DNA from: a virus
Taxonomy: Duplodnaviria; Heunggongvirae; Uroviricota; Caudoviricetes
IMG/VR virus record: IMGVR_UViG_3300026549_000042
Location: 53,745-117,744 of that record
DNA: 64,000 nt
Direction: 5' to 3' (one strand)
Part shown: positions 1 through 64,000 of the stretch, in pieces
How the letters are laid out: the number at the start of each line of letters is the position of its first letter
How positions within the stretch are numbered: the stretch's first letter is position 1
Made by a program: the position numbers and the translations under genes
Notes under the pieces: generated by a model
The model's input: the letters and a program-made list of their open reading frames with translations, nothing else
What the model was told of the DNA's origin: nothing
Databases searched by the model: none

Positions 1-702
1 AATCTTCATAAGGATTTTGTTAAGTTTGAAAAGATTTATAATTGGCTTTATAAATATCAATTTATCTCAAGAATTAGTTTCATTGAAAATAGAATTGAAA
101 ATATTTTAGAAGAACTTTGCAAGTTTGGAGATCAAACTAAAGGATATCATAATCCTATGTGTGATACGGAACTTTACAACTACAAAGCTGAATTGTTAGA
201 TGATATTAATAAATCATCTTGGGGTAAAGAATATTTTGAGAATGGTATTTTAAAGAAGAATATTATTGATGGATATGATGCTGGTTGGCTTTCTCCAGAT
301 GGTGATTTTTACGGAGCTTTTGGCGAAACAAGCTCAATGATTCATTTACATCTTGCAGAACAATTATTCAATAAGAAGTTAAATGATGAAATGACAAAAG
401 ATGGAGTAAGCATTTGGAATTCAAATTCTCCGGAACAATGGCTTAATACAAATGGCTGGATTAAGATTCACCATAATGAAGTATATGGTAGTTTTATTGG
501 TGATAAGAATCCAACAAAAGATTTTCCATACAAGTATGCTCCAACAGATGTACAGGTTAAAGCAATCTGTTCATATATTGATTTGAATTGGCACGGAAAA
601 CTATATACACAGCCACAAATTGTTAGGCATACTGAACCTATTTCAACCTATAAACTTCGTCAAATGGATGAAATTCAACTTCATGAATTATTTAAATTAT
701 AA
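1..702 (+). CDS. hypothetical protein, 5'-partial (reading frame open from window edge; the ATG at 157 is the first in-window Met)
   Basis: Frame of ORF 157..702 has no stop back to nt 1; likely a gene truncated by the window start. Confidence 0.5.
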   Translation, partial: NLHKDFVKFEKIYNWLYKYQFISRISFIENRIENILEELCKFGDQTKGYHNPMCDTELYNYKAELLDDINKSSWGKEYFENGILKKNIIDGYDAGWLSPDGDFYGAFGETSSMIHLHLAEQLFNKKLNDEMTKDGVSIWNSNSPEQWLNTNGWIKIHHNEVYGSFIGDKNPTKDFPYKYAPTDVQVKAICSYIDLNWHGKLYTQPQIVRHTEPISTYKLRQMDEIQLHELFKL

Positions 703-707
703 CAACT

Positions 708-1121
708 ATGAATAATATGATCAATAGAGATTTAAAAATAGAATTTAGAGCAGTACCATACTCATCTTCACATGTTTTGGAATATAGATTTTCTCCAGAT
801 CAAGATTTGCACTATTATAAAGAACATAAATGGTTATGGGGATTGATTAAATTTAGAACACCACATAAGTATAGTACATCTTGGAAACAACCTGTAAGAT
901 TCCGTAATGCTATAAGTTCATATCGTTATCCTGAAAATGACTTGTGGAATACTGATTTTCCAATATTTATTCATTCAGAAGATGAATTAAATAAGTTTAA
1001 ACAAAAATTTAAGACATACGGAGAATTCTTAGATTGGTATTGGGAAGAAGATGCAAAAGAACGACAAGAATATAGAGAAGCCAGAGCAGAATACTTAAAG
1101 AAAAAACAAATTTGGTATTAA
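708..1121 (+). CDS. hypothetical protein
   Basis: 137-aa ORF tightly packed after the preceding gene; no recognisable motif. Confidence 0.5.
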   Translation: MNNMINRDLKIEFRAVPYSSSHVLEYRFSPDQDLHYYKEHKWLWGLIKFRTPHKYSTSWKQPVRFRNAISSYRYPENDLWNTDFPIFIHSEDELNKFKQKFKTYGEFLDWYWEEDAKERQEYREARAEYLKKKQIWY

Positions 1122-1188
1122 TGAATTAAAAAAAATTAAATTATTTAAGTTTTTATACTATATTTGATTAACATAAAAAATAAAGAAT

Positions 1189-1413
1189 ATGAAAGGTATT
1201 ACAAAGAAAGTTATTGAACAGGATTACAAGACTATACATGATATGGTTTTGAAATACAAAGAAGCTATTTATGAAAATCAAGATGGACAGCCAGCACATT
1301 TCGACAATCAATCTAAACTATGTAGATTGCTAATAGGGGATATTAGATGCGGTTTGACTGTTGTAGAAAATGCATTTAATGTTCTTAATGATATTGACAT
1401 AATTGAAGACTAA
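1189..1413 (+). CDS. hypothetical protein
   Basis: 74-aa ORF in a same-strand operon-like array. Confidence 0.4.
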   Translation: MKGITKKVIEQDYKTIHDMVLKYKEAIYENQDGQPAHFDNQSKLCRLLIGDIRCGLTVVENAFNVLNDIDIIED

Positions 1414-1416
1414 ATA

Positions 1417-1815
1417 TTGTTAATACATAAACTTATAGAAAAAATGGATAATCATTATAATAATCATTATAATTTTGGAATAATTACAGACAATAATATT
1501 ATATTGTTTAATAATGGCATACATGAGTTTCGATGTTCAATGTCTGATGCATTAGAAGATGTATATGTAACTATTGAAAATGGTATTTTGGAAATAAAAG
1601 CAAAACGTGTTATTTATGATTTTTATAATGATGAGGGATATCGAATTTTTGAAGATCAATGGAAACATACACCACATCAAAATGAAATTCATGAAGGCAG
1701 AAAATTTCCTTGGACAAAGAAAAAAAGATTTGTATATGCTGGTTATGTAAGGACTTATGAAAAAGAACCAGTAGAATTAATAATGAGTAATTTTAAAATT
1801 GAAATATACGATTAA
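1417..1815 (+). CDS. hypothetical protein
   Basis: 132-aa ORF, 3-nt spacing from upstream gene. Confidence 0.5.
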   Translation: MLIHKLIEKMDNHYNNHYNFGIITDNNIILFNNGIHEFRCSMSDALEDVYVTIENGILEIKAKRVIYDFYNDEGYRIFEDQWKHTPHQNEIHEGRKFPWTKKKRFVYAGYVRTYEKEPVELIMSNFKIEIYD

Positions 1816-1830
1816 TTTATACGATTAATT

Positions 1831-2085
1831 ATGTGGCATTTTATTCTATCAGTATTATTTATATGTATTGGTTTCGTTATTATAACTCTAGAAACGGATA
1901 AATATTATAAACCTGAAAAGGCATTTATAAGTACAATGTGTATTTGCATAGGTACAATATGTATGGTAAACTTTATAGGACAAAAATATCCTAAACCTAT
2001 AGATGTATATAGAGGAAAAACAACTTTACAAATAACATACAAAGATAATATACCAATTGATACTGTAGTAGTTTTTAAAAAATGA
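1831..2085 (+). CDS. small membrane protein (two hydrophobic helices)
   Basis: Hydrophobic segments LSVLFICIGFVIITL and ICIGTICMVNFIG; the stop overlaps the next gene's start (ATGA). Confidence 0.45.
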   Translation: MWHFILSVLFICIGFVIITLETDKYYKPEKAFISTMCICIGTICMVNFIGQKYPKPIDVYRGKTTLQITYKDNIPIDTVVVFKK

Positions 2086-2687
2086 TAAAACATAATGTAA
2101 TATATCAAGCTATGAATACTGAACAAAAGGCAAAAGCCTATGACGAGGCTATTAAAAGAGCAAAGTACTATCAGAAAGAGAATGGTTCTGCTGTAATCTC
2201 CGCAATCTTCCCTGAACTCAAAGAAGAATCCGAGGATGATAGGATAAGAAAAAACATCAAAATTGCTCTTATAAGCGTGGAAGAAGAACTAGCAGACTTT
2301 TATTCTACACACCATACGTCGCAAGAAGAATTTCTTGCTTGGCTTGAAAAGCAAAGTGAACAAAAGCCTGATGATTGGGGCGAAGAGGATAAAAAAGAAT
2401 TGGAAGTCATTATAGACGAATTGACAAAATATGTTATGTTTAATCAATATGGAACATCACTGTCAGTCTATGATATTTCATGGCTTGAAAAACTTCCATC
2501 AAGATTTATTACTCAGCAACAGCAAAAACAAGAATGGAGTGAAGAGGATAAAATAGATACAGAAATATTGAATGCTGCTATTTTGTTTGTCGTGAATAAT
2601 ACTGATGAATTTGCTTGTAATGGTGTAAGTAAAGAAGATGTTATTAACTGGCTAAAATCACTTAAACAAAAAATAAAAGAAAAATAA
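2082..2687 (+). CDS. hypothetical protein, paralog family member 1
   Basis: Shares N-terminal motifs (EQKAKAYDEA, FPELKE, AWLEKQ.EQK) with the adjacent ORF 2691..3659. Confidence 0.55.
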   Translation: MIKHNVIYQAMNTEQKAKAYDEAIKRAKYYQKENGSAVISAIFPELKEESEDDRIRKNIKIALISVEEELADFYSTHHTSQEEFLAWLEKQSEQKPDDWGEEDKKELEVIIDELTKYVMFNQYGTSLSVYDISWLEKLPSRFITQQQQKQEWSEEDKIDTEILNAAILFVVNNTDEFACNGVSKEDVINWLKSLKQKIKEK

Positions 2688-2690
2688 ATT

Positions 2691-3659
2691 ATGAAAACTA
2701 TAGAACAAAAAGCTAAAGCCTATGATGAGGCTTTGGAAAAAGCACGTCAACTATGTGGTTATCCTACGACTAAGCCGTTTATAAGCGACTTGCAAGACCT
2801 CTTCCCCGAACTTAAAGAGAGTGAGGATGAGAAGATAAGGAAAAGTCTTATTCATTTGGTACATTTATATGGAGGTGAGTTTGGAATGATTGATGCTAAT
2901 ACATCTGTAGAAAAGGCTATCGCTTGGCTTGAAAAACAAAATGAACAAAAGTCTACCGACACTTGTGATTCTTCAACTATAAATGGTAAAGAATTTCCAG
3001 CAAGTGAGAAACGAGATTTTAGGTATTTTATTAAGCCAAAGTTTCATGAAGGTGATTGGGTTGTGGATAATAAGTCCGGAATTACACAACAAGTTCTTGA
3101 TTTTAGAGGTGGAATATATACTTGTACATATAATAGTTTTACCATAGATTGTGAAAGTAATTATCACCTTTGGACAATTAAAGATGCAAAGAATGGTGAT
3201 GTACTTCAGCTTGGCACTGTAACTGCAATATTTAAAAAGTATATTGGTCAAGAAAAATGTATATGTTATTGTTCTATTGATGAGGATGGAGTTTTTGAAA
3301 TTCCAATTGAAGATGGAGAAGATAACATCTATGGTTGTACAAATACTACCCCAGCAACAAAAGAACAGCGTGCCCTATTGTTTGCAAAAATGGAAGAAGC
3401 AGGATATGAATTTGACTTTGAGAAGAAAGAGGTAAAGAAAATTCATGTTATAGATGAAGGCAAAGCTGAAATGGACTATTGTTTCACTAAGATGATGAAC
3501 GGAGAAAAGGTAAGTCCTGCATGGAGTGAAAAGGACAAAGAAAGATTCAAACGTATTGCTTCCTTTATGTGGCAAAATAGGAAAGGAGATACTGATGAGA
3601 TTTTTCAGCAAGAACAAGATGTAAAATGGTTAAATTCGCTTATATGTGAAAATAGTTAA
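2691..3659 (+). CDS. hypothetical protein, paralog family member 2 with extra C-terminal domain
   Basis: N-terminal 100 aa paralogous to 2082..2687; unique C-terminal extension of about 220 aa. Confidence 0.55.
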   Translation: MKTIEQKAKAYDEALEKARQLCGYPTTKPFISDLQDLFPELKESEDEKIRKSLIHLVHLYGGEFGMIDANTSVEKAIAWLEKQNEQKSTDTCDSSTINGKEFPASEKRDFRYFIKPKFHEGDWVVDNKSGITQQVLDFRGGIYTCTYNSFTIDCESNYHLWTIKDAKNGDVLQLGTVTAIFKKYIGQEKCICYCSIDEDGVFEIPIEDGEDNIYGCTNTTPATKEQRALLFAKMEEAGYEFDFEKKEVKKIHVIDEGKAEMDYCFTKMMNGEKVSPAWSEKDKERFKRIASFMWQNRKGDTDEIFQQEQDVKWLNSLICENS

Positions 3660-3724
3660 AAATCATTTAAATATTTTTCAATCTATAATCTATTTTAATT
3701 TATAAAAATATAATAAGTAAATAA

Positions 3725-4378
3725 ATGAAAAAACTTTTATTTTTAGTTATGTTATCCGTATTTATGATTGGTATGAATTCATGTAACCGTTGTAATAAGG
3801 ATAAAGAAAATGATAATGCTCAAGAACAAGTTGATTCAACAGATACAGCAAAGTTAGATTTTGCTCGTCTTGTTGCAGCAGATCGTCAAGAAATGTTTGT
3901 TATCGCAGGTGATGATTACCGTTGGTATGAAACATGTATGAGACTTAACAATTATCTTGATGAAGAAAATGATGGTACTTTAGCAGAACTTGTTAATGTA
4001 TTTCAAGCAGTTGTTGCTCGCAGTGAAAGTAGTTTTGATACTAAAGTTTACAAGTTCCAACATTTTAGTGACGGTACTAATCTTAAAGATTCTATTGCTG
4101 GATTCTGGGTTGAAGATGAACCTATGAATGATGATGCAATTCAACTTACATATGAACAAGCGTATGAAAAGTTAATGGAAACAAATATTCCTAAGCCACA
4201 TTCACGTTATGTAACATTACGGAAACAAGTTGGACCTAAAGAAGCAAATCCTCAATACATTTTTGGTAATGTACGGGAGCAGGTTTATGTAGATGCAGTT
4301 ACTGGTGAAGTACTTAATTATAATCCTGCATTTGGACCTGATTTGAATCTTGGTACTCCTCTTGGTGAGTGGCCCTAA
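3725..4378 (+). CDS. lipoprotein, hypothetical
   Basis: Signal peptide MKKLLFLVMLSVFMIGMNSC with lipobox Cys; locally higher GC. Confidence 0.6.
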   Translation: MKKLLFLVMLSVFMIGMNSCNRCNKDKENDNAQEQVDSTDTAKLDFARLVAADRQEMFVIAGDDYRWYETCMRLNNYLDEENDGTLAELVNVFQAVVARSESSFDTKVYKFQHFSDGTNLKDSIAGFWVEDEPMNDDAIQLTYEQAYEKLMETNIPKPHSRYVTLRKQVGPKEANPQYIFGNVREQVYVDAVTGEVLNYNPAFGPDLNLGTPLGEWP

Positions 4379-4394
4379 ATAGTAGATGTGAGAA

Positions 4395-4656
4395 TAGGCC
4401 TCTGAGTATGTATAAGGGTAATTCTTTAAGAAATAGCTCGAGTAAAGTTAAAGAAGTAGATTGGAACTGAAAGAGTTTCCTCAGCCTTATGAAAAGAGTT
4501 GGTTGGATTAAATTCCAAAATGTGAAGAGCAGCAGATTCCGTAAGGAGCCATACGGTGGAACACAACAAAAGTCGTAAAACAGCGCAAGTGCCTAATAGC
4601 GGGTTGCCAAATTTGGTTGCAAAAGTCTGTACCTCGCAAATCTTCTCACCATAACA
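4395..4656 (+). ncRNA. candidate structured non-coding RNA (unclassified)
   Basis: GC-rich segment in an AT-rich genome, no convincing ORF, several local stems (ccgtaaggagccatacgg; palindrome ccaaatttgg), followed directly by a strong terminator. Confidence 0.2.
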
Positions 4657-4690
4657 TGCAGTTACTTTAAGTAACTGCATTTTTTTGTTT
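4657..4690 (+). terminator. rho-independent terminator
   Basis: gcagttac-ttta-gtaactgc hairpin followed by tttttttg. Confidence 0.6.
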
Positions 4691-4758
4691 AAATTACTTA
4701 AATATCTAAGTGAAAATTTCTATATTATATTTGTAAAACTTAAAAAAATAAAAATATT

Positions 4759-5007
4759 ATGTTAGTTAAAGTTTCATACGATTCCAGAAGAAAATGCAGA
4801 GAAACGTTTCCTATTAAAAGAATTGGGAAACTTATTAATAGTGCAGTTTCTCTTCTTGAATTAGTACCCGTAGAGCAAGTTATTTCTGAATGTATTTATG
4901 ATCCAAATAACAAGGAGTTGTACAATATTCTTCTTTATTTGATTAGAGAAAACTGTACTGATGAAAAGATAATTAAAGAACTTGAAAAATTTGAATATTA
5001 TAAATAA
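4759..5007 (+). CDS. hypothetical protein
   Basis: 82-aa ORF. Confidence 0.4.
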   Translation: MLVKVSYDSRRKCRETFPIKRIGKLINSAVSLLELVPVEQVISECIYDPNNKELYNILLYLIRENCTDEKIIKELEKFEYYK

Positions 5008-5016
5008 CTTATTTAA

Positions 5017-5181
5017 ATGACTAAAGAAGAAATTATAAAGAAGTTTCCATTTATGTTAGATGGACATTGGTATGGTGAAATGGGGGTTTGTACAATATGT
5101 TCTTATTTTGAAACTTGTGATAAGATGCTTCCGGGATTTATTCATACTAGAAAATGCGGTGGACCATTTATAAATAATTGA
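5017..5181 (+). CDS. small Cys-rich protein (CxxC...C...C), not in the supplied ORF track (<60 aa)
   Basis: 54-aa ORF MTKEEIIKKF...CTICSYFETCDKM...RKCGG; followed by a palindromic hairpin. Confidence 0.3.
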   Translation: MTKEEIIKKFPFMLDGHWYGEMGVCTICSYFETCDKMLPGFIHTRKCGGPFINN

Positions 5182-5200
5182 TAATATTAAATATTTAATG

Positions 5201-5232
5201 AAGGGATCACTTAAGTGATCCCTTATTTCGTT
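5201..5232 (+). terminator. palindromic hairpin / weak terminator
   Basis: aagggatcacttaagtgatccctt perfect palindrome with CTTAAG core, then a T-rich tail. Confidence 0.4.
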
Positions 5233-5418
5233 GAAAAGAGTTATTTAATGTTACTATATTTTAATTATATATATACTAAAAATTTTAATGAAAAATTTTG
5301 ATTGGCAAGAAAGTAACATGTGTAAGTTTAATGGGTGCATCTATTATGATTTTGAAAATAATAAATGCTCATTGACTATATGTAAGATGCTAAACAAAAA
5401 ATAATATTAAGTATATGT

Positions 5419-5467
5419 TATGAATTTATGAATTATTATGAATTATTATGAATTATTATGAATTATG
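5419..5467. repeat. 10-bp tandem repeat (atgaattatt x about 4.5) spanning the start codon of the downstream gene
   Basis: tgaatttatgaattattatgaattattatgaattattatgaattatg read directly from the sequence. Confidence 0.8.
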
Positions 5468-6276
5468 TAAATAGTTTATCAATATATGGGTTTATGAATA
5501 AGAATTGTCAAAAGATTGATAATTCATTGTCATTTTGGAAAACCAAGTCACATTCACAATTAGTTTCATGTATAGAACCTCTTGATGTTATTCCTGAAAA
5601 TGTTCAAAAATTATCTTATATGTATTTAGACAAAGACCCAGGAATTAAAGGTACATATATGACAGAACAAATTACTTCAATAATTGACAATACATTTTTG
5701 AAAGATAATTTGACAAGAAAGAATCATAAAGAGATTTTTGAGACATACAGGAAATATCAATCAAGAATAACAGTTCATGAAGACTTAGACTATATACAAA
5801 GGCATTATGATGATATTATTGAAATGATTGAAGAATGGAGATATGCAGACTATGGTGGAATGAAATATATGTGGCAAGAAAGAGCTGGTGTTGATAAAGC
5901 ATTTTTTAAAAAATACTTAGAAGACATATTTTTACAACATCAAATATCAGTATATATATTTACTCATAATGAACTTGACAATAAGATAATAGGATATTCG
6001 GTTATGCCAAATATTTATTCTATCAACAATCATCATGTTCCTGAAGTATCATATATGCTTCGTAAATGTTTGTTAAAGAATGATAAAGTAAATTTGCGAA
6101 ATATAACTGAATATATTGATTGGATTACTTTCTGTAATACAATGAAAAACCTAAACATAGATATTTTGGCAGTAAATTGGGGATGTTCTGATAAAGGTGT
6201 AAAATGGTATAAAGAACATAAATGGCCATTGTTATATAAAGAAAATAAATACTTTGTAAACATTAAACTATCATGA
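5458..6276 (+). CDS. hypothetical protein
   Basis: 272-aa ORF; its start lies inside the tandem repeat and only the last ATG is in the long frame. Confidence 0.5.
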   Translation: MNYVNSLSIYGFMNKNCQKIDNSLSFWKTKSHSQLVSCIEPLDVIPENVQKLSYMYLDKDPGIKGTYMTEQITSIIDNTFLKDNLTRKNHKEIFETYRKYQSRITVHEDLDYIQRHYDDIIEMIEEWRYADYGGMKYMWQERAGVDKAFFKKYLEDIFLQHQISVYIFTHNELDNKIIGYSVMPNIYSINNHHVPEVSYMLRKCLLKNDKVNLRNITEYIDWITFCNTMKNLNIDILAVNWGCSDKGVKWYKEHKWPLLYKENKYFVNIKLS

Positions 6277-7463
6277 TACAATTAGAAATTCCATATACAT
6301 ATGAAAACTCTTCAAATCCTTGGTTGATGGATAAAATGGATGATAGCGATGTACTAGAATTTAACGGTCATAAATATACTGCTGAATACTTATGGACGTT
6401 AGATATTGAAGGTCGCAAGAAAGCCTTACAGAATGTGTTTCTCTATTATAGGGATCACGGTTTTCCATATCCTAATATATTTTATAAAGACATAGAAAAG
6501 GAATTTGAGAAGCTCATTCGGTATAATGTAAATAATGTAATAAATAAAGATGGATATATATCTAATTCAAGTAATATTTGTTTAAATTTATGTAAGTATT
6601 TTTGTAAAGATTATTTCTATAAAGCATCGGATGGTAATATGTCTGTTGAAGATGTATTTTATAATGATGAACTATTTATAAAAGTATTGAAAAACAGAAT
6701 GGGATGGAATACAACTAAAGAAGGTGGTATAGAACGCCCATATTTATTTCCTATATCTGATAAACAAATATTAAATGGAATACGTAATTCAGGATTAGGG
6801 TATGGTGTTTCAAACTTTAGACCAGTAGTTGCTAAATATATGTATGATCATGCTTTAGATTTAATCTTTGATTTATATGATTTTGATATAATTGATCCAT
6901 ATATATTTGACTATTCTGGTGGATGGGGTGCTAGAATGATGGGTGCTTTGTCTATATCAAATTGCCATTATGATTGTACAGATCCATTGACACATGAATG
7001 CTTGAAAGATATTGAAAAAACATTGTTGCACCATAATCAAGAAGTAAATGTATATGATAAATGTTCGGAAGACAACTTCTTTATGAATGAACAATTTAAG
7101 GAAAAATATAATATAATTGGTTCATGTCCTCCATATTATGATCAAGAAATCTATTCAAAAGATGATACACAAAGTACATCTTCAAATGACAATTATGTGG
7201 ATTGGCTTAATAACTATTGGAAAGATACTATAAAAAATTGTCATTATATGTTAGACAAAACAGGCATATTCATATTAGTCATTAAAGAAAAACATGTAAA
7301 ATATGAATTAATGAAAGATATGAATGACGTTATAGTAAAAGAAGGATTTGAATTGGTGGATGATAAACAATATAAATCAAATACTAATCATCTAAGCGGT
7401 AAAGCAAAAACAGGTAGAACATCTAAAAATAATGAACATATATTGTTTTATAAGAAGCTTTAG
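6273..7463 (+). CDS. hypothetical protein with methyltransferase-like motifs (possible gamma-class amino-methyltransferase fold)
   Basis: Motif I-like DPYIFDYSGGWGARMMGA and motif IV-like SCPPYY about 75 aa later; start overlaps the upstream stop (ATGA). Confidence 0.45.
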   Translation: MIQLEIPYTYENSSNPWLMDKMDDSDVLEFNGHKYTAEYLWTLDIEGRKKALQNVFLYYRDHGFPYPNIFYKDIEKEFEKLIRYNVNNVINKDGYISNSSNICLNLCKYFCKDYFYKASDGNMSVEDVFYNDELFIKVLKNRMGWNTTKEGGIERPYLFPISDKQILNGIRNSGLGYGVSNFRPVVAKYMYDHALDLIFDLYDFDIIDPYIFDYSGGWGARMMGALSISNCHYDCTDPLTHECLKDIEKTLLHHNQEVNVYDKCSEDNFFMNEQFKEKYNIIGSCPPYYDQEIYSKDDTQSTSSNDNYVDWLNNYWKDTIKNCHYMLDKTGIFILVIKEKHVKYELMKDMNDVIVKEGFELVDDKQYKSNTNHLSGKAKTGRTSKNNEHILFYKKL

Positions 7464-8764
7464 CTAATTATTTCATAAATCCATTCTTTTAATTCATTTA
7501 TATTCCAAAATTCTAAGTAGTTTAAATTATTTTGTTTAGCTATATTTCTCTTATTTACATCACGTATAGTCCAACAATTTATAGCATTATTGTAGAATTT
7601 GGTATTTTTACTTTTCCAATGTTCTAATATTAAATTATCTTCTTCTGTTCCTTCATAAGGTTTTCCGCCATGTGTCCAATGATAGTTACATTCAATATAT
7701 GTATCTAAACTTGGAATATAAAAGTCACAAGCAAAAGGATATACATTAGATTTATATTGATAGAGTGCATCAGGATATTTTTCTTTTAATAACTTATATG
7801 ATTCTTCTTCAGGTTTTGATGTATTAAATGTATGATTTTTGCGTTTTGTATCTAATACCTTTTGTATACATTCTTCTGAAAAACGTTTTTGTTTAGATAT
7901 TTCAGATTTTAAATAATTATCTACTCCATATTTTTTTATTAGTGTTTGTTTTCTTTTTTCATTAACTTCTGGTGTTTGAGCTGCTAATATACCCTTTTTA
8001 TGTATTTCTGGTATTTGATATGGATGAATATATCCTGTTCTTTCTTTTAATGTATTTTGTATTTTATTTTTTACTACATCTGAACATATAGGGGCTGGAC
8101 CACCATATTTTTTAATATTTGTTTGCTTTGTTTTTTCTTTAATATCTTCTCGTTGAGATGAATGTTCAACCCCATATTTATTTATATTATTTTGCTTAAC
8201 TAATGTTTTAAAATAATTTGTTTTAAACATTAAATCACCAAACTTTTCTATAATAGTATTGTTAGCCTTTTCTCTATTTGTAAAATTTTCATCTCCGTAT
8301 CTTTCTAATTTTGTTTGTTTTGTTTTTTCTTTAATATTATCATTTAATAATGGAGAAGTTGTTCCATATTTTTCTAAACATGTTTTCTTAACCTTTTCTT
8401 TAACTATACTTGAATTAACAGGATTTTCAACACCATATTTTTCTAAACATGTTTTCTTAACCTTTTCTTTAACATTCTTATCTAATGTTGAACATCTACA
8501 AGAACAATGAGATCTATATTTATTTTGTCCTAAATAAGTAACTTTATTACCACATACAGGACATACTGGACGAACTTCAATATTATAATATATTCTATAA
8601 ATTGTTTCAGTAAATGATTCAGAATCTTCAAATCTATTTATTAAATATTTTTCAATTTCTTCAGGATATTTATGTTTGTTTAATTTTGTAATATTATTTA
8701 TTTCAATTTTTTTATTTTGTTTTATAAATAATTTAATTATATCATTATCTGTTATATCTTTCAT
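7460..8764 (-). CDS. free-standing homing-endonuclease-like protein: Zn-ribbon, tandem K-x-LEKYG DNA-binding repeats, C-terminal nuclease-like domain
   Basis: CPVCGN...CSCRCS zinc ribbon; five or more repeats of KEKxKKTxLEKYG(V/T).NP; C-terminal CDFYIP...IECNYHWTHGG block; sits immediately downstream of nrdD. Confidence 0.55.
   Translation of the reverse strand: MKDITDNDIIKLFIKQNKKIEINNITKLNKHKYPEEIEKYLINRFEDSESFTETIYRIYYNIEVRPVCPVCGNKVTYLGQNKYRSHCSCRCSTLDKNVKEKVKKTCLEKYGVENPVNSSIVKEKVKKTCLEKYGTTSPLLNDNIKEKTKQTKLERYGDENFTNREKANNTIIEKFGDLMFKTNYFKTLVKQNNINKYGVEHSSQREDIKEKTKQTNIKKYGGPAPICSDVVKNKIQNTLKERTGYIHPYQIPEIHKKGILAAQTPEVNEKRKQTLIKKYGVDNYLKSEISKQKRFSEECIQKVLDTKRKNHTFNTSKPEEESYKLLKEKYPDALYQYKSNVYPFACDFYIPSLDTYIECNYHWTHGGKPYEGTEEDNLILEHWKSKNTKFYNNAINCWTIRDVNKRNIAKQNNLNYLEFWNINELKEWIYEIIS
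8375..8495. repeat. intragenic direct DNA repeats (about 45-60 bp units) encoding the LEKYG protein repeats
   Basis: ccatatttttctaaacatgttttcttaaccttttctttaac occurs twice almost identically. Confidence 0.7.
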
Positions 8765-8804
8765 TTATCTTTCCTATATTAAAATGTTTAATTAAAAATA
8801 ATAA

Positions 8805-8838
8805 AAAATTCCCGAATTACTTAAATAATTCGGGAACA
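8805..8838 (-). terminator. rho-independent terminator downstream of nrdD (minus strand)
   Basis: ttcccgaatta-cttaaa-taattcgggaa hairpin; an A-run on the plus strand gives a T-run for the minus transcript. Confidence 0.5.
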
Positions 8839-8863
8839 TATTTTAAATTATTTTTGAAATTTT

Positions 8864-10591
8864 TTAATTCTTAAAATGTTTTACTCGGTCATGGAATTCC
8901 TTCTTTTTACCAGCATTAAAGTGTTCTACTTGTGTACTTAAATATCCTGTGACTCTTCCAAGTTGGTCTATTTTTTCGCAACCACACTTTGGACATTTGT
9001 CTAAACTAAGATCCCATATACGTTCACCGCAATTATGACATTGTGAAATCTTTACATTTATTGCAAAATATGGTATATCTTTTTCCATAGCATAATCTAC
9101 TAAACTCTCAATTCCATCAATATTATTATATGGAACCTCACCAACTTCGGTATAAGTGATACACCCGGCGTTTGAATACGATGTGAGTTGGCTTTCTATA
9201 TCAATCTTTTCAAAAGGATCACATTCATGGTATACAGGTACATGCATTGAATTGGTAAAATATTTCTTATAATCCTTTTCTTTGTCTTCATTATAGAACC
9301 AAGTAACATTTTCTATATCAAATTCTGGAAATGCCTTTTGAAATTTTTTAAACGCTGTATGACAAAGATTTTCTGCTGGTGTATAATAAACTCCAAAATT
9401 AAGTTTATATTCCTTCTTAAATTCTGATGTCCTATCAAGCCAAAGTTGCTCAATTTGCTTTGCATATTTCATACCTTCTTCACAAGTATGGTCAAATCCA
9501 AACATAATAATTAATGCTTCAGAAAGTCCAAGTTGTCCAATTACAATAGTACCATGTTTAAGAGCTGAAATAATACCTTCATCTTTATGATATCCACTCA
9601 TAGTATGGTTTTCATACATAAATTTTGCTGATTTTACGGATTGTGAACAAATGTGATTGAATCGTTCGAGAAGCATATCCTTTGCCTCATGAAGTTTCTT
9701 GTCAAGTAGTTTTATGAATTCATTCCAAACTTGTTCAACTAATTCCGTAGATTCTCTGTTTAAATATTCTATCACATTGTCTTTTGCAACCTTTTTGACT
9801 GTCATTGCTGCTAAAGTAGGAAGTATGATAGTTACTGGGCAAATATTACCACGACCATCCTTTTGAATAGCTGAAAATACATCATCAATCTTATCAAATT
9901 CACCATCAATAGCATGTTGAACGTTATTCTTAAAATTATCTAATGCATTAATGTCTAATAGATTAACTGTACGACATCCCATAGTATTAAAAAATTCTAT
10001 TTGGCGTTCTGTTTTATCAACTTCTATATATGATTCTTTATTAATAAATAAACCAAGTTTTTCCATAAAAATATTAGGATTTTTACCAACTTGATTATAT
10101 AATTTATTATAAGTTTCAGGATCTAATGAATCAATAAATTCTTGTTTTTGCTTTCTATCTTGTTTAAGTGCATTAGTATTGTTACTCCAATCTGCATTTG
10201 CATAATTAGGATAAATACGCTTTGTGGTTGATTCTAATGCAAGACGTTTCAAGTCATAGTTAGGTGTTCCTGGTTTATCATTTACGCCTTTTTTATATTG
10301 AAATATACCACATGGGAAAATACTTGTTACACCATTTTCACCAAGACCCTCCATAGATACTTCTAAAAGAGCTTTTGTTACCATACGACCTGCTGGTAAA
10401 GTACAAGTACCGTAATTAATACTTGTGAAGGGTAGCTGATTCCCGCTCCTTGATTGTAATGTATTTAAATTGTGATACATCCCTTCAACGGCTTGATGAA
10501 TTTCCTTTTCTGTCATGTCCATTGCATACTTCCAAGCGTCTTTATATTGTTTATACTTAGAATCTGTAATTTCTATATCTGTTACTTTCAT
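8864..10591 (-). CDS. nrdD: anaerobic ribonucleoside-triphosphate reductase NrdD, C-terminal fragment (catalytic barrel, Zn ribbon and glycyl-radical motif)
   Basis: Matches T4/E. coli NrdD blocks: LNTLQSRSGNQLPFTSINYGTCT, VTSIFP, PNYDLKRLALESTTKRIYP, YYTPAENLCH, CHNCGER...CPKCGC, RVTGYLS; its own start MKVTDIEI. Confidence 0.9.
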   Translation of the reverse strand: MKVTDIEITDSKYKQYKDAWKYAMDMTEKEIHQAVEGMYHNLNTLQSRSGNQLPFTSINYGTCTLPAGRMVTKALLEVSMEGLGENGVTSIFPCGIFQYKKGVNDKPGTPNYDLKRLALESTTKRIYPNYANADWSNNTNALKQDRKQKQEFIDSLDPETYNKLYNQVGKNPNIFMEKLGLFINKESYIEVDKTERQIEFFNTMGCRTVNLLDINALDNFKNNVQHAIDGEFDKIDDVFSAIQKDGRGNICPVTIILPTLAAMTVKKVAKDNVIEYLNRESTELVEQVWNEFIKLLDKKLHEAKDMLLERFNHICSQSVKSAKFMYENHTMSGYHKDEGIISALKHGTIVIGQLGLSEALIIMFGFDHTCEEGMKYAKQIEQLWLDRTSEFKKEYKLNFGVYYTPAENLCHTAFKKFQKAFPEFDIENVTWFYNEDKEKDYKKYFTNSMHVPVYHECDPFEKIDIESQLTSYSNAGCITYTEVGEVPYNNIDGIESLVDYAMEKDIPYFAINVKISQCHNCGERIWDLSLDKCPKCGCEKIDQLGRVTGYLSTQVEHFNAGKKKEFHDRVKHFKN

Positions 10592-10609
10592 TTTATATAT
10601 TGAATTATA

Positions 10610-11611
10610 TTATATATTTTTTATAGATTTTAAAAATGTAAATGGTGAAACAAATCTTTCATTTAGTTCCTTAATAACTAATTTAGTATGTTGAATTAAC
10701 TTTTTTTCAAACTTGTTCCATCTATTGTTTATTTTCTTTATAATTTCATTGTTAGATATATTAGGATTAATGTTTTTGATTAAGTCTTCATAATCAATAT
10801 TATTCTTTTTAATTGTTTCTATTCTATTTTTTGTAATTTTTCTATATGAATTACAAAAATCATTTACATATTGTTTATCAGTATTTTCATTTAGATATTT
10901 AATATTGTTTTTAACTATAACAAATGTTTTATATAATGGATTCTTAAAAATTAAATTAGCTTGTTTATCTGATTGGTATATATCATAACTATCATTATTC
11001 AATATATTTTTAAATTGAGCAATATACGCATTTTTTTCAATATCAGATAAGCAATATATAATGTTTTTTACTAAAATATCCATATCTGTATCATCCTTTT
11101 CAATAGTAATTAATGATTGATAACCTGAATTCTTAATTGCTCTATATATTGTATTTTTATTGCCTTTATTATATGCGGAAATATTATCATATATATGTTC
11201 AAATTCATGTGCTAATAAATCTGTATAATTATCCTTTTCTTGATAAACAGTTTTTATATATAGATCAATTGTTATTATATTGAATTTTTTATCATAAGGA
11301 TTATAGTTTATATTAATTCCTGAATTATTTTCTTTGACAATATGATAATTTGCTTCATCTTTATTGTAATTCCCTATAAAAACATTTATAATTAACATAT
11401 TACAAAATATATTATAAGGACATTCATGCGAAAGTATTTCTATTATATTATTACCATTATTTAACTCTTTAATAATTTTATTTGATAAAAAATCACAAAT
11501 TTCATCTATTTTGGGGGGCGATCCCTTTCTTTCAAAAATCTCATATATAAATTCTTGTGTAAATTTATTATAGATATTTTGTTCATATATATATTCTGAA
11601 AACTTTTTCAT
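10610..11611 (-). CDS. hypothetical protein (contains HEFEH, an HExxH-type motif) in the insertion between nrdD fragments
   Basis: 333-aa N/I/K-rich ORF; TDLLAHEFEHIYDN. Confidence 0.45.
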   Translation of the reverse strand: MKKFSEYIYEQNIYNKFTQEFIYEIFERKGSPPKIDEICDFLSNKIIKELNNGNNIIEILSHECPYNIFCNMLIINVFIGNYNKDEANYHIVKENNSGININYNPYDKKFNIITIDLYIKTVYQEKDNYTDLLAHEFEHIYDNISAYNKGNKNTIYRAIKNSGYQSLITIEKDDTDMDILVKNIIYCLSDIEKNAYIAQFKNILNNDSYDIYQSDKQANLIFKNPLYKTFVIVKNNIKYLNENTDKQYVNDFCNSYRKITKNRIETIKKNNIDYEDLIKNINPNISNNEIIKKINNRWNKFEKKLIQHTKLVIKELNERFVSPFTFLKSIKNI

Positions 11612-11617
11612 ATTTAA

Positions 11618-12463
11618 CTAATAAATTATTGTTGATATTGGATATTCAAAATTATTATAGAAAATAATTCTTGACATCATAAATACTAATGTATGATATT
11701 TTGCCATCCAAATATTTTTTATATTATCAAAATCAATTTCTGTAGATGATAATAGTTGTTTTCTTTCATTTAATAATTTTCCATAATTAGTATTTTTATC
11801 TATACATTTAACATTACAAATTATTTTTATAAACTGATCAAATATTTTACATGTTTTAAAATTATCAATATTTATTAAATTTAAGTAATAATCAACATCT
11901 AAATTAGATTCATATATATTTATTTGGTTATCATATTTTTTATATGCACAATTATATAATGAATGAAATTGAAATTGTTCATTTTGATATTTTTCAAATT
12001 TTATATTATATTTATGTGTGACTGCTTCATATGAATTAATTAGTAAGTATTTTATTATATAATCTAAATCAATAAACTGGTAATCATTAGTCAAATTAAT
12101 ATAAAAATATAGATTATCAATTAGATGATCATCGGTTATTTTGTTATAAGTATAGTTTATTGAAAATTTTTCTGAATCAAAATTAACTATTAAGTACAAA
12201 TGATTAAAATATTGTTCATATATTTTACTATTAAAACAATCTTCTTTAGTTATTAAAATATTTTTTGAATATATATGTTTTATACATAGTTTACATAATT
12301 TTTCGCAATATTTATAGTTAAAATAATTGTAATAATCATAATAATAACTATAATAATTATCATTAATAGTATAAAAACATAATTTATATAAGTTAATAGA
12401 ATTATCTAAATTATTTATTAAATATTCATAATAACTTATTGATTCATCTGTCTTCTTCAACAT
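11618..12463 (-). CDS. hypothetical protein (N/Y-rich) in the insertion between nrdD fragments
   Basis: 281-aa ORF of extreme N/Y/I composition. Confidence 0.4.
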   Translation of the reverse strand: MLKKTDESISYYEYLINNLDNSINLYKLCFYTINDNYYSYYYDYYNYFNYKYCEKLCKLCIKHIYSKNILITKEDCFNSKIYEQYFNHLYLIVNFDSEKFSINYTYNKITDDHLIDNLYFYINLTNDYQFIDLDYIIKYLLINSYEAVTHKYNIKFEKYQNEQFQFHSLYNCAYKKYDNQINIYESNLDVDYYLNLINIDNFKTCKIFDQFIKIICNVKCIDKNTNYGKLLNERKQLLSSTEIDFDNIKNIWMAKYHTLVFMMSRIIFYNNFEYPISTIIY

Positions 12464-12662
12464 ATACTTTATTATCTTCTATTTTAACAATTTTGAATAC
12501 TGTTCCACCTGCATACCAACCATTACCGATCTTTGGATAGCGTTTCCATTTCTTTGCTCCTTCAGTAAAAGTTTTATCTAAAGATCCATTAACATATACT
12601 TCCCAGTCTTTACCGTTTTCTGGCTTGACTGCTTCATTTATATATTGTATTAATTTTTTCAT
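12444..12662 (-). CDS. small hypothetical protein immediately downstream of nrdD exon 2
   Basis: 72-aa ORF starting 2 nt after the exon-2 stop. Confidence 0.4.
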   Translation of the reverse strand: MKKLIQYINEAVKPENGKDWEVYVNGSLDKTFTEGAKKWKRYPKIGNGWYAGGTVFKIVKIEDNKVYVEEDR

Positions 12663-12663
12663 A

Positions 12664-12984
12664 TTAATCTTGTAATATTGTATTAACTATTGCATCTATT
12701 TCTTGATCAGTTTTATGTTCAACGTATTTTAGTCCATCCTTAAAATGCTTCATAAATGATTTACGAACATAAGGTACCATTGTCCAATCAATATGAGTAG
12801 CACCTACACCACCAAATTGTTGTAATGATTGTAATTGGAAAATAACAGCAACTAATTGCATGGCGGTATTTACTGAATTAGCTCCTCTAACATCTGTTTG
12901 TCTTGTCTTAAATCCTTCTGCAAGTAGCTTATCAAATGGTATGCTTAAACAGTTATGATCCCCCGTCATATAATGATCTAAATC
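12664..12984 (-). CDS. nrdD: NrdD exon 2 (N-terminal fragment, second part)
   Basis: DLDHYMTGDHNCLSIPFD...GANSVNTAMQLVAVIFQLQSLQQFGGVGATHIDWTMVPYVRKSF aligns to T4 NrdD HDIDYSPALPFTNC...GVATAIMAQITAQVASHQYGG; exon begins at the Asp codon after the intron-terminal G. Confidence 0.8.
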   Translation of the reverse strand, partial: DLDHYMTGDHNCLSIPFDKLLAEGFKTRQTDVRGANSVNTAMQLVAVIFQLQSLQQFGGVGATHIDWTMVPYVRKSFMKHFKDGLKYVEHKTDQEIDAIVNTILQD

Positions 12985-14105
12985 CATTTCCTCTTTATAT
13001 TTCTATATAGAACTGACTATATCATCTTCCATAAAGGAAGTTGCGCACTTCGAATAGTGTTAATCTCTATTCTACATCCTTACACTCATCAGGATTAGTC
13101 GATACACCTTTAAATTTATCCTTTTCAATAATTATTTTTAAGTTTTCAAATTTTTTATGCTTACTAAATTTAGGTTTCCACGTATTATTAATTATTTGAT
13201 AAGAAATAGTTCTTGATAATCCTAAATTATTTCTAATCCAAGAAAACATATCTTTTCTATATCTTGTTTCATATAGAATAGTATCATCTAATTTACAAAT
13301 AAAATTATCAGGACATTGAGCATTTCTATTATTTAAAATTGCTTGAAGAGATAATTTTCTTCCTTTTAATTTTAATCCTATTTGTTTATGCATTTCTTTG
13401 GCTTTTTCTGTTTTGTTAAAATTTTGTATTGCATTTCTAAGATTTTCAAGATGTTCTTGTGAAAAATGTCTTGAAACTCCTTTATTTGCTTTACTTATTC
13501 TTTCAAGTTGTTCTTTAGTATATACATGATGCCACATTGGATTTTTTTCACCTGTTCTTGTTTTTGCAAATTCACTTAATTTTTTTCTCATATTTTCACC
13601 ATAGTTTCCATGGTTTCCACCTCTACCACCTTCATGAAAATTTGCTTTACATTCGCCTCTTTCCCAATACTCATGTATTAATTTTCTTTCTAAATCCCAA
13701 GATTCTTGCTCATAAAGATTTTCATACAATTTTTTAACATCAACATTATTTCCCTCTTTTGCAATTATTGACTTAAAATAATTATTTCTATGAAATTCAA
13801 CATCTTTCCATCTATCATAACATCCTTTCCCTATATAAAATATCTCATTAGTATCTATATAGTACCAAGCATAAATATAATATTTGTTTTCTGTTGTATT
13901 CATATTATTTAATAAATTTATTTGGCTCGGTATTTCCAGCTATCCAAATTAATGGACCTTAGGTTCTCTTAGTCAGTGTATTCGTGAGTAGATCATTCTC
14001 CTTATTTAACTGATACCGATAGCAGAAGTTTAACTTCCACACCCCTTTAACATAGGTTCACGCAATTATTCAAAACATATTACTATATTAGGCCACAATT
14101 TTCTT
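12985..14105 (-). mobile_element. group I intron in nrdD carrying a GIY-YIG homing endonuclease gene
   Basis: Interrupts NrdD between ..MIYIH and DLDHY..; upstream exon ends in U and the intron ends in G; GC-richer flanks (12988-13066, 13904-14105) suggest a structured RNA; T4 nrdD has an intron in the same gene. Confidence 0.7.
13067..13903 (-). CDS. GIY-YIG homing endonuclease (intron-encoded) with NUMOD-like repeats
   Basis: YYIYAWYYIDTNEIFYIGKG...R...E; repeats GEKNPMWHHVYTKEQLERISKANKG and FSQEHLENLRNA. Confidence 0.85.
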   Translation of the reverse strand: MNTTENKYYIYAWYYIDTNEIFYIGKGCYDRWKDVEFHRNNYFKSIIAKEGNNVDVKKLYENLYEQESWDLERKLIHEYWERGECKANFHEGGRGGNHGNYGENMRKKLSEFAKTRTGEKNPMWHHVYTKEQLERISKANKGVSRHFSQEHLENLRNAIQNFNKTEKAKEMHKQIGLKLKGRKLSLQAILNNRNAQCPDNFICKLDDTILYETRYRKDMFSWIRNNLGLSRTISYQIINNTWKPKFSKHKKFENLKIIIEKDKFKGVSTNPDECKDVE

Positions 14106-14600
14106 ATGGATATATATCATATTTTCTTCGTGATTCTTTCGTGCCATCTTTGACATTGTCTTTAATGCAAGATTTTTAGCAACAGCACCTGCAGTTTCTC
14201 CTAAACGACCTCCAAAAGATGCTTCATCAAGATTTGCATTTTGATTTTGTACATTTTTTGCAGAAAGCTTATCATTAATTTGTTTCATTAAGTCAGATTT
14301 TTGTTCACGAATTTCTTCACGTTTACGTCTATAATTAATGAATGATTCAACAACTTCATATTTGTTTCTCTTAATAAGTTCCTTTTGAATTACATCTTGA
14401 ATTTCTTCAATAGGTGTTCCTTCACCATTGTTTTTTATAATAACCTTTTCAACTGCATCTTTAACTTGTTCTAAAAACTTCTCAGGAACTTCTTGATTGA
14501 CTGATGTAAAGGCTTTTGTAATAGCATCAGCAACTTTTATAAATGAATATTCCTGAGGAGTACCATCTCTTTTGATTACTTTCATATAAATAGAATTCAT
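14106..14600 (-). CDS. nrdD: NrdD exon 1 (ATP-cone plus start of catalytic domain)
   Basis: ATP-cone MKVIKRDGTPQEYSFIKVADAITKAF; ends ..SKMARKNHEENMIYIH, aligning to T4 ..IMKAHESGIIHVH; the ORF runs 5 codons into the intron before a stop. Confidence 0.8.
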
Positions 14601-14792
14601 TATATTTTTATTATAAAATAGTAAAATTTTTGCATTATATAAAATAAAAATGAAGGAATATTAGACAGTCTAAGCTGAATTTTATTCCTTCAAATTTATA
14701 AATATTTTGCCTTAGACTATATATATTAAAAATATTAAAATATATCTAAAGTCATAAAATTAAATTATATTCAAATTATATAAATATAACTT

Positions 14793-15794
14793 TTATTTTT
14801 TCCAGTAACTATAAATATTTTTTTCTACCTCGTAATTGTCAAATATAAATGACTTCCTATCTTGTATGTTATTTGCCCAGTTCCACATATTTTTCAGGCC
14901 TTCTTCAAATGATATGTCTTCTTTATAGTCTAATATATCTATAGATTTTTTACCATCAGGATATGCAAAAAATACTTCATGACGTTTTTCAAGATATACT
15001 TTATCATGATATCCTGCAATATTCATTAATATATCGGCAGCTTCATTTATCGTATATTCTTTAAGACCTCCAAGATTAATAATTTGCTTACTTGCTTTAT
15101 CATATACCGCAGCATTCCATAAACAAGGCAAACAGTTATCAATATATGAAAATGCTCTTACTTGATTACCATCTCCATATATTGAAATTGGCAAGTTATG
15201 ATTTATTTGATTAATCCATATACCAAGTACATTACGATACTTATCCCATATATTTTGATTTTCTCCGTATACATTATGGGGACGAATAATACACCAGTCT
15301 AATCCATGCTGTATACCTGCAATTCTAATGTCTTGCTCACAACTATATTTTGCTACTCCATAAGGATCTATAGGTGCAGGGGTATCATTCTCTGTAAACA
15401 TAGAATTTGACATATTTCCATGACCGTATACTGACATTGATGATGTAAATATTAGTCGTCTTACATTAAAGTTTATACATGCATTTACTACATTAGCTGT
15501 TGCTACCATATTATTCATATAATTAAACCTACGAATAAACGGTGATAATCCTTCAGCAGCATACGCAGCAAGATGATATACATATTCTATATCATATAAT
15601 TCAAAAATATCTTCAATATCATCTGTTGCTAAATCTCTATCATATAATGTACATCCTTTAGGCAAATTGTCTAAATAACCGCCAAGTAAATTGTCTATAC
15701 CTATAACATTATATTCTGGATGTGTGTTTATTATATATTCTGCTAATCTACTACCAATAAAACCAGCAGCTCCTGTTATTAAAATCGATTTCAT
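14793..15794 (-). CDS. NAD-dependent sugar-nucleotide epimerase/dehydratase (GalE-like SDR)
   Basis: Rossmann motif ITGAAGFIGSRLAEY, catalytic YGVAKY; adjacent to glf. Confidence 0.8.
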   Translation of the reverse strand: MKSILITGAAGFIGSRLAEYIINTHPEYNVIGIDNLLGGYLDNLPKGCTLYDRDLATDDIEDIFELYDIEYVYHLAAYAAEGLSPFIRRFNYMNNMVATANVVNACINFNVRRLIFTSSMSVYGHGNMSNSMFTENDTPAPIDPYGVAKYSCEQDIRIAGIQHGLDWCIIRPHNVYGENQNIWDKYRNVLGIWINQINHNLPISIYGDGNQVRAFSYIDNCLPCLWNAAVYDKASKQIINLGGLKEYTINEAADILMNIAGYHDKVYLEKRHEVFFAYPDGKKSIDILDYKEDISFEEGLKNMWNWANNIQDRKSFIFDNYEVEKNIYSYWKK

Positions 15795-16963
15795 TAATTA
15801 AGTGTCTCTATATATTTATCATTAAATACTATATTCTTATAATCTTCCATTGCCTCCTTAATACAATCATCCATGTCTAAATATTTATACTTTCCGATTC
15901 TTCCACCAGGTATGATATTTGGATATGTCTTTTGTAATAATTCGATATATTTAGTATATAAAGTATTGTTTTCTTCGTCATTAATAGAATAATATCGTTC
16001 CTTTTCTGGTGTCCAATCATCAGGAATCTCAAGCGTCTTAATAGTATAATTTCCTATAAAAGATTCAACAGATTCAGGAGTAAACCAAATATGATCAATT
16101 ATTCGTGTTCCTTGTTGGTTGTCTATTAAATTTGTAACAGCAATACCTTCAGATGATTTATAATCAAACTTATATAAATTATGTTCGAATCTTAAACTAC
16201 GATATTGTAAAACTCCTAATTCATAGTCAAGTAATTCATCTATAGCTCCACAATATATTACTTTACTATATTTACTTAATTCTTCTTTATGATCAAGTAT
16301 ATTATAATTTAGTTTTACATCAATGCCAGACAATATGTTAGATATCATTTTTGTATATCCGCCTATAGGAATACCTTGAAATATGTCATCAAAATAGTCA
16401 TTATTATAATTCATTCGTATAGGTATTCTATTTATGATAGATGCCGGCAATTCTTTAGGATCTTTATTCCATTGTTTTTGAGTATATTTCTTTATGATCT
16501 TTTCATATAATGTCTTACCAACCAATGATAATGCCTGTTCTTCAAGATTAGTAGAATTTTCAATATTTAACTTTTCACTTTCAATAGTTTCTAATATCTT
16601 TTTACTATCTATTGTTCCAAACACATCATAAAATGTATTCTTATTAAATGGTAAATGATATATCTTATTGGCAGAATCTATAGCAATTACAGAATGTCTA
16701 TAGTTATTGAATTCTGCATAATTACTTACAAAATCTATTACAGTTTTGTCAGATGTATGAAATATATGTGCACCGAATTCATGAACAGTCATACATTTTC
16801 CATCTTCAGCATAGAATGGATTATCATGGCACATTCCACCAACATATTCATGCTTATCAACTACTAAACATTTATGATTATTGTTTGTCAATAACCTTGC
16901 TATTGTTGCTCCATATAATCCTGCACCAACAATCAAATATTCATAATTATTATCTTCATTCAT
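15794..16963 (-). CDS. glf: UDP-galactopyranose mutase
   Basis: FAD motif LIVGAGLYGA, FGAHIFHT, EEQALSLVGKTLYEKIIKKYTQKQW; collinear with E. coli Glf. Confidence 0.9.
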   Translation of the reverse strand: MNEDNNYEYLIVGAGLYGATIARLLTNNNHKCLVVDKHEYVGGMCHDNPFYAEDGKCMTVHEFGAHIFHTSDKTVIDFVSNYAEFNNYRHSVIAIDSANKIYHLPFNKNTFYDVFGTIDSKKILETIESEKLNIENSTNLEEQALSLVGKTLYEKIIKKYTQKQWNKDPKELPASIINRIPIRMNYNNDYFDDIFQGIPIGGYTKMISNILSGIDVKLNYNILDHKEELSKYSKVIYCGAIDELLDYELGVLQYRSLRFEHNLYKFDYKSSEGIAVTNLIDNQQGTRIIDHIWFTPESVESFIGNYTIKTLEIPDDWTPEKERYYSINDEENNTLYTKYIELLQKTYPNIIPGGRIGKYKYLDMDDCIKEAMEDYKNIVFNDKYIETLN

Positions 16964-18021
16964 TAGAGTTGTCGTTTCTTTAGGATTTCAATAAACTGAT
17001 CTTCAGTAAAAGTACAACCAGCTGCACCTTTATGACCTCCACCATTATATTTTTCTTTTAAAAATTCACCACAATGGAAATAGTCATCATTATTGATATT
17101 GTACATAGACAATACCCAATTTCCATTAGATTGATGTTTAAATACAAGACCATTTCTAATGTCTTTATTTTGTAAACATTTGAACATTAATGAATTTGAT
17201 TGCCCTTCATGAAATATTGCACATGCCTTTCTATAAAATGGCCTTCCTCTGTCGGCATCATCAACCACTATATTCCAAGAACAATCTCCATTATATTTAA
17301 TAATATTTTCTATAGTTATATCTTCATAATCATTAAGTTCTTGCCCGCGTTTATACATGTTACCAATTAGTATATTCTCAAATTGAATATCTAATCCATT
17401 ATGATATATTCCAATAATATATTGAACCGTTTCTAATACTTTATCAATATTTAAGTTAAATTCAACAGTAGTACCTTTATTTATATGTCTTACCCATTCA
17501 TGAGTATATCCTTCATGTTCATATGACCAACTGTCCCATGCAGAAAGTATTCTAAAAAACTCAGGAAATTCTCTGTGTAATTCAGGAATAGGTTTATTTG
17601 CATCTATTTGATTATACTTTTCATTAAATGGATCATAAAAATATTCATAAGCACATAATATAGCCGATTTTGAAGTATTTCGAACACCTTCACAATCAAA
17701 TCCATTCTTTACTTTTAATGATTCATTTATAATTGGTGCATGATGATCAAACCATATCATATTATGAGCAAATTCATTATAAAGATCATGCATATAATCT
17801 GCAGTAAAAGATATATCAGTCAATATAATAGTATTATATCTTTCATGAAGTTTCTTTGGCGTATTGTTTTTCTGAAAATAATTCATTAAATTATAATCGG
17901 CACCAATAAGATTAATTTCATCTCTTGCTATATCATGTGTTATAAGATAATTAAGTATTATTGCTGCAGAAAATACACCGTCATTATCTTCTTTATGATA
18001 TATTAATAAATATTTTTTCAT
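16963..18021 (-). CDS. DHH-family phosphoesterase (NrnA/RecJ-like)
   Basis: Motif I YHKEDNDGVFSAAI, motif III FDHHAPI. Confidence 0.65.
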   Translation of the reverse strand: MKKYLLIYHKEDNDGVFSAAIILNYLITHDIARDEINLIGADYNLMNYFQKNNTPKKLHERYNTIILTDISFTADYMHDLYNEFAHNMIWFDHHAPIINESLKVKNGFDCEGVRNTSKSAILCAYEYFYDPFNEKYNQIDANKPIPELHREFPEFFRILSAWDSWSYEHEGYTHEWVRHINKGTTVEFNLNIDKVLETVQYIIGIYHNGLDIQFENILIGNMYKRGQELNDYEDITIENIIKYNGDCSWNIVVDDADRGRPFYRKACAIFHEGQSNSLMFKCLQNKDIRNGLVFKHQSNGNWVLSMYNINNDDYFHCGEFLKEKYNGGGHKGAAGCTFTEDQFIEILKKRQL

Positions 18022-18117
18022 ACTATTTCTATTTTAATATTATAAGTTTAATTTAAAATTGATTTATTGATAGAAATATTTTAATATTTTTATATATAAT
18101 ATATAGAGGGTTTTTTC

Positions 18118-19797
18118 ATGAATTTAGTTGTATCATTAAATAATATTGATGAATTAAAAGATATTAATATTGATGAAAATATTAAAGAAAAATTTGATAA
18201 TATTTTCTATGTTTTCAATGATAGTCAAATAGAAAAACTTAAGTTATTATATCCTAATGATATTATAATTGTAAATAAGAATAATAAATTATTTAATAAT
18301 AAAGTTAATATAAGTATTCTTATTCCTGTATATAATTGTGAAAAGTATATTAAAACATGTTTAGATAGTTGTCTAAAACAAGATTTTGAAGGAACTTATG
18401 AAATTATTATTGTTGATGACGGGAGTACTGATAATACAGTAAATATTATTAAATCATATAATGACAATAAAATTAAATTATATAAATTAGAGCATAATGG
18501 TATAAGTAATGCTTTAAATTTTGGATTGTCTAAATGTGAAGGTGAATATATTTGTAGAATGGATGGAGATGATGAAATGTATGTTAATAGATTGACAATA
18601 CAATATAAATATATGTTAAGACATCCAGATACTGATATATTAAGTAATGGATTGCTGTGTTTTGATGAAAGCTTAACATATATAAAAGATAATATCTCTA
18701 TATGTAATTTTGATAAATCCAATCTATTATTATTAGATATTGTCAATAATTGTGATATACACCATCCTTGTACATTTATAAAAAACAATATTAATGGATT
18801 TTATTATGACAATACTTATGATGGATTTGAAGATTATGAGTTATGGTTTAGATTGATAAAATATGGATATAAGATATCTTCTTGGCATATACCTGTAATT
18901 AAATATAGATATAGAGAAAATTCAAATAGTCATAATATAAATATTGTAAATGATGTAAATAAATTAAAAACAAATATATTAGAAGAATCTAAAAAAATAG
19001 TTGGTATTTATTATATTGCTACAGGTATATATAAAAACAATTTTAAAAAATTTTTAGAATCAATACATAATTTCTTACCAATATATAATAAAACAATTAT
19101 ATTATTAACTGATGGCTTGGAAGAATATAAAAACTATAGTAAAGACAATATAAATATTGAACATCATTATATTGAAGATCATCCATGGCCAATAGTTGCA
19201 TTATTTCGTTTTCATTATATATTAAAATATAAAACAAATTACGATTATATATTTTTTATAAATTCAAATGCAGTAATTAAAGAAAATAAATCAATAAATT
19301 GGTTTGATCAAAACAAAATAAATGTTACCAAGCATTTTACATATCGCTCTGGCGTTTTAACTACATATGAAATGTTATTACCAAGTGATGATAACCCAAA
19401 TTCAACTTCATATATAGGAAATATTGAATATACATATTGTCAAAGTGGTTTTTTTGGTGGTCCAAATAATTTAATTTATGAAATGTGTGAAGATATTGTA
19501 AATATAATAGATATTGACTTAAAAAATAATATTATTGCAAAATGGCATGATGAAACATATTTTAATAAATGGTTATATAGTAAAAAATATGATAATAGAT
19601 TAATTAATATTACTGATGTATTTTTTACTAAAAATTTTTCACAAGAGAAAAAATCTAATTTTATTTATCTTGAATATAAAAATGAAGATGATAAAGATTT
19701 AAATAAAAAGAAAAAGTTAGAAAATAAATTAAATTATGGACAATATAAAAATGAACATAATTATGATTTAGACAAAAATACATTAAATAAAATTTAA
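18118..19797 (+). CDS. bifunctional glycosyltransferase: N-terminal GT2 domain fused to a C-terminal GT6 (ABO-like alpha-1,3-Gal/GalNAc-transferase) domain
   Basis: GT2: ISILIPVYNCEKYI...IIIVDDGSTDNT...MDGDDE; GT6: HPWPIVALFRFHYI, FINSNA (NxN in place of DxD), QSGFFGGP, WHDETYFNKW (compare human GTA/GTB HDESHLNKY). Confidence 0.75.
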   Translation: MNLVVSLNNIDELKDINIDENIKEKFDNIFYVFNDSQIEKLKLLYPNDIIIVNKNNKLFNNKVNISILIPVYNCEKYIKTCLDSCLKQDFEGTYEIIIVDDGSTDNTVNIIKSYNDNKIKLYKLEHNGISNALNFGLSKCEGEYICRMDGDDEMYVNRLTIQYKYMLRHPDTDILSNGLLCFDESLTYIKDNISICNFDKSNLLLLDIVNNCDIHHPCTFIKNNINGFYYDNTYDGFEDYELWFRLIKYGYKISSWHIPVIKYRYRENSNSHNINIVNDVNKLKTNILEESKKIVGIYYIATGIYKNNFKKFLESIHNFLPIYNKTIILLTDGLEEYKNYSKDNINIEHHYIEDHPWPIVALFRFHYILKYKTNYDYIFFINSNAVIKENKSINWFDQNKINVTKHFTYRSGVLTTYEMLLPSDDNPNSTSYIGNIEYTYCQSGFFGGPNNLIYEMCEDIVNIIDIDLKNNIIAKWHDETYFNKWLYSKKYDNRLINITDVFFTKNFSQEKKSNFIYLEYKNEDDKDLNKKKKLENKLNYGQYKNEHNYDLDKNTLNKI

Positions 19798-19854
19798 CTG
19801 ATTTTTTACAATGTTGTCTAAAATTAAATATTATAATAAATTTAATTAAAAATC

Positions 19855-20724
19855 ATGAATAGTATATATTTTTTTACAATAGCCACAAATACATATAAAG
19901 AATACTTAAATAAATTTGTTAAATCTTTAGATAATTGTTTTCCTGATAATGATAAGAAATTGATTGTAATAAGCGACAAGGATTATATAAATAATATAAA
20001 TAATATTTATACATATAATTATCATATTTGTGATACTAATTATGCATTATGTGCTTTACAAAAATATACATATATTTATGATTCTATACAGTATCTTCAA
20101 TTAAAACTAAAAAAGAATGACTTAATATTCTTTTGTGATGTTGATTCATATTTTATAGAAAAATCAAAATCATATTGGAATAAGATATATAATTCTATAA
20201 TAAAATATGATATCTGTATATCTATTTTTCCATGGAATTATAATGATACTAATAAATATAGAGTAATGAAAAAATATAAAAATATACCATCAATTGCACA
20301 AATAAACAAATTTAGATATAATCTTTTATGTGCATCATTTTTAATTGCTAAGCCATTTTGGTTTAACAAAATATATAAATTAGTTGATTTATTAACAGCG
20401 TATGATATGGCTAATTTACAAAATGGTTGTAGAATAATTCCAGAATTACCTGAACAAGAATATTTAAATAAAATTATTCAAGAAAATATAATAAATACAA
20501 ATAATATATGGGTAGATTATTTTCAAATTATAAGTAATGATATTTTTTTACAAGAAAAGCATAAAACATTAAATGATTTTTTAGAAAATAATGAATATAT
20601 ATTTTCTATTAAAGATTATGATCCCACTATAAAATTAAAAAATATAAAACGTAATCTTTCTAAGAGTAATATAATGCAGTTTATAAAAAATGAATCTAAC
20701 AATAACAGTAATGATAACACCTGA
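19855..20724 (+). CDS. divergent GT6-like protein (possibly degenerate)
   Basis: N-terminal IYFFTIATNTYKEYLNKFVKSLDNCF...KLIVISD aligns with GT6 [25 protein letters not shown]...YYVFTD; IFPWNY present, but the FGG and HDE motifs are degenerate. Confidence 0.4.
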   Translation: MNSIYFFTIATNTYKEYLNKFVKSLDNCFPDNDKKLIVISDKDYINNINNIYTYNYHICDTNYALCALQKYTYIYDSIQYLQLKLKKNDLIFFCDVDSYFIEKSKSYWNKIYNSIIKYDICISIFPWNYNDTNKYRVMKKYKNIPSIAQINKFRYNLLCASFLIAKPFWFNKIYKLVDLLTAYDMANLQNGCRIIPELPEQEYLNKIIQENIINTNNIWVDYFQIISNDIFLQEKHKTLNDFLENNEYIFSIKDYDPTIKLKNIKRNLSKSNIMQFIKNESNNNSNDNT

Positions 20725-21514
20725 TATAACTTATTATTTTTGCTGTCATAAAGATATTGACTTAACATATATTAATAAATATGTAGATAATATTGATGAT
20801 AATAGAATAAATATTATTTGTAATGAAGATAATAATATAATAACAAAATATAATATCATTAAAGAACCTTATAATGATCTTCAATGTTTTTATGGGGAAA
20901 ACTCTAGAATGATTTATATATATAAATTATATAAAGAAGGAAAAATTAAATTAAGTGATTATATATCATTTAACCAATATGGATTGTTTTTTAATTTTTA
21001 CATGTATGATAGAATGTGTGGATTATTAAAGTATAATGATGCATTAGTACATGGGCAATATTTTAATAATATATATAATAGTTATAATAGTTTACATAAT
21101 GGCGAAGACTTATTAGAAATTGTTAATTATATATGTGAAAAATATAATGTAAATAAATATTATAAAGAATATTTTTTATATGATGCAAATTATCCAGGAC
21201 ATTATAATATATTTATACTTAAAAAAAACATATTTATTAAATATATAGAATTTATAATTGATATATCAGATTATTATAAAAGAAAACATAATATTAATAC
21301 ACAAAATGATTTAAGAAAATATATATCAAATAATGCAAATAAATATTATAATGAAAATAAACTTAATTGGTATTGGGGAGTTGATAATCAAATGAGATTA
21401 TTTGGATTTATATCAGAAAGAATATTTGGATTATTTTTGACAATAAATAAAATAAATTATTCTACATTTCCTTATATAGATATACAATATCTATCAAAAA
21501 TAAATAGAAATTAA
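20690..21514 (+). CDS. hypothetical protein in the glycan locus
   Basis: 274-aa ORF overlapping the upstream gene by 35 nt. Confidence 0.45.
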   Translation: MNLTITVMITPDITYYFCCHKDIDLTYINKYVDNIDDNRINIICNEDNNIITKYNIIKEPYNDLQCFYGENSRMIYIYKLYKEGKIKLSDYISFNQYGLFFNFYMYDRMCGLLKYNDALVHGQYFNNIYNSYNSLHNGEDLLEIVNYICEKYNVNKYYKEYFLYDANYPGHYNIFILKKNIFIKYIEFIIDISDYYKRKHNINTQNDLRKYISNNANKYYNENKLNWYWGVDNQMRLFGFISERIFGLFLTINKINYSTFPYIDIQYLSKINRN

Positions 21515-21521
21515 TTAAATT

Positions 21522-22346
21522 ATGACAGATAATACATTAATAATAAGTTTAACATCATGGACAAAACGTATTGATACTGCATTTTTTACATTAACTAAAT
21601 TATATGATATATCATTAAATAAAGATGTACAAATTATATTTAACTTATCACAAGAAGAATTTCCTTATGGTATAAATAGTCTCCCATATTGCTATAAAGA
21701 GTTTTTACAAAAAAGTTCTATAATTATTAATGTTGATGAAGGTAATATTAGGGCGCATAAAAAACTTATGCCAACATTAGAAAAATATCCATATAATGAT
21801 ATTTTAGTTGTAGATGATGACAAATTATATGAGGAAGATATGATAGATAATTTTTTACAAGCTCATAATAAATTTCCACATGATGTTATAGTTGGTAGAT
21901 CTCATTTTAGAATATATGGTGAAAACAATAAATTTATATCTAAACCAATAGTTTATGATTTAAGTAAAATATGGGAAACACCATTAAGTCCATTATTTAA
22001 TTGTAAACAAGCATCTGGATTAGCTGGAACATTATACCCCGTAGGTACTTTTACGGATCCTTTATTTTTCGATAGAAAACTAATGATGGAAAGTTGCTAT
22101 TATAGTGATGAAGATTGGCAATGGTTTTTTAATATAAAAGAAAATAGAACATTAAGAACAAATTTTAAAGTAAAAGTATATTCAGGAAATAATGATGGTG
22201 ATGAATATGCATTATATAATAATTATGGACAATCTTATTATGAACAATACTATTACAATTTTCAAAAAATCTGGTCAGATTTTTATGATAGACTTAATGA
22301 ATTAAATGATCAGTTTATAAGATATTATCCTGAACTTTCTGTGTAA
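21522..22346 (+). CDS. putative glycosyltransferase (GT-A-like, DDD motif)
   Basis: ILVVDDDKLYEED acidic motif; located in the glycan locus; function tentative. Confidence 0.4.
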   Translation: MTDNTLIISLTSWTKRIDTAFFTLTKLYDISLNKDVQIIFNLSQEEFPYGINSLPYCYKEFLQKSSIIINVDEGNIRAHKKLMPTLEKYPYNDILVVDDDKLYEEDMIDNFLQAHNKFPHDVIVGRSHFRIYGENNKFISKPIVYDLSKIWETPLSPLFNCKQASGLAGTLYPVGTFTDPLFFDRKLMMESCYYSDEDWQWFFNIKENRTLRTNFKVKVYSGNNDGDEYALYNNYGQSYYEQYYYNFQKIWSDFYDRLNELNDQFIRYYPELSV

Positions 22347-22440
22347 AATTATTTTTAAATATATAAATATACAAAACATAAAACATGCAAAACATATAGA
22401 GGCAAATATATAATAAAATTATATACTATATGTTTTAAAA

Positions 22441-22878
22441 ATGATTAAGAATATTTTGAAATTTTGTGGAATTGGAAAGGTTATGAAAAATGATGGATTT
22501 TGGACAAAGTTAGTAAAGGAAGATACAAATGTAAGTGTAATGAATTTCTTCCTAATGGCCACTTTAGCCGTTGGTGTGTTATTGTTGTTTATTCCTGCTG
22601 TAGGTATGATTGTTGATATAATATTCAATCATACTATAACAATCAATATGTCTGATCTTGGTGTATATATCGGTGCAGTTGCTGGTATATTCGCCGCAGG
22701 TGGATTATCTTCAGCATGGACAGAATTTGCATATTCTAAGTATAATGTACCTGTAATTACTGAAGAAGACATGGCGCGTTCCGAAGTTGCAGCTCAACAA
22801 ATTCGTGATGAAAACAATAATGGTATACCTGATGAAGAAGAAGAAAATAACGAAGATATAGAAAAATGCGAAAACTAA
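22441..22878 (+). CDS. membrane protein with acidic C-terminal tail
   Basis: Two or three TM segments (FFLMATLAVGVLLLFIPAVGMIV; GVYIGAVAGIFAAGGL); EEEENNEDIEKCEN tail. Confidence 0.5.
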   Translation: MIKNILKFCGIGKVMKNDGFWTKLVKEDTNVSVMNFFLMATLAVGVLLLFIPAVGMIVDIIFNHTITINMSDLGVYIGAVAGIFAAGGLSSAWTEFAYSKYNVPVITEEDMARSEVAAQQIRDENNNGIPDEEEENNEDIEKCEN

Positions 22879-23210
22879 TATTATTATTTGTTTCTGTAGT
22901 TTTATTAAGTTCTTGTGACGAAGGCAGAGATCAGTATAACAATTGGTTGACTGGTAAATGGGAATTTAATGATAAGACAGAATATATAAATTTCTTTGAT
23001 GATGACGTCTTCATAATGAATGATACAATACAAGGTTCATATGAAGTACAAGACGGTGATGATAAAGATTTATGGTATTACTATATTTCTAAATCTGGAC
23101 TAACAACTGGCTATGGCATAATGTCATTTAGTGATGTTTCAAAAAATAAAATGACTGTTTATGGTATGCCTTTACATGAAGAAGAACAAATAGAAATATA
23201 TCGAAAATGA
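22866..23210 (+). CDS. lipoprotein, hypothetical
   Basis: MRKLILLFVSVVLLSSC signal peptide and lipobox. Confidence 0.5.
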   Translation: MRKLILLFVSVVLLSSCDEGRDQYNNWLTGKWEFNDKTEYINFFDDDVFIMNDTIQGSYEVQDGDDKDLWYYYISKSGLTTGYGIMSFSDVSKNKMTVYGMPLHEEEQIEIYRK

Positions 23211-23217
23211 ATTAATT

Positions 23218-23844
23218 ATGTTAGGATCACATGACAGTTTTACATATTTAAAGACAGGCAATATACTTATAGATGCTGCATCTAGATTTTGGAGATGTCA
23301 AGAAAAGACAATTGATGAACAATATAAGTGCGGTGTAAGAGTATTTGATGTTCGTGTAATTGATAGTAATGAGGATGGTTTTATATGGTGGAGAGTTGGT
23401 CATGGACTTGCAAAGGTAAAGCAAAGATTCATTAACCTTGAGAATATATGTCTTTACTTTAAACAACAATATCCAGAAGCAATTATCAGAATTATTCTTG
23501 AAAGTGGCGGTAATAATGAATCTATTGTAGAAAGATTCAAGAATGAGTCTGAAACTATTCTGAATAAGTATAAAGAGATAATATGGGAGATAGTTATTAA
23601 AAAGCCTTGGATATATATTTATCAAAGTGGAATGTTTAAGACAATTGATGATGTAACTTGTAAGCTATTCAATTGGAATCTTAGTGAAAGTATATGGGAT
23701 AATCTTAAACATTTTGAAATAACATCATCTTCTATTAAGACATGGGCAAAGAAACATAATCCAACAAAAATTACAAAGAAAATGAAAGAAGACAAGAAAA
23801 TATTATATTTTATGGATTATGTAGGAACATATCCAAAACTATAA
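23218..23844 (+). CDS. PLC-like phosphodiesterase (PI-PLC X-domain-like)
   Basis: MLGSHDSFTY ... GVRVFDVRV resembles Bacillus PI-PLC IPGTHDSGT ... GIRYFDIR. Confidence 0.5.
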   Translation: MLGSHDSFTYLKTGNILIDAASRFWRCQEKTIDEQYKCGVRVFDVRVIDSNEDGFIWWRVGHGLAKVKQRFINLENICLYFKQQYPEAIIRIILESGGNNESIVERFKNESETILNKYKEIIWEIVIKKPWIYIYQSGMFKTIDDVTCKLFNWNLSESIWDNLKHFEITSSSIKTWAKKHNPTKITKKMKEDKKILYFMDYVGTYPKL

Positions 23845-23847
23845 AAC

Positions 23848-23880
23848 AAAAGGAAGTCTTAAGACTTCCTTTTTTATTTT
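23848..23880. terminator. bidirectional terminator between convergent genes
   Basis: aaaacaaa-aggaagtcttaagacttcct-ttttt; perfect palindrome with CTTAAG core. Confidence 0.6.
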
Positions 23881-23881
23881 G

Positions 23882-24691
23882 TTATACTTTTGCACCACAA
23901 TACGGGCAAAACTTAAATTTTTGATTTAATTTTCTTCCACAATTACTACAATATCTTTTTTGTAAATCACTACTATTTATTGGTTTAGTAGAGCTTGGCA
24001 TAATCTTAATAATTTCTGTTGCAAATGGCCAATATTCAAAATCTTTATATGTATTTGTGAATTTTTGATTTGAATGACTACCTTTTTCAATTCTACCGGT
24101 TTCTATTTTATTTGATTCTGAACTTGATGTACTTAAATAATTATTATAGCATGTAACTGTACTAGCTGTACTATATGATATGTCTGATGAAGTTGCCGTT
24201 GTGGTAGTTCCCATATCAATTGTACCAGTTGTTAATGCATTGCTATTTTCATACCAAGTAGTATCATACCAAGCAGGATTAGCCTGTGTAGAAGCCACAT
24301 TAATGTTTGAAACATAAATACTATAATCATTATTTGTTCTTTCTTTAAAGAACTTAATAGTCAATTTACCATTATTCTGTATAGCATTTTGTACAGCTTT
24401 TGAATTATTTACTTTATAAGTAGAAAATAATAGTTTTGATTCGTTATCAAGATAGCGATCTAACCATACACGCTCACCAGGTTTCAAAACTAAAAGATTT
24501 GAAGTACTTTGCTGGTTTTCATTAAATGAGATTGAAACGCCAATTACATAAGAATAAGGATTAAAAATTTGAATTTGAAATTCCGTATCATCATTCATAT
24601 ATACGATACGTTCATTGGAAGAATTTGAATACTCTTTTAATAGAGATTTGTTGATGGCAATTTTAGCCAATTTGTCATTAGTACTTGTCAT
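23882..24691 (-). CDS. hypothetical protein with C-terminal zinc ribbon
   Basis: CSNCGRKLNQKFKFCPYCGAKV at the C-terminus. Confidence 0.5.
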   Translation of the reverse strand: MTSTNDKLAKIAINKSLLKEYSNSSNERIVYMNDDTEFQIQIFNPYSYVIGVSISFNENQQSTSNLLVLKPGERVWLDRYLDNESKLLFSTYKVNNSKAVQNAIQNNGKLTIKFFKERTNNDYSIYVSNINVASTQANPAWYDTTWYENSNALTTGTIDMGTTTTATSSDISYSTASTVTCYNNYLSTSSSESNKIETGRIEKGSHSNQKFTNTYKDFEYWPFATEIIKIMPSSTKPINSSDLQKRYCSNCGRKLNQKFKFCPYCGAKV

Positions 24692-24822
24692 AAATTAACA
24701 TAAAATTTAATATATATTTATTAAATCTATTCAAATGTTTTCATATATTTTACTATATTCAAAAGAACTAAACATTCTCAACAAATGAATAAATGTTATA
24801 TAATTAAAAATAGTATAAAAAA

Positions 24823-25533
24823 TTAAAAATGTTCACATTTCTTATTTAATTCTTTCATTTTATCAAGAACCGGTGTAACATATTTAAATTTATACATATC
24901 ATTTATTGTATATATATCAGTATATACTCCAGTATTTTCAAAATATTTTATTTTTCCTTGCCAAAAATGTTCTGCGGGATCATCATATTTCATGCATTCA
25001 AATGCAAATTCTGATCTAATAGCATATATTGCAGCATCACCCATTTTTTCGCGTTTATGAACACTTGACAATTTATGCAATTCATTAGATCTATTGTTTA
25101 ATACATTATCAACAAAGAAATGACTTCTATCAGATATTGTTGTATATGAAGTAATTATATCAAATTTTCCATCAATATTATTTATACAATCAACTAATAA
25201 TTTTGTTGTCTTAAAAATTTGATTAATATTTAATAGAATAATCCAATCAGGGTAGTAATTATTTTCTTTTCCATAAGTATATGTTGCTAAATATTCAAGA
25301 TATTCAATGTCACGTTCAGATTTACAAGCATAATGAATTGTTTTCTTAAATCCAAGTTTAATAGCAAAATCTAATAAGTCTTTGTTGTCAGATATAATAT
25401 ATGTTTGATTAAATAAGTTTAATTCACTAATGTATATATAAGAAAATTTTAATGCTTCCTTATTCTTATTATATTCATTAGTGTTATGTCCTCTAGCAGT
25501 TATGAATATAGGTATGTTTGAAACCATGTTCAT
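24823..25533 (-). CDS. putative CMP-sugar synthetase-like cytidylyltransferase (NeuA/KdsB family), tentative
   Basis: IPIFITARGHNTNEYNKNK and YIISDNKDLLDFAIKLGF resemble IPAR.SKG..KN and ..STD...I.E.A...G of acylneuraminate cytidylyltransferases. Confidence 0.4.
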   Translation of the reverse strand: MNMVSNIPIFITARGHNTNEYNKNKEALKFSYIYISELNLFNQTYIISDNKDLLDFAIKLGFKKTIHYACKSERDIEYLEYLATYTYGKENNYYPDWIILLNINQIFKTTKLLVDCINNIDGKFDIITSYTTISDRSHFFVDNVLNNRSNELHKLSSVHKREKMGDAAIYAIRSEFAFECMKYDDPAEHFWQGKIKYFENTGVYTDIYTINDMYKFKYVTPVLDKMKELNKKCEHF

Positions 25534-25542
25534 ATATAATTT

Positions 25543-26322
25543 TTATTTTGTATATTTATATCTTATATTCAAAACTGATGTAAGCTCAGCAGTTTGTATA
25601 TGTAATTGATGAAGATTAATATTATCCATTGCAACTTCATTTTGATATTCTAATACTAAAAGCCCCATAATTAAATTATTTTTATTGTACATGCCAGTAT
25701 ATACAATTGACTTAGTATTATCATCTTTCAGTATTGCCATTAAAACTGGATTTTCTTCTTCAAATTTTTCCATATCAGTATAAATTACTTGTTGTGTTGG
25801 CGACTTAATAACATCAGTTACAATATTAGCTATTGAACTAAATGCTAAACCCATACAACGATTTGATAATGGAATAAGTCCTTTATCAAACCATTCATAG
25901 TTACAAGAATATTTAGCAAATGGGATGCCTGAAAAATTTTGTGATGTATTATGAAATTCTACAATGAATGCTCTTTGTGCATTATGGATATTCATTATGT
26001 CTTTAAGCTGATAATTGATTTCTGATGCACTAATCATTCGAGCTTCAAGCATATTATTATGGTTTTCATTATCTTTATTTTCTTTGTTTACCAAATAATC
26101 AACTAATTTGTCTTGCTGTGATATCATTGTTGTTATTAGTTGGTCATTTTGCTTACTCATTTGGGTGGTAAGATCGGTACCAATTTTTTCAAGTCCAGTA
26201 CTTATTTCAGTATTTAACTTATTACCAAATTTTCGTAATAGAATAAAAATTATCATACATACAAATAAGCCAATAATACCTATCCATCCATATTTCTCAA
26301 ATATATCAAAAAATATACTCAT
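25543..26322 (-). CDS. membrane-anchored hypothetical protein
   Basis: N-terminal TM WIGIIGLFVCMIIFILL. Confidence 0.5.
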   Translation of the reverse strand: MSIFFDIFEKYGWIGIIGLFVCMIIFILLRKFGNKLNTEISTGLEKIGTDLTTQMSKQNDQLITTMISQQDKLVDYLVNKENKDNENHNNMLEARMISASEINYQLKDIMNIHNAQRAFIVEFHNTSQNFSGIPFAKYSCNYEWFDKGLIPLSNRCMGLAFSSIANIVTDVIKSPTQQVIYTDMEKFEEENPVLMAILKDDNTKSIVYTGMYNKNNLIMGLLVLEYQNEVAMDNINLHQLHIQTAELTSVLNIRYKYTK

Positions 26323-26470
26323 TATATTTTATCAATGATTATCCCATATATAATTCTTATATATTAATAATAAAACTTATAATTAAAAAATTAAATATAG
26401 CTTAAAATTCAATATAATTAGAATAACAAGATATTGAAAAAATGAAATATTTTTAATTAAATATCTATAT

Positions 26471-26499
26471 TATTATAGATGTTTTATTATAGATGTTTT
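26471..26499. repeat. 14-bp direct repeat (attatagatgtttt x2) in the divergent promoter region upstream of nrdG
   Basis: Read directly from the sequence. Confidence 0.5.
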
Positions 26500-26530
26500 A
26501 ATAATTTTATTTATATAGAGGAATATATAT

Positions 26531-27025
26531 ATGCTTAGAATTTTAAATATTACAGCACCAGACATTAATAATGGTAATGGAATTAGAGTAACACTGTGGG
26601 TAGCAGGTTGCAAGCATTATTGTAAAGGCTGTCATAACCAATGGACATGGAAATATGAGCAAGGAAAAGTATATCGTTATGAACAAGAAAATATAAAAAA
26701 GGAACTTGCTAATTGGTTAAATCGTGATTATGTTGAAGGATTGACATTATCAGGAGGTGATCCGTTGTGTCAAGATAATGATGGACTATGTGAATTGCTT
26801 GATTTGATCAAATGGTTTAGAAAAGAATATCCAACAAAGAACATTTGGTTATATACTGGATATACAAAAGAAGAAATTGACAATTCTAATAACTATATAA
26901 TGAAAGAAGTTGTGAACAGTATTGATGTGTTAGTTGATGGTCCGTATATTGAAAGTCTAAGAGATATATCACATACTCCATTTAGAGGCAGCACAAATCA
27001 AAGATTAATATATATTAAGAAATAG
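26531..27025 (+). CDS. nrdG: anaerobic ribonucleotide reductase activating protein (radical SAM)
   Basis: DINNGNGIRVTLWVAGCKHYCKGCHNQWTW, LTLSGGDPL, IWLYTGYT, VLVDGPY, FRGSTNQ; collinear with E. coli NrdG. Confidence 0.9.
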   Translation: MLRILNITAPDINNGNGIRVTLWVAGCKHYCKGCHNQWTWKYEQGKVYRYEQENIKKELANWLNRDYVEGLTLSGGDPLCQDNDGLCELLDLIKWFRKEYPTKNIWLYTGYTKEEIDNSNNYIMKEVVNSIDVLVDGPYIESLRDISHTPFRGSTNQRLIYIKK

Positions 27026-27057
27026 TTATTTTTAATTAACTATATAGAATAATTAAA

Positions 27058-27456
27058 ATGAAAAGTCTTTATACATATATTTTAGAAGCAGATAGTAAAG
27101 ATGATAAGGAAAAAGATATGACTCGTAGAGGTAATATCAAATTTACTATATGGGAAGCACCAGACAAAAAGGTAAAATGGATAGAAAATAATAATAAGTA
27201 TCAAAAGATTGAATATAAATATGAAGATAAAGACAATGAAATATACATTGATTTTCTTTTAGGATTTAAAGAAAATGAATGGAAGCTTTGGATTGGAAAA
27301 ATAGGAGCCTTGACTTATGATGATGACCCTTATTGTGGATTTGATACAGATTCATTTAGAGATGCTATTTTGTTAGCATTAGACAAGGTTGAAGAATTTA
27401 TTGATAAAGTTAATGAAGATCCTGATAATTATATACAATTCTATAAGCTAAAATAA
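27058..27456 (+). CDS. hypothetical protein
   Basis: 132-aa ORF. Confidence 0.5.
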   Translation: MKSLYTYILEADSKDDKEKDMTRRGNIKFTIWEAPDKKVKWIENNNKYQKIEYKYEDKDNEIYIDFLLGFKENEWKLWIGKIGALTYDDDPYCGFDTDSFRDAILLALDKVEEFIDKVNEDPDNYIQFYKLK

Positions 27457-27480
27457 TAATTTTATTTTTTTATAATATTA

Positions 27481-27534
27481 AATCTTCTTAAGTCTGTAAC
27501 TATATTTTATAAAAGGACTTAAGAAGATTTTTTG
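27481..27534 (+). terminator. long inverted repeat / probable terminator
   Basis: aatcttcttaagtc ... gacttaagaagatt followed by tttttt. Confidence 0.4.
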
Positions 27535-27541
27535 TATATAT

Positions 27542-28384
27542 ATGAATAAACCAGAAGTACTTATATTTCCAGATGTACATGGAAGAAAATTTTGGAAAGA
27601 TGCTATTGACAAATTTCCAAAGAATCAATATCCCGATTTGAAGATAGTTTTCTTAGGTGACTATATAGATCCTTATGTAGATTATGATGGGATAAGTAAA
27701 GAGGAAGCATTTGTAAATTTTGAAGATATTCTTGAATATATCAATAATGATTCACGAATAGTTCCTTTAATTGGAAATCATGATTGGCACTATTTTGTAA
27801 GTCTTGATACTTGTCGTATTGATAAAGCTCGTGAAAGAGATATTGAATATATGTTCAAGAACAATATTTCAAAATTTAGACTATCATATATACTTGAACT
27901 TAATGATTCCAAATATTTGTTTAGTCATGCAGGAATAACACAGAAGTGGCTAAATGATATTACTGGCATGGCTACACAGGAAGTAAATAAATGGAATCCT
28001 GGTGAAGGTGAAAATTATGTAGATCCAAAGACAGATGAAAAATATATTTGGATTGAAAAAATGTCCCATATTGCCAATAGTCATGATTTTTCATTGCTTG
28101 AAACTTGTCTTCAAAAATATAATGACTATTTTTACAGTTGTCCTATTTCAATAATTAGTCATGAAAGAGGCGGTTGGTACCCTCATGGATCTCTTATTTG
28201 GGCAGATATACATGAACATCTTTTTAATGAAGATCTAAAAGGATATTACCAAATATTTGGGCATACATATTCATATCCATCTACATCAGAACCTGCTATA
28301 TCTCCAATGGGGCATTGCTGGGCTATGCTTGATTGCGGTAGTGCATTTGTAATGGATATTGAAGGCAACATTGAAAAAATATAA
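27542..28384 (+). CDS. metallophosphoesterase (Ser/Thr phosphatase / ApaH-like calcineurin fold)
   Basis: PDVHG, LGDYIDPY, GNHDW motifs in canonical order. Confidence 0.8.
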   Translation: MNKPEVLIFPDVHGRKFWKDAIDKFPKNQYPDLKIVFLGDYIDPYVDYDGISKEEAFVNFEDILEYINNDSRIVPLIGNHDWHYFVSLDTCRIDKARERDIEYMFKNNISKFRLSYILELNDSKYLFSHAGITQKWLNDITGMATQEVNKWNPGEGENYVDPKTDEKYIWIEKMSHIANSHDFSLLETCLQKYNDYFYSCPISIISHERGGWYPHGSLIWADIHEHLFNEDLKGYYQIFGHTYSYPSTSEPAISPMGHCWAMLDCGSAFVMDIEGNIEKI

Positions 28385-28400
28385 ATAAATTAATATAAAT

Positions 28401-29261
28401 ATGTTTGAAAAGGTAACACCAAGTCATCCAGATAAGATAGCTGATCGTATTGCTGGAGCTATAGTAGATTTAGCATATACTATTGAAAAAAATCCTAAGA
28501 TTGCTGTAGAAGTATTAATAGGACATGGGGAATGCAATATTATAATTGAAAGTAATGTATATGATAAATTGTCAAATACTGATATACAACATATAGTATA
28601 TCGTATTTGTAATGATAATAAGATTTTTGTAGACATACACAAAATTCCACAAGATACATATTTAGCTAATAATCAAATAGGTGAGATAAAATGTGGTGAT
28701 AATGGTATATTTAAAGGTACACCTGTAACATATGAACAACAAAAATTGTCATTAATCACACAACTTATATATGATAACTATCCTTATGATGGTAAATACA
28801 TATATAATGAAAAGGAAGATACTATAATAGGATGTCAATCACATATACAAACAAATAATTTAATTAATATATTGAAGAAATTTGCAAAGAATGTGAAAGC
28901 AAATCCATTAGGGGATTGGACAGGCGGTATTGATTCTGATTCTGGTGCTACTAATAGAAAACTTGGTAGTGATATGGGAGATTCAGTAACTGGTGGCGGT
29001 CTGCATGGTAAAGATCTTTCAAAAGCAGATGTAGCTGTCAATATATACTGTTTTCTTAAAGCACAAGAACTAAAGAATGACTATGAACTATATTGTGCAA
29101 TTGGTGATGATACTATAGATGGTAAGAAATATTCTGAAATTGTTGAAATTGCAAGAGAATATATTGAAAGAATTGGAGGATTTGAAAAGTTTGCGGAATG
29201 GGGACTAATAACATATGAATCATCAATTACAAACAGATTAATAAGCAAATTAAATTCTTAA
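28401..29261 (+). CDS. compact, divergent S-adenosylmethionine synthetase (MetK) homologue
   Basis: SHPDKIADRIAGAIVD matches MetK EGHPDKIADQISDAVLD; GATNRKLGSDMGDSVTGGGLHGKDLSKADVAVNIY matches MetK [38 protein letters not shown]; 286 aa versus about 384. Confidence 0.65.
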   Translation: MFEKVTPSHPDKIADRIAGAIVDLAYTIEKNPKIAVEVLIGHGECNIIIESNVYDKLSNTDIQHIVYRICNDNKIFVDIHKIPQDTYLANNQIGEIKCGDNGIFKGTPVTYEQQKLSLITQLIYDNYPYDGKYIYNEKEDTIIGCQSHIQTNNLINILKKFAKNVKANPLGDWTGGIDSDSGATNRKLGSDMGDSVTGGGLHGKDLSKADVAVNIYCFLKAQELKNDYELYCAIGDDTIDGKKYSEIVEIAREYIERIGGFEKFAEWGLITYESSITNRLISKLNS

Positions 29262-29347
29262 AAACATCTAAATAAATTTTCAATAATATTTAAATTCTAA
29301 AATTTTCATAACTATATTAAATCATCAATAAATTAAAAAATAAAGTT

Positions 29348-29494
29348 ATGATCAGCAAAACAAAAGAAAAGATCAAAAGAAAGTACACGAGAACTTATAA
29401 AGAAGGTGATCATTCGGTAATAGTATCATATGATCCTACTTTATTTTTTAAAATTAACTATCCTGGTGAATACGTAGATTTTGAAGAAGTTTAA
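29348..29494 (+). CDS. small hypothetical protein (48 aa), not in the supplied track
   Basis: ORF MISKTKEKIKRKYTRTYKEGDHSVIV... fills an otherwise empty 280-bp gap. Confidence 0.25.
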   Translation: MISKTKEKIKRKYTRTYKEGDHSVIVSYDPTLFFKINYPGEYVDFEEV

Positions 29495-29541
29495 GTAAGT
29501 ATATAAAAATTATTAATAAACAATTTAAAATTATTAAACTT

Positions 29542-29754
29542 ATGGCATCAACATTTAATCTTGAACAGTTCAAAATGGGTAAGAAGGCACAGACTAAACT
29601 TGGTAATCCTGCACGATTCATTACAGTATCAAATCACAATGAACTTATTGTAGCAGTTAAGCCCAGATGGTCAGAAGAACAATGTGAAAAGTATAGTTTG
29701 GATGGAAAACGATTGCATAATCCTAATTCAGTATATGATCTAGAAATGGTTTAA
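29542..29754 (+). CDS. hypothetical protein
   Basis: 70-aa ORF. Confidence 0.4.
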   Translation: MASTFNLEQFKMGKKAQTKLGNPARFITVSNHNELIVAVKPRWSEEQCEKYSLDGKRLHNPNSVYDLEMV

Positions 29755-29787
29755 CTATATAAATAATTTAATAATAGTTTTTTTACT

Positions 29788-30324
29788 ATGATGACTCATT
29801 GGTATTTAATTGGTTTTTATTTTGTCATGGCAGTATTTATCATCAAATATCTTGTATCATGGATATTTGGTGATGTTGATGTCGACTTCGATATTGATGG
29901 CGATATGGATTTTGACATCTCTTCAATGCTTTCATTCAAAGGCGTGCTTCATTTTCTTATAGGTTTTCTTGGATATTTGTCAGTTACTGCCAGATTTTCA
30001 TCCACATATGTAATTGATGAACCATATAAGTTTTCTACTGGTAATTATATGGGAGCAATTATATGCGGTATTATATTTATGATAATTTTGTGGTATGCAT
30101 ATAATATTACTGCTAAGTTTAGTCATGAAAATACTGATATGCCCGACTTTACTAATTGTGAAGGAAGAATTCTTGCAAATAATGGTGATGGTACATATGA
30201 AGTTCTTATATTTACTTCGGCAGGATCATACAAAAAGACAGTAAGATCAGGAGCAAATGAAACTAGTATAGAAGTTGGAAGTGTTGTAAGAATATTGAAA
30301 ATAAATAATGAATATGTAATATAA
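29788..30324 (+). CDS. NfeD-like membrane protein (YuaF/YqiJ-like; TM N-terminus plus C-terminal OB-like beta domain)
   Basis: Three or four TM helices, then GRILANNGDGTYEVLIF...VGSVVRIL; architecture and position upstream of the flotillin gene. Confidence 0.5.
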   Translation: MMTHWYLIGFYFVMAVFIIKYLVSWIFGDVDVDFDIDGDMDFDISSMLSFKGVLHFLIGFLGYLSVTARFSSTYVIDEPYKFSTGNYMGAIICGIIFMIILWYAYNITAKFSHENTDMPDFTNCEGRILANNGDGTYEVLIFTSAGSYKKTVRSGANETSIEVGSVVRILKINNEYVI

Positions 30325-30340
30325 GATGTAATATAAGAAT

Positions 30341-30523
30341 ATGTCAATTAAAGAAGTAATATATGAAGTTCTTAAGAACAATATGGACAATAACTGTAAT
30401 AATGATACCGAAATTGTTGTAGATGGTGAGAATTTTATGGGAGCCCCTATTAAACGAATTTATTATGATAAGGAAGTAAACCAATTATGTATAAAAATAA
30501 ATGAAAATGAAGCGATGGATTAG
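30341..30523 (+). CDS. small hypothetical protein
   Basis: 60-aa ORF. Confidence 0.35.
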   Translation: MSIKEVIYEVLKNNMDNNCNNDTEIVVDGENFMGAPIKRIYYDKEVNQLCIKINENEAMD

Positions 30524-30971
30524 TATTTGTATTGTATTATTTATATCTATTATATGTCAAGCACAACGTATATATGTCGGTAATTCTACATCATATTCAA
30601 ATATTGTAGTTAATATCAAAAATGGATATGTATATACTGGAGATTCTTCATTACGTTCAAATATAATTATGCATTACAATAATGAATATTTGTATGAGTA
30701 TGATTCGAATTTAACATCAGATATTATTGCAACATATTCTAATGGAAAGATATATAAAGGAAAAACAAAATTGACATCTAATATTTTATATACATACAAA
30801 AATAACAAAATATATAATGGAAATTCTACATTAAATTCCGACATATTATATATCTATATTAACAATAAATTTTATAAAGGAAATTCTACAATGGAATCTA
30901 ATGTAATATTACGAACAAGTTCATATGTAAATCCTTTAATATTAGTAGTAATAAGTAATTTAATATATTAA
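30501..30971 (+). CDS. secreted tandem-repeat protein
   Basis: Signal peptide MKMKRWISICIVLFISIICQA, then six repeats of about 20 aa (Y.GNST/S.L.SNI....Y.N.KIY). Confidence 0.5.
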   Translation: MKMKRWISICIVLFISIICQAQRIYVGNSTSYSNIVVNIKNGYVYTGDSSLRSNIIMHYNNEYLYEYDSNLTSDIIATYSNGKIYKGKTKLTSNILYTYKNNKIYNGNSTLNSDILYIYINNKFYKGNSTMESNVILRTSSYVNPLILVVISNLIY

Positions 30972-31004
30972 CACATTTTTTAATTTTTTAAATTTTAATT
31001 TTTT

Positions 31005-33005
31005 ATGAGTGGTATTTATTTAACAATTGGTATGGTGGCTTTTGGCGCATTGCTATTTATTGCAACTGTTGTAGCAGTTTTGACACGCTATAGGAGATCT
31101 GCACCTGATGAACTGTTGGTAGTTTTCGGTAAAGCTGGTAAAGTAAAGGATGAGCATGGAAAGACAATTATGACACCTTCTAAGATTATTCAGGGTGGTG
31201 GTACTTTTGTATGGCCTGTCATTCAGGATTTCAAGAAGATGTCAATGAAGCCTATTCAGATTAAGGCAACTGTTGACGGTATTGATTCACAAGCAATTCA
31301 GTTGCATTTGCCAGTAGTATTGACAACTGCTATTTCTCAAGACAAGATGATCCAGCAAAATGCAGCAACACGTTTCTTGAGTGCATCACCTGGGGAAATT
31401 CAGCAACAGATTCAAGAGATTTTGATTGGTGAGACTCGTGCTATCATGGCAACAATGCTTATTGAGGACATTAATGCTGACCGAGATAAGTTCCTTGCTA
31501 AAGTACGTACAAATCTTGAACAGGAATTGATTAAGATTGGTTATGATGTAACTAACATTAACATTTCTGAAATTACTGATGATGCCAACTATATTAAGAA
31601 TATGGGTCAAAAGGCAACTACACGTAAGCAAGCAGAAGCAGAGGCAGATATTGCTGAGCAGCGTAAAGTAGGTAATGTAAAGATTGCAAATACTAAGAAG
31701 GAAGAAGAAATTGCTGTGGCTGCTGCAGAAAAGGAGAAGCAGGTACAGGTAAATCAAACTAAACAGGAACAGGAAGTAACTGTGGCTAATATTAATCGTG
31801 AAAAGGAGATTAAGTTAGCAGAAGCAACTAAGGAACGTGAATCTGGTATTGCTGCACAGGAAGCTGAAAAGGCAGCTCGTATTGCTGAAGCTCAGGCAGA
31901 TGCTGAATCAAATAAGGCTAAGGCTATGGCACGTCAGATTGCAAGTGTAGCAGAGGCAGAGGCAGATGCTGAATCAAAGAGAGCGGAATTTGAAGCAACA
32001 CAGACTAAGAATATTGCAAAAGCGCAAGCAGATGCCGAAGCTGCACAAAATGAGGCAGAGGCATTGAAACAGACGCGTATTGCTCAGGCTAATCAGGAAA
32101 AGGAAGCTAATGTGATTAAGGCTACCCAGGAAAAGGAAGCTAAGGCAGCTGAATATGAATCAAGTAAGCGCCAGAAGAAAGCAGAGCAAGACAAATTGGC
32201 AGGTGTAGCTGAACAGGAAGCAAAAATTGATGTTGCAAAGGCTCGGGCTAAGGCAGCTCAGGCAGAGGCAGATGCAGTAAAGGTCGGTGAGACTGCAAAG
32301 GTTGAAGCAGAAATGTCAGTGGCAAAAACTAGACAGGAACGTCAATTGGAAGTAAATAAGGCACAAGCAAAAGCAGCAGAAGAGCAATTGAATGCTACTG
32401 AAATTGTACCTGCAAATAAGGCTAAGGAAAAAGCTATTATTGAAGCGGAAGCCATTAAGCGTAAAGCAGAACTTGAAGCAGAAGCTGTAAAGGCTCGTAT
32501 TCTTCGTGAGGCGGAAGCAGAAGCCCAGAAGACACAAATGATTAAGGAAGCTGAAGCTGAAGGTAATCGTAAGAAGTTACTTGCAGAAGCTGAAGGTGCA
32601 GAAGCTATGGCACTTGCTAAAGCTAAAGGTATACAACAGGAAGCACTTGCTCCAGCTATGGCATTTGAAAGAATGATTCAGGCAGCAGGTAGTCCAGAGA
32701 TGGCAGTACAATGGAAGATGGTTGATCAGTATAAGGGTATTGCAGAAGCTCAGGCTCATGTATTAGAGCATGTACAACTTGGAAATGTTACTGTCTATGG
32801 TGATAAGAATACTGGTGCTGATTTTGCTAAGAGCTTTGTTCAAAACTTTGCACCAGCTCTCGATATGATTAACCACGGTGTTAAGGATCAATTCCAGAGT
32901 TTATTTGGAACTAAAAAGGATGAACTTATGCCTCCAACAGATCCTACTCCATCCAATGGAAAGAATAGTGATCAGGACAATTTAGTATTTGAAGACATAG
33001 ATTAA
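31005..33005 (+). CDS. flotillin-like SPFH/band-7 protein (YqiK family) with long Ala/Glu-rich coiled coil
   Basis: N-terminal membrane hairpin IGMVAFGALLFIATVVAVL...RYRRSAPDE.LVVFG, SPFH core, about 350 aa of AEAEA/KAKA coiled coil; mirrors E. coli YqiK. Confidence 0.8.
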   Translation: MSGIYLTIGMVAFGALLFIATVVAVLTRYRRSAPDELLVVFGKAGKVKDEHGKTIMTPSKIIQGGGTFVWPVIQDFKKMSMKPIQIKATVDGIDSQAIQLHLPVVLTTAISQDKMIQQNAATRFLSASPGEIQQQIQEILIGETRAIMATMLIEDINADRDKFLAKVRTNLEQELIKIGYDVTNINISEITDDANYIKNMGQKATTRKQAEAEADIAEQRKVGNVKIANTKKEEEIAVAAAEKEKQVQVNQTKQEQEVTVANINREKEIKLAEATKERESGIAAQEAEKAARIAEAQADAESNKAKAMARQIASVAEAEADAESKRAEFEATQTKNIAKAQADAEAAQNEAEALKQTRIAQANQEKEANVIKATQEKEAKAAEYESSKRQKKAEQDKLAGVAEQEAKIDVAKARAKAAQAEADAVKVGETAKVEAEMSVAKTRQERQLEVNKAQAKAAEEQLNATEIVPANKAKEKAIIEAEAIKRKAELEAEAVKARILREAEAEAQKTQMIKEAEAEGNRKKLLAEAEGAEAMALAKAKGIQQEALAPAMAFERMIQAAGSPEMAVQWKMVDQYKGIAEAQAHVLEHVQLGNVTVYGDKNTGADFAKSFVQNFAPALDMINHGVKDQFQSLFGTKKDELMPPTDPTPSNGKNSDQDNLVFEDID

Positions 33006-33029
33006 AAATACCACAAATATTGAATTATA

Positions 33030-33070
33030 AAAAAAGAACCTTACTTAAGTAAGGTTCTTTTGTTTTTTTA
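33030..33070. terminator. bidirectional terminator
   Basis: aaaaa-agaaccttacttaagtaaggttct-tttgttttttt; palindrome with CTTAAG core. Confidence 0.65.
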
Positions 33071-33877
33071 AGATAACCAATAAAATGGATATAATTTAGT
33101 ATAAAATGTTGATGTAGTAGAATATAAATAAATTCCAATTAAAAATTCTATTGCTATACCGTATATTCTTTTATGATTTTCTTTAGTTGTAAACCATGTA
33201 AATTTATCGCATATTTTTTCCATATCAACAATTTCATATATATTATCATCCATAAAAACAGAAAATTCTTCAATAGTATTAATATTGTATTTTCTTAATA
33301 TATGTCTTATAAATGATTCTATGAAATTAACTAAAGATTGAAAAGTATTCCAATTTGTAACATATATTTCACGTCCACAAATATATAAGATATTGTTTTC
33401 TGTTGTGATATTTTCTATCTTTTTTATTTTAGAATGCTCTTTAATTTGTTGTTGTATATCTATTGGTTGAGATTCCATAAACTCAACAAAATCATTATAT
33501 ACAGAAATTGCCCCATATTCATATAAATAAGCATATATAAGTTCATATGTTGCTTTCTCTTTTATAGCCTTTTCTAAAAAATTTTTATATATGTTATAAG
33601 TACATGTAAATATTTGTGTCTTATTATTTTCTATTATTTCTTTACTGTTTATAATATATTTGTCTATAATTCGTCTATATTGGCAAAAACCTATATAATC
33701 TTCAGGTCGTCCATATTTCGCGATACAATATTGTGCAACAAATTCATTAATATATTTATCCATCTTCAATATTATATCATCATTATTTACGGTATATACA
33801 AGTCTAGTGTTTAAGTATTTATAATTATTGTTGCTTACATAAACAAATGAATCACTATGTCCTATTATATATATCAT
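33068..33877 (-). CDS. hypothetical protein
   Basis: 269-aa ORF directly downstream of a putative glycosyltransferase. Confidence 0.45.
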   Translation of the reverse strand: MIYIIGHSDSFVYVSNNNYKYLNTRLVYTVNNDDIILKMDKYINEFVAQYCIAKYGRPEDYIGFCQYRRIIDKYIINSKEIIENNKTQIFTCTYNIYKNFLEKAIKEKATYELIYAYLYEYGAISVYNDFVEFMESQPIDIQQQIKEHSKIKKIENITTENNILYICGREIYVTNWNTFQSLVNFIESFIRHILRKYNINTIEEFSVFMDDNIYEIVDMEKICDKFTWFTTKENHKRIYGIAIEFLIGIYLYSTTSTFYTKLYPFYWLS

Positions 33878-33879
33878 TA

Positions 33880-34707
33880 CTAAATTTCATTATATTTATA
33901 TGCTCTTTGCTCATTTGCAGTCAATATACTTTCTTTATCTTTTAAGTCTTCATTAATCTCAAAAAAATCATGTAACTTTCTTGAATATGCATTATTGTCC
34001 ATTTCACCTCTTACAAATAATCTGTTACAATATTCTTCCCATGATTTTGTAAGATAATGTCTTAATTTAAATGGTGGTTCTGCGGCCCAGTGTGTATCAT
34101 AAAACTTTTTTGCGGTTTCAGGTAAATTATATACATACAATGGTCCATGTGGAATATTAGCAAATTCATTATCCTCCATTCTATGAACAAACAATAATGG
34201 CTTTCCGTTGTCATTCATATCTATATATCTTTTAGTCATTGGTTTAGTATATGTTTCTATCAATGAATATTCTTTACCATGTCCAGGATCTTCAATATGT
34301 CCATTTGCGGTCATTGTTATCCATCTAAACTTTATTGCATGCTTACCCTCATTATATATATTATTTATGTATGACAAAAATTCTTCTTTATTACAGTCTA
34401 AAAATTCATCAATATCAATATATAATACAGCATCATAATTCTTACTAAACTTTCTTTTGAATATATACCACATTATTGCTATTCTATATTCACCATTAAA
34501 AGCACCGTTTAACTCTTGTTCATTACATACATCTATGAATTTATACAGTTTAACATTTGGATATTGATTAGTAATTTCTTTATGTGAAGTACTATTAATG
34601 TCTTCAAATAATATAATATCATCTATGCCAATGCTTGTATAAAACTCGATGAACTCTCTTAAATATCTTTGTTCATCTTTAATCATCGTACATGTACAAA
34701 TTTTCAT
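33880..34707 (-). CDS. putative glycosyltransferase (GT-A-like, DxD motif)
   Basis: AVLYIDIDEFL acidic motif; overall layout resembles small GT-A transferases; tentative. Confidence 0.45.
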   Translation of the reverse strand: MKICTCTMIKDEQRYLREFIEFYTSIGIDDIILFEDINSTSHKEITNQYPNVKLYKFIDVCNEQELNGAFNGEYRIAIMWYIFKRKFSKNYDAVLYIDIDEFLDCNKEEFLSYINNIYNEGKHAIKFRWITMTANGHIEDPGHGKEYSLIETYTKPMTKRYIDMNDNGKPLLFVHRMEDNEFANIPHGPLYVYNLPETAKKFYDTHWAAEPPFKLRHYLTKSWEEYCNRLFVRGEMDNNAYSRKLHDFFEINEDLKDKESILTANEQRAYKYNEI

Positions 34708-34781
34708 AAAACAATAAAAATAATTTAATTAAATATAACTATATTAATTAATACAATTAATATATATTTTAAAATAGTTTT

Positions 34782-35696
34782 ATGAATGAAACAAAAACAA
34801 TGAATAGAACATTAACTTTAAGTGATGCTGACAAAAATGAACTTAAAGACAAACTTACATTTGATTTTATATCAACTAATACAATTATTTGTAATGACAT
34901 AAATAAAATAAAAAATTCTATTCCCAAAAAATATTTTAATCTTATATTACTTGACCCACCATACAATATCACAAAAAAATATGGTTCAGATATATTCCGT
35001 GAACTTCCAGATGATGAATACTATGAATATATAAAATATATTATTGATCATTGTTTGAGTGTACTGGATGATAACGGAACACTTTATATATGTGGTGATT
35101 GGAAGACGTCTTATATTCAAAGAAAGGTATTAGAATGGTTTGAAAATCAAGGAATGTGTGATGTAATAAATAGAATTACATGGTCACGTGATAAAGGTAG
35201 AGGGGCATTAAACAATTGGAAGAATAATTGTGAAGACATTTATATGGTTGTAAAGGATAAAAATCATTATTATTTTAATGTAGATGCTGTAAAGATTAGA
35301 AAGACCGTATTAGCTCCTTATAAAGACAAAAATGGGAACAATAAAGATTGGACCACAGATGAAAATGGTAATTATAGAATGACATATCCATCAAATGTTT
35401 GGTATGATATAGTTGTACCGTTTTGGTCTATGGCAGAAAATACAAATCATCCTACACAGAAATCAGAAAAACTTTATGCAAAATTAATTTTAGCATCATC
35501 TAAAGAAGGAGATACTATATATGAACCATTTGCTGGCGTATGTACCGGGTGTGTTACTGCAAAGAAATTAAATAGAAACTATGTTGGTGTAGAAATGTGT
35601 GAAGAATATTGTTTGTTGGGTCTAAAACGTCTTAAATTAGCAGAAGTAAATAAAAACATACAAGGATATGAAGACGGATTATTTAGAGATAAATAA
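34782..35696 (+). CDS. DNA methyltransferase, beta-class (N6-adenine or N4-cytosine), orphan
   Basis: Motif IV LILLDPPYNI precedes motif I YEPFAGVCTGCVTA; no adjacent restriction endonuclease candidate. Confidence 0.8.
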   Translation: MNETKTMNRTLTLSDADKNELKDKLTFDFISTNTIICNDINKIKNSIPKKYFNLILLDPPYNITKKYGSDIFRELPDDEYYEYIKYIIDHCLSVLDDNGTLYICGDWKTSYIQRKVLEWFENQGMCDVINRITWSRDKGRGALNNWKNNCEDIYMVVKDKNHYYFNVDAVKIRKTVLAPYKDKNGNNKDWTTDENGNYRMTYPSNVWYDIVVPFWSMAENTNHPTQKSEKLYAKLILASSKEGDTIYEPFAGVCTGCVTAKKLNRNYVGVEMCEEYCLLGLKRLKLAEVNKNIQGYEDGLFRDK

Positions 35697-35734
35697 TGAA
35701 AACATAAAAATATATTATTAGATGAAAACATAAA

Positions 35735-36010
35735 ATGGAATCTTTATTAGTAAATAAAAAAGATCTATTGAACAAAATTAATTCGGTATTAGATACTCTT
35801 AATTCAATTAAAACAGATATAATGAAAGATATTGAATTAGATGATATTACAATGATTGAAGATGTTAAAGAAAGTAAATATAAGGAAACATTAAAGACTT
35901 TAACACCTCAAAAACAATCAAAAACCAAGAGGTATGGAGATGAGTATGAAAGTACTAATGGATGGAATGAAGTAGGTGATAATAGTGTATTACCTAATAT
36001 TACCATGTAA
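35735..36010 (+). CDS. hypothetical protein
   Basis: 91-aa ORF; 3' end overlaps the convergent terminase gene by 11 nt. Confidence 0.4.
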   Translation: MESLLVNKKDLLNKINSVLDTLNSIKTDIMKDIELDDITMIEDVKESKYKETLKTLTPQKQSKTKRYGDEYESTNGWNEVGDNSVLPNITM

Positions 36011-38657
36011 AATTATCATATTCACTAAATTCTGTAATATTTGCTATATTTGTTGGCATTTGATACATATTATTTTGTTCAAACATATTAAATTGGTTTA
36101 GTTCATCATTTGAATTAAACCAATTATTGTTTATTGACTGTTGTATATTGCTTATTGCTATTTCTTCAATAAAATCTTTATATCTTGGTGTTTGTAATAC
36201 TAATGGTATTTGAACAAAAGTCATAATAATGTCATCATGTCCATAAGATGCTTTATAAGACCCATTTCCATTCTTATCTTCAAATCCTTCAAGTTCATTA
36301 ATAGCTAACATATCGGTTGTTGTAACATTGCCCTTTTCAAAATTAATCTTAAGTAATGAGCATGCTACTGACTTATTACCGGAAGTCATACGAACTCCAG
36401 GTATATATTTTGAATTGACATTTAGTCCCATATTAGCAATTTGTTCATCTAAAGGACCTTTCTTATATAATACGAAATTATACATATCAATACCCTCAGG
36501 CACAATGTTAAATCTCCAATTGTAGTCTATATTATAGTCATTTTCATTATAGTTAGACAATAATGTATAGAATAATGCCCCATAAGTATTCCATTCCAAT
36601 GACCATAATGTTCTATCATCATTAAATAATTGACCAACTAATAGCCAAAATTCAAGTGAAGCAAACTCTAGTTCAATCTCATTACTTGACCAACGACCTA
36701 CGTGAATGAACTTATCTTTTTCTGGAATATAAAATATGTTAAATACTGTACTGTCTTGACCGGAACCTTCAGCAAGATCAACTGTTATTAAGAATCTGCC
36801 AGTACGTAACAACTTAAAATCAAACTGAGGATCCCAAAACAAACATTCCGAATGAGAAAGATATATATGTGGAAATTCCTTCATAAAATCTTCTGTTCTG
36901 TTATCCCATAATACTGATGTATCTCTTAATTTACTTAAACATTCTCTTGATACTAAGCATTTATCACTTGCAGAGAATTGCGTGCCATATTGATATTGGA
37001 ATGCTTCTTCTGAACCAAGAATACCTACCATTTTCTTGTGCCATGCTTCTGTTCTTTTTTCCCATTTTTTAGTTACTTTATTCCATTCTGGTACTTGATC
37101 CCAGTCAACTTTAAATGGTCCATATATGTTTTTCTTTTCAATAGCAGCTTTCCAAAGTTTATAGAAAAGATTAAATCCATTTTGTGTTGACATAATACAT
37201 ACATTAGCAGAACTATCAGCAGTAATAGTAGGAATAATATTGTTATAGAATAGTTCTACATCATTAGGAGGACACCAAGCAAACTCATCAAGAATAAGGA
37301 AGTTAATTGTTTTACCAAGACCTGCTGTAGGTGAGAATGCTTCTGTAGAAATTGATGAATTGTTGTCAAAAGAAATTTCTGATTGATTCCATTTATATAC
37401 ACCAACTTTTAAAAAATATGGAAGACACATATACATATCTTTTATCTTTGCTAATAAGTCTCTACCTGCAGGTCCAGATTTAGAAAGTATTAGGGCCATT
37501 TTATCGGTATTAAATAATATTATCCAAAGACAATAGATTGCTGTTGTAGTTGAATTATGACTTAATATTCCATTTGAATAGAATCTATGGTTTTCATCAT
37601 TAACTGTTGTATCACACATTGATATTTTAGTTGATGAAATTTTTAATGAAACAATTTTTTGTAATCCTTTATCAGTTTGAATATAATCACCAATTGATAA
37701 ATTTTTTACATATATTTCATTAAATTTTTCATCAAATACTATATGTTCATCCGCACAATTTAATTCATAACCATTTTCTAATTTTATTATATATTGTTCA
37801 AATGGCTTAGTTATCATTATATGAGATAAAGGTTTATATCCAGTATCTGTCAATATTTCAATATTATCATGTAATTCAATTTCTTTAATAGTTTTATAAT
37901 TATCTATAAGTTTTTCTTTTCTTATATAATGATAATCTATATGATCTATTATAGAAATTAATTTATATAAAAATTCTATAAATTGTTGGGAATCTTCATG
38001 TTTCTTTTTTTCTTTATTCCTTTTATTCCTGCCATAAGTTAATCTATAAATTATTTTATATAATTGATATTTACATTTCCATATTAATGTTTGCTTACAA
38101 TATAAATTATAAAGTTCAAAAATTGGTAAATTATAAATATTATCCTTTATACAATAATGATTTATTTTATTAACATGTAAATAATAATCTATATATGTTT
38201 TATTAATTCTTACATAAATATTTGACAACATGTTAAGAGATTTGCCACTTTGTCTACAACTCAACATTATACTGAATGGGTGTGTCTGAAGATGTTTTAA
38301 ATAATTAATTTGATAATCTCGTAATTCAACAGGAGAAAATCCACCAGCAGGATTTTTAAGATAGCATTTAGATGCAAAATATACAGGATCTTGCATACAT
38401 TTTATATAGTCGTCTATTTCCTCTTCCGTTCTTTTATATACAAGATCTGCCTTTAAAAGTTTTGTATTTTTACCAATAAAAGGATTAGCCTTAAGTGGTA
38501 ATCCTTGTTTTAGTGCTTCTACGGCTTTATTTAATGAATATGTTGACCAAACTACACGTTCAGCTTCTTTACCACCTATTTGTTTTTTAACAGGATCAAA
38601 TTCTCTGTCTTTACTTATATCATATTCAAAGTCTTTATCTTGTGTATTATCCTGCAT
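36000..38657 (-). CDS. terL: terminase large subunit containing an intein in the Walker A P-loop
   Basis: DYQ...CRQSGK[intein]STTTAIY reconstitutes RQSGKST; Walker B FLILDEFAW; C-terminal nuclease motif GHDDIIMTF. Confidence 0.85.
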   Translation of the reverse strand: MQDNTQDKDFEYDISKDREFDPVKKQIGGKEAERVVWSTYSLNKAVEALKQGLPLKANPFIGKNTKLLKADLVYKRTEEEIDDYIKCMQDPVYFASKCYLKNPAGGFSPVELRDYQINYLKHLQTHPFSIMLSCRQSGKSLNMLSNIYVRINKTYIDYYLHVNKINHYCIKDNIYNLPIFELYNLYCKQTLIWKCKYQLYKIIYRLTYGRNKRNKEKKKHEDSQQFIEFLYKLISIIDHIDYHYIRKEKLIDNYKTIKEIELHDNIEILTDTGYKPLSHIMITKPFEQYIIKLENGYELNCADEHIVFDEKFNEIYVKNLSIGDYIQTDKGLQKIVSLKISSTKISMCDTTVNDENHRFYSNGILSHNSTTTAIYCLWIILFNTDKMALILSKSGPAGRDLLAKIKDMYMCLPYFLKVGVYKWNQSEISFDNNSSISTEAFSPTAGLGKTINFLILDEFAWCPPNDVELFYNNIIPTITADSSANVCIMSTQNGFNLFYKLWKAAIEKKNIYGPFKVDWDQVPEWNKVTKKWEKRTEAWHKKMVGILGSEEAFQYQYGTQFSASDKCLVSRECLSKLRDTSVLWDNRTEDFMKEFPHIYLSHSECLFWDPQFDFKLLRTGRFLITVDLAEGSGQDSTVFNIFYIPEKDKFIHVGRWSSNEIELEFASLEFWLLVGQLFNDDRTLWSLEWNTYGALFYTLLSNYNENDYNIDYNWRFNIVPEGIDMYNFVLYKKGPLDEQIANMGLNVNSKYIPGVRMTSGNKSVACSLLKINFEKGNVTTTDMLAINELEGFEDKNGNGSYKASYGHDDIIMTFVQIPLVLQTPRYKDFIEEIAISNIQQSINNNWFNSNDELNQFNMFEQNNMYQMPTNIANITEFSEYDNFTW
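37554..38240 (-). mobile_element. intein (about 229 aa) inserted between GK and ST of the terminase P-loop
   Basis: Begins with Ser after ..RQSGK; ends ..MCDTTVNDENHRFYSNGILSHN with +1 Ser (block F/G-like); the central N/K/Y-rich region may be a degenerate endonuclease domain. Confidence 0.6.
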
Positions 38658-39552
38658 ATAATCCTGTTTTTGATGCTATATTTGAAAGTAATTTTAATTT
38701 TAATGAAACAAGTTTTATAGCTGCTTTTGTTTTTTTTGTTTCGGACTTTTCTAAAAGTCTTTTCTGCGCCTGTTCTAATTGATTATTGTATACACCTAAC
38801 ATTCTTTGTCCAATTGTTGTTCCTAAAGATTCTATTTTATCTTCATATGCTTGCTTATCGTGCTCATTCCATTGCTTATCAACTGTTTTTTGCACTTGTT
38901 GTTTAGTATGTATTAAAGCTTTGTTTATTTGATCAGATATGATATCTGGTCCTTGTTCCATATAAGATGTAATATCAGTAAGTACATTAGTAATATTGTT
39001 TACATATGAAGTAACTGTAGAATTTACTTTATTCATAGTTTTCTTCATATCATCTAAGAATTTTTTCTGATTATTCTTTTCATTTTTTTCATTTTCCTTT
39101 TTTAATCTACTTTCTGCTGACTCTTTAAGTGTTTTTAATATATCTCCTATAGATTTTTTATTGTCATTAAAATAAGAAAATGCATAAGATGAAACTGCAG
39201 ATGGGAATCTTGAAATCTCAGTTGTATGTTTATTTATATAGTTTCCTAAAATTTTTGTAGTTTCTTTAGTAAGTATCATTGTAGCATCAGAAATTATTTT
39301 CTGTGCTATTGTATTAATTAATTCAGGATTTATTTGAGAAATAGTTCCAGCAGCTCCTAATCCTATAGCTGCTAAGTCCGTAGTTGCTCGTATACTTGAT
39401 AAGTTAGTTATATTTTTTGTTGTATTTGAAACTGCACTAGTTACTTTACCAGCAATAAATGAATTACCAGCATCTATAGCATAATCTTTAAATGATTGTT
39501 GTTCTGCATCCGTTAATGAAGTATTTGAAAGTGTAAATAGTTTCTCACTCAT
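38647..39552 (-). CDS. hypothetical protein
   Basis: 301-aa ORF, Ser/Thr/Asn-rich N-terminal half, K/E-rich C-terminal half. Confidence 0.5.
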   Translation of the reverse strand: MSEKLFTLSNTSLTDAEQQSFKDYAIDAGNSFIAGKVTSAVSNTTKNITNLSSIRATTDLAAIGLGAAGTISQINPELINTIAQKIISDATMILTKETTKILGNYINKHTTEISRFPSAVSSYAFSYFNDNKKSIGDILKTLKESAESRLKKENEKNEKNNQKKFLDDMKKTMNKVNSTVTSYVNNITNVLTDITSYMEQGPDIISDQINKALIHTKQQVQKTVDKQWNEHDKQAYEDKIESLGTTIGQRMLGVYNNQLEQAQKRLLEKSETKKTKAAIKLVSLKLKLLSNIASKTGLYAG

Positions 39553-39564
39553 AAATATTCTATA

Positions 39565-40254
39565 TTAATTAACTTTAGTATTTTCTGCAATTATTGGATC
39601 TAAATCAGAAAGTGCACTTTGACATTCTTGAAAACCTGGTATTAATTTTGCGGTATGTGAATCAGATGATGCATCTTGTTTTAATTTATTAAAACCCTTA
39701 TGTAATTTTTCCAATATTTCTTTTAATGAATCACCCATAACTGCATGTTCATAATTACCATCCTTTTTTCCAACTTTTATGTGTGACCCATCAATATCAA
39801 CTTCACCGCTTCCCCCTAATAAAGAAATATGACCATCAGGATGAAGTTCTATATGATGTTCTCCAATTTTTATAGTAAAACCATTTTGATCATCATATGT
39901 TGACATTGCATTTAATGAACCGTTATTATGTGACATAAATATTTCAGGATTGTCAGAGTCATATACAGATTCTAAAAACTCTTTACTTATGTCATTAAGT
40001 TCAAAAAATGGAAAATACCAATATTCATTATAATTAGACTTATTGATTAATACCCAAACCTTGAATCCTACAACTGGCTTAGAAAATGTTTGGCTTCGAT
40101 TCATAAATATTGGTCTAATCCATGGCATGTTTTCTATAGACATTGTATTATGATCCACTAAACCCGGAATATCACATTTTATACGTCCAAGTTTTAATGG
40201 ATCATCTGTTGATTGTATTACAGCAGGAACTAATTCACAATCTTTCAATTTCAT
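39565..40254 (-). CDS. hypothetical protein
   Basis: 229-aa ORF. Confidence 0.5.
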   Translation of the reverse strand: MKLKDCELVPAVIQSTDDPLKLGRIKCDIPGLVDHNTMSIENMPWIRPIFMNRSQTFSKPVVGFKVWVLINKSNYNEYWYFPFFELNDISKEFLESVYDSDNPEIFMSHNNGSLNAMSTYDDQNGFTIKIGEHHIELHPDGHISLLGGSGEVDIDGSHIKVGKKDGNYEHAVMGDSLKEILEKLHKGFNKLKQDASSDSHTAKLIPGFQECQSALSDLDPIIAENTKVN

Positions 40255-40290
40255 AATTATTTGCCTCTATATATTAAACTAATAAAATTT

Positions 40291-42054
40291 TTATGCTTCA
40301 GTGGTTTCGGCAGATTCAGGTTGTACATCACCCATCATTTCATCATCAATTTCTCCGCCGCCTTCTTCTTCACCACCGCCTAATTCATCTGTACCTTCTG
40401 CTCCTTCTTCTTCACCGCCACCTAATTCATCTTCACCTTCTGCGGATGCTCCGCCTTTATTCTTTTCTTCTAACTTAAGTTTTTCATTAAGTTCAAGATC
40501 AGCTTCAGACATCTTAAGATATTTTTGAATCAAGAACTTCATAGCAAAGAAAGGTATATCATTACCTTCTGAATCAGTCTCAACTAACGAATCTTTCATT
40601 GTACTTATAAATTCAATACGTTTTGTCATAATTTCAATATTCATCATTTCTTCAAATTGATTATATGAATTCCAACGTAAAGAAACTGAATCTAATATTC
40701 GCTTGTCATTCTTAATATCAGGAATAGATAATGTAAGTTGAATACGTAATGGCTTAAGCAATATATAACCGAAAGTATTGCGAAGACGATTTACAAATCT
40801 AGCAAAATCAATTTCTTCTCTTAATGCTTGTGTAGGATCTGAACCAAACCATGTTGCTTGAGATTCTTTGTCAAATCTATTAAGAGGAATTTTTGACATT
40901 TTATATAATTTCTCTGCAAAATACTTAATTTGATCTGAATCATTAAGTGTAGGACCAGAATCAACAAGCGTTTCTATTTCTGGCTTACCGCTCTCATTTT
41001 GTGGAAGCCAATATTCTTTGTTGAATGGTAAATTTACTCTACCGTTTACTTTTATTTCACCAGTATCTTGATTGAATGATATATCTTCTTTGTATCTGTT
41101 CATTGCAGATGCTAATGTTTGCATTCCTTTTGCTCTATTCATACCGCCAACAGGAATTGTAAACATTGTCTTAAATGAAGATTGCGTAACTGTCCAAATA
41201 ATTTGTGCTTGCTCAATAATTCTATATATATTAAATGGGCGAATAAGACGTTCTAGATATGATTGTCTATTTGTTACACCAGAATCTTCATATTTAATAT
41301 ATATGATCTGTGAATCTAACAGTTTACGTTCTCTACCAACAACACCCTTAAATTGAACCCAATATATAATACCATTTTCAACTGACTTAGTTAATGTATT
41401 TGGGTCTAGATCAACAATATTTATAATTGATTTTGGATATTCTATGTTATCATATACTATTTCATATGCAAGTACACCTTCAATAAGCCATCTCTTATAA
41501 ATATCCCAAGCCCTGTTTTTCCAGTTCAACAATAAATATATCTTATAAAAATTAGCATTAATGCATTTGTCAATTTCTTCTGCATTCTTTTCATTAAGAT
41601 CTTGAATAAGTCCATTGTCTAAGAACGGTGTACATATATAAGCTTCTTCATCATCATATACAATTGACTCATTAGACATCATATCTAATATATCCTCAAG
41701 TTCAGGTTGTACTGCAAGTTTTCTTAATATTTCTCGTTTTTGGTCAAATGATTTTTCTTGGAATGTCTTTTCTTCATCAGGTTTTACTTTCCAATTGTTT
41801 AACCAAGACCCATATAGATTTTGCTGAAGAACTGCATCATCTTTAGGTTGCAAAAACTTGTCTGCTGGAATAGCCATCATGTTCTTAAATATCTTATCAT
41901 CATAGTCCATTCCATAATGTGACAATGATGTAAGAATCTTAGAAAATCTTGTTGGCTTTTTAATATTAGCTATAGACTCGTAGTAGTTTTGCTTTACAGC
42001 CTCCATTATAGTTTGTTCATTTTCTAATACATTATTTAAATTACCAAAATTCAT
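40291..42054 (-). CDS. hypothetical protein with Gly/Glu-rich acidic C-terminal tail (possible portal protein, unverified)
   Basis: 587 aa; C-terminal GGASAEGEDELGGGEEEGAEGTDELGGGEEEGGGEIDDE; same-strand cluster with terL. Confidence 0.5.
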   Translation of the reverse strand: MNFGNLNNVLENEQTIMEAVKQNYYESIANIKKPTRFSKILTSLSHYGMDYDDKIFKNMMAIPADKFLQPKDDAVLQQNLYGSWLNNWKVKPDEEKTFQEKSFDQKREILRKLAVQPELEDILDMMSNESIVYDDEEAYICTPFLDNGLIQDLNEKNAEEIDKCINANFYKIYLLLNWKNRAWDIYKRWLIEGVLAYEIVYDNIEYPKSIINIVDLDPNTLTKSVENGIIYWVQFKGVVGRERKLLDSQIIYIKYEDSGVTNRQSYLERLIRPFNIYRIIEQAQIIWTVTQSSFKTMFTIPVGGMNRAKGMQTLASAMNRYKEDISFNQDTGEIKVNGRVNLPFNKEYWLPQNESGKPEIETLVDSGPTLNDSDQIKYFAEKLYKMSKIPLNRFDKESQATWFGSDPTQALREEIDFARFVNRLRNTFGYILLKPLRIQLTLSIPDIKNDKRILDSVSLRWNSYNQFEEMMNIEIMTKRIEFISTMKDSLVETDSEGNDIPFFAMKFLIQKYLKMSEADLELNEKLKLEEKNKGGASAEGEDELGGGEEEGAEGTDELGGGEEEGGGEIDDEMMGDVQPESAETTEA

Positions 42055-42172
42055 AATTTAATTTGTGCTTATATTATATATTAAAAATAAATTTATACTT
42101 AAAATCTTTTGAATAAGTTATCATTTTATTTCAATTTTATATTAAAAATATTGGATTTTTAATTAATATATT

Positions 42173-43036
42173 ATGGAAAATATTGAACAACTCAAACAGG
42201 ATAATTTAAAATTGACAGAACGTCTCAATAATGCTGCAAAATTTTTTAGAGAGCAAAAGGCACAAATAGAAGCTTTAACTAAAGAAAATGAAGAACTAAA
42301 AAGCAAACCTAAAGATAATTATATTTCTCCTGAAAAATGGAATGCATTAGTAACTGAAAAGGAATCACTTGATAAGCAACTTAATGAATATGAATTGAAA
42401 CTTCAAAAGTTAGAAGGAGATTATAAAGATCTTAAAAAAGTATATGAAGATGAACAATCTGAATATGAAAATAAGATAACTTTACTTGAAGAGGATAATA
42501 TTAAGTTATCAGAAAAATCTAATTTACTTGATAAATGTGAAAATAAATTAAAAGAAAAAGAAACATTATATAATGAATTAGAAAAAAACTATGAATCTTA
42601 TAAGAAAACACAATCTGAATTAGTAGAAAAACTTCAAGCAAATTTAGAAAAAGCAAATATTGAAATAGATACTTTAGAAACACAAAAGGCAGTACAAGCA
42701 TCATTACAAAAACAGTTAGATGATCTTCAAGAAAAATCAACAGTAACATTACATGAATTCAAAAAACTTCAAACTGAATATGACAAATTAACAAATGAAT
42801 ATAATAAATGTTTTGAGGAAAAAACCAAGTTATTTGAAGAAAATAATGATTTGTCTACAAAATTAAATAATATAATAGAAAATTCAGAAATAAGAAATGA
42901 AATACTTGATAAAATTGTAAGTTTAGTTAATGGGTTAAATAATGTCAATAACAATCAAACTAAAGTAACAAAAAATAATAATAGCGAAAGAATAGGAAAT
43001 GAATATGTAGTTGATAATCCTGTTATGAATATTTAA
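42173..43036 (+). CDS. coiled-coil protein, hypothetical
   Basis: 287 aa, heptad-rich K/E/L composition throughout. Confidence 0.55.
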   Translation: MENIEQLKQDNLKLTERLNNAAKFFREQKAQIEALTKENEELKSKPKDNYISPEKWNALVTEKESLDKQLNEYELKLQKLEGDYKDLKKVYEDEQSEYENKITLLEEDNIKLSEKSNLLDKCENKLKEKETLYNELEKNYESYKKTQSELVEKLQANLEKANIEIDTLETQKAVQASLQKQLDDLQEKSTVTLHEFKKLQTEYDKLTNEYNKCFEEKTKLFEENNDLSTKLNNIIENSEIRNEILDKIVSLVNGLNNVNNNQTKVTKNNNSERIGNEYVVDNPVMNI

Positions 43037-43037
43037 A

Positions 43038-43062
43038 AAAGAGGGCTTAAGCCCTCTTTATA
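43038..43062. terminator. bidirectional terminator
   Basis: aaaaaa-gagggcttaagccctc-ttta; palindrome with CTTAAG core. Confidence 0.6.
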
Positions 43063-43064
43063 TG

Positions 43065-43517
43065 TTAAAAGTTTAAGTATGATGTATGTGGAGTGTTATT
43101 TATATATTTTTCGTTTACATTACTACTGCCGTTAATTGTATCAATAATATCTTGCTTAACTTGAATAGGAACATTAGTATTGTTATATTTTGATACAATA
43201 TTTTCTAATTTAACATTATCATCATGTGTTATATTTGAATTATTTATATATTCTTTAATAGTATTCATATCTTTACTATTTCTATACTTAAATGATGATG
43301 CATAATTTATTGCTGCCAAAAAACCAGTATGTCCCTCACCTGGATTTGAATAATAAGATGTTATATAAGAATCAATATTATCATATATGCCAATATATAC
43401 ATCTTTATTTGTTCCTGTAGTTTCAACAATTATAAGATCTTGTGCATCTATAAAATTATTAAGAGAAATATAATTATATGCATCATCAATACTTGAAAAA
43501 ATATGAGAGTTTAACAT
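43065..43517 (-). CDS. hypothetical protein
   Basis: 150-aa ORF. Confidence 0.45.
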   Translation of the reverse strand: MLNSHIFSSIDDAYNYISLNNFIDAQDLIIVETTGTNKDVYIGIYDNIDSYITSYYSNPGEGHTGFLAAINYASSFKYRNSKDMNTIKEYINNSNITHDDNVKLENIVSKYNNTNVPIQVKQDIIDTINGSSNVNEKYINNTPHTSYLNF

Positions 43518-43572
43518 AAATTTTAAGAATAAAATTTTATTTATATATATAAAAATAAATTATAAAATAAAT

Positions 43573-44703
43573 ATGATAAAAATAGATAGTTGTATAATAG
43601 TCAAAAATGAAGAAAACAATATTTCACCTTTATTGGATCAATTATTACAGTTTTCTTCAGAAATTCATATTACAGATACTGGATCAACAGATGCAACAGT
43701 TAGTATTATTGAAGACTATGCAAAAAATTATCATAATATATTTGTAAATCATTTTGATTGGATATATGACTTTAGTGCGGCAAGAAATTTCTCATTAAAT
43801 TATGATAATGATACATCGGAATTTAAATTTTGGTGTGATGCTGATGATCAATTAAGTGATAAGCTTCTACAAATGCTTATTGATATAGCACAAAATGGTG
43901 ACTATAATACAATGAATGGTGCATACGGAATAAGATATGTATATTATACTGGAGACAAAAACCCATATTTTAGAATACCTTTATTTAAGACAAATTCCGG
44001 TTTTAAATGGAATGACCCAATACACGAATATCTTTCATTTGATCAATCAACAATACATAACTATAATTACTTTACCGATGATGCAGTAATTATTCATAAA
44101 CGAGCTGAAGGCGTAACTCATAATGATAGAAATCTTCAAATATTCAAAAATGCTGAAGCTGAAAATAAGCCGTTCACTTCTAGAATGTATCATTATTATG
44201 GTATGGAACTGTATCAAGCAGGTGATGAACGTGCATATGAGATACTTACAAAGTCTTTATACTGTGAAGAACATATAGATCCACAAAATCTAGTTCGTTC
44301 ATTATGTACAATGTATATAATTGATAAAGATAATAATGGATGGATTAATGAAGCATATAGAGTAATGAGTAAGGGCATTTGTAGGGGTGATTTATTGTAT
44401 TATATTGGAAATTGGTATATGAAACGAGAATTGATTGAACTTGCGAAAATGTTCTATAAAAGTGCATTAACATTTAGAATACCAAAATCATTAACATTTG
44501 GACTTAACAATATGGACATAACTATAAATCCATTATTGCAACTTGGTGTTATATATGCAAATTTTGAACATGATTTCAATAAAGCATTAATGTGCAATAA
44601 ATCAGTATTAGACTATGATCCTAACAACCAAACAGCTAAGTCAAATATTGCAATACTATATAAGCTTATTAATGAACAAAATATTAAAAATACTGAAATG
44701 TAA
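43573..44703 (+). CDS. glycosyltransferase family 2 protein with C-terminal helical (TPR-like) region
   Basis: DSCIIVKNEENNI...HITDTGSTDATV...FWCDADD. Confidence 0.65.
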   Translation: MIKIDSCIIVKNEENNISPLLDQLLQFSSEIHITDTGSTDATVSIIEDYAKNYHNIFVNHFDWIYDFSAARNFSLNYDNDTSEFKFWCDADDQLSDKLLQMLIDIAQNGDYNTMNGAYGIRYVYYTGDKNPYFRIPLFKTNSGFKWNDPIHEYLSFDQSTIHNYNYFTDDAVIIHKRAEGVTHNDRNLQIFKNAEAENKPFTSRMYHYYGMELYQAGDERAYEILTKSLYCEEHIDPQNLVRSLCTMYIIDKDNNGWINEAYRVMSKGICRGDLLYYIGNWYMKRELIELAKMFYKSALTFRIPKSLTFGLNNMDITINPLLQLGVIYANFEHDFNKALMCNKSVLDYDPNNQTAKSNIAILYKLINEQNIKNTEM

Positions 44704-44752
44704 CTGAATAATTGTTGACTGTTTTATTTTTAAATAAAATAACTAACAATAA

Positions 44753-45229
44753 ATGCAAGACAATAATGAAATAAACATAAAAAAGGATTTAGCAAACAAG
44801 TTATGTTTTGGTAAACCTGAAAAAATAGTAATTCAATATTCAAATGCATTTATGCCAATAAATTCAAATACTGAAGAAGTTGTTCTTGATGAATTGACAA
44901 ATACACCTGACTATGTAGGTACTGATGGTAGTATAAATATATATATTAGTGATAATGAAATAGAGACAGATTCAAATAAGTATACTAATACTACTTCAAT
45001 ATATGACAGTTTACAGAACATATTTTCAACTATAAATAAGACTATTGAAGACAATTATACTGAAGATGAAATTAACAATATAATTACAATGATAAAGTCA
45101 AAATTGGATGAAAATGGTGGATCTAATACAAACAACTATTCATTTCTATTGGAACGAAAAGACAATATACGATATAGTAAAAGACTAATTTCACGTTTAT
45201 TACAAACAGATTTTTATAATATGAACTAA
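44753..45229 (+). CDS. hypothetical protein
   Basis: 158-aa ORF. Confidence 0.45.
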   Translation: MQDNNEINIKKDLANKLCFGKPEKIVIQYSNAFMPINSNTEEVVLDELTNTPDYVGTDGSINIYISDNEIETDSNKYTNTTSIYDSLQNIFSTINKTIEDNYTEDEINNIITMIKSKLDENGGSNTNNYSFLLERKDNIRYSKRLISRLLQTDFYNMN

Positions 45230-46410
45230 TGAATAACTTACAACTATCTATAAATATAAATCCTAATATTGTATTATATAAAGATAGATATTATTTAGTA
45301 ATATCTAATATATTAGGTTATCAAAATAATCCTGCATATGCTTTATTTGTATTAATTAATGACAAAGTTATGCAAGATGATAATGATATGCAAATATTTC
45401 TTCATTCATTACAAGGATCTGACTTAGGTGAGATTTCAAATATTATTGCAGAAGGTATTGATGAAGAATTTATATTAGGTACTGACTATTTTGTGTCATA
45501 TTCTTTATGGAACTATCTTATGACATATGATAATGATACAAAATTCAAACTATTATCATCTAAAGTAAATGATTATAGATATCCTGACTATTTAGACGCA
45601 CAATACAATAGAATAAATACTGAAGTATACGGAGATATTCAAGATACTAATATACGATATTTCTATTTATATAACAAGATACAAGATTTTGAATTTACTA
45701 AAGAAGAACTTAATAATTTTGCATCAACATTCTGCAATATAATTCTTGAAGAAACTACATTAACTAATATTACAGACACAACTAATTTAATATATAAATA
45801 TGTATTAGAATTTTATGCAAACAAAGGTAAAGACAATACTAGTGTAATTCTTGATCTTATATTTAGTAATACTTCATTGTTATCATATAATTCTCCTGCA
45901 AATTCATGCTGTACTGTAAATAGTTCTACTGCAGGGAATTCAGGTAGTAATGGAACTAATACATCAAATATTCTTAGTCAACAATCATCTATAGACACTA
46001 CAACATGTAAAGAAAAATATGAGCAGGCAATGTTCTTATATCTTATACAAATGCTTAGTGATCCAGATTTTTATTGTGATTGGTTCTATGTATATTCTGA
46101 TTTAGACTCAAATATTTCTCAACCTAACTTACCAATGATTGACAAACTTAAGAAATTATTTGAACAATTCAAAGAATTAGGATATACATTGTCTTGGGAT
46201 AAGATAACTACAAAATGTGGATGTAAGACAAATTCATCTTCATTATTAGACAAAATTAATAAAGTTTCTGCAGACAACTATACTATTTTAGACAATTATT
46301 ATAAAGTACTTGAATATGCAGAAAATAAAGAAATATGCAATAACAAAAATAAGATAAAAGTATATGGTACAGCATTTGCAAACATCTTACCATATATGTA
46401 TTTTGTATAA
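45229..46410 (+). CDS. hypothetical protein
   Basis: 393-aa ORF, start overlaps the upstream stop. Confidence 0.5.
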   Translation: MNNLQLSININPNIVLYKDRYYLVISNILGYQNNPAYALFVLINDKVMQDDNDMQIFLHSLQGSDLGEISNIIAEGIDEEFILGTDYFVSYSLWNYLMTYDNDTKFKLLSSKVNDYRYPDYLDAQYNRINTEVYGDIQDTNIRYFYLYNKIQDFEFTKEELNNFASTFCNIILEETTLTNITDTTNLIYKYVLEFYANKGKDNTSVILDLIFSNTSLLSYNSPANSCCTVNSSTAGNSGSNGTNTSNILSQQSSIDTTTCKEKYEQAMFLYLIQMLSDPDFYCDWFYVYSDLDSNISQPNLPMIDKLKKLFEQFKELGYTLSWDKITTKCGCKTNSSSLLDKINKVSADNYTILDNYYKVLEYAENKEICNNKNKIKVYGTAFANILPYMYFV

Positions 46411-46412
46411 CT

Positions 46413-46595
46413 ATGGAATTAAAAGGAAATGATAAAGGAAATACATGGCAGGAAAGAAAAATTACAGTATCATGTGCATGTTGCGGTAATTCATATGAAG
46501 CAAAACTTAGTGAATTGACTATGATAAATGATGCAAGTTCAATATATAACTTTAGCTGGACTTGTCCAAATTGCGGTTTACTAAATAAAAGATAA
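46413..46595 (+). CDS. small zinc-ribbon protein
   Basis: CACCGN...WTCPNCG. Confidence 0.4.
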   Translation: MELKGNDKGNTWQERKITVSCACCGNSYEAKLSELTMINDASSIYNFSWTCPNCGLLNKR

Positions 46596-46621
46596 AAAAT
46601 AAAATTTATATATAATATATT

Positions 46622-47002
46622 ATGAAAAATTTAAAAGACTATATTTTAGAAAATTCAAAGTCTGTTGAAAATCAAAATGAAATAAATGAAGCTTCTACAG
46701 AAAAGAAGATTACTTTTGATTTTACAGGACTTGAAAATGATGAAGAAACACTTAAGTCATTTGAAGGTAAAGATTTTTGTACAGTTGAAGATAACAAATT
46801 AACAGTTACAGTAACTGCTGATAATTGCGATAAGTTAGATACAGTACAAGACATTCTTCAACAATATGCAGAGACTTTACGTAGTTCAACAAAGAATTCA
46901 TCTGATGAACAATATGCACAAAAGACACATAAGTTCGCTGATAAGGTTGCAGAATTTAATGATGTATTAGATGAATTTCAAAACCCAGGTGAAGAAGAAT
47001 AA
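46622..47002 (+). CDS. small acidic protein, hypothetical
   Basis: 126 aa, D/E-rich. Confidence 0.45.
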   Translation: MKNLKDYILENSKSVENQNEINEASTEKKITFDFTGLENDEETLKSFEGKDFCTVEDNKLTVTVTADNCDKLDTVQDILQQYAETLRSSTKNSSDEQYAQKTHKFADKVAEFNDVLDEFQNPGEEE

Positions 47003-47036
47003 TTAATGAGTTATTAGCCAATCAAAAATAATAAGC

Positions 47037-47735
47037 ATGAAAAATATCAAAATTGTTTATATTGCAACAAACAAATATATTGAGAGATTTAAGTATTTTC
47101 TTGAAGAACTCAAATATTTTTATCCAAATGATCATAAAGAAGTAATATTATTAAGTAATGTACATGTTCATAAATATGATGATTATAATCATAATAATGT
47201 TTCTATAAAGTTTTATATGATTGATCATTATCCTTGGCCGATTATAGCATTATTTAAAATGCATTATATAAAGAAATTCATAAATGAAAATGATGATTTT
47301 ATATTTTATTTTAATAGTAATGCATATCCAAAAAGATATTTTGATGATCAAGATCTTTTGAATGATGATAGACTTATTTGTTTTAGAGTAAAAAAGGAAG
47401 GATATTTTAAAACTTGGAATGACTTAAATCCATTTAATCAAGAAATAAAATATGTTCAGTCTGGATTATTTGGCGGTAATTATAATTCTATATTAGAAAT
47501 GTGTAATTATGTTACAAATCGAGTAAATGAATTACTTCGAAAAAATATAATTGATAAACTTCATGATGAAACTGCACTAAACTCATATATATCAGTGTTA
47601 GATTCTTCAAAATATGTTATTAAAGATTGGTATGATATGGCAATCCTTGACTATGAGCGATTTAATAGTGGATTAGGATTAGATAATAAATTGCACACAC
47701 ATTATGGTATTTTAGATAGAGTAGAAATCTATTAA
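47037..47735 (+). CDS. glycosyltransferase family 6 (ABO-like) homologue, stand-alone
   Basis: IVYIATNKYIERFKYFLEEL, HYPWPIIALFKMHYI, FYFNSNA (NxN), QSGLFGGN, LHDETALNSY. Confidence 0.7.
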   Translation: MKNIKIVYIATNKYIERFKYFLEELKYFYPNDHKEVILLSNVHVHKYDDYNHNNVSIKFYMIDHYPWPIIALFKMHYIKKFINENDDFIFYFNSNAYPKRYFDDQDLLNDDRLICFRVKKEGYFKTWNDLNPFNQEIKYVQSGLFGGNYNSILEMCNYVTNRVNELLRKNIIDKLHDETALNSYISVLDSSKYVIKDWYDMAILDYERFNSGLGLDNKLHTHYGILDRVEIY

Positions 47736-47753
47736 AAATAAATTTAACTAATA

Positions 47754-47782
47754 AGAGAAGATCTTAGATCTTCTCTTTTTTG
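47754..47782 (+). terminator. rho-independent terminator
   Basis: agagaagatc-tta-gatcttctct followed by tttttt. Confidence 0.6.
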
Positions 47783-47941
47783 TGATTATAAAGTATGTGC
47801 ATAAAAAATATAAAAAATTACAAATATGAAGTATATTAAAATATGTCACAGAACACCATTCTTCTTTATTCTGTTACATTAAAATAGTAAAACAATATAT
47901 TTATATATTTAACTATTTTCTATGAATCTGGATGTATTTTT

Positions 47942-48286
47942 CTACTTGTAATACTTATTATTATAAAGTAATAGTTTTGTATTGTTTAAGAAGTCTTCAT
48001 CATTCATTTCAAAAAAGGTTGTTTCCTTAAGATTTGAATAGTCATATTTTATATTTTCAAGAAATTCGGTAATAATATCTATATTTGCTAAATCAGATAC
48101 AAATATATATTCATTATCATATAATTTAAATGGTATATATTGATTTTTATATATTATTATAGAATCAAGTATGCAATATTTGTTTATAAATTCATTAAGA
48201 TCACTTTTACCATTGTTTAATTTTTTGTCAATTTCTATCTTAGCACTAATAAGATCTTCTATATCATTTATGTTTATTATTTTCAT
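47942..48286 (-). CDS. hypothetical protein
   Basis: 114-aa ORF flanked by long AT-rich intergenic regions. Confidence 0.4.
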   Translation of the reverse strand: MKIININDIEDLISAKIEIDKKLNNGKSDLNEFINKYCILDSIIIYKNQYIPFKLYDNEYIFVSDLANIDIITEFLENIKYDYSNLKETTFFEMNDEDFLNNTKLLLYNNKYYK

Positions 48287-48359
48287 ACTATTTTCATATT
48301 ATTTCATTTGTATTATATATTAAAATATATTTTTAATTATAATTTATTTAAAAAATCTT

Positions 48360-49970
48360 ATGGCAAATGATAAGTTAAATAGTACTAAATCAATAAATAG
48401 AATAAGAAATAAGTGGAAACGACCTTGGAATATTCAAAAATTTGATGATCTTTATAATAGAGATGAGCGTTTTTTCAGTATACTTATAAAGGGAGCAATT
48501 TCATATCTTAACAATCATATTAAAATGTATGATACAAAAATCAATCATTTCATATTGAATACTGGATCATCATATATGTATGTTGAAAATAATGGATATG
48601 AATTTTCTTGGAATGAGACAAGTGGTGAAGACTATATTTATATGCAAATGCCAAGATGTATTGTTGAGATAGGATCTATATCTATTCCACAAGAAGAACT
48701 GTCACAATCATTTGCTCGTGGAAACTATGAAAGACGAGATGGTGAAGTAATAAAAGAATATAATGCAGAAATTAAACGAATTCCAATAGAGGTTGAATTG
48801 TCATTACATTATGTATTTGGTACATTTAATGAATCTATAGTTGTATTACAGGAACTTATTGACAAAATGATATTTCAACAATATTTCAACATAACATATC
48901 TTGGAAATATAATTCGTTGTTCTATTGAGTTTCCAACAAATACACAAATACAATTAAATAAGATTGATTTTTCGTCAACAGATGTTACTCAAAAAAGTAT
49001 AGACATTACGGTTACTATATGTTCAAACTATCCTCTTATTAATGAACATTCAGAAATACCTGGAACACAAATCATATCTAAATTTGGAGGATTGATAAGT
49101 GATAATTCCGAAAAACATATTGTCATAACTATAGACGGTGTAGAAATATATAGACATACAATATTTATAGATTGTAGAAAGTTTGATTTGAATAATGACG
49201 GTAAAATAGATGAAAATGAAATAGAAATCATAAGAGAATTTATTGAACGTTTTGATACTGATAATGACGGTGAAATTACCACACATGATATACAAGTAAT
49301 AGAAGAAGATTTCATTAATAATGTATATAATATAAAATATGATGTATTGAATATTGGAACTGTCAATAATCAAAATCTTGTAATAATAAAACATCTATTT
49401 GATATTTTAGATATTAATAAAGATGAAGTAGTAAACAAATATGAGATTACAACAATACTTAAGCATATAGAACTAATATCAAAATATGATTTCAATAATG
49501 ATTTGAAAATTGATTATGATGATATAGTTGCAATATTAAACTACTTAATTAGTCATGAAAATCTTACATATGATAGTTTATGGGAAAAATTAGTAAGTTT
49601 TTGTGATATGAATATATTTGTTATATCTGAAGAACTTTATAATTATATTTTAGAAATAGTAAAGACAAACATAACCGATGCTAAAATTGCTATTGAATAT
49701 TACATTAATCAAAACAATATAGAAATTGATAATGACATATTAGTTGAATTATATAAGATAATAGATGAAATGATTGAATTCAGTATATATGACATTAATA
49801 ATACTGGAGTCATTTCAAAAGATATTGCAGATACTATAATGAATGAAATATCTGAATATTCTAACAAAGAAATTAGCTATTATGTATCTTCAAACATAAT
49901 AATTCATAGTAAAGACCATACATTATCTGACAGTTCAATAACAGATACTGAAACAATGAAAAACTTCTAG
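48360..49970 (+). CDS. hypothetical protein with paired dockerin/EF-hand-like Ca-binding loops
   Basis: DLNNDGKIDENEIEII.EFI and DTDNDGEITTHDIQVI (DxNxDGxIxxxE, about 22-aa spacing); a second degenerate pair DINKDEVVNKYEI and DFNNDLKIDYDDIV. Confidence 0.55.
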   Translation: MANDKLNSTKSINRIRNKWKRPWNIQKFDDLYNRDERFFSILIKGAISYLNNHIKMYDTKINHFILNTGSSYMYVENNGYEFSWNETSGEDYIYMQMPRCIVEIGSISIPQEELSQSFARGNYERRDGEVIKEYNAEIKRIPIEVELSLHYVFGTFNESIVVLQELIDKMIFQQYFNITYLGNIIRCSIEFPTNTQIQLNKIDFSSTDVTQKSIDITVTICSNYPLINEHSEIPGTQIISKFGGLISDNSEKHIVITIDGVEIYRHTIFIDCRKFDLNNDGKIDENEIEIIREFIERFDTDNDGEITTHDIQVIEEDFINNVYNIKYDVLNIGTVNNQNLVIIKHLFDILDINKDEVVNKYEITTILKHIELISKYDFNNDLKIDYDDIVAILNYLISHENLTYDSLWEKLVSFCDMNIFVISEELYNYILEIVKTNITDAKIAIEYYINQNNIEIDNDILVELYKIIDEMIEFSIYDINNTGVISKDIADTIMNEISEYSNKEISYYVSSNIIIHSKDHTLSDSSITDTETMKNF

Positions 49971-49997
49971 TTCTTAGAACTAGAAGTTTTTGTTTTT
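49964..49997. terminator. bidirectional terminator between convergent genes
   Basis: cttctagttc-tta-gaactagaag followed by tttttgttttt. Confidence 0.55.
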
Positions 49998-51726
49998 ATT
50001 GTATTAATGAAGATGGCCTTACGCCGTTCATTACATTTTTAGAGAAATTATATCTTAACCGCATATTATTTATATTATATTGGGCTGTTATTCGTTTTCC
50101 TCGTATAGAAGTAGATGGACCGTTCTTCAAATCTTCCATTTTCTTATAGAACATTGCAGAACCAGTACCTAAGTCACCATGTTCACCTTTTAATACAGTT
50201 CCATCTCCACGTGTACCTAATGCTGCACCTGCTCTATACGAAGTACCAAGCCATTTTTGTAATATATTAAAACCAAAATCTCTAAAATAGTTTATTAAAT
50301 TCTTTTCTGGTTTTAACAGTCTAAGTTTTTCTTTCATATAGTCAGTCAATATTGAACTATTATATTTACGTGTTCTTCTATCGGCACCATATATATTGCC
50401 TAATGCAAAGTTTTTATCAGAACCAAGTAATTTGTCTACATGAGTATTTATAAATTCTTCAGATGCGGTAACAATATTTTTTACGCTTGTATCAAAAACT
50501 ACTTCATTATCAACATAAATGCCATTTGATCCAAACATAAATCCCATGATTTCATTCATTGTATATTCATAGCATCTGTCATATGTTATCTTTATTGAAT
50601 TCTTACCAAATTGAAATGGATTATCATTAGTCATTTCTCCTGGTGCATAAGATCCTAATGAAGAAATATCAAATTCACAATTTAATAGTCTGTATAACTT
50701 AAATGACATTTTATTGTCCTTTTGGGATTCATTGGACAAATCTTTGTATTGTGTGCCTCCTAATATCTTACCATCTTCTCTGTTTTTGTTTGGTGTATGC
50801 AAAATCTTTATTGGTGATTGCATAATGACAATGTCCATATCAAACTTGCGTAGGTTTTCTGGAATTATTTCTTTGCAATTAATATCATCAAAACAAGCAT
50901 ATTTATATAAAGAAAACAATGTTGTCAATCTCATATCAATAGCATCTTCCAAAAAATCTATTTCTATTGATTTTTCTTCACCAAATTTAGCAATATATGG
51001 ATTACCCGCATTATTGAGATTTTTTATACTTTTAAAGAACCAAGGAGCTCTAGTATTTATGTAACTTAATAATCTTACAAATTTGATTAATGCTATACCT
51101 TTATTTGTTAGACCCGAAGTTTGATATCTTTTTTCACATAAATATAAATATTTTAATGCACTATTGATAGCTGGCCAAGAATCATTTGTCATTGCATCAT
51201 CACCGATAAATGATGAAATGGGAGATTTCATATTAAGAATACTACCAAAAAGCCCATACATTGTATTAAAATTGAAAAATATCTTAAAATACATCCATGA
51301 TGGACCTGCATAGTTATTTCCAAGACCCTTTAAGAATAGATTACGTTCATTAATAAAATCATCATACCCCCATAAAGGCAACTGCAATCTATAGTTCTGA
51401 TTGTCATAATAATTAGAAAAATTCCAATTAGATTTTGCATTTCTATTTAATGATGTATGTTTCCATCTTTCATTTTGTTCTGTAATTCTAGAATTAGAAC
51501 CAAAAGAATCTGCAATTTCTGATACAGTATTTGTAAGATCATCATTTTTCTTATCATTATAATAAAATGACATTACATCATCCATCAAATCATCACCAGC
51601 ATTATAAGATTCTCCAAATTCTGATGACGGCATCAATATTGATAATCTAGATTCATTTATTCCTTGTGCAATTCCTGATAAAGCTGAATCTTTTATTAAG
51701 TTTCCAAAATCTGACCAAGTACTCAT
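49996..51726 (-). CDS. hypothetical protein (first gene of a long minus-strand, probably structural, module)
   Basis: 576-aa ORF. Confidence 0.55.
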   Translation of the reverse strand: MSTWSDFGNLIKDSALSGIAQGINESRLSILMPSSEFGESYNAGDDLMDDVMSFYYNDKKNDDLTNTVSEIADSFGSNSRITEQNERWKHTSLNRNAKSNWNFSNYYDNQNYRLQLPLWGYDDFINERNLFLKGLGNNYAGPSWMYFKIFFNFNTMYGLFGSILNMKSPISSFIGDDAMTNDSWPAINSALKYLYLCEKRYQTSGLTNKGIALIKFVRLLSYINTRAPWFFKSIKNLNNAGNPYIAKFGEEKSIEIDFLEDAIDMRLTTLFSLYKYACFDDINCKEIIPENLRKFDMDIVIMQSPIKILHTPNKNREDGKILGGTQYKDLSNESQKDNKMSFKLYRLLNCEFDISSLGSYAPGEMTNDNPFQFGKNSIKITYDRCYEYTMNEIMGFMFGSNGIYVDNEVVFDTSVKNIVTASEEFINTHVDKLLGSDKNFALGNIYGADRRTRKYNSSILTDYMKEKLRLLKPEKNLINYFRDFGFNILQKWLGTSYRAGAALGTRGDGTVLKGEHGDLGTGSAMFYKKMEDLKNGPSTSIRGKRITAQYNINNMRLRYNFSKNVMNGVRPSSLIQ

Positions 51727-51732
51727 GTTCTA

Positions 51733-52890
51733 TTATAATTTATTTAATTTATAAGTAAATGTATTTCTTAATATTGAATCATCTATTTCGGTATTGTTTT
51801 TTACATAGTCAAAATCAACATCATAAGACATATCATTTATTTTTGAATACATTTTTACTTTACCATGAATATAATCTATATCTGTTATGTAACTATCATT
51901 TTTGTTTTCTTCAGTTACTTTTATGTCTTCAATATTCTTATTATTGTAAAATTGATAATTATTCCAATATGGTGTCAAATCAACAATTCTTTTATTAAAT
52001 GGAAAATATTTATTGTATATTATGATTTTTGATGCTTTATAATATTCTTCATTTTGTATTTCAACTATTCTATGAGTACTTAAAAAGTCATCCAATAAAT
52101 TTCTAAGCATGATACTTTTCAAGTTGTCATTTGTTGATGTTATAAGAACTGACAAATAATCATATATATTACTATCAATTTGTATGTCTTTATTTATGTC
52201 TATTATCCATTTACCTTCTTTGTTATATCCAATATGATAGTCATTCTTTATTGTATCTTCATATATAAATACAAATTCATCATTATCTATATCTTGTTCC
52301 GAAGCAATAAAGTCAGTTTCTTCTTCATTTATGACATATATAGAATTTTTGTACTTTATTATAAAATCTGAAATATCTGATATTTGCCCTATATCTTTAC
52401 TTTGCAGATTACTTTTGACAGAATATAACAATACAATCATATTAAATAAGATATATTTCAAATAGTTTTCTTGACTTTCTTGATTCATGTCTAACTCATC
52501 AAAAGCATTTCTAATGTTTATAGTATCATCACTTTCTAATATATATTTTACTAATCTATTAAAATATGTCTTATGATCTTGTACATCTCCATTAAGTATG
52601 TTATCAATTTCTTCTTCATCAAATATATGAAAACCATCCTCGGTATATTGACTTTGAACATACATAACAAAATCATCTATCTTGTCATCATTGAATTCAG
52701 TCAAAAAGTTATTGAATACATTTAATATATTATACAAATTAACGCCCATAATAGTTTCATATATATGACTATCTAAAAATCTTTGTAAAGCGTCTTCATA
52801 TAATTCAGCATGAACTATATCATATTTATTGTTTATATAGTCATTGAACTTTACTGGTCTTGTATTATATATCAATTTGTCATAATTCAT
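51733..52890 (-). CDS. hypothetical protein
   Basis: 385-aa ORF. Confidence 0.5.
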   Translation of the reverse strand: MNYDKLIYNTRPVKFNDYINNKYDIVHAELYEDALQRFLDSHIYETIMGVNLYNILNVFNNFLTEFNDDKIDDFVMYVQSQYTEDGFHIFDEEEIDNILNGDVQDHKTYFNRLVKYILESDDTINIRNAFDELDMNQESQENYLKYILFNMIVLLYSVKSNLQSKDIGQISDISDFIIKYKNSIYVINEEETDFIASEQDIDNDEFVFIYEDTIKNDYHIGYNKEGKWIIDINKDIQIDSNIYDYLSVLITSTNDNLKSIMLRNLLDDFLSTHRIVEIQNEEYYKASKIIIYNKYFPFNKRIVDLTPYWNNYQFYNNKNIEDIKVTEENKNDSYITDIDYIHGKVKMYSKINDMSYDVDFDYVKNNTEIDDSILRNTFTYKLNKL

Positions 52891-52894
52891 AATT

Positions 52895-54544
52895 TTATTT
52901 TAATGCATTAAGATTTATTTTTGGCATTGTATGTAAGTTATCAATATTAGATATAGGACCTCGTTTAATTAAATATAAATATTGATTTATTTGATTTGAT
53001 TCATATGAATATGTAAATTTCATGCTATCAATATAGTATATGTCAGATAATGCAATATTTGGCATTGATGAAGATGATGAATAAATAAATTCTGCCTGAT
53101 TCATATCTTCAATTCCTTCTAACATATTGTCTGATTCTAATGTTCCACCTTCTTCTGCAACATTATTTGATCTATCAATAAGTAATCTCTCTATTGTAGG
53201 ATTGTCTTCAAATATTGCAACATTTACAAGTGTCCCACGTTGCAATCCAAAATTTGGTTCCTCCAACAATACTTCTAATATTCTTTGTCTATGCTTCGAA
53301 AAGAATTTGTTTCTTATTATCTTTTGCTTATTTATTGGTAAATCATTACATTCAATAACAGTTTCTAATCCTTGTTGTTTAGCATATTCTTCAGTATGTT
53401 TTCCGTCAATTGAATTTTGTATGACTTCAATATCGTATCTTGACAATGAATTATTTCCATTATTTACATCTAATAAGTTAAGATTATACATTGTCAATGA
53501 TGTACCGCTTATAAGATCACTATTGTTTACTTGAACATTATAACTGCGTATTTTTAAGTTATTTGCTGCTTGAGTATTATTATAATTTGTAAGTGTTCTA
53601 TTCACATATCTTGTCTGATTTTCTGGTACATTAGTTGTACTTGTTGCATTAATGCCGACAAATGAATGAATTGCTAAGTTTTTTGGATTGACATTTTCTT
53701 CATTAAACAGCCATCCAACATTAACTAATACAATATATCCATATAAATCAACCCAACAGTCAAATATGTTTTGTTCATCTATACCTCCCCATTTTATATG
53801 TTGTTGTATGAAATTTGTATATGTTTGACGTTGTATTAGTCTTGGCAATCTGTCATTAATGTTTTTACAATGATCTGTAGAAGAAAAACCTAACTTACAT
53901 TTTTTTGCTATTTCATGAAGACATTCCCAAGTATTTGGCTGTTTGTTTTCTCCGGATGTACAGTCTTTTCCAGAACAACCGGCATATGTTATTTCCTCTA
54001 AATACATTTTTTTGAATGCATTTAACTTGTACGTACCAGAGTATAATATTCTGTTTCCAATTATATTACATCCAGTAATTTCAAATTCAAGCTTTATAGA
54101 CTTATATGTATTATTTACTTGTGGGACTAATATTACTTTTATTGAATTATTAAGTTCTGGTATATTCGTTGCTTTTATAATGCCTTCTGAATCATCCACA
54201 GTTATTGATATTGATGGTAGAAAATCATTATAAAAAATCGACATTGAAATAATTTGATTATAGTTTATTCGTCTATCATTAATATTGACTAATGGATATA
54301 ATATTCCTGAAACTTTTGTAGAGTCTATTTCTCCTGCCGCATCTGTAGGTATTGGGGCTACATCTTGTGTAATTGTTTCAGCAGAATTATTTGTTTCTTT
54401 TACTTCATTATTTCCATCAGACACACTATATATATCAGCCAAAGATATGAATTCTATCTCTGGATCATGAAATATTATAGGATCAGTAAAGTTTATTGGC
54501 TCTAATATTTCTTCATTTAAAATATTTTGACTATTATCTGGCAT
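52895..54544 (-). CDS. hypothetical protein
   Basis: 549-aa ORF; stop overlaps the next gene's start. Confidence 0.55.
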   Translation of the reverse strand: MPDNSQNILNEEILEPINFTDPIIFHDPEIEFISLADIYSVSDGNNEVKETNNSAETITQDVAPIPTDAAGEIDSTKVSGILYPLVNINDRRINYNQIISMSIFYNDFLPSISITVDDSEGIIKATNIPELNNSIKVILVPQVNNTYKSIKLEFEITGCNIIGNRILYSGTYKLNAFKKMYLEEITYAGCSGKDCTSGENKQPNTWECLHEIAKKCKLGFSSTDHCKNINDRLPRLIQRQTYTNFIQQHIKWGGIDEQNIFDCWVDLYGYIVLVNVGWLFNEENVNPKNLAIHSFVGINATSTTNVPENQTRYVNRTLTNYNNTQAANNLKIRSYNVQVNNSDLISGTSLTMYNLNLLDVNNGNNSLSRYDIEVIQNSIDGKHTEEYAKQQGLETVIECNDLPINKQKIIRNKFFSKHRQRILEVLLEEPNFGLQRGTLVNVAIFEDNPTIERLLIDRSNNVAEEGGTLESDNMLEGIEDMNQAEFIYSSSSSMPNIALSDIYYIDSMKFTYSYESNQINQYLYLIKRGPISNIDNLHTMPKINLNALK

Positions 54545-55002
54545 TAATAAAATACAAGACCTAATGATCTATCTATTACAAAATTACTATTTCCAACAGT
54601 AAGCTCATTGGGTGTTCTTTTTTCATTTGTCTTTTTTCTATTATCATTATACGTCTTTTCGTCTATAATAGTATCTGATTCATTAGCTAATATTGATGGT
54701 GTGTCTTGATGAATTAGACTTTCTAATATGTTTTCAATACTTGGTATATAAATAATCATATTTTCATTAAGTTCGAAAGGATTGGATATACCATTGAACT
54801 TACATATTATATCTCCATATTTATCATCTCCAAATATTGCTAATGATATTAAGTCAGGACGGGCAACATATTCTTTACTCACAACAATGACACTAGTTTG
54901 TGGTGATTGACTTAACTTATATGTTTTAGAAAGTAAGTCAATATATTTTTCATTATTTTGTGATAAATATGGTTTATTACTTAATATTTTATAATCTAAC
55001 AT
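54544..55002 (-). CDS. LysM-like domain protein (tail/baseplate accessory?), tentative
   Basis: YVARPDLISLAIFGDDKYGDIICKFNGISNPFELNENMIIYIP follows the LysM hydrophobic pattern (Y.V..GD.L..IA..Y......N......L..GQ.L.IP). Confidence 0.4.
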   Translation of the reverse strand: MLDYKILSNKPYLSQNNEKYIDLLSKTYKLSQSPQTSVIVVSKEYVARPDLISLAIFGDDKYGDIICKFNGISNPFELNENMIIYIPSIENILESLIHQDTPSILANESDTIIDEKTYNDNRKKTNEKRTPNELTVGNSNFVIDRSLGLVFY

Positions 55003-55118
55003 GTATAGACAAAAACATTTTTATATATATTTAAAAATATTTATTTATATGAAAATAGAGGACCCTTTAATAAAAAAGAGCCCTCATATATTAATATTAT
55101 ATAAAATTTATACTTTAA

Positions 55119-55526
55119 TTAAGGATTCAGTGTAGGATCAAGTGGTTCTTCCGTTTCCTCACCAGATTGTTGAGTATCTGGTGTTATATCACTACCATCA
55201 ACTACAATACTTTCATAAAGTGCTTTTACTAAAAGACTTAATGATTTAATTTGCGCCTGTTGTTCTGCTACAACTTTAATAAGATCACCTGTTGTATTTA
55301 TACCTGTTATTGATAGATCTTCTGATGTACTTTCAGATGCTTGTGAAACCGCACTTTGTAAATCTGCCGCATTCCAGTCAATATCTACTGCATTAATTAT
55401 TCCACCAAATTCTGAATCTACTCCTTCTTGTCCACTAACAAGTATTGGGGCAACACCAATTGCTTGTCCATCTGAACTTTCACGATATTTATTAAATAAT
55501 ATTCCGTTTTGTGTAAAATTTTTCAT
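55119..55526 (-). CDS. hypothetical protein
   Basis: 135-aa ORF. Confidence 0.45.
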   Translation of the reverse strand: MKNFTQNGILFNKYRESSDGQAIGVAPILVSGQEGVDSEFGGIINAVDIDWNAADLQSAVSQASESTSEDLSITGINTTGDLIKVVAEQQAQIKSLSLLVKALYESIVVDGSDITPDTQQSGEETEEPLDPTLNP

Positions 55527-55541
55527 TTTTGTTTATTTTAT

Positions 55542-57581
55542 TTAATTTAATGTAATTATAATTGTACCTCCGTTAGCTACAGCTGATCCTGTCTTATATA
55601 CTTTATGTTCAGGTATACTTATACTTGTAATTTCAGATACTGATACTGTACCTCCCATAACTTTTTCTCTAACAGAAACTGTTTTATTTGAAGGAGCTAA
55701 AATGTAAACATATGCTCTTGTTCCTGAATTAGTATATTCTTTTGTTGTAGGAATAACATTAGTAGCATTATTGGCTGATGTATAATTATCTGATGTAACT
55801 TCTTCAGTACCTACCGAAAAATAATATTCAACTTCTGGTGTTTGTTGATCACCATATTTTGCATATAATGTCATATTTCTTTCTGGTGTTATATATGAAT
55901 TCATTTCATAATTGGTATAGTTTGCATTATAATTATAACCGTCATATTCACCCCATCCTATTGGTCGTTTTCCCATATATGATGATATTAATGCTGGTAA
56001 CCTTTGACGATCTCCTGATTTTACATCTATATAACTAAATATTATATCTGAGTTTGGTCCAACAAATGTTAATCTATTACCCATATATGCATAAATATTT
56101 CTTGGATTACTATTATATTCATTAGCATCAAAATATGCATAGTATGAATTAGGTCTATTTCGCCAATTTGTATTATCACCTATATATGATTTTTTATACC
56201 ACATATCATCAGGTAATTTAATATAATCAATTGGTAATTCTTGATGTGTAAATATATATGATAATGTTTGTGGATCACCTTCCTGACTAGTCGTAGTAAA
56301 TCCATAAATTATATGTTTATTATGGTTACGATCTTCAATATCAAAATATGAATAATCAGCAATTGTAGATAAATATTCATTATTATCTGTTAAGTTAGTA
56401 ATATCATATTGACCGCTTAATGTTTTATTACCATCAGCGTGACATGCAGCCTTTACTGGTAAATTATATCTACTACCTAATATGTTTATTGTAATATTCT
56501 TTTTAGGTGCAAATAAAATATTATTATAATGTAATTCATTTGTGGTTATATAAGAATTTGTATTTACATCATGATATTTTGCATTCATGTCAAATGATGC
56601 TAAATAACTATAGCTCATTCCAGCGTTTACATTTATTTCAAACTCATTATAATCATTATCAATATTAGTATTAATATCTATAAGAGCATTTGCACTATAA
56701 CTATAACTATAACTATAACTATAACTATCTATGGTTGTATAAGAATATATAAATTCTTGACCAGATAATCCACTTTGACCAACACCATGATAATATTTAT
56801 CTAATATTCTATAAGGATAAGTTCCATTAGTACCATCTGGATCATTAATATAAGTACTATTTAAATATGAAAGCGGATGTCTTGAATCTTTGGAAGAATA
56901 ATCATTAAATATATCTGCGCCATTTACACCACCAAAAAATACATTTACACCTGTATGATTATGTTTAATATAATTATGATAATTAATAGATGAAATTTTC
57001 ACTGGTGTACTTGTTTCATCTGTTGGTACCTGGTCGCCAGATTGTCCACCAGATTGTCCACCAGATTGTCCATCATCACTGCCTTCTTTAAATGTGGCGC
57101 CTTGTAATGATAAGTTCTTTATTTTCCAAGATAAATTATTATCATCTAATGAAACAGTTTCTTCTTCATCATTAGAAAATATTAATTTAACAGTTGGTTT
57201 TGGAAATTTAATAGATTCACCAATATATAAAATTCTGCCATCATATATATCATCTTGTTTAATAATTTCGGCAGAAACAATAGTGGCTTGTTTATTATTT
57301 TCCAATTCTTTAATTCTATTATCTAATGCAACAATTTCTTCATTCATTAAATTAAATTGACTTGCAATAAAATTTAATACATCTGTTGTTGAATTAAATG
57401 GTGTAGATGTTTGCCCCATATCAGTTCTTGCAGTTACATCTTGCCAATTAATATCTGATGCATATAATATTTTATCATTATTTGCAGTATATAATGGAGA
57501 ATTAATTACTGTATATTCTTTACCACTATTTGGCGTATGTTTGTTTTGTTCATTTACAATAAAATCTTCGTATTGTTCCAT
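55542..57581 (-). CDS. putative tail-fibre/receptor-binding-like protein containing simple-sequence-repeat-encoded low-complexity tracts
   Basis: 679 aa; (GGQS)x3 and (SY)x6 tracts encoded by exact DNA tandem repeats; Y/N/G-rich beta-type composition. Confidence 0.5.
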   Translation of the reverse strand: MEQYEDFIVNEQNKHTPNSGKEYTVINSPLYTANNDKILYASDINWQDVTARTDMGQTSTPFNSTTDVLNFIASQFNLMNEEIVALDNRIKELENNKQATIVSAEIIKQDDIYDGRILYIGESIKFPKPTVKLIFSNDEEETVSLDDNNLSWKIKNLSLQGATFKEGSDDGQSGGQSGGQSGDQVPTDETSTPVKISSINYHNYIKHNHTGVNVFFGGVNGADIFNDYSSKDSRHPLSYLNSTYINDPDGTNGTYPYRILDKYYHGVGQSGLSGQEFIYSYTTIDSYSYSYSYSYSANALIDINTNIDNDYNEFEINVNAGMSYSYLASFDMNAKYHDVNTNSYITTNELHYNNILFAPKKNITINILGSRYNLPVKAACHADGNKTLSGQYDITNLTDNNEYLSTIADYSYFDIEDRNHNKHIIYGFTTTSQEGDPQTLSYIFTHQELPIDYIKLPDDMWYKKSYIGDNTNWRNRPNSYYAYFDANEYNSNPRNIYAYMGNRLTFVGPNSDIIFSYIDVKSGDRQRLPALISSYMGKRPIGWGEYDGYNYNANYTNYEMNSYITPERNMTLYAKYGDQQTPEVEYYFSVGTEEVTSDNYTSANNATNVIPTTKEYTNSGTRAYVYILAPSNKTVSVREKVMGGTVSVSEITSISIPEHKVYKTGSAVANGGTIIITLN
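56695..56728. repeat. hexanucleotide tandem repeat (ctataa x about 5.7) inside a CDS, encoding (SY)n
   Basis: Read directly from the sequence. Confidence 0.8.
57037..57072. repeat. 12-nt tandem repeat (ccagattgtcca x3) inside a CDS, encoding (GGQS)n
   Basis: Read directly from the sequence. Confidence 0.8.
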
Positions 57582-57616
57582 AACTATTCTTAATTATTAT
57601 ATATTATATATTATTT

Positions 57617-59134
57617 TCATATATTATTTCTTTTTATAATATTAATAAATGCTTTATTTGCTGTATTATTATTTATTAAGCTGTCTTTATATACATAGCA
57701 TTTATATGATTTATTATTTACATTAATAGTGTCTGATGAATTAAAACTACTTAAATCTTTAACATAATTTTGTGCTATACCATTTTCTGTCATATTTAAG
57801 TATAATGAATATCCATCAGGAATTATAACTAACAAATAATCATCCTCTGATAAACCAAATGGATTATATTGTTCTTTATCTACTGATATAGTTTCATATT
57901 TGTTATTACTGTAATCCATAACAGTATATGTATTATCTATTAAATGCCATCCAGTTTCATAAGCACTTTTTATATCTCTATTATATACATCAATTGATTC
58001 TGAATCTAAGAAATGCATTATTTCTTTAATATCTATAGAACTTTCAGAATTCTGAAAGCTTTCAGAAATCTTATTTAATATATTATTATATGTTGTTTCA
58101 TCAATAACATTCTTTCGTTTTGCTTCAAATGCAAATACTTTTAATGATCCAAGCCAATATACATCTTCATTTACACCAGATTCGGTAACATTAATATTTA
58201 GTTTATTTACTAATGTCTTTACTTGTCTTCCATTTACTGAATCACTATAGCTTAAAGATATTGTTAAACTTTCTTCTCCAATATAATTTGGTGTAAATTT
58301 TATTGTTCCACTTTTATTATTTGTAGATGATATTCTATATGAAATATTTCTTGAAGAAGGTATAATAGCTAAATTAGAGGCAATATAGTATTTATCATCA
58401 AATGTATATTTAATAGTGTATTGTTGTCCTTGTTTACATGTAATACTATTTATTGGTAAATTATTACTATCAAATAAATTAATATCTTGAGGAAAACGTT
58501 TAAATGTTACATTGTTTGCTGTTATTACATTAAGTTCAGTGTTTTCTAATTCTACAGAAAAATTAAGTGGAAGTATTATAGAATTATTTGTTGAATCTTC
58601 ATTTATAATACATGGTAATTTTATTGTTCCGTTTCCAATTACACTTGAATCATAATTAAATGTTAAAAAATCTTCATAACTTTCTGGATTATCTTTGTTT
58701 ACATATACAATATTTGGTGTTGATATTGTTTTCTTACCATCACCATTCAGAAATTCAAAAGATATATCAATTTTATTATTTACATTATAAATTATTGGAG
58801 AATTTAATAAATATTCAGAATTTGCTGCGAGTCTCCAATCTTTTATTTCGGATTCAACAAACAAACCAATTACACCATTATCAATCCCTAGTCTAATGAT
58901 GTTTCCTGCAACAGTAATACTATTATTAGTATCATCTATTTTATATATTCCGTATGGCGAACCGTTTTTCCATATTACATTTGTTTCATTTGTTTCATTA
59001 TCTTTATTTCCAAAAAATACTACAAATGGATAATTTAATGATTCGTCTTTTAAAACTGAGTTTTTCAAATCATCAACAAATGCAATTCTTCTCATGTCTG
59101 ATATTATCTTGTTTCCTGTTGTATTATTAGCCAT
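57617..59134 (-). CDS. hypothetical protein (structural module)
   Basis: 505-aa ORF. Confidence 0.55.
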   Translation of the reverse strand: MANNTTGNKIISDMRRIAFVDDLKNSVLKDESLNYPFVVFFGNKDNETNETNVIWKNGSPYGIYKIDDTNNSITVAGNIIRLGIDNGVIGLFVESEIKDWRLAANSEYLLNSPIIYNVNNKIDISFEFLNGDGKKTISTPNIVYVNKDNPESYEDFLTFNYDSSVIGNGTIKLPCIINEDSTNNSIILPLNFSVELENTELNVITANNVTFKRFPQDINLFDSNNLPINSITCKQGQQYTIKYTFDDKYYIASNLAIIPSSRNISYRISSTNNKSGTIKFTPNYIGEESLTISLSYSDSVNGRQVKTLVNKLNINVTESGVNEDVYWLGSLKVFAFEAKRKNVIDETTYNNILNKISESFQNSESSIDIKEIMHFLDSESIDVYNRDIKSAYETGWHLIDNTYTVMDYSNNKYETISVDKEQYNPFGLSEDDYLLVIIPDGYSLYLNMTENGIAQNYVKDLSSFNSSDTINVNNKSYKCYVYKDSLINNNTANKAFINIIKRNNI

Positions 59135-59187
59135 AGTTAATATTTAGTTCTTTATATAATCTATATATTTAATAATATTTTTTTAAG

Positions 59188-60588
59188 TTAACTGGTTAAA
59201 TATTTTGATGGAATCCAATATCTATTAGTATATATTGACATATCATTGTTTGTTGAACTACTATGTGATATTAACTCTAATTTTAAAATACCGTCATTAA
59301 ATCCATTGTTATTTATGAAATATGGTAATCCTTCAATATTATCCGTCAATACTTCATTAACCGCGGTAAATGATACAATATCATCATTTATCTTATACAT
59401 AAATTCTTTAACATCATAACTATTGCTTCTTGTCTTGTCAATATACCAAGCATTCAATATACTATAGTTATTATGATCATACCAAATAGATATTGTCTTA
59501 GTATTGTTTGTTACAGGAATAAATGTATATACTGGCTCACTTTCTAATGAATGATATCTTAATTCAATATTATTCATTTGGTTAACACTTTCGGTAATTT
59601 GATCATCAGTCAAATCATTTAAGTTATCATATGAATATTTTAGTACAGGAACACCATATAATACCGGTATTTCTATATTTATAGTATGATTTTTTATTTT
59701 ATTGAATGATATAGGTACAATTACTGATGATCCATCTTGACCTTCTATTGTAACTGTTTTATATTTAGAACTTGGCGTTTCTAATATTGAAAGTTCAAAT
59801 TTATTAAATAATTCATTTTTACCAAGGTTTACATCATATACAATATCAGTATCATTAAATGTTCTAGATATATAGATTTCAAATTTATTAGAATCTGATG
59901 GATCATATGAAGCATTATATCTAATAATACTTGGATATTCACCATTAGTATTAGATTTGTTTATGATTATATTAATTGATCCTACACCACCACTATCATT
60001 TATTGTCCCATATACTCGGCACTCCATATTACGTAATATTGTCCCTTCAAGTATAGTATCTTCATTACTATATACATTATCATTTGTATCATATATAGTA
60101 TATTCTACATTATCAATTGTTAAGTCATTATAAGTAGGAAGATTAGTATATAAATCTATAAAAGACTTAAGTGGAATATTATATTCATTCTCATAATCAT
60201 CAGTATACACAATATACGTATATGATGAATTTCCTGTTTTGTCTAATTTAGTATCAATTAATTCATTATAATAAGAATATGTTTGATTTTTTATATTGTT
60301 AATGCTATTCCATATATCTGTATATGAATAATTATATGTTGATGCTAAATATGACAATTGATCATATTGGTCTTTTGGAAATCCATACCCGCCAGATATG
60401 AATTTACCTCCAATATATATTTCATAATAATCCTGTTTAGACGGATCTGAATATATAATCATAGATCCAGAATCACTTAAATAACGTATTGAATTTTTGT
60501 TATTAGTGATTATACATTTAAGTGGCTTATTATTTATTTTTGCTAAAGCATTTGAATATGTTATACTTGAATTTGCCATGTTTGCCAT
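59188..60588 (-). CDS. hypothetical protein (structural module)
   Basis: 466-aa ORF, start MANMANSS. Confidence 0.55.
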   Translation of the reverse strand: MANMANSSITYSNALAKINNKPLKCIITNNKNSIRYLSDSGSMIIYSDPSKQDYYEIYIGGKFISGGYGFPKDQYDQLSYLASTYNYSYTDIWNSINNIKNQTYSYYNELIDTKLDKTGNSSYTYIVYTDDYENEYNIPLKSFIDLYTNLPTYNDLTIDNVEYTIYDTNDNVYSNEDTILEGTILRNMECRVYGTINDSGGVGSINIIINKSNTNGEYPSIIRYNASYDPSDSNKFEIYISRTFNDTDIVYDVNLGKNELFNKFELSILETPSSKYKTVTIEGQDGSSVIVPISFNKIKNHTINIEIPVLYGVPVLKYSYDNLNDLTDDQITESVNQMNNIELRYHSLESEPVYTFIPVTNNTKTISIWYDHNNYSILNAWYIDKTRSNSYDVKEFMYKINDDIVSFTAVNEVLTDNIEGLPYFINNNGFNDGILKLELISHSSSTNNDMSIYTNRYWIPSKYLTS

Positions 60589-60600
60589 TAATTATTTTTT

Positions 60601-60707
60601 AACTATTTAAAATTTCATTATTAAATGTTTAATATTTTTAACTATTTAAAATTTCATTATTAAATGTTTAATATTTTTAACTATTTAAAATTTCATTATT
60701 AAATGTT
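60601..60707. repeat. 39-bp tandem repeat, 2 full copies plus 1 partial, duplicating the last 9 codons and stop of the upstream 1075-aa gene
   Basis: aactatttaaaatttcattattaaatgtttaatattttt at 60601-60639 and 60640-60678, partial copy 60679-60707; reverse complement reads ..TFNNEILNS*. Confidence 0.85.
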
Positions 60708-63700
60708 GGTATGTATTCTTCAGAATTAATATCTATAATATTTGTAGAAACAACTATCTTCATAATATAATTATCAATTTGTCTTGTTAATGATGGTTTT
60801 AAGTCAAATGCTAATGTTTTAGTAATTTTTTTGTTGTTTGTATCTGTCAAATAATATTCTAAAAGAATTGGTATAGTAATTGATTCACCAATATTAATCT
60901 TTTTATATTGATTATTTTTGTTGTTGTCACATAATATTTGATTTCTGTTCAATAAATTAGGAATTAAGAATGCTCCTATTAAATTTTCATTATTCCATAT
61001 TCCAGCATTTTGTGCAACAGTTTTTGATTGTGAATTTACTAAATTGCTTAATGATATGTTTTGATCAAGATAAGATATAGTATTGTCACTATTAGTATAA
61101 GGTATATGTTCATACTTTAATATTATGTTGTTATATACAAACTTACTAATATTGTCAGTATCAAAGAAACTAACATTATTTTCAGCAGTATATGTATTAT
61201 AAGCTATTTCATATTTATTATAATTATTTTTTGTAATATTAATACTTTTCCATGTAGGTAAGTTGTTGATTTCTGATCTTTCTCTATATCCTATCAATAA
61301 TTGAGAATTGTCATTTAACATAAATCCTAATATATTGTCTGGGCTTAATGTCAAATCTGTTTTATTATTGAAATTAATAGTATCTAATATATTTTGAGCC
61401 TGATTTACATTATATAATGATTCTCCAGTAAATACATTATTTTGTCTAAAGTATATCCATTGTCCTTGAACTTGTGGAAATACCGATTCTCGCGGATTTT
61501 GAATATTTTCTAACAATAAAGGAACTCTTTCGTAATTACTTATATTGTCATTAAAAAATGATTTTTCGGTATGTATCAATGGTATTTCAATATTACCAGG
61601 GAAAATACTGTACATATTGATTGGCATTGCTCCTGTATTCTTTATTACAAGATTCATATCCTTTCTAACATAATTGTCATATTGAGTATTTACGTTATTG
61701 ATATTTATTGTGTTTAATGTTTCCTTTTTTAATTCAATTACTTTATCATCATATTGTAATAATACTTTATATTCAGAATTAAGTTCATTATTGATATATG
61801 TTTGATATTCAGTAATTTCCTTATCCATATCAATAAGTTTGTCCTTTAATGAGATAAGTTTGTTTTCCTCAGTATTGAATCCAGAATATATATTTTCTGG
61901 CATATGATAGTATACTTGTGAATTATCAATTATCTTATTTGATATATGTTCTTGATATCCACCGTTTATAAGTTCTTTTAAAAATGTACTATTCAATAAG
62001 TCGGTTTCATTTGCTGCTAATATAGAAGATACATCAGTAATATTTGCAGCATCTGATTGTGTATATGATATAGTTACTTCATCAGACCAAGGTGTATATA
62101 AGTTGATGAATGGTTGTCCAATACTATATTTATATCTGATACGTATTACAACATCTTCACCAGCAGAAATTGGAATGTCTATTTGATTCCATTTTATAAT
62201 ATTTGAATTAGTATCATAGTTTACATATTCAATAGTATAGTTATTTGTTATTGAATCAAACTTAAGATATCTTTGTTTTTCAATGTTGTTTACTCTTACC
62301 CAATCAGTAAAGATAGTATTTGAATTGTTTTCAACTGTTGTAGAGTTTTGGTTGATATTTTTATATTTATATTCTACTTCAAGACCAATTAATTGACATT
62401 TTTCTCCATAATTTTCCTTTAAATATGCAACTATTTCTGATTCAGTGCCAGATTCATCAATGTCATTAGCAGATGTAACACCTCTTACTCTATGCTTAAG
62501 TTGATCATATCCAACAATATCATTCTTTATTAAGTCAATATTGTTTATTACTGATAATATTTGTTGTTGATATTTTAGTTTTTCATTATAATAAGTGTCT
62601 AACTGTGTCTTAAGATATGCTTGTGATACTGATGTGTCTAATGAGAAATCTGTATTTACTAATTGATTATATGTAGAATCAATATTTGCATTTATATTTG
62701 ACAATTCATTATTAAGCTCAATTTTTTGCTTATGTAATGCTGCCAAATTACTTGAAATCTCATCATCAACAAGATGTGAATTGATGACTGTCACATTAAG
62801 TACTTCATTATTTTCTTTTCCTAATGTATCAGTAACTAATGTCTTAATAGTCTTTCCAGTTGTAAGTTCTTTAAGTTGTGCATTAGTATATTCATCAATT
62901 TGCGAATAAGATATCTTACCTATACTATAGATAATATCTCCTAAGTTCTTGCAATATTTGTTATAATAGTCAATATATGATAGTTTTGAAGTACCGTCAT
63001 TTATATATATGTTATTTAAATTAAGTTTTATAGCATTTGACCAGTTACTTCTTATATTGTTGTATACAGAACTTACAAATAGTATTATATATGGATTTTC
63101 CTCTAATGGAATGTCAATATATTTTTGTGTAATTGTTTCTGGATCTATATATAAAGTAAAATATACATCATTTTTGTTTTCTGTTGTGTCTAATATAGAA
63201 TGACCGTTAGTTTCTTGTAGTTCAACTATATATTCAACATTATCACCATTGTCATAGTCAGCATATTCATTTATATTAAGAACTTTGAATATATTATACT
63301 TGTCATGTAAAGTAAGTCTATCTCCAATCTTCAATTTGTATTGTATAGAATCATCATTTACATCATAATAGTATAATGTATTTAGTCTTATCTTATATAC
63401 TAATGAGTTAAGATCTTCATTAAATGTTCCTTCTTCAACAATATCTAATATATCAAATTTAGAATTATATTTGACATATTTTACTGGCATTTTTAAGTTA
63501 AAGTCATATTCAGAATAATCAGTACCTTCATTTAACAAATATAGTTTTTCTTTATAACTATTATATGTATCTAAAGTATCATCATTAAAAATATCTGTAA
63601 TTAGACTATCATTATGAAGAACAATTTTCTTTACTATTACTTCATTTATGTTTTCTGGAAGATTAGCAACATTTAGTCTTATGTATGTATTTGGTGAAAC

Positions 63701-63904
63701 AAGATCCTTAAAGAAATTGTTTTCTTTTACAGCAAAATTTGTATTGCTGTCATAAGTTATTTGAGGAATTACTGGAGCAATATCAGAATTCACCATGTTT
63801 AACTTATACATATTAGAGCTCTTAGAGAACCAAGCCTCTCCAGATTTAGGTATACTGAATAAAGATGAAATTGTTGTTTCTATTTCTTCTATTTTATCTT
63901 CCAA
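60677..63904 (-). CDS. large hypothetical structural protein (1075 aa) with central coiled-coil-like segment
   Basis: Longest ORF in the window; N/Y/I-rich; central heptad-like region (..LAALHKQKIELNNELSNINANIDSTYNQL..). Confidence 0.6.
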   Translation of the reverse strand: MEDKIEEIETTISSLFSIPKSGEAWFSKSSNMYKLNMVNSDIAPVIPQITYDSNTNFAVKENNFFKDLVSPNTYIRLNVANLPENINEVIVKKIVLHNDSLITDIFNDDTLDTYNSYKEKLYLLNEGTDYSEYDFNLKMPVKYVKYNSKFDILDIVEEGTFNEDLNSLVYKIRLNTLYYYDVNDDSIQYKLKIGDRLTLHDKYNIFKVLNINEYADYDNGDNVEYIVELQETNGHSILDTTENKNDVYFTLYIDPETITQKYIDIPLEENPYIILFVSSVYNNIRSNWSNAIKLNLNNIYINDGTSKLSYIDYYNKYCKNLGDIIYSIGKISYSQIDEYTNAQLKELTTGKTIKTLVTDTLGKENNEVLNVTVINSHLVDDEISSNLAALHKQKIELNNELSNINANIDSTYNQLVNTDFSLDTSVSQAYLKTQLDTYYNEKLKYQQQILSVINNIDLIKNDIVGYDQLKHRVRGVTSANDIDESGTESEIVAYLKENYGEKCQLIGLEVEYKYKNINQNSTTVENNSNTIFTDWVRVNNIEKQRYLKFDSITNNYTIEYVNYDTNSNIIKWNQIDIPISAGEDVVIRIRYKYSIGQPFINLYTPWSDEVTISYTQSDAANITDVSSILAANETDLLNSTFLKELINGGYQEHISNKIIDNSQVYYHMPENIYSGFNTEENKLISLKDKLIDMDKEITEYQTYINNELNSEYKVLLQYDDKVIELKKETLNTININNVNTQYDNYVRKDMNLVIKNTGAMPINMYSIFPGNIEIPLIHTEKSFFNDNISNYERVPLLLENIQNPRESVFPQVQGQWIYFRQNNVFTGESLYNVNQAQNILDTINFNNKTDLTLSPDNILGFMLNDNSQLLIGYRERSEINNLPTWKSINITKNNYNKYEIAYNTYTAENNVSFFDTDNISKFVYNNIILKYEHIPYTNSDNTISYLDQNISLSNLVNSQSKTVAQNAGIWNNENLIGAFLIPNLLNRNQILCDNNKNNQYKKINIGESITIPILLEYYLTDTNNKKITKTLAFDLKPSLTRQIDNYIMKIVVSTNIIDINSEEYIPTFNNEILNS

Positions 63905-64000
63905 GTATAGAAATGAAGGTATGCGAACAGTTGTATCATCATTTAATGTAATGACAACATCTGGTGTATATGCTGTAAATGCATTATTTATTCCATTAAG
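63905..64000 (-). CDS. 3' end of a further minus-strand gene continuing beyond the window (partial)
   Basis: Open minus-strand frame from the window edge down to the start of the 1075-aa gene; too short to classify. Confidence 0.25.

Follow-up and report, generated by a model that had tools for sequence, protein, structure and literature searches.

Based on the ORF list and Pfam searches of the window (the whole 64,000-nt stretch of phage DNA analysed here), we found that nrdD, which encodes the class III ribonucleotide reductase, an oxygen-sensitive enzyme for the synthesis of DNA building blocks, lies in two ORFs around an insert of three ORFs, one with an HEFEH motif, in agreement with the preliminary description of this DNA. 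The phage is T4-like and its nrdD is a 'gene in pieces'. On the minus strand, exon 1 is followed by a group I intron, exon 2 with a TAA stop, three tightly packed ORFs on the same strand (72, 281 and 333 aa) and the C-terminal NrdD ORF (Table 1). An assembly artefact was ruled out for this arrangement, as it is also present, with 100% identity, in the independent Logan assembly L002.

Table 1. Features of the split nrdD locus and associated genes in the window
Feature	Position	Strand	Evidence or content
nrdG homologue (activating enzyme)	26531-27025	+	tblastn with Thomasclavelia phage TR-TP1 NrdG, E=1.7e-22, residues 1-171
nrdD exon 1	14106-14600	-	ATP-cone (Pfam ATP-cone E=6e-19), NxN flap (NVQNQNANLDE); ends ..NMIYIH
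Group I intron with GIY-YIG-like ORF (13067-13903)	12985-14105	-	inside the HxHD-equivalent motif, between IYIH and DLD
nrdD exon 2 (12667-12984) and TAA stop (12664-12666)	12664-12984	-	Pfam NRDD profile 47-139; ends ..VEHKTDQEIDAIVNTILQD and stop
Gap gene 1, 72 aa, uncharacterised	12444-12662	-	ATG 1 nt past the N-fragment stop (TAA-T-ATG)
Gap gene 2, 281 aa, N/Y/I-rich, uncharacterised	11618-12463	-	ORF list and homologue in L054
Gap gene 3, 333 aa, HExxH (HEFEH) protein	10610-11611	-	contains LLAHEFEHIYDN
Conserved A/T box AAAAAATATATAATATAA...	10592-10620	-	10-27 nt upstream of the C-fragment ATG
nrdD C-fragment, 575 aa, own ATG at 10591	8864-10591	-	Pfam NRDD E=6e-101 and Gly_radical
Free-standing homing endonuclease (DUF7487 / PHROG 3339 type)	7460-8764	-	Pfam DUF7487 E=8e-32; PHROG 3339 E=1e-23

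NrdD fragments and the neighbouring intron

Positions 2-48 of the Pfam NRDD profile were matched by the ORF at 14088-14600, in which the end of exon 1 was placed by means of the IYIHDLD of intact relatives, and the exon 2 match belongs to a 107-aa ORF (12664-12987, minus strand) with the C-terminal end ..KTDQEIDAIVNTILQD. After splicing of the intron, exons 1 and 2 would encode a 271-aa N-fragment that ends at the TAA and has the first-strand active-site Cys in DHNCLSIPF. Exon 1 aligned to P. copri NrdD starting at residue 4 and exon 2 up to residue 250; on T4 NrdD, exon 2 covers residues 15-154, with the Cys at T4 C79. T4 NrdD is without ATP-cone, and its alignment begins at query residue 114. 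The C-fragment starts with MKVTDIEITDSKYK... and contains the loop 2 region, the TMGCRT Cys loop, the Zn-ribbon cysteines and the glycyl-radical motif RVTGYL. It aligned to residues 282-401 and 469-739 of P. copri NrdD and to residues 148-604 of T4 NrdD, with the Gly at T4 position 580.

The group I intron is separate from the 2-kb insert and lies 320 nt upstream of the split. Its non-coding flanks were 74-78% identical to the flanks at the same site in L041 and L029, and its ORF was homologous to the same-site ORFs of L041, L029 and L030. The intron has an R-like element (ACACTGACTAAGAG) and an S element (GATATAGTC, 13015-13023) that occurs only once in the window. As the ATG preceding exon 2 is ACG in relatives, it is not a start codon, and its G is the terminal G of the intron. 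The Rfam search did not detect this intron.

Gap genes and the fixed break site

Non-coding sequence in the 2072-nt insert is limited to 1, 6 and 18 nt, and the G+C content is 13-21% versus 29-36% in the nrdD pieces. At approximately 18% G+C about one codon in ten is a stop, and the probability of 281 stop-free codons is by arithmetic near 1e-13. As, in addition, homologues of all three ORFs were found elsewhere, these long ORFs are not due to chance. Gap gene 1 showed 82% identity to an ORF of the L004 gap and also occurs in the L060 gap, and its homologues in L061-L063 are located far from nrdD. Gap gene 2 was 34% identical (E=6e-17) to an ORF that precedes a homologue of the HExxH protein in L054, where the downstream neighbour of the two is not nrdD. 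No Pfam or PHROG match was obtained for either gap gene 1 or gap gene 2. Gap gene 3 belongs to an uncharacterised family of approximately 300-350 aa (57 representative proteins at E<=1e-3) with the invariant residues H135, E136, H139, Y164, Y186 and E192; SprT-like and M76 matches were weak and seen in few members, and the AF2 model (pLDDT 83.7) had no fold match in the PDB. Judged from these homologues, all three are ordinary phage genes that are found outside nrdD in other contigs. They had been described as three unrelated ORFs. None is related to nrdD, yet two are connected with each other, since the HExxH and 72-aa proteins occur in L074 as a single fused protein.

At least eight related contigs break nrdD at exactly the same codon, with differing gap contents. 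The gap holds the HExxH protein and ORFs of 77 and 143 aa in L004/L069; ORFs of 51 and 78 aa and a 438-aa endonuclease in L060; ORFs of 51, 154, 281 and 261 aa in L067; a nucleotidyltransferase and a 278-aa ORF in L066/L068; the single 414-aa fusion protein in L074/L075; only a 60-aa ORF, within 198 nt, in L078-L080; and no ORF, in 275 nt, in L081. Approximately 25 nt at the 3' end is all that the gaps of the eight lineages have in common. In the split contigs the N-fragment ends ..IL-x-x-TAA and the C-fragment begins M-[KN]-[VI]-x-[DN]-IEITD. The N-fragment tail and stop position were conserved in L004, L060, L067, L078 and L081, and in a large protein database 11 protein clusters begin at exactly the C-fragment start residue.

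The preliminary description had proposed to locate the break relative to surface loops and to compare phages lacking the insertion. Alignments to NrdDs placed the break in a surface linker of variable length (approximately 0 to 60 aa), probably between two codons of a four-residue turn. In close relatives with intact nrdD (79-85% identical) the linker is colinear with both fragment ends, and no residue was gained or lost (P0061 ..NDIL-DT-TQ-VTDIEITD.. versus ..TIL-QD-stop and M-K-VTDIEITD.. in the window). The resemblance of a short motif at both fragment ends had previously been seen as a hint at a junction duplication or a designed overlap. However, the similarity at the DNA level was that of shuffled sequence (p=0.40), and the best local protein alignment of the ends fell on another segment, with p=0.002 for the window and p=0.5 for the closest relative. 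Both the duplication and the overlap were rejected because the ends are the native halves of the colinear linker. A neighbour-joining tree, which has no support values and an odd outgroup placement (possibly from recombination), interleaved split and intact alleles.

The preliminary description had already raised a second, ORF-rich intron as an alternative. Such an intron would be self-splicing (group I or II), and its removal would restore a continuous nrdD. An in-frame junction can be drawn from ..ILQD to KVTDIEI.. (..CAA GAT / TAA ... ATG / AAA GTA..) and the trivial group I rules are obeyed, with a U before the 5' site and a G at the 3' end, so that sequence alone leaves splicing a small residual probability. 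The gene family is also heavily invaded by group I introns, at at least eight other sites, and a missed intron is conceivable as Rfam is insensitive; because it failed on the genuine intron next door, its silence on the insert has little weight alone. Against this stand the near absence of non-coding sequence, the low G+C content and the lack of a common ribozyme core among the gaps. The S element GATATAGTC precedes the resuming exon by 20-85 nt at approximately 19 other interruptions of this gene family, the window's intron included, but it is absent from all inserts at this site, in the window even with one mismatch allowed. Furthermore, both the N-tail up to its stop and the C-head from its ATG onwards show conservation as coding sequence, and the insert had no reverse transcriptase and no group II match in Rfam. 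A second intron is thus very unlikely.

Endonuclease traces in the gap

The gap of one relative contains an intact homing endonuclease gene, and in three further relatives decayed copies or 3' remnants are left. The intact gene (L060) matched PHROG 3339 'homing endonuclease' (E=2e-44), and the copy in L016 was 45% identical to it (E=9e-101); L081 retains a decayed remnant of residues 367-436 (E=7e-7) and L067 the last 16 codons. No endonuclease gene was found among the ORFs of the window's own gap, so that the account of its origin draws on the relatives. The free-standing endonuclease directly downstream of nrdD in the window shared 28-29% identity with the endonucleases in the L016 and L060 gaps and belongs to the same broad family.

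A similar A/T box precedes the C-fragment ATG in L004, L060, L067, L074, L078 and L081, regardless of the upstream gene, and TATATAATATA recurs approximately 25 nt ahead of the portal gene and of three further genes, which makes the box a candidate promoter or initiation region. The L060 endonuclease gene has its final codons in this box (..KFIKNI and stop), and the 333-aa ORF of the window ends ..KSIKNI and stop; in the window the box is probably the last trace of the 3' end of such a gene.

A predicted two-chain NrdD and its counterparts

All nrdD pieces are under strong purifying selection: in all pairwise comparisons of the four split genomes, each piece had a dN/dS of 0.02-0.15 at a dS of approximately 1 (0.10 for the C-fragment versus L004), and the two fragments were under equally strong constraint. 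Decaying pseudogenes, in a phage that uses the host ribonucleotide reductase (RNR), could be suspected, given that a gene that has been interrupted is frequently dead, that nrdD and nrdG are not linked here, and that fragmented nrdD genes, status not known, have been reported, e.g. in phage phiAS4 (PMC3653736). This is highly improbable in view of the low dN/dS at saturating synonymous divergence, the lack of internal stops and frameshifts, the intact NCLS, TMGCRT, RVTGYL and CxxC...CxxC pairs, the conservation of start and stop positions across eight or more lineages, and the intact nrdG that is kept. The preliminary description had named ordinary genes in the insert together with pseudogene fragments as grounds against a split gene; the genes are ordinary, but the fragments are not pseudogenes.

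The active-site landmarks of PMC11226230 were divided over the fragments, with the first-strand Cys171, needed for the radical mechanism (PMC11226230), in the N-fragment region and Cys416 and Gly711 in the C-fragment region. Could the products nevertheless no longer be one enzyme, the C-fragment being a minimal NrdD by itself, or the N-fragment having turned into a separate ATP-cone regulator or taken on another role? The cone is dispensable, as T4 NrdD lacks it, and the A/T box may give the fragments separate expression signals. We consider such a division unlikely, since by alignment the N-fragment contains, besides the cone, the NxN flap, the HxHD-equivalent motif and the Cys equivalent to T4 C79 and P. 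copri Cys171, and it is no less constrained. Post-translational joining by a split intein or other protein ligation has a precedent in the split-intein 'fractured genes' with endonuclease genes of metagenomes, RNR genes included (PMC2677866), but is exceedingly improbable here. Neither fragment had a Hint or intein Pfam match, and the initiator Met is followed by K or N instead of a nucleophile. Past the last conserved block there are only an N-tail of 19 aa and a C-head of 21 aa, both native linker; because they are colinear with the linker of intact relatives, there is no room for intein halves.

It is likely that the pieces form a functional two-chain NrdD, resulting from an unspliced split by an old endonuclease insertion. 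The fixed codon, the lack of ribozyme and intein features and the selection support the earlier main reading of two separately translated fragments. The N-fragment would supply the ATP-cone, NxN flap, HxHD-equivalent motif, first-strand active-site Cys and specificity-site region; the C-fragment, translated independently from its own ATG, would supply the loop 2 region, radical Cys loop, Zn ribbon and glycyl-radical domain. Both chains would assemble non-covalently, with an active site built from the two, and be activated by NrdG. As to the origin, a free-standing DUF7487-type endonuclease gene would have inserted at the codon boundary in the linker turn, and the split would have spread among related phages, or persisted in them, as a presence/absence polymorphism. 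The window lineage would then have lost the endonuclease gene except for approximately 25 nt of its 3' end, and its gap would now house three accessory genes.

The window's split is most likely the class III counterpart of nrdA-a/mobE/nrdA-b of Aeromonas phage Aeh1 (Friedrich et al. 2007 PNAS, as cited in PMC2988022; Crona et al. 2011, PMC3045599), a likeness that had been suggested before and that the endonuclease gene or remnants in the relatives' gaps support. As in Aeh1, the gene of an RNR catalytic subunit of a T4-like phage would here have been made two ORFs by a free-standing endonuclease gene, without RNA or protein splicing and with active-site residues shared out over two polypeptides, and in both the insert has a lower G+C content than the host gene. 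Unlike class Ia NrdA of Aeh1, the enzyme here is a class III glycyl-radical NrdD; the break lies in a variable surface linker and not between two barrel strands, and the fragment ends are native linker halves and not new tails made by insertion. The window's gap has lost the endonuclease and holds three accessory genes, the gaps of relatives differ, and intact and split alleles coexist at 79-92% identity. Split NrdA of Aeh1 is fully active (PMC3045599), whereas activity is only predicted here. T4 gene 39/60 with mobA and Aeromonas phage 25 gene 43 with a seg gene (PMC2988022) are likewise essential enzyme genes in two translated pieces, with an endonuclease at the site in some phages and elsewhere a short ORF-less spacer, such as the untranslated intercistronic sequence that splits gene 43 of phage 44RR (PMC2988022); the L081 and L078 gaps are comparable. 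These concern other enzymes, and the descriptions do not present any of them as a slot for numerous alternative genes. In gut 'Jug' jumbo phages nrdD is fragmented in 95/104 genomes by introns and endonuclease genes, and one junction, of 230-aa and 91-aa fragments (271 and 575 aa in the window), had no evidence of mRNA splicing; the available text of PMC12880540 does not give its break point, origin or evolutionary analysis. Group I introns with endonucleases in phage RNR genes (T4 nrdD/sunY and nrdB; Thomasclavelia phage TR-TP1 nrdD with HNH, L001) share the gene family and endonuclease-driven mobility, and the window itself has one such intron, but unlike the 2-kb insert they lie within catalytic motifs and retain a conserved ribozyme core of non-coding sequence. 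If our reading is true, the split nrdD has outlived its endonuclease, and the gap has become a slot for accessory genes.

Layout of the interrupted nrdD gene

A preliminary description of this region proposed that nrdD is cut into two separately translated fragments by a 2-kb insert with three unrelated ORFs. Both its coordinates and its description of the ORFs proved correct, based on the ORF map, the Pfam matches and L002, an independent Logan assembly that is identical to the window across the whole nrdD region. Matches to PF13597, PF03477 and PF01228 are distributed across the three nrdD pieces, which also match PDB entries 8P23, 1H78 and 9D3X, and by their homology to the NRDD core, the ATP-cone and the glycyl-radical domain the pieces can be assigned to NrdD. 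The N-fragment (exons 1 and 2, 271 aa) ends in ..TDQEIDAIVNTILQD and the C-fragment begins with MKVTDIEITD. The G+C content is 13-21% in the insert, whereas it is 29-36% in the nrdD pieces. A megablast search of positions 8000-15000 against phage genomes gave nothing useful. As a T4-type portal protein and a terminase are encoded elsewhere in the window, the DNA belongs to a tailed phage. In most related loci nrdG lies directly downstream of nrdD; here it is found about 12 kb away on the opposite strand.

Features of the nrdD region and other observations in the window
Feature	Coordinates	Strand	Evidence or remark
ORF with ATP-cone and first NRDD profile positions	14088-14600	minus	Pfam
Group I intron	12985-14105	minus	
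278-aa ORF	13067-13903	minus	inside the group I intron
107-aa ORF, NRDD profile positions 47-139, ends ..KTDQEIDAIVNTILQD then TAA	12664-12987	minus	Pfam
2-kb insert (gap)	10592-12663	minus	
Gap ORFs of 72, 281 and 333 aa	after the 107-aa ORF	minus	spacing 1, 6, 18 nt or overlap
575-aa ORF, starts MKVTDIEITDSKYK, remaining NRDD and glycyl-radical domain	8864-10591	minus	Pfam
Endonuclease gene related to gap endonucleases, directly downstream of nrdD	7460-8764		Pfam, PHROG
nrdG homologue	26531-27025	plus	E=1.7e-22 against TR-TP1 NrdG
Sugar-modification cluster adjoining nrdD: epimerase/dehydratase, UDP-galactopyranose mutase (GLF), family 2 glycosyltransferase	14793-19797		Pfam labels on the identical Logan contig
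536-aa ORF with EF-hand calcium-binding motifs	48360-49970	plus	unusual in a phage
666-aa ORF with SPFH/Band 7 domain	31005-33005	plus	unusual in a phage
ATGAATTATT, three tandem copies	5428-5457	plus	adjoins the 5458-6276 ORF on its upstream side and extends into its start

The intron and the 2-kb insert

The first interruption is a genuine group I intron. Its non-coding flanks are 74-78% identical to the flanks at the same site in the related loci L041 and L029, the exons of which reach only about 55% protein-level identity, and they contain an R-like element and a classic S element GATATAGTC (13015-13023) that is unique in the window. Homologues of the intron ORF occupy this site in L041, L029 and L030 too; the ORF has no Pfam match and looks GIY-YIG-like by eye from YIYAWYY..FYIGKG. 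The intron is positioned between IYIH and DLD, aligned to the HxHD triphosphate-binding motif of P. copri NrdD (PMC11226230). We also considered this interruption as a second split, with the ATG before exon 2 as a start codon behind a GAGG-like motif, and rejected it: relatives have ACG here, so the final G of the ATG is the terminal G of the intron. No Rfam intron family was detected, either in the whole window at the gathering threshold or in 8500-14900 at E<=10, or in five related loci with same-site introns and ORF-less interruptions. Since Rfam missed this genuine intron, its silence on the 2-kb insert means little; the Rfam result was not counted as evidence and the S element was used as a positive control in its place.

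As an alternative to a split gene, the preliminary description had considered that the 2 kb is a second, ORF-rich intron. From the sequence, it is very unlikely to be an intron. The insert has no S element, even when one mismatch is allowed, whereas about 19 other interruptions in the fetched loci have an exact one 20-85 nt ahead of the return of NrdD homology. Only about 25 nt of the insert are non-coding in total, so the conserved core with at least ~200 nt of non-coding sequence common to same-site copies that defines a group I intron is lacking. Comparison gives the strongest argument: many related contigs have this break and the contents of their gaps have only about 25 nt by the C-fragment in common, and therefore no common ribozyme or shared structured core is present. 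Pfam gave no intein or reverse-transcriptase signature in the insert region. A split intein was rejected, as the 19- and 21-aa tails at the break are native linker. At the sequence level no ribozyme space, S element, common core or intein domain was seen that would point to RNA or protein splicing across the gap. Stop-codon reassignment in the window, considered in view of the in-frame TAG and TGA of L009 and L012, was likewise rejected: the stop of the N-fragment is TAA, and all three stop codons are in use by the gap ORFs (TGA, TAG and TAA).

The nrdD family is an insertion hot spot (loci L001, L016 and L026-L053). Besides 271/272, interruptions recur at reference positions 165/166, 223/224, 316/317, ~323, 364/365, ~445/477, 623/624 and 676/677; the one at ~445/477 adjoins the TMGCRT Cys loop and is found in many loci, including Thomasclavelia phage TR-TP1, and some nrdD genes have four interruptions. 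In L026 two NrdD matches (6309-6896, only 38% identical, and 7728-9338) overlap in the query (residues 6-203 and 176-820), perhaps through a partial duplication or a split of another kind. In-frame stops occur in the otherwise intact nrdD genes of L009 (two TAG, 7281 and 7944) and L012 (one TGA, 7890, at the invariant Trp of DWTMVPY), which suggests stop-codon reassignment in those phages, or errors.

The break site, the gap contents and the probable origin of the split

Close relatives carry nrdD uninterrupted at the site of the break. Searching a large protein database yielded, at 70-92% identity, 11 C-fragment clusters with their start exactly at this residue and, at up to 85%, about 16 intact NrdDs of the same short-linker subfamily. 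Intact proteins of 835-845 aa (P0060-P0065, 79-85% identity) are colinear over the break. The intact P0061 reads ..EIENIVNDIL-DT-TQ-VTDIEITDQKYKQY.., and the window reads ..EIDAIVNTIL-QD-stop, then M-K-VTDIEITDSKYKQY..; since the four spacer residues stay four, nothing was duplicated or lost. The intact allele around the break (P0061 and the L072 site) is ..GATATATTAGATACA on one side and ACACAAGTAACAGAT.. on the other. The wider alignment agrees that the fragment ends are colinear with the native linker, and the N-tail and C-head match it residue for residue in intact relatives, with the stop codon and the Met as sole novelties; no new terminal tails were made by the insertion. A short similar motif at the two ends had been read as a hint of a junction duplication or overlap. 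This is excluded by the colinearity, and the similarity is not above chance (DNA-level shuffle p 0.40; inconsistent between genomes at the protein level). Aligning the fragments to NrdD structures, as had been proposed, located the break in a variable-length linker: P. copri NrdD is matched over residues 4-250 by the N-fragment and from residue 282 onwards by the C-fragment, and the corresponding linker is almost absent in T4 NrdD and 9D3X.

In all split loci the N-fragment ends in ..IL-x-x-TAA and the C-fragment starts M-[KN]-[VI]-x-[DN]-IEITD, and the contents between them differ. The gap holds genes for a HExxH protein of 326 aa and proteins of 77 and 143 aa in L004 and L069; proteins of 51 and 78 aa and a 438-aa endonuclease in L060; proteins of 51, 154, 281 and 261 aa in L067; a 121-125-aa Pol-beta-type nucleotidyltransferase and a 278-aa protein in L066 and L068; a single 414-aa protein in L074 and L075; a 60-aa hydrophobic ORF (198 nt) in L078-L080; and 275 nt with no ORF in L081.

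Judged by their distribution, the three gap genes of the window are ordinary phage accessory genes. L054 has the 281- and 333-aa genes side by side with their order unchanged, followed by a gene other than nrdD, and the contig of L005 and L063 carries the 72-aa gene at a distance of about 100 kb from an intact nrdD. In L061 the 72-aa gene adjoins a HExxH gene, with no nrdD within the 10 kb fetched. The two genes are separate neighbours in L004, separate and non-adjacent in the window, and their domains are fused in the 414-aa protein of L074 (3728-4972), which suggests that the two proteins may act together. The HExxH family (57 representatives), to which the 333-aa gap protein belongs, has an invariant HExxH and a downstream Glu, and yielded no convincing Pfam, PDB-sequence or fold match; a profile search against PDB sequences was empty. 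The 333-aa protein may be a zincin-like metallopeptidase. As the module also occurs away from nrdD, we consider it very unlikely that it helps to assemble or regulate the split enzyme. A 72-aa gene near nrdG in L070 was rejected as a relative, being non-homologous to the 72-aa ORF of the window.

None of the three gap ORFs of the window is an endonuclease by Pfam and PHROG. The L060 gap, however, contains an intact 438-aa gene that matches PHROG 3339 'homing endonuclease' (E=2e-44) and Pfam DUF7487, and the gap at the same site in L016, the NrdD of which is only about 55% identical to that of the window, contains a decayed copy that is 45% identical to it (E=9e-101). In L081 the gap without an ORF consists of the decayed 3' end of the endonuclease gene (residues 367-436, E=7e-7) and the L067 gap retains its last 16 codons. 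In the window, L004, L067, L074, L078 and L081 the final codons of the gene (..KFIKNI-TAA, AAAATTTATTAAAAATATATAA) are kept as an A/T box ahead of the C-fragment ATG; another upstream ORF runs into the box in the window and L078 and ends in ..KNI and a stop. In the simplest history, a free-standing endonuclease gene would have inserted once, the split would have spread or persisted, and the gene would afterwards have decayed and been replaced by other genes. Split and intact alleles are interleaved in a neighbour-joining tree, which is crude and was used solely as evidence of presence/absence polymorphism; the interleaving would fit homing or reversion by recombination.

In the window, L004 and L060 only 1 nt separates the N-fragment stop from the start of the first gap ORF, an arrangement compatible with coupled translation. 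The starts of about 60 window ORFs have almost no Shine-Dalgarno motifs upstream, and so AT-rich surroundings of the C-fragment start are nothing unusual in this phage. The A/T box is similar to TATATAATATA motifs that precede the portal gene and three others by about 25 nt, and TATATAATATA lies 13-30 nt upstream of several starts (sites 10606, 18093, 42070, 46609 and 57600). The box may be a promoter; we take TATATAATATA to resemble the T4 late-promoter consensus TATAAATA.

Probable function of the split enzyme and its relation to known systems

The two fragments probably assemble into an active NrdD. Comparison of the window with L004 gives dN/dS values of 0.09 (exon 1), 0.15 (exon 2) and 0.10 (C-fragment) at dS ~1, and all pairs of four split genomes give 0.02-0.15, also for the first 46 codons of the C-fragment. 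Catalytic motifs are intact in both fragments and the partner activase NrdG is encoded in the genome. The preliminary description would have given up the split gene if the gap ORFs were ordinary genes and the fragments pseudogenes; the ORFs are indeed ordinary and occur away from nrdD, but these ratios and motifs indicate that the fragments are not pseudogenes.

The active-site residues are divided between the two polypeptides. The C-fragment contains TMGCRT, by its motif presumably the radical Cys loop; a short-segment PDB search for this loop gave no alignment. Its RVTGYL motif matches RITGYL of P. copri, with the Gly aligned to T4 position 580, and its CHNC...CPKC aligns to the Zn site. The Cys in DHNCLSIPF of the N-fragment aligns to T4 C79 and to P. 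copri Cys171, which is necessary for the radical mechanism (PMC11226230, also the source of the landmarks), and the NxN flap is in the N-fragment as well. With the first-strand Cys and the flap in one chain and the Gly and Zn site in the other, the active site must be built from both. Such a two-chain enzyme would have one subunit for the regulatory and first-strand module (ATP-cone, flap, specificity site, one catalytic Cys) and another for the radical barrel.

Only one RNR that was split by a homing endonuclease and is not spliced is known to have been studied in detail, namely class Ia NrdA of phage Aeh1. Events of this kind are known from Aeh1 nrdA/mobE, T4 39/60/mobA and phage 25 gene 43/seg (PMC2988022, PMC3045599). 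As in Aeh1 NrdA (PMC3045599), the active site would, by alignment, be formed from both chains in the enzyme of the window; the Aeh1 type has an endonuclease in the gap, whereas the gap of the window has none and gaps of its relatives do. Phage nrdD genes are often fragmented, mostly by introns (PMC3653736), and the consulted part of a Jug phage study reports one nrdD junction without splicing evidence and without further analysis (PMC12880540). New here would be the enzyme class, a glycyl-radical RNR; the clean cut in a native linker with no new tails; the persistence of the split past loss of the endonuclease gene; and the many alternative gap contents at one fixed codon.

Taken jointly, the old endonuclease scar could be a stable slot that swaps accessory genes, together with a natural two-chain glycyl-radical enzyme, a reading that we regard as plausible but slightly short of probable. 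The slot would be bordered by the fixed TAA-N-ATG junction on one side and the conserved A/T promoter-like box on the other, and the swapped genes would most often include the HExxH and 72-aa proteins. If true, the gene-splitting principle extends to a glycyl-radical (class III) enzyme, in which the radical must pass between the buried Gly and the Cys loop of one chain, with the second catalytic Cys and the substrate-covering flap from the other chain. For annotation, where gut-type phage contigs have 'truncated' nrdD ORFs of about 270 aa and about 575 aa, these should then be treated as a pair, not as pseudogenes. The alleles at one codon form a natural series (intact, endonuclease-filled, endonuclease-decayed and cargo-filled), which would make the life cycle of the insertion, and the reuse of its scar by phages as an accessory-gene slot, directly testable.

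Follow-up and report, generated by a model that had tools for sequence, protein, structure and literature searches.

A probable mobile group I intron with a putative GIY-YIG-type homing endonuclease gene in the nrdD gene of a huge phage

Positions 14105 to 12985 on the minus strand of the window (the whole stretch of 64,000 nucleotides analyzed) are very probably a mobile group I intron of the phage subgroup IA type, which is inserted in nrdD and carries a homing endonuclease gene. It is a known, ordinary kind of selfish element at a new nrdD site, and nothing about it challenges current understanding. The first-pass annotation had proposed a group I intron with a GIY-YIG homing endonuclease in nrdD. 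This reading was upheld by an empty site in close relatives, by P1, P10 and a terminal G, by covariation of the helices and by the GIY-YIG fold predicted for the encoded protein. Its exon coordinates, the intron length of 1,121 nt, the U at the exon end and the G at the intron end were correct to the base, as was its 837-nt ORF (13903-13067 including the stop, 278 aa). The elements of the locus are as follows.

14106-14600, minus strand: nrdD exon 1, 165 codons; ATP-cone and start of the NrdD core; 3' end ..NMIYIH, bases ..AUCCAU
12985-14105, minus strand: predicted group I intron, 1,121 nt, subgroup IA type with P7.1/P7.2; first base 14105, terminal G (omega-G) 12985; assigned from the empty site, helix map and covariation
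13067-13903, minus strand: putative homing endonuclease gene, 278 aa, 837 nt including stop; begins in the P6 loop
12664-12984, minus strand: nrdD exon 2, 106 codons plus stop TAA at 12666-12664; starts DLDHYMTGDHNC

The exon-1 ORF occupies 14600-14088 on the minus strand. It reads ..NHEENMIYIH and continues as KKIVA within the intron, where the unspliced frame meets a stop after 6 codons; the exon-2 frame from 12984 reads DLDHYMTGDHNCLSIPFD. When the piece between the exons (14105-12985, exactly 1,121 nt) is removed, the joined exons give an in-frame product of 271 aa, in which a Pfam search found the ATP-cone and positions 2-139 of NRDD. This product matched the NrdD of Thomasclavelia phage TR-TP1 as one unbroken tblastn piece over the junction, at 56.5% identity, and aligned with T4 NrdD at ..HESGIIHVHDIDY.., as had been claimed together with the ATP-cone in exon 1 and the ..NHEENMIYIH end. 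The last base of exon 1 is U (..AUCCAU) and that of the intron is G (..GGAAAUG); the insertion point lies between codons H165 and D166, in the conserved ..IH/DLD.. motif of nrdD. CAT/GAT is restored by these boundaries only. The predicted spliced junction is ..AUCCAU-GAUUUAGAU.. in RNA and ..ATCCAT + GATTTAGAT.. in DNA, or in longer form ..ATATATCCAT + GATTTAGATCAT... Removal of the intron leaves an uninterrupted host reading frame by the joined exons, the TR-TP1 match and the intron-less alleles alike. In annotation, the N-terminal part of nrdD is best treated as a single spliced CDS encoding 271 aa, or 266 aa if the second ATG is the start, and not as two unrelated small ORFs and a "hypothetical protein".

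Splicing restores the N-terminal NrdD frame only, not the whole of NrdD. A stop at 12664 closes exon 2, and the rest of the protein is encoded by a separate ORF located after three inserted ORFs. Exon 2 had been described as the continuation of NrdD; it is so, in frame, after splicing, but this stop and the separate 575 aa at 10591-8864 had been missed.

10610-12662, minus strand: inserted ORFs between the nrdD frames, of 72 aa (12662-12444), 281 aa (12463-11618) and 333 aa (11611-10610, HEFEH motif)
8864-10591, minus strand: nrdD C-terminal fragment, 575 aa; rest of the NrdD core, Cys4 zinc site, glycyl-radical motif RVTGY

The 575-aa ORF matched Pfam NRDD (E=6e-101) and Gly_radical, and aligned with exon 2 of T4 nrdD and with exons 2-4 of L009, a related locus. 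The three-ORF insertion was also found in contigs L212-L215, and L009 has a homologue of the 333-aa ORF downstream of nrdD. The split of nrdD into two ORFs is conserved in related huge phages. Unlike the intron, the gap at this split (12663-10592) is expected to stay in the RNA.

The decisive evidence that the element is not due to chance is an exact empty site. Contigs L212-L215, from other samples, are syntenic with the window and about 96.5% identical to it over this stretch, and they lack precisely these 1,121 nt. Across the site they have an unbroken ORF of 266 aa (P0080), whose product shares 99% identity with the predicted spliced product. In the L212 allele the frame runs unbroken past the exon-1 end, and the site reads ..ATATATCAGCATGATATGGACCAT.. 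(also given as ..GAAAATATGATATATCAGCATGATATGGACCATTATATGACAGGT..). Differences between the window and these contigs are not evenly spread over the flanks: 8 of 44 cluster at positions -5 to +24 relative to the junction (background 3.4%). The intron-bearing allele reads ATC CAT/GAT TTA GAT at the junction versus CAG CAT GAT ATG GAC in the intron-less one. Thus the exon bases of the intron-bearing allele are those able to pair with its guide. The clustered flank changes have the appearance of a signature of homing and, together with presence and absence at an identical site in near-identical genomes, are those expected of a mobile intron. Such natural intron-plus and intron-minus allele pairs are material for testing homing and co-conversion.

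The intron RNA was mapped from P1 to P9. The individual elements are listed in their order along the transcript.

14093-14109, minus strand: P1 and internal guide sequence; exon CCAU (14109-14106) with intron GUGG (14096-14093), U•G at the splice site
14101-14097 with 12984-12980, minus strand: P10; AAAUU (intron nt 5-9, directly 5' of GUGG) with exon-2 GAUUU
13904-14092, minus strand: 5' half of the ribozyme, P2 to P6 5' strand
14089-14074, minus strand: P2, GUAA loop
14065-14060, minus strand: P3 5' strand
14056-14044 and 14040-14022, minus strand: extra hairpins, provisionally named P3.1 and P3.2
14019-14013 and 13933-13927, minus strand: P4 5' strand and P4 3' strand
14012-14009 with 13977-13974, minus strand: P5
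13964-13943, minus strand: two hairpins between P5 and the P4 3' strand
13920-13912 and 13119-13111, minus strand: P6 5' strand and P6 3' strand
12985-13119, minus strand: 3' half of the ribozyme, P6 3' strand to omega-G
13109-13096, minus strand: R element GGUGUAUCGACUAA; P7 5' strand GACUA at 13100-13096
13094-13077 and 13072-13052, minus strand: P7.1 and P7.2
13046-13041 and 13040-13026, minus strand: P3 3' strand and P8
13023-13015, minus strand: S element GAUAUAGUC; P7 3' strand at 13019-13015
13011-12992, minus strand: P9, GAAA loop

The guide GUGG corresponds to intron nt 10-13, and RNAfold lengthened P1 to CCAUAA/UUGUGG. At the 3' end, ..GGAAAUG/GAUUU, the terminal G and the P10 pairing are both present. 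An R element, GUAUCGACUAA, and an S element, GAUAUAGUC, were found, both of them invariant across the intron family and in agreement with the published R/S consensus. P7.1 and P7.2 are located between the P7 5' strand and the P3 3' strand, as in subgroup IA. P7 itself has only 5 Watson-Crick pairs (GACUAA here, GACUAU in most members). Outside the textbook group I scheme, and atypical for subgroup IA, are the two hairpins that separate P4 from the P3 5' strand. The flanks of the ORF had been called GC-richer, which is true but only modestly so: they are 32.7% and 31.7% GC, compared with 25.4% for the ORF and 26.3% for the window.

Contrary to what had been supposed, the ribozyme is not confined to those flanks. 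The expected P1 to P9 were all found, but the part from the P6 3' strand to the P7.2 5' strand is within the ORF. In all, 53 nt of the core (13119-13067) are inside the 3' end of the ORF, where they form its last ~18 codons and stop (..DKFKGVSTNPDECKDVE and stop) and include the P6 3' strand, J6/7, the P7 5' strand, P7.1 and the P7.2 5' strand; the 3' flank is only 82 nt. Members of the protein family have this C-terminal peptide conserved. Overlap between an ORF and the intron core is a recognized arrangement (PMC3984707). An assignment of ACUGACUAAG (13977-13968) as the R element, with the ORF in P8, was ruled out by comparison with ORF-less relatives, which places the true R within the 3' end of the ORF and the ORF in P6, and makes ACUGA the P5 3' strand. 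Likewise, a GCUAUC/GAUAGC pairing (14024-14019 with 13945-13940) was not adopted; it is complementary but invariant, and would cross P4.

Covariation was measured in a MAFFT alignment of 19 family members, in which the P6 loop of each ORF-containing member had been exchanged for a 4-nt GAAA linker before alignment; the linker is in no tested pair. Over 60 pairs in 12 helices, 90.9% of cells were paired, versus 70.5% in shuffled alignments and 33-44% when the partner columns were slid. Changes on both sides were seen in 41 of the 60 pairs, and none of 500 shuffles attained any of the covariation measures. P3 occurs in at least 10 mutually complementary variants, and P3.2, P7.1, P7.2, P8 and P9 remain hairpins over 23-29 different sequences. 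In these alignments covariation supports the predicted helices P3 to P9 with the exception of P7, which is invariant in the family and is supported by complementarity, not covariation. The core so predicted, P3 to P8, has the P3/P7 pseudoknot of group I introns. P3 was undercounted in the 19-member test because alignment A5 has three rows (WIN, L009 and L150) shifted by one column in the P3 5' strand; an anchor-based count gave 6-7 of 7 pairs for nearly all members.

The last three bases of the intron are AUG, in frame with exon 2 and preceded by GAGG at a spacing of only 2 nt, and exon 2 could therefore in principle be translated without splicing. On this basis the ribozyme might be dead or unnecessary and the nrdD pieces translated separately, as 170 aa ending in KKIVA and as 107 aa from the junction AUG, with NrdD made of three polypeptides. 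The stop 6 codons into the intron would fit such an arrangement, nrdD already tolerates one split into separate ORFs, and in the Jug (jumbo gut) phages splicing reads are lacking between some nrdD fragments (PMC12880540). We nevertheless regard separate translation as unlikely. Besides the GAGG-AUG spacing of just 2 nt, L009, L216 and L218 have introns at this nrdD site that end in ..GCG/GAU or ..ACG/GAU and have no junction AUG, yet these keep the same P1/P10 pairing and omega-G, and they show compensatory changes in P2 and P3. The core helices are all intact and covarying, and the break falls inside the conserved IH/DLD motif, an unlikely spot for a tolerated break in a protein.

The group I intron thus favored belongs to a wider phage family. 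A single 16-base core motif was found in at least 120 viral contigs, and blastn with the 5' half of the ribozyme gave matches in the gaps of split genes of many phages. Split dnaE, pol and nrdD genes of phage G, of Twort-like and SPbeta-like staphylococcal phages, of Fnu1 and of Clostridium phages also have the motif in their unannotated gaps, where it adjoins HNH, GIY-YIG or unnamed 'homing endonuclease' ORFs, or no substantial ORF. Helices common to the window were seen in the family members of Bacillus phage G, Twort-like and SPbeta-like staphylococcal phages, Fusobacterium phage Fnu1 and Clostridium/Enterocloster phages, and the common core comprises GGUAUCAG.., CUGACUAAGA..CUAAGGU.., AUACCGUGCCAAG, GUGUAACGACUAU and GAUAUAGUC. 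However, these members occupy other host genes and sites, and their ORF is HNH, GIY-YIG or absent. The Fnu1 nrdD intron has a GIY-YIG ORF in the P3.2 loop, at the site ../QTPF.., whereas the window ORF is in P6. The P5 extension of the window intron is much shorter than in the phage family members. With family motifs and Rfam, no second intron of this family or of the T4 type was found in the 2-kb gap of the second split or elsewhere in the window.

A search of the flanks with the Rfam Intron_gpI model had been proposed as a check. RF00028 gave no match in the whole window at the gathering threshold, nor in this region at E<=10. Nor did the model recognize the phage G intron, which contains an ORF, six related loci (L003-L008, of which two lack a substantial ORF) or the compact ORF-less L189, while the T4 nrdD intron, used as a positive control, scored 105 bits. 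Since ORF-less members were missed as well and the T4 intron was found, we read the failure as a gap in model coverage and not as evidence against the fold. Intron_gpI is blind to a large, widespread family of phage group I introns, and counts of phage introns that rely on it are therefore underestimates.

The lack of an intron call from Pfam or Rfam could also be taken to mean that a free-standing homing endonuclease gene has split nrdD, with no intron RNA involved. The mobE gene in nrdA of Aeromonas phage Aeh1 is a precedent for a gene split in this way, and the second split of nrdD looks exactly so, with a stop codon, inserted ORFs and a new start codon. At the first split this is very improbable, for ~337 nt of sequence outside the ORF or overlapping it are conserved with ORF-less introns of other genes and fold into covarying helices, and P1, P10 and omega-G fit the exact boundaries.

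The ORF within the intron is supported as a divergent, putative GIY-YIG-type homing endonuclease. Residues ~1-90 form the divergent GIY-YIG domain; after it come a possible, degenerate NUMOD3-like linker and a putative DNA-binding region at the C-terminus. The GIY-YIG motif had been called textbook, which overstates it: the motif is YIY(9-11)-X11-YIG(23-25), the first Gly being replaced by Tyr, and neither Pfam GIY-YIG (PF01541) nor NUMOD3 matched the 278-aa protein even at E<=1. Searches with the single sequence found nothing in PDB, Pfam or NCBIfam, and only weak matches in PHROGs, to families without an assigned function, so that the protein family had to be built first. Among 34 relatives, Y11, R39, E72 and N88 are invariant, and Y9, the IG of YIG and R31 nearly so. 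PF01541 was weakly matched by 5 of the 34 (best E=4.5e-4) and LEM-3_GIY-YIG by 11. As to the NUMOD-like repeats reported earlier, NUMOD3 matched 22 of the 34 (best E=2.5e-19) but not the protein itself. The family profile also matched the I-TevI DNA-binding domain 1I3J (E=0.0024) at profile positions 115-151. An AF2 model of the ORF had a mean pLDDT of 86, and in a Foldseek search of the PDB ranks 1-12 were all GIY-YIG domains (PD-T4-3, UvrC), with probabilities of 0.75-1.0 and a target-normalized TM-score of ~0.6 for UvrC; the E-values were weak (0.05-0.8), as the alignments cover no more than ~90 of the 278 residues. All ORF relatives of 41-57% identity are located between an ATP-cone ORF and an NRDD ORF, and by this distribution the endonuclease family appears to be site-faithful.

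The T4 nrdD (sunY) intron is a self-splicing, optional mobile element of subgroup IA (T4 annotation; PMC1865063). The window intron shares with it and its enzyme I-TevII the host gene (class III ribonucleotide reductase large subunit), the subgroup and the endonuclease family, and there is weak profile similarity between the enzymes (E=5e-4). That the two are the same element, inherited vertically or transferred at the same site, has nonetheless a negligible probability and is refuted by alignment: the T4 site follows ..YAQSKTEKDV, at residue ~261 of the N-fragment and ~97 codons downstream of the window site, the T4 intron scores 105 bits with Rfam while the window family scores nothing, and the whole T4 core is 5' of its ORF, whereas the window OR​F begins in P6, splits the core there and overlaps P7. 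The caution that endonuclease and insertion point need not be those of T4 was thus well placed; the window intron is not an orthologue at the T4 site, its RNA is of another lineage, and its enzyme has only remote similarity to I-TevII.

Another parallel is the group IA intron of Bacillus thuringiensis nrdF, in which the ORF for I-BthII starts in the P6a loop and spans P7 and the R element (Nord & Sjöberg, PMC2248736). I-BthII is a GIY-YIG enzyme too divergent for standard searches, and its intron has P7.1/P7.2 (PMC2248736). Both introns are thus of group IA, are found in a ribonucleotide reductase gene, have P7.1/P7.2 and carry a divergent GIY-YIG ORF from P6 across P7 and R. They differ in that the former is in bacterial nrdF (class Ib) and has GIY-X8-YIG, while the latter is in phage nrdD and has YIY-X11-YIG; splicing and cleavage have been shown experimentally for I-BthII and its intron (PMC2248736), whereas for the window intron both are predicted. 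The Jug phages are huge and AT-rich (27-30% GC), and 95 of 104 genomes have nrdD broken into several pieces by endonuclease genes and group I introns, with splicing confirmed for some gaps and not for others (PMC12880540). The window phage is likewise huge and AT-rich, with nrdD in several pieces. Its intron, the insertion site and the overlap of ORF and core are not described in that study. The nrdD gene of huge gut phages is heavily colonized, and this locus is a compact example. In relatives, nrdD has one intron with a site-faithful GIY-YIG enzyme, the conserved split and further ORF-less interruptions.

In the mechanism that we propose for the mobile intron, the guide AAAUU-GUGG would pair with the exon-1 end CCAU, with U•G at the cleavage site, and later with exon-2 GAUUU as P10. 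An external guanosine bound in P7 would attack the 5' splice site, after which the terminal G (12985) would take over the same site and the exons would be ligated. The expected product is an N-terminal NrdD polypeptide of 271 or 266 aa. The putative GIY-YIG nuclease, with its possible NUMOD3-type DNA-binding tail, would presumably cleave nrdD alleles that lack the intron, close to where it inserts; if the intron-bearing copy then serves as the template for repair, the intron moves together with a short flanking exon tract. Enzymes of the GIY-YIG type usually cut a few bases from the insertion point, with 2-nt 3' overhangs as the result. The C-terminal 575 aa would be translated from the separate ORF 2 kb downstream, and the NrdD enzyme is most likely assembled from two polypeptides. 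The modules may be an N part of ~266 aa (ATP-cone and the first ~100 aa of the NrdD core) and the catalytic C part of 575 aa. Translation of the endonuclease would carry ribosomes across the P6 3' strand, P7, P7.1 and half of P7.2 and so open up the catalytic core, and endonuclease synthesis and NrdD-N production would then be mutually exclusive on one transcript. We suggest, tentatively and as a possibility with less than even chances, that NrdD is an obligate two-polypeptide enzyme in this clade, that the N-module needs splicing in intron-bearing strains, and that this exclusivity acts as a switch. If true, it would be a built-in switch between intron spread and dNTP making.

Two further genes of the window were mapped.

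7460-8764, minus strand: free-standing homing-endonuclease-like ORF (DUF7487, zinc ribbon), directly downstream of the nrdD C-terminal fragment
26531-27025, plus strand: nrdG (NrdD activating enzyme), 12 kb away; tblastn with L009 NrdG, 47.7% identity, E=1e-46

Some of the near-identical contigs have the DUF7487 ORF and others lack it, and in L218 the nrdD split is occupied by an ORF of the same family. A local protein similarity (score 44) between the tail of the N-fragment and the head of the C-fragment was considered as a possible duplicated segment; this was rejected, as unsplit P0111 and L216 run through both in tandem, and the DNA similarity was not above that of shuffles (156 of 500). 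The window phage is huge, with 26% GC and a T4-like portal, and relatives of its nrdD locus are found on contigs of 392-403 kb.

An element of 1,121 nt interrupts nrdD in the window, and from its sequence it is predicted to splice as a group I intron and to encode a homing endonuclease that would cleave DNA. The parts of the interrupted gene are:

from 14600 (-), nrdD exon-1 ORF with the ATP-cone, ending ..ARKNHEENMIYIH, then KKIVA and a stop
14105-12985 (-), intervening element, 1,121 nt
13903-13067 (-), ORF inside the element, 837 nt
12984 to the stop at 12664 (-), nrdD exon-2 frame, beginning DLDHYMTGDHNCLSIPFD

The exon/intron boundaries of the first-pass annotation were upheld: the last base is U in the upstream exon and G in the element, and the exons join in frame to give a 271-aa product matching the Pfam ATP-cone (E=2e-18) and positions 2-139 of the NRDD profile (E=1e-27). 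This product can be aligned with T4 NrdD ..HESGIIHVHDIDY.., and the NrdD of Thomasclavelia phage TR-TP1 matched it by tblastn as a single unbroken piece over the junction, with 56.5% identity. The non-ORF flanks, described earlier as GC-richer, do exceed the ORF (25.4%) and the window (26.3%), but only slightly (32.7% and 31.7%).

A search with the predicted spliced protein identified an intron-less N-terminal NrdD of 266 aa, 99% identical to the prediction; 22 contigs, the longest of 392 kb, carry it. Four of these (L212-L215) are syntenic with the window at ~96.5% DNA identity (Glf gene, epimerase gene, the separate N-terminal frame nrdD-N, 72-, 284- and 333-aa ORFs, and the 575-aa C-terminal frame nrdD-C) and are without the 1,121 nt. 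When 14105-12985 was removed exactly, the junction aligned with the empty allele without gaps; shifting either boundary by one base lost the CAT|GAT of that allele. Over the 1.3 kb compared, 8 of 44 substitutions lay within -5 to +24 of the junction, which reads ATC CAT|GAT TTA GAT CAT TAT ATG ACG GGG in the intron-bearing allele and CAG CAT GAT ATG GAC CAT TAT ATG ACA GGT in the intron-less one. In the protein, I and L of the intron-bearing allele replace Q and M, and the substitutions supply that allele with the exon bases of the guide pairing. Such clustering is the pattern that would be expected of flanking-exon co-conversion in homing.

The Rfam model Intron_gpI, proposed earlier as a check, gave no match in the window at the gathering threshold or at E<=10. 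With the same model the T4 nrdD intron reached 105 bits, and no match was obtained to the phage G intron, the element's ORF-less relatives or a compact ORF-less member of the family. Since it finds the T4 intron and misses known family relatives, the miss is no argument against a group I fold; the intron lineage is not covered by Rfam. With the 202-nt 5' part as blastn query, matches were found in unannotated gaps of split genes in many phages: dnaE of phage G and of a staphylococcal SPbeta-like phage, DNA polymerase genes of Twort-like staphylococcal phages and a Mammaliicoccus phage, nrdD of Fusobacterium phage Fnu1, and unnamed genes of Clostridium and Enterocloster phages. These gaps adjoin HNH, GIY-YIG or unnamed endonuclease ORFs, or hold no substantial ORF. 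At least 120 viral contigs contain a 16-base core motif of the family. The following helix map was derived by comparing the element with compact ORF-less members:

14101-14097 (-), P10, AAAUU with exon-2 GAUUU
14096-14093 (-), P1, intron GUGG with exon CCAU; U•G pair at the splice site
14089-14074 (-), P2, loop GUAA
14065-14060 with 13046-13041 (-), P3, UUGCGU with GCGCAA
within 14022-14056 (-), P3.1 and P3.2 (provisional names), two extra hairpins between P3 and P4
14019-14013 with 13933-13927 (-), P4, UCGGUAU with AUACCGA
14012-14009 with 13977-13974 (-), P5
13920-13912 with 13119-13111 (-), P6, UAAAUUUAU with AUAAAUUUA; ORF in the loop
13100-13096 (-), R element/P7 5' strand, GACUA
13094-13077 (-), P7.1
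13072-13052 (-), P7.2
13040-13026 (-), P8
13019-13015 (-), S element/P7 3' strand, UAGUC
13011-12992 (-), P9, loop GAAA
12985 (-), omega-G

The presence of P7.1 and P7.2 places the element in subgroup IA. This family has two hairpins, located after the P3 5' strand and before P4, that are absent from the textbook group I scheme; in the Fnu1 nrdD intron (L004, 1290-2480) the GIY-YIG ORF lies in the loop of the second, not in P6.

The 60 proposed pairs were evaluated on an ordinary MAFFT alignment of 19 members, fitted to no structure. They were paired in 90.9% of instances, against 70.5% in column shuffles and 33-44% when the 3' partner was slid by 1-3 columns; two-sided changes occurred at 41, and no measure was reached in any of 500 shuffles. 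P3 is represented by at least 10 different, mutually complementary sequence pairs, and P3.2, P7.1, P7.2, P8 and P9 keep their hairpins over 23-29 distinct sequences. P7 is invariant, so its support is complementarity only. Introns at the same nrdD site in three related contigs (L009, L216, L218) all keep CCAU|..GUGG, omega-G and GAUUU, and compensatory changes at this site were seen in P2 (AAUAUA/UAUGUU, AAUCUA/UAGAUU, GAUAUA/UAUAUC, AAUAUG/CAUAUU) and P3 (UUGCGU/GCGCAA or UUGCAU/GUGCAA). The initial proposal of a group I intron is thus borne out by the exact empty site in L212-L215, by P1, P10 and omega-G, and by the two-sided changes. In the family alignments A4 and A5, positions ~13960 and ~13938 (-) show perfect but non-Watson-Crick co-variation (CUA-A-GG always with AGC-U-G; CUA-C-GG always with AGC-A-GG), which may reflect a tertiary contact within the P4-P5 domain.

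The 278-aa product of the internal ORF has 77 relatives. In an alignment of 34 proteins, Y11, R39, E72, N88 and a GG.GG motif are invariant and Y9, the IG of YIG and R31 nearly so; the conserved Y9, Y11 and IG define the motif as YIY-X11-YIG. The protein itself has no Pfam GIY-YIG or NUMOD3 match, but among the 34 relatives NUMOD3 was matched in 22, LEM-3_GIY-YIG in 11 and GIY-YIG in 5. The family profile matched the DNA-binding domain of I-TevI (E=0.0024) and, more weakly, GIY-YIG chains. With an AlphaFold model (mean pLDDT 86), the top 12 Foldseek hits in the PDB were all GIY-YIG domains (PD-T4-3, UvrC), with probabilities up to 1.0 and weak E-values. The C-terminal peptide ..K(G/S)VSTNPDECKDVE, strikingly conserved in the endonuclease family, is read from the bases that also form the P6 3' strand, J6/7, the R element/P7, P7.1 and the P7.2 5' strand. 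The UAG stop codon falls within the stem of P7.2, so the catalytic core is in part dual-coding. Folding the flanks alone, as had been proposed, would miss P7, whose 5' strand is inside the 3' end of the ORF. The same layout of ORF and core is found for I-BthII in the group IA intron of Bacillus nrdF (PMC2248736), and overlap of an ORF with an intron core is a recognised arrangement (PMC3984707). All endonuclease relatives of 41-57% identity are flanked by an ATP-cone ORF on one side and an NRDD ORF on the other, so this lineage is faithful to the site.

Elements of this kind have been known since T4. The T4 nrdD intron begins after ..YAQSKTEKDV, aligned at about residue 261 of the window N-fragment and ~97 codons downstream of the H165|D166 insertion site used here, and it differs in both RNA lineage and ORF position; T4 I-TevII has remote similarity to the 278-aa protein (hhalign E=5e-4). 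The caution that insertion point and endonuclease need not be those of T4 was well placed. The two are different introns in the same gene, and the element is a new copy of a known kind, at a different nrdD site and of an Rfam-uncovered lineage.

Exon 2 terminates with TAA at 12664, and predicted splicing does not restore a full NrdD, a point that the first-pass annotation missed. One base past this stop a 72-aa ORF begins, and two more ORFs (281 and 333 aa) come after it; database searches gave no informative match for the three. The remainder of the gene and other features are:

10591-8864 (-), nrdD-C, 575 aa, the remaining part of NrdD with its zinc site and RVTGY glycyl-radical motif
7460-8764 (-), DUF7487/zinc-ribbon ORF, 434 aa, just downstream of nrdD-C; PHROG 3339 'homing endonuclease'
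26531-27025, nrdG, 12 kb from nrdD
14793-19797, 31005-33005 and 48360-49970, regions of unusual cargo (sugar-gene cluster, SPFH/Band-7 protein, EF-hand protein)

The split is real and conserved: nrdD is divided at the same place in the intron-less contigs, and the closest database matches to nrdD-N are mostly stand-alone proteins of 265-269 aa. On this evidence NrdD is most likely a two-polypeptide enzyme. In the 403-kb contig L218 the gene breaks at the same point and a DUF7487 endonuclease-like ORF fills the gap, and the unsplit relatives P0111 and L216 read straight through that point; this suggests that a free-standing endonuclease gene caused the split long ago and that the insert has turned over since. 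The stretches compared are 8864-12666 (-) in the window (N 266/271 aa, C 575 aa), 3462-5885 in L218 and 3466-5235 in L216. The 434-aa ORF varies among the near-identical contigs, being present in L213 and replaced by a 319-aa ORF in L212 and L214. The 333-aa ORF (10610-11611, (-)) has an HEFEH motif and a homologue of 29% identity between nrdD and nrdG in L009 (8610-9644), and is otherwise almost an orphan (2 database clusters). Of the cargo unusual for a phage, the genes for UDP-galactopyranose mutase, NAD-epimerase and glycosyltransferase form a cluster directly upstream of nrdD; the other items are the SPFH/Band-7 protein and the EF-hand protein, which is 536 aa long and has calcium-binding motifs of that type.

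A T4-like portal and large terminase identify the window as phage, and relatives of the nrdD locus lie on contigs of 200-460 kb. Among 104 genomes of Jug (jumbo gut) phages described in 2026 (360-402 kb, 27-30% GC), 95 have an nrdD broken up by group I introns and endonuclease genes, with splicing reads for some gaps and none for others (PMC12880540). The intron and endonuclease of the window occupy the same site in the related huge-phage contigs L009 (4302-8606) and L219/L220 (1844-5852), whose nrdD genes have two more ORF-less interruptions of ~280-340 nt, one after ..NLNTLQ, near the Fnu1 site. In TR-TP1, which has the closest cultured-phage NrdD, the gene (L001, 6001-9124) is annotated as two CDSs (421 and 303 aa), with an HNH endonuclease gene and ~440 unannotated nt between them; this gap is probably another unannotated intron.

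What the first reader, a model, noticed from the sequence alone, without database searches (positions are those of the whole stretch)
18118..20724. Three GT6 (ABO blood-group-type) glycosyltransferase homologues, one fused to a GT2 domain, all with NxN in place of DxD
The C-terminal half of 18118..19797 and the stand-alone 47037..47735 carry the GT6 signature blocks (HPWP, FGG, WHDE..NK[WY]). They replace the metal-binding DVD with FINSNA / FYFNSNA, the hallmark of metal-independent bacterial GT6 enzymes (Bacteroides ovatus BoGT6a type). 19855..20724 is a third, degenerate copy. A GT2-GT6 fusion suggests synthesis of a two-sugar epitope (for example an alpha-1,3-Gal/GalNAc cap) by a single polypeptide. 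GT6 genes are rare outside vertebrates, a few Bacteroides/E. coli O-antigen loci and cyanophages. Their multiplication in a phage points to host surface-glycan remodelling or mimicry of host blood-group-like antigens.
Basis: partly seen in the sequence, partly recalled or inferred. Interest (0 to 1): 0.7.

Follow-up and report, generated by a model that had tools for sequence, protein, structure and literature searches.

The report
Three GT6-fold glycosyltransferases in a phage
A large phage, whose relatives occur in the sheep rumen, carries its own sugar-building toolkit with three relatives of the enzymes that make human ABO blood-group sugars: two are of a metal-independent type not seen in other sampled viruses, and the third belongs to an undescribed metal-type side branch, not a decayed copy.

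Summary
The three ORFs exist exactly as described, and all three are GT6-fold proteins.

- **18118..19797** is a GT2–GT6 fusion (Pfam GT6 above its cut-off; BoGT6a E = 2e-12) with NSN and WHDE.
- **47037..47735** is its paralogue (38% identity), with NSN but LHDE.

So "all with NxN" is wrong.

The canonical copies form a phage-lineage-specific clade (200/200 bootstraps). Relatives in that clade carry NxD and DxN variants. None of 82 IMG/VR viral GT6 domains is NxN.

The genes sit in a cassette with UDP-galactopyranose mutase, an SDR epimerase/dehydratase, a GT111-like (Galf-transferase family) gene and other GTs. A GmaR/SunS-like protein-glycosyltransferase homologue lies beside the portal.

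The best reading is a phage-encoded assembly line for a galactose-rich glycan, probably on phage protein. ABO-type mimicry is unsupported: the window has no GT11 or GT10 gene. GT2–GT6 fusions also occur in other viral contigs. This is a new variant of a known kind.

The parts
14793..15794 (-). NAD-dependent sugar-nucleotide epimerase/dehydratase (SDR); exact reaction unresolved
   Evidence: PF01370 E = 1.7e-43. NCBIfam hits to dTDP-glucose dehydratase and GalE are all far below their equivalog cut-offs.
15794..16963 (-). UDP-galactopyranose mutase (Glf), which supplies UDP-Galf
   Evidence: PF03275 E = 2.8e-56. TIGR00031 scores 315.5 bits against an equivalog cut-off of 303.75.
16963..18021 (-). 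DHH/DHHA1-like phosphoesterase between Glf and the fusion gene; role in the cassette unknown
   Evidence: Weak PF01368 and PF02272 hits, both below cut-off. The gene is conserved at this position in L001 and L002.
18118..19797 (+). GT2-GT6 fusion glycosyltransferase (559 aa)
   Evidence: A 578-aa orthologue is present in the sheep-rumen relatives L006-L008.
18313..18711 (+). GT2 domain (aa 66-198) with DDGSTD (18415-18432) and the DGDD metal motif (18562-18573)
   Evidence: PF00535 E = 1.8e-34. Motif coordinates.
18985..19590 (+). GT6 domain (about aa 290-491)
   Evidence: Coordinates: NSN 19261-19269, WHDE 19543-19554, HPWP 19180-19191, FFGG 19450-19461. PF03414 34.1 bits against a cut-off of 25. 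BoGT6a E = 2.2e-12. It keeps BoGT6a I8, T10, Y13, W66, R73, N95, N97, H122, G124, Y153, G157, W189, H190, D191 and E192.
19855..20724 (+). GT6-fold glycosyltransferase of a divergent DxD/Gln subfamily (289 aa)
20690..21514 (+). DUF4422 / GT111-like protein (candidate galactofuranosyltransferase); overlaps the previous gene by 35 nt
   Evidence: PF14393 26.6 bits against a cut-off of 25. DUF4422 corresponds to the GT111 UDP-Galf transferase domain of WbbM (PMC12269835). No phmmer hit to WbbM.
21522..22346 (+). Uncharacterised protein with a DDD motif and a weak GT2-like hit; last gene of the + strand run
   Evidence: PF00535 E = 0.097, not significant. No PDB or NCBIfam hit. Conserved in L001-L003.
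33068..33877 (-). Second DUF4422-like ORF (weak)
   Evidence: PF14393 20.6 bits, below the cut-off of 25.
33880..34707 (-). GT2-type glycosyltransferase
   Evidence: PF13704 31.4 bits against a cut-off of 27.5.
43573..44703 (+). GT2 + TPR protein resembling protein/peptide glycosyltransferases; lies in the structural module
   Evidence: PF00535 E = 7.9e-17 plus a weak TPR hit. Best PDB hits are GmaR 1.7e-9, SunS 9.6e-8 and 7msk 1.5e-6, against a generic GT2 at 1e-3.
47037..47735 (+). Stand-alone NxN GT6 paralogue (232 aa)
   Evidence: Coordinates: NSN 47313-47321, LHDE 47559-47570. 38% identity and E = 1e-32 to the fusion's GT6 domain. BoGT6a E = 1.9e-4. phrog_3317 E = 3.2e-15. It groups with the fusion GT6 domains in a phage-specific clade supported 200/200.

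Best explanation
The window comes from a large T4-like-portal phage whose relatives occur in the sheep rumen. It encodes its own cytoplasmic glycan assembly line.

SHOWN
- Three GT6-fold proteins are present: two canonical NxN paralogues (one fused behind a GT2 domain) and one member of a divergent DxD/Gln subfamily.
- They sit beside a UDP-galactopyranose mutase, an SDR epimerase/dehydratase, a GT111-like gene and further GT2-type genes.

INFERRED FROM FAMILY KNOWLEDGE
- The epimerase/dehydratase and Glf supply UDP-hexoses, including UDP-Galf.
- The GT2 domain adds a beta-linked sugar using a metal (DGDD motif).
- The fused NxN GT6 domain then adds an alpha-linked Gal or GalNAc without a metal. 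The polypeptide therefore makes a disaccharide unit, or possibly an alternating polymer.
- The DxD/Gln GT6-fold enzyme adds another alpha-linked hexose with a metal. Its active site resembles the Asp-Gln arrangement of GT8 enzymes.
- The GT111-like protein adds Galf.

MORE SPECULATIVE
- The acceptor is a phage protein, probably a virion protein.
- Glycosylation would be started by the GmaR/SunS-like GT2+TPR enzyme next to the portal, and the second NxN GT6 in that module would cap or diversify the glycan.
For: FAMILY ASSIGNMENT.

ACTIVE-SITE RESIDUES: The fusion keeps nearly all BoGT6a donor and catalytic residues, and its GT2 domain keeps DDGSTD and DGDD.

COPY 3 IS UNDER SELECTION: DVD, T11, Y14, LPEQEYLNK and C-terminal K253, K260 and R266 are invariant among homologues about 50% identical. 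D95 is invariant across the 27-member family.

PATHWAY CONTEXT: Glf passes its equivalog cut-off. DUF4422 passes Pfam gathering and corresponds to the GT111 Galf transferase. The genes are packed tightly, with a 35-nt overlap and 7- and 57-nt gaps.

CONSERVATION WITH VARIATION: The cassette core (SDR enzyme, GT2-GT6, copy-3 family) is conserved in the rumen relatives, where the accessory GTs are swapped for GT25 x2 and GT10. This modular pattern is typical of glycan diversification.

PROTEIN TARGET: ORF 43573's best structural relatives all glycosylate proteins or peptides. That gene and GT6 47037 lie in the portal/terminase module, as do the three GT6 genes of L005. No polysaccharide export or polymerase family was detected in the Pfam scans. 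Virion glycosylation by phage GTs is documented (PMC12619734, citing Freeman 2023).

MECHANISM OF COPY 3: Current work treats the GT6 Glu as orienting the acceptor in an SNi-like mechanism. LgtC works with Asp188/Gln189 plus DXD.
Against: - No activity, donor, acceptor or linkage was measured, and none can be measured with these tools.
- The SDR enzyme is not assignable to a reaction.
- The GT111 call is marginal (26.6 against 25 bits) and has no direct WbbM match.
- The E192Q change in BoGT6a lowers kcat 2x10^4-fold, so copy 3 could be a poor enzyme or inactive.
- ORF 47037 lacks W189 and H122, and K231 cannot be aligned with confidence.
- The GmaR/SunS resemblance is far below the NCBIfam equivalog cut-off (37 against 350 bits).
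- No glycosylated acceptor protein was identified.
- Only 64 kb of a probably much larger genome was seen, so DNA-modification or export genes could lie elsewhere.
Confidence: 0.5

Rival explanations
1. Host surface-glycan remodelling. The soluble GTs act on the host's undecaprenyl-linked O-antigen, capsule or teichoic-acid intermediates during infection. This would change the cell surface, for example for superinfection exclusion or antigenic mimicry.
For: - PHROGs places these GTs in 'moron, auxiliary metabolic gene and host takeover', and the GT2 domain weakly hits a GtrB-like family.
- Characterised bacterial GT6 enzymes make surface HBGA-like antigens.
- The closest functional analogue, WbbM, is an O-antigen enzyme.
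Against: - No Wzx, Wzy, ABC-transporter, GtrA or initiating phosphoglycosyltransferase family was detected in the window.
- The phage has a T4-type portal, terminase and NrdD, and no integrase was detected in the window. Seroconversion is typical of temperate phages.
- One GT6 and the protein-GT-like gene sit in the structural module.
Confidence: 0.2
2. True ABO-type blood-group A/B antigen synthesis. The NxN GT6 domains cap a Fuc-alpha1,2-Gal (H-type) acceptor with alpha1,3-GalNAc or Gal, as BoGT6a does.
For: - The fusion keeps H122 and G124, residues linked to accepting 2'-fucosylated substrates in BoGT6a and GTA/B.
- The rumen relatives carry a GT10-family gene.
- GT6-GT11 fusions exist in other genomes.
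Against: - No GT11 (alpha1,2-fucosyltransferase) or GT10 gene was found in the window, and no assignable GDP-fucose pathway.
- The neighbours point to Galf chemistry (Glf, GT111-like).
- ORF 47037 has K at the H122 position and L at W189.
Confidence: 0.1
3. DNA hypermodification. The GTs build a glycan on hydroxymethylated bases of the phage DNA to evade restriction, as in T-even phages and other viruses.
For: - The phage has T4-like features.
- Phage GTs that glycosylate DNA with diverse glycans are documented (Pyle 2024, cited in PMC12619734).
- A DNA methylase and nucleotide-metabolism genes are nearby.
Against: - No thymidylate-synthase-like hydroxymethylase was found in the window.
- In the literature read here, the characterised GT6, GT111 and GmaR/SunS relatives act on sugar or protein acceptors. 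Whether any of them ever acts on DNA was not checked.
- The number of GT domains (eight or nine) far exceeds the one or two sugars added by the T-even phage DNA glucosyltransferases (my own knowledge).
Confidence: 0.08
4. ORF 19855..20724 is a catalytically dead GT6 pseudoenzyme, for example a lectin-like or scaffolding partner of the fusion protein. This is the closest defensible version of 'degenerate copy'.
For: - Gln replaces the Glu that is conserved in all known GT6, and E192Q cuts BoGT6a kcat 2x10^4-fold.
- W189, H190, H122, Y153 and the GG pair are also replaced.
Against: - The nucleotide-binding residues (I, T, Y), DxD and C-terminal basic residues are strictly conserved. A non-enzyme would not need them.
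- Family members alternate E and Q at this site.
- GT8 enzymes are active with Asp-Gln here, and the SNi mechanism does not need a nucleophile.
Confidence: 0.15

Closest known systems
Bacteroides ovatus BoGT6a (PDB 4AYJ, 4AYL, 4CJ8), a metal-independent GT6
   Same: - It is the best solved-structure match for all three ORFs.
- It is a minimal catalytic domain of about 240 aa.
- NxN replaces DxD in the fusion and in ORF 47037.
- The fusion keeps WHDE and most donor-binding residues.
   Different: - Sequence identity is only about 28-31%.
- The phage copies form their own clade (200/200), and their link to the bacterial NxN clade is unresolved (48/200).
- One copy is fused to GT2.
- ORF 47037 has L at the W189 position and K at H122.
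- ORF 19855 has DVD and Gln at the E192 position.
- There is no fucosyltransferase context.
Cyanophage GT6 (P-SSM2, P-SSM5, Syn Bellamy) and other IMG/VR viral GT6
   Same: - They are GT6 domains carried by tailed phages with T4-like features.
- Some viral GT6 are also fused to GT2 or GT4 domains.
   Different: - Viral GT6 are DxD-type. The literature groups phage GT6 with the metal-dependent enzymes, and 81 of 82 IMG/VR domains are DxD with none NxN.
- Identity to the window's copies is 35% or less.
Klebsiella pneumoniae O2a WbbM (GT111 + GT8 bifunctional galactan-I synthase)
   Same: - It pairs a DUF4422/GT111 Galf transferase with a retaining alpha-1,3-Galp transferase and depends on Glf.
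- The window has the same functional trio, with a GT6-fold enzyme in place of GT8.
- It is a precedent for a two-domain polypeptide making a two-sugar repeat.
   Different: - The retaining enzyme here is GT6, not GT8.
- The domains lie in separate genes, except for GT2-GT6.
- The GT111 assignment is marginal, with no direct WbbM sequence hit.
- WbbM works on a lipid-linked O-antigen; the target here is unknown.
GT8 retaining transferases (LgtC, glycogenin)
   Same: ORF 19855's family combines DxD with [D/E]-Q-x-x-[L/I]-N, like the Asp188-Gln189 and DXD site of LgtC.
   Different: - No GT8 entry appears among the 60 best PDB profile hits.
Virus-encoded protein glycosylation systems (mycobacteriophage capsid/tail glycosylation; PBCV-1 and Mimivirus, the latter two from my own knowledge)
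   Same: They combine virus-encoded GT clusters, sugar-nucleotide enzymes and multi-domain GTs, and they glycosylate virion proteins. PBCV-1 A64R and Mimivirus R699 appear as generic GT-A neighbours.
   Different: - No sequence relationship beyond the shared GT-A fold.
- No glycosylated phage protein has been identified here.

Membership tests
CAZy GT6 / Pfam PF03414 | Match to the family HMM at or above the curated threshold | tested here: inconclusive
   - Fusion: met, 34.1 bits against 25.
- ORF 47037: not met on its own (13.6 bits), but 38% identical to the fusion domain (E = 1e-32).
- ORF 19855: no hit.

CAZy GT6 / Pfam PF03414 | GT-A fold whose nearest solved structures are GT6 enzymes | tested here: met
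   - Fusion and ORF 47037: tested by sequence only, with BoGT6a the top GT6 hit.
CAZy GT6 / Pfam PF03414 | DxD or NxN motif at the junction of the N- and C-subdomains | tested here: met
   NSN (fusion), NSN (ORF 47037) and DVD (ORF 19855) all fall in the same alignment column as BoGT6a N95-A-N97.
CAZy GT6 / Pfam PF03414 | Catalytic Glu (BoGT6a E192, alpha3GT E317), described as conserved in all known GT6 | tested here: not met
   - Met in the fusion (WHDE) and in ORF 47037 (LHDE).
- Not met in ORF 19855, where Gln201 aligns to E192.
- ORF 19855 is therefore filed as GT6-fold or GT6-related, not as a canonical GT6 member.
CAZy GT6 / Pfam PF03414 | Conserved acceptor-contacting Trp (BoGT6a W189) | tested here: inconclusive
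   Present in the fusion. Leu in both ORF 47037 and ORF 19855.
CAZy GT6 / Pfam PF03414 | C-terminal Lys (BoGT6a K231, alpha3GT K359) that stabilises the UDP leaving group | tested here: inconclusive
   - Fusion: LEYK aligns with the RDK of other GT6.
- ORF 47037: no Lys in that column, and the alignment there is unreliable.
- ORF 19855 family: conserved K253, K260 and R266, but their equivalence to K231 is not shown.
CAZy GT6 / Pfam PF03414 | Retaining alpha-1,3-Gal/GalNAc transferase activity | not testable with these tools
   Needs an enzyme assay.
Metal-independent bacterial GT6 clade (BoGT6a type) | Asn-X-Asn in place of Asp-X-Asp | tested here: met
   Met for the fusion and ORF 47037. Not met for ORF 19855, which has DVD.
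Metal-independent bacterial GT6 clade (BoGT6a type) | Phylogenetic placement inside the bacterial NxN clade | tested here: inconclusive
   In the NJ tree with 200 bootstraps, the phage clade joins the bacterial NxN sequences in 48/200 replicates and viral DxD sequences in 25/200. BLAST shows it equidistant from both.
Metal-independent bacterial GT6 clade (BoGT6a type) | Activity without divalent cations | not testable with these tools
   Needs an assay with and without Mn2+, Mg2+ and EDTA.
GT2 (PF00535) | HMM match above threshold and a DxD metal motif | tested here: met
   Fusion aa 66-198, 119.5 bits against 23.3. DDGSTD and DGDD are present.
GT111 / DUF4422 (WbbM N-domain type Galf transferase) | PF14393 match above threshold, and similarity to the WbbM GT111 domain | tested here: inconclusive
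   ORF 20690..21514 scores 26.6 bits against 25, which is marginal. phmmer finds no PDB hit to WbbM. ORF 33068..33877 scores 20.6 bits, below the cut-off.
UDP-galactopyranose mutase (Glf) | Equivalog-level HMM match | tested here: met
   TIGR00031 scores 315.5 bits against 303.75. PF03275 E = 2.8e-56.
SunS/GmaR-type protein or peptide glycosyltransferases | GT2 catalytic domain plus a TPR-like substrate-recognition domain, with an equivalog-level match | tested here: not met
   - The architecture is compatible: GT2 E = 7.9e-17 with a weak TPR hit at E = 0.0095.
- The best PDB hits are GmaR, SunS and 7msk.
- TIGR04195 scores only 37.4 bits against a cut-off of 350.
- This counts as a resemblance, not membership.

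The most novel reading that the evidence does not exclude
This phage lineage glycosylates its own virion proteins with a self-made, galactose-rich Galp/Galf heteroglycan, as giant viruses do. Its lineage-specific GT6 expansion diversifies the terminal alpha-linked epitope. The NxN, NxD, DxN and DxD/Gln forms found within one phage lineage (including the tandem double-domain enzymes of relatives) would capture, within that lineage, the transition between metal-dependent and metal-independent catalysis. The ORF 19855 family would be a previously unrecognised GT6-related family that uses a GT8-like Asp/Glu-Gln active site.
Probability: 0.25. Interest if true: 0.75.

Novelty: new variant of a known kind. 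Interest (0 to 1): 0.5.

Why it matters
**Metal dependence in GT6.** GT6 is the textbook family for ABO antigens and for the link between DxD or NxN and metal dependence. Here a single phage lineage holds closely related NxN, NxD and DxN forms. It also holds a conserved DxD/Gln branch that current HMM libraries (Pfam, NCBIfam) miss. These are natural variants for testing how metal dependence and the 'catalytic' Glu can be gained or lost.

**Viral NxN enzymes.** The window is also a counter-example to the view that viral GT6 are DxD enzymes.

**Phage glycobiology.** A cassette of about nine GT domains plus Glf in a large phage related to sheep-rumen phages suggests that self-contained glycan synthesis, known from giant viruses and mycobacteriophages, extends to large phages of this kind. 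That could affect immune recognition, adhesion or host range.

**Caveat.** None of this is demonstrated biochemically.

Tried and rejected
1. Megablast of 14-24 kb against 50,697 phage records gave no match. The phage was placed with the portal protein instead.
2. The first AF2 model of ORF 19855, from a 3-sequence alignment, had pLDDT 49.6 and was discarded. The 27-sequence alignment gave pLDDT 90.8.
4. I tried to infer the host or gene donor from bacterial GT6. The best matches are only 29-36% identical and span many phyla, so this was uninformative.
5. The fusion protein found no relative in IMG/VR by peptide patterns. Alignment A4 was too divergent for the locus search.
6. The first NJ run had a distance-cap bug that produced NaNs. 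Its numbers are discarded in favour.
7. The promoter scan found 108 sites against 106 expected by chance, so it was not used.
8. Rfam found no family in the window, so there is no intron evidence for the split NrdD.
9. An accidental query at window:48937-49000 contained a stop codon and returned an error.
10. The third large protein search and the third fold search were not used because they would not change the verdict.


Full report
**1. The observation**

All three ORFs are present on the + strand at the stated coordinates: 18118..19797 (559 aa), 19855..20724 (289 aa) and 47037..47735 (232 aa).

*The fusion.* Pfam finds a GT2 domain (PF00535, aa 66-198, E = 1.8e-34) and a GT6 domain (PF03414, aa 290-490, 34.1 bits against a cut-off of 25) in the 559-aa protein. 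Its C-terminal half matches the metal-independent Bacteroides ovatus enzyme BoGT6a at E = 2.2e-12 over residues 3-200 of 246, and it matches human ABO transferases and bovine alpha3GalT more weakly. HPWP, FINSNA, FFGG and WHDE..NKW are all present.

*ORF 47037.* On its own it scores below the Pfam GT6 cut-off (13.6 bits). However, it is 38% identical to the fusion's GT6 domain (E = 1e-32) and hits BoGT6a at E = 1.9e-4, with its NSN under BoGT6a's NAN.

**2. The third copy**

ORF 19855 has no Pfam, NCBIfam or direct PDB sequence hit. It is still a real GT6 relative:
- BLASTP to the fusion domain gives 31% identity over 110 aa (E = 7e-5).
- hhalign of its small family against a GT6 alignment gives 97.2% probability, E = 3e-11, over 191 columns.
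- A 27-member family profile, with canonical GT6 sequences removed, hits only GT6 among the 60 best solved structures: BoGT6a 5e-13, ABO 4e-8, alpha3GalT 9e-7.
- An AlphaFold2 model built from that same alignment is confident (pLDDT 90.8, pTM 0.90).
- The Foldseek top 50 hits are all GT6 (E about 1e-11).
- All three ORFs hit the same PHROG, phrog_3317.

It is neither NxN nor degenerate:
- D95-V-D97 aligns exactly under NSN.
- DVD and LPEQEYLNK are invariant in homologues 48-53% identical.
- D95 is invariant across the whole family.
- Gln201 sits where every known GT6 has its key Glu (BoGT6a E192). The best-scoring PDB chain for the family profile is in fact the BoGT6a E192Q mutant.
- Across the family this site alternates between E and Q, preceded by D or E.
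- The family is rare: 61 of 1.84 billion cluster representatives at E = 1e-3 or better, and only 3 of 44 members scanned hit PF03414.

**3. Functional residues**

I mapped the residues characterised in BoGT6a onto the window proteins.
- The fusion keeps I8, T10, Y13, W66, R73, N95, N97, H122, G124, Y153, G157, W189, H190, D191 and E192. Its LEYK aligns with the RDK that contains K231.
- ORF 47037 keeps the nucleotide-binding residues, NSN and HDE. It has K at the R73 position, K at H122 and L at W189.
- ORF 19855 keeps I, T and Y and has DVD. It replaces W66, H122, Y153, the GG pair, W189, H190 and E192.

**4. Genome context**

*What genome this is.* The window has about 26% GC and encodes a T4-type portal (PF07230, E = 5e-80), a T4-type terminase and an anaerobic NrdD. 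The nearest portals belong to 460-735 kb uncultured huge phages, Sphingomonas phage PAU, Tenacibaculum phages and Lak phages. Contigs L001-L004 carry a 99%-identical ORF 19855 protein, and L001 and L002 show the same gene order from Glf through the GT run. More distant relatives come from the sheep rumen metagenome AUXO01.

*The cassette.* One side is a divergent set on the - strand: an SDR epimerase/dehydratase (reaction not assignable), UDP-galactopyranose mutase (TIGR00031, 315.5 against 303.75 bits) and a DHH-like protein. The other side is a tight + strand run: the GT2-GT6 fusion, the DxD GT6-fold gene, a DUF4422 gene (26.6 against 25 bits) and an uncharacterised ORF with a DDD motif. DUF4422 corresponds to the GT111 UDP-Galf transferase domain of WbbM. 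WbbM pairs it with a retaining alpha-1,3-Galp transferase to make galactan I.

*Other GT genes.* There is a GT2_4 gene and a weak second DUF4422 at 33-34.7 kb. A GT2+TPR gene at 43573..44703 has GmaR, SunS and 7msk as its best solved relatives; all three glycosylate proteins or peptides. That gene and GT6 47037 lie in the portal/terminase module. In relative L005, three adjacent GT6 genes occupy the same neighbourhood.

*What was not found.* None of the ORFs scanned hit a GT11, GT10, Wzx/Wzy, ABC-transporter or initiating-transferase family, or a hydroxymethylase. The scans covered every non-overlapped ORF of 120 aa or more except 1417..1815.

**5. Comparative picture**

- In deposited phages, GT6 occurs in 12 of 50,697 records, almost all cyanophages.
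- One peptide pattern recovers 101 IMG/VR contigs and 91 bacterial or archaeal species.
- Of 82 viral GT6 domains, 81 are DxD and none is NxN. Bacterial and archaeal genomes give 51 NxN and 25 DxD. This agrees with the literature, which groups phage GT6 with the metal-dependent enzymes.
- The window's NxN copies are thus atypical for viruses.
- A bootstrap NJ tree (144 sequences, 223 columns) puts both window NxN copies, the rumen fusion, P0001 and the NxD forms of L005, P0003 and P0004 in one clade at 200/200. The multiplication is therefore an expansion within this lineage.
- The deeper placement of that clade is unresolved: 48/200 with bacterial NxN and 25/200 with viral DxD.
- Relatives carry CNAD (NxD) domains. 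In tandem double-domain proteins they also carry N-terminal CDSN (DxN) domains.
- The GT2-GT6 architecture is not unique. L116 is GT2-GT6, and L168 is methyltransferase-GT2-GT6. GT4-GT6 and GT6-GT11 fusions also occur.

**6. Mechanism**

*Shown.* The family and fold assignments, the motif states, the gene context and the lineage-specific expansion.

*Inferred from family knowledge.*
- Glf, and possibly the SDR enzyme, supply UDP-Galf and UDP-hexoses.
- The GT2 domain (DGDD) makes a beta linkage with a metal.
- The fused NxN GT6 adds an alpha-linked Gal or GalNAc without a metal.
- The DxD/Gln enzyme acts with a metal. Recent work treats the GT6 Glu as orienting the acceptor in an SNi-like mechanism, and LgtC functions with Asp188-Gln189 plus DXD. 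Gln at this site therefore need not mean inactivity, although E192Q cripples BoGT6a.
- The GT111-like protein would add Galf.

*More speculative.* The acceptor is a phage protein, probably in the virion. This rests on the GmaR/SunS-like gene, the location in the structural module, the lack of export machinery, and published precedent for phage virion glycosylation.

*Rivals that remain possible.* Host-surface remodelling, DNA glycosylation and a true ABO-type epitope. The evidence seen in this window does not favour them.

**7. Verdict**

The finding is real and partly misdescribed. It is a new variant of a known kind: canonical GT6 members of an unusual (NxN) type for a virus, plus an unrecognised GT6-related DxD/Gln subfamily, inside a phage glycan-synthesis cassette. 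Interest is moderate at 0.5.

Noticed in passing
window 8864-10591 (-) and 14088-14600 (-): The anaerobic ribonucleotide reductase NrdD appears split. An ATP-cone plus the first ~47 positions of the NrdD profile lie at 14088-14600, and profile positions 241-562 lie at 8864-10591. Three unannotated ORFs (10610-13903) sit between them. Rfam finds no intron. The cause is unexplained; it could be an intervening mobile element or a genuinely split gene.
   Followed up: partly
L005 9013-12222 (ENA ERZ27251020 k141_52197): A related phage has three adjacent GT6 genes next to its terminase and portal. Two are tandem double-domain proteins of about 415 aa. Their C-terminal domain carries CNAD (NxD), and a degenerate N-terminal GT6-like domain carries CDSN (DxN). 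These are possible natural intermediates between DxD and NxN.
   Followed up: partly
L107 5905-9273 (IMG/VR giant-virus MAG) and L032 2972-5311 (Alistipes MAG): These loci encode single polypeptides that join GT6 to GT11, the alpha1,2-fucosyltransferase (H-antigen) family.
   Followed up: no
L006 5030-10846 (sheep-rumen relatives L006-L008): The orthologous cassette keeps an SDR enzyme, the GT2-GT6 fusion and the ORF 19855 family. It replaces the DUF4422 gene and ORF 21522 with two GT25 genes and a GT10 (fucosyltransferase family) gene. This is modular swapping of accessory GTs between related phages.
   Followed up: partly
window 48360-49970 (+): A 536-aa protein with EF-hand calcium-binding motifs (PF00036, E = 3.7e-12) lies in the structural-gene region, which is unusual for a phage.
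   Followed up: no
window 36000-38657 (-): The large terminase ORF is 885 aa. The T4-type terminase N-domain begins only at about residue 368, which leaves an unexplained N-terminal extension of about 360 aa.
   Followed up: no
window 31005-33005 (+), 30501-30971 (+), 28401-29261 (+): Three unexpected genes: a 666-aa SPFH/Band-7 protein (E = 1.4e-21), a '6-fold beta flower' protein (PF21786, E = 1.4e-29), and an ORF matching only the N-terminal domain of S-adenosylmethionine synthetase.
   Followed up: no
window 18118-20724 and 47037-47735: The GT6-fold genes have even lower GC (18.7-22.7%) than the window average of 26.3%. The 16-24 kb region is the GC minimum of the window.
   Followed up: no
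window 49996-63904 (-): A run of seven large ORFs (384-1074 aa) shows no meaningful Pfam match; one has a weak TetR_C_5 hit below its cut-off. They are presumably novel structural or tail proteins of this phage clade.
   Followed up: no
one search compared: The word-indexed protein search with the GT6 domain did not return the 578-aa rumen fusion protein, although its GT6 domain is 71% identical to the query. Counts from that tool therefore understate how many relatives exist.
   Followed up: no

Follow-up and report, generated by a model that had tools for sequence, protein, structure and literature searches.

The gene metK, which encodes S-adenosylmethionine (SAM) synthetase, is already a catalogued AMG of phages, and the present work adds detail to that picture and not a new kind of system. 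Viral metK was reported as an AMG with conserved MetK substrate motifs, purifying selection and expression, which clusters apart from bacterial MetK and co-occurs with dcm, Streptococcus suis phages included (Kieft et al. 2021). A later survey found K00789 in 58.9% of the genomes of Ca. Heliusvirales, the 'NatCom' phages (de Jonge et al. 2024). In Streptococcus agalactiae, Renard et al. described a prophage MetK that falls '135 amino acids' short of the E. coli enzyme and retains an intact catalytic region, and they linked the prophage gene genetically to aggregation phenotypes (PMC8223999). For the compact family described below, our literature search found neither an enzyme assay or other enzymology nor a structure of any member, and it found nothing relevant that links SAM synthetase with anti-defence.

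The gene analyzed here lies at 28401..29261 on the plus strand of a 64,000-nucleotide stretch of phage DNA (the window), begins with ATG and encodes 286 aa. The initial annotation had regarded the product as a compact, divergent MetK homologue, citing two peptides taken to match conserved MetK blocks; both are present, at residues 9-23 and 182-216. Our profile and fold searches agree with this assignment, since the Pfam, PDB and Foldseek matches were to MetK/MAT only, with none in an unrelated family. The MetK N-terminal domain, PF00438, matches residues 3-70 at 43.6 bits (gathering threshold 33.1, E=4.6e-11), the C-terminal domain, PF02773, scores 9.9 bits, below its gathering threshold of 25, and the central domain, PF02772, was not reported in the Pfam scan of the 286-aa protein. 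A phmmer search of the PDB returned MetK/MAT chains only, in two blocks (residues 3-70 and 160-221). When a 119-member family profile was aligned by hhalign with E. coli MetK, whose reference sequence was checked to be identical to that of PDB 7ll3, the probability was 96% over residues 3-237 of the query and 9-306 of MetK. The AlphaFold2 model of the single chain, built from the family alignment, has a mean pLDDT of 90.5 and a pTM of 0.90, and its predicted secondary structure consists of three successive beta-alpha-beta-beta-alpha-beta units in the MetK order. The best 50 Foldseek matches in the PDB are all MATs (E ~1e-17), while neither sequence nor fold similarity to SAM lyase (T3 SAMase-like) was detected for the 286-aa protein. 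In the predicted model, nearly the entire protein superposes on MAT. Judged from sequence and model together, the product of 28401..29261 is a compact, divergent MetK homologue with a complete MAT core.

By strict curated criteria applied to its sequence, the 286-aa protein is nevertheless not a standard MetK. The NCBIfam equivalog TIGR01034 aligned with residues 3-71 only and scored 38.5 bits, failing its cutoff of 309.4. The classical MetK signatures, the PROSITE patterns GAGDQGxxxGY and G[GA]G[ASC]FSxK[DE], are altered to KCGDNGIFKGT and to GGGLHGKD, the latter shorter by one residue. The TIGR01034 failure and the altered signatures explain why most database copies are named 'hypothetical protein' and why PHROG_1569 is labelled 'unknown function'.

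The catalytic and substrate-binding positions of E. coli MetK, the roles of which were reportedly established by structural work, that of Komoto et al. in 2004 for instance, are present in the query at 17 of 17 sites, with F230 replaced by W173. The HPDK motif (residues 9-12; 28425..28436, plus strand), which aligns with the triphosphate/Mg2+ site and is invariant in 119 sequences, provides H9, D11 and K12, the equivalents of E. coli H14, D16 and K17, and E37, E50 and Q84 correspond to E42, E55 and Q98. The alignments identify CGDNG (residues 98-102; 28692..28706, plus strand) as the counterpart of the MetK signature GAGDQG, with D100 in the place of D118. The DGK motif (residues 130-132; 28788..28796, plus strand) is invariant in the family and corresponds to E. 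coli Asp163-Ala-Lys165, so that D130 and K132 match D163 and K165; both MAFFT and hhalign misplaced this motif, and it was reassigned by hand (YDGK = E. coli PDAK). Beyond W173, D180 is equivalent to D238. The GATNRK...GGGLHGKDLSKAD block (residues 182-210; 28944..29030, plus strand), matched to the E. coli GLTGRK... block by phmmer and the alignments, holds R186, K187, K204, K208 and D210, which correspond to R244, K245, K265, K269 and D271, and D191 is the equivalent of D249. The initial annotation had singled out loss of the SAM/ATP-binding residues as evidence against its reading, and the careful alignment found every one of them retained.

This conservation extends through the family. All 17 positions are conserved in each of the 120 homologues at 62-99% identity, as well as in 29/37 full-length family representatives obtained by 50% clustering. 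Over 119 family sequences, 84 alignment columns are invariant and the query has all 84, including the motifs HPDK..DR, CGDNGIF, DGK, CQS, NPLGxWTGG, GATNRKLGSDM, TGGGLHGKDLSKAD and GGFEKxAEWGL. The presence of family-specific invariant residues near the motifs would be compatible with a MAT-fold enzyme of altered chemistry, which uses another nucleotide or another amino-acid/thioether substrate, or releases another product, e.g. for an unusual DNA modification. We consider such a change improbable, as the residues contacting adenine, the ribose/triphosphate, the metals and the methionine backbone are all kept, along with the AIG isoleucine lining the methionine pocket, and the main genomic neighbours in the family are ordinary SAM-dependent DNA methyltransferases (MTases).

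The protein is about 100-120 residues shorter than E. coli MetK by alignment, close to the figure of about 100 aa given in the initial annotation, and the losses are dispersed over ~11 sites. The deletion map was obtained by combining MAFFT and hhalign, with the DGK reassignment as its one hand correction. Relative to E. coli MetK, the query lacks the first 6 residues, ~7-11 residues of the loop past helix 2 (VHSDMGFDANS), ~4 residues of the gating loop, ~11 residues past GAGDQG (YATNETDVLMP), ~5 residues ahead of the DxK strand, ~9 residues of the beta6-beta7 hairpin, ~16 residues of helix 4 and the following loop, small stretches of 1-3 residues each around the P-loop, ~7 residues of helix 5 and ~10 residues around strand 10. 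Next comes GGFEKFAEWGL (residues 259-269; 29175..29207, plus strand), a C-terminal motif that is invariant in the family and specific to it, and beyond it the last ~39 residues of canonical MetK are absent, its conserved YxxTAAYGHFGR tail included. The chain ends with an extension of this phage lineage (residues 271-286; 29211..29258, plus strand), predicted as a low-confidence helix (pLDDT ~59) and absent from most family members. According to the structure prediction and the alignment, the shortening leaves all three domains in place, and the description 'truncated' proposed at the outset is a poor fit.

The window protein adds one more member to a phage family that is known and very abundant, and the genomic context of its gene is unusual. 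It matches PHROG_1569 over residues 1-272 (E=3.7e-59) and is 58-71% identical to members of the compact family. A tblastn search retrieved 25 GenBank phages at 57-63% identity, comprising Streptococcus Javan prophages, the Gardnerella phage vB_Gva_AB1, in which the protein is annotated as SAM synthetase, Terrisporobacter phages and many 'NatCom' gut phages. A large protein database contains at least 8000 homologue clusters; among the 120 clusters listed, 118 are of 260-276 aa and two of 286 aa, with PF00438 as the only domain in all. An exhaustive search of 1.8 billion representatives gave 182 representatives at E<=1e-30, and at least 591 IMG/VR contigs carry a family member.

Some representatives depart from this uniform size. 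P0122 (582 aa) carries a ~310-aa insertion exactly within the GGGL|HGKD phosphate loop, which begins with CLSGDS, ends with ...ITGN|C and looks intein-like; Pfam gave no intein or homing-endonuclease domain in it, and the intein reading was set aside. Five others of 346-415 aa (P0163, P0173, P0177, P0180 and P0207) have a lineage-specific insertion of 50-90 aa past helix 2. We rejected them as intermediates toward canonical MetK, because their insertions are lineage-specific and unrelated to the MetK segments at that place. In a few full-length representatives the active site is degenerate, with 8/17 catalytic residues kept in P0194, 10/17 in P0156, 13/17 in P0126 and 14/17 in P0183, and all four retain the family C-terminal GGFEK-AEWGL motif. 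Their sequences suggest that they may be pseudoenzyme sub-lineages, and residue loss in a few sub-lineages indicates that catalysis is not obligatory for every family member.

In annotated phages, metK is flanked on one side by a small-terminase or ParB-like gene and on the other by one or two DNA MTases. Neighbours were taken from the 80 best IMG/VR loci and classed by Pfam and by phmmer with four reference MTases; 3 of the 80 were lost to the MTase adjacency count, which covers 77 loci. A DNA MTase is directly adjacent in 50 of these (65%) and lies within +/-4 kb in 63. By position, the MTase rate is 43% at +1, 24% at -1 and 19% at +2, and falls to 0-8% from the third gene outward, positions that we used as an internal control. 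TerS is the other gene that is common upstream, in 25/59 loci.

These results bear on whether the protein serves as a non-catalytic interferer, a dominant-negative acting on host MetK or a SAM/ATP sponge, that starves type I/III R-M and BREX systems of SAM. MAT active sites are built across the dimer interface, and heteromers could therefore poison host MetK. The rare family members with degenerate active sites are in line with this, and there is a precedent in T3 SAMase, which inhibits MetK through complex formation (10.1101/2023.02.27.530186); the T3 SAMase-MetK complex, PDB 8bb1, is among the Foldseek matches of the window protein. However, a poison subunit or sponge would not require all 17 catalytic residues to stay invariant, as they do across hundreds of lineages, and an identity of ~17-25% to bacterial MetK, together with trimmed interface elements, makes heteromers with the MetK of many hosts unlikely. 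A reduction in SAM would also starve the MTase encoded alongside metK in 65% of loci. The dominant-negative or SAM-sequestering function entertained in the initial annotation is thus disfavoured, and we regard interference as very improbable.

Another possibility would be a general metabolic AMG, channelling methionine through SAM, SAH and homocysteine toward sulfide, AI-2 or polyamines, with prophage copies benefiting the lysogen through aggregation or biofilm formation. Kieft et al. put forward this reading, and in S. agalactiae, deleting and complementing the prophage metK changed aggregation and glycocalyx (PMC8223999), although secondary mutations confounded the complementation, which was partial. 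The position-specific DNA MTase linkage and the replication/packaging-proximal location point instead to a phage-centred role, and the window phage and its closest relatives resemble large virulent phages (T4-like portal, NrdD/G, topoisomerase II). A general metabolic function has, in our estimation, a small chance of being the correct explanation.

The metK copy of the window departs from the usual pattern of the family. No DNA MTase adjoins it, and the nearest clear one, a likely SAM consumer of the beta class (N6/N4) at 34782..35696 (plus strand), is 5.5 kb downstream; this MTase matches PF01555 (E=2.2e-35) and, below the cutoff, NF008572 (E=3.5e-44), and has DPPY before FAGVCTG. The closest relatives, at 66-69% identity, belong to large rumen phages with topoisomerase II subunits, in which an AAA ATPase lies directly downstream of metK. 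At the two closest rumen-phage loci, L089 and L091, the AAA ATPase adjoins metK, and Macro-domain and nucleoside 2-deoxyribosyltransferase genes are near, a conserved arrangement distinct from the MTase cassette. Since metK is not adjacent to an MTase in the window or in these closest relatives, a role in feeding MTases is carried over here from other lineages. The product of 6273..7463 (plus strand) may be a very divergent MTase, to judge by a phrog_498 (DNA-MTase) match confined to residues 267-365 (E=2.9e-7) and by DYSGGWG (motif I-like) and SCPPYY (motif IV-like); it has no Pfam or NCBIfam match.

In the window, metK is the last gene of a tightly spaced same-strand run. The run starts with NrdG, the radical-SAM activase of anaerobic ribonucleotide reductase (26531..27025, plus strand; TIGR02491 165 bits, above the cutoff of 126, PF13353, phrog_626), followed by a hypothetical 132-aa gene with neither Pfam nor PHROG match (27058..27456, plus strand) and by a metallophosphoesterase (27542..28384, plus strand; PF00149 32.1 bits, with weak PHROG NinI-like/RNA-ligase-associated matches). 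The metK start is 16 bp past the stop of the metallophosphoesterase gene, a neighbour that the initial annotation had pointed out. In a Pfam scan of the immediate neighbours in 59-60 other viral loci, Metallophos is absent among the common neighbours. We therefore rejected a functional coupling of the two genes, and their adjacency in the window looks incidental. No Shine-Dalgarno sequence precedes the start at 28401, where the leader is AT-rich only, and a scan of 26200-31100, which includes the NrdG-to-MetK run, found no terminator-like sites. The promoter scan of the same interval gave 58 sites against 45.9 +/- 7.9 expected and is uninformative in this AT-rich DNA. Rfam, at gathering thresholds, and ARAGORN had zero matches across the whole window, and thus no SAM riboswitch and no tRNA is recognized there.

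The window has a GC content of ~19-32% and encodes a T4-like portal (PF07230, E=5e-80), a terminase-like large protein and NrdD, the anaerobic ribonucleotide reductase that is the substrate of NrdG (8864..10591, minus strand; PF13597, E=6e-101), as well as several glycosyltransferases, an SPFH/Band-7 protein and a homing endonuclease. The homing endonuclease gene (7460..8764, minus strand; phrog_3339, E=1.6e-24) directly adjoins the NrdD gene. The SPFH/Band-7 (flotillin-like) protein (31005..33005, plus strand) has 666 aa with a long Ala/Glu/Lys-rich coiled region, and upstream of it a 156-aa protein (30501..30971, plus strand) combines a signal-peptide-like N-terminus with ~7 tandem degenerate 'Y.G.S...SNI' repeats and has no Pfam/PHROG match. 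A 536-aa protein with EF-hand calcium-binding motifs (48360..49970, plus strand; PF00036, E=3.7e-12) is unusual for a phage. Six large ORFs of 465-1075 aa at 49996..63904 (minus strand), with no Pfam match in any, are presumably structural. The phage recurs, its gene order unchanged, in several metagenome assemblies. A megablast of window positions 20000-40000 against GenBank phages gave no match, indicating that this collection contains no close sequenced relative of the phage.

From the homology, the fold, the residue conservation and the genomic linkage, we infer that the protein is probably a catalytically competent, miniaturised MAT, which, during infection, converts ATP and methionine to SAM and thereby supplies the SAM-consuming enzymes of the phage. 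As the predicted three-domain core is kept together with the residues for triphosphate, Mg2+/K+, adenine and methionine, the enzyme is most likely active as a dimer of the MetK kind, in which both subunits contribute to each active site. It would raise or secure the SAM supply, free of the control that the host exerts over its own metK. Across the family, the main SAM consumers would be orphan DNA MTases that shield phage DNA from restriction. Candidate consumers in the window phage are the N6/N4 DNA methylase and NrdG, the radical-SAM protein encoded by the first gene of the metK run; NrdG is expected to cleave SAM in activating NrdD, and this would make it an additional consumer. The earlier suggestion that the gene could provide SAM for the phage's own methyltransferases accordingly stands with respect to the clear DNA MTase at 34782..35696, while the second enzyme that it named, at 6273..7463, is weakly supported as an MTase.

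A more specific proposal is that the family represents a minimal deregulated MAT, the smallest natural SAM-making scaffold, devoid of tetramerisation and product-feedback elements. Such an enzyme would be dedicated to, and perhaps physically coupled through the GGFEKFAEWGL C-terminus with, a neighbouring phage MTase, and the sub-lineages with eroded sites would have taken on a new, non-catalytic function in binding MTases or host MetK. We offer this as a speculative extension that is rather unlikely to hold.

Our findings suggest that the 'hypothetical' and 'unknown function' labels of PHROG_1569, attached to thousands of phage and prophage genes, hide a complete miniaturised SAM synthetase. 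They also provide a testable rationale for phage metK, namely SAM for phage DNA methyltransferases and, here, for the radical-SAM NrdG too. If biochemically validated, an enzyme of 260-290 residues would set the minimal catalytic core for MAT, which is universally essential, and could serve in the enzymatic production of SAM or SAM analogues.

Among the known systems, the HPDK, GD[QN]G, T[GN]RK and GKD motifs clearly place the window protein with the bacterial/eukaryotic type of MetK, and it shares 11% identity with the archaeal-type MAT of M. jannaschii (PDB 7p82). Canonical bacterial MetK, represented by the E. coli enzyme (PDB 7ll3/1rg9; PF00438+PF02772+PF02773; TIGR01034), is 17-25% identical and ~100-120 residues longer, and differs from the window protein by the altered motifs CGDNG, TNRK and GGGLHGKD of the latter and by its added invariant GGFEKFAEWGL. 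In the context of restriction/BREX evasion, T3 SAM lyase (SAMase) resembles the window protein in being a phage protein that acts, in the case of the latter putatively, on the SAM pool of the host. The viral metK AMG surveys (Kieft, de Jonge; K00789) agree with the window family in motif conservation and dcm co-occurrence, but they annotate through KEGG/HMM, and miniaturisation is not analysed there. The MetK of Streptococcus prophages (12/111phiA; Javan) and ORF19 of Gardnerella vB_Gva_AB1 belong to the same compact family, with 58-63% identity across more than 94% of the length, and their genes reside in a TerS/ParB - MetK - DNA MTase cassette of temperate siphoviruses. Unlike these copies, the window metK trails NrdG and a phosphoesterase in a large phage with a T4-like portal, and its product bears a 16-residue C-terminal extension.
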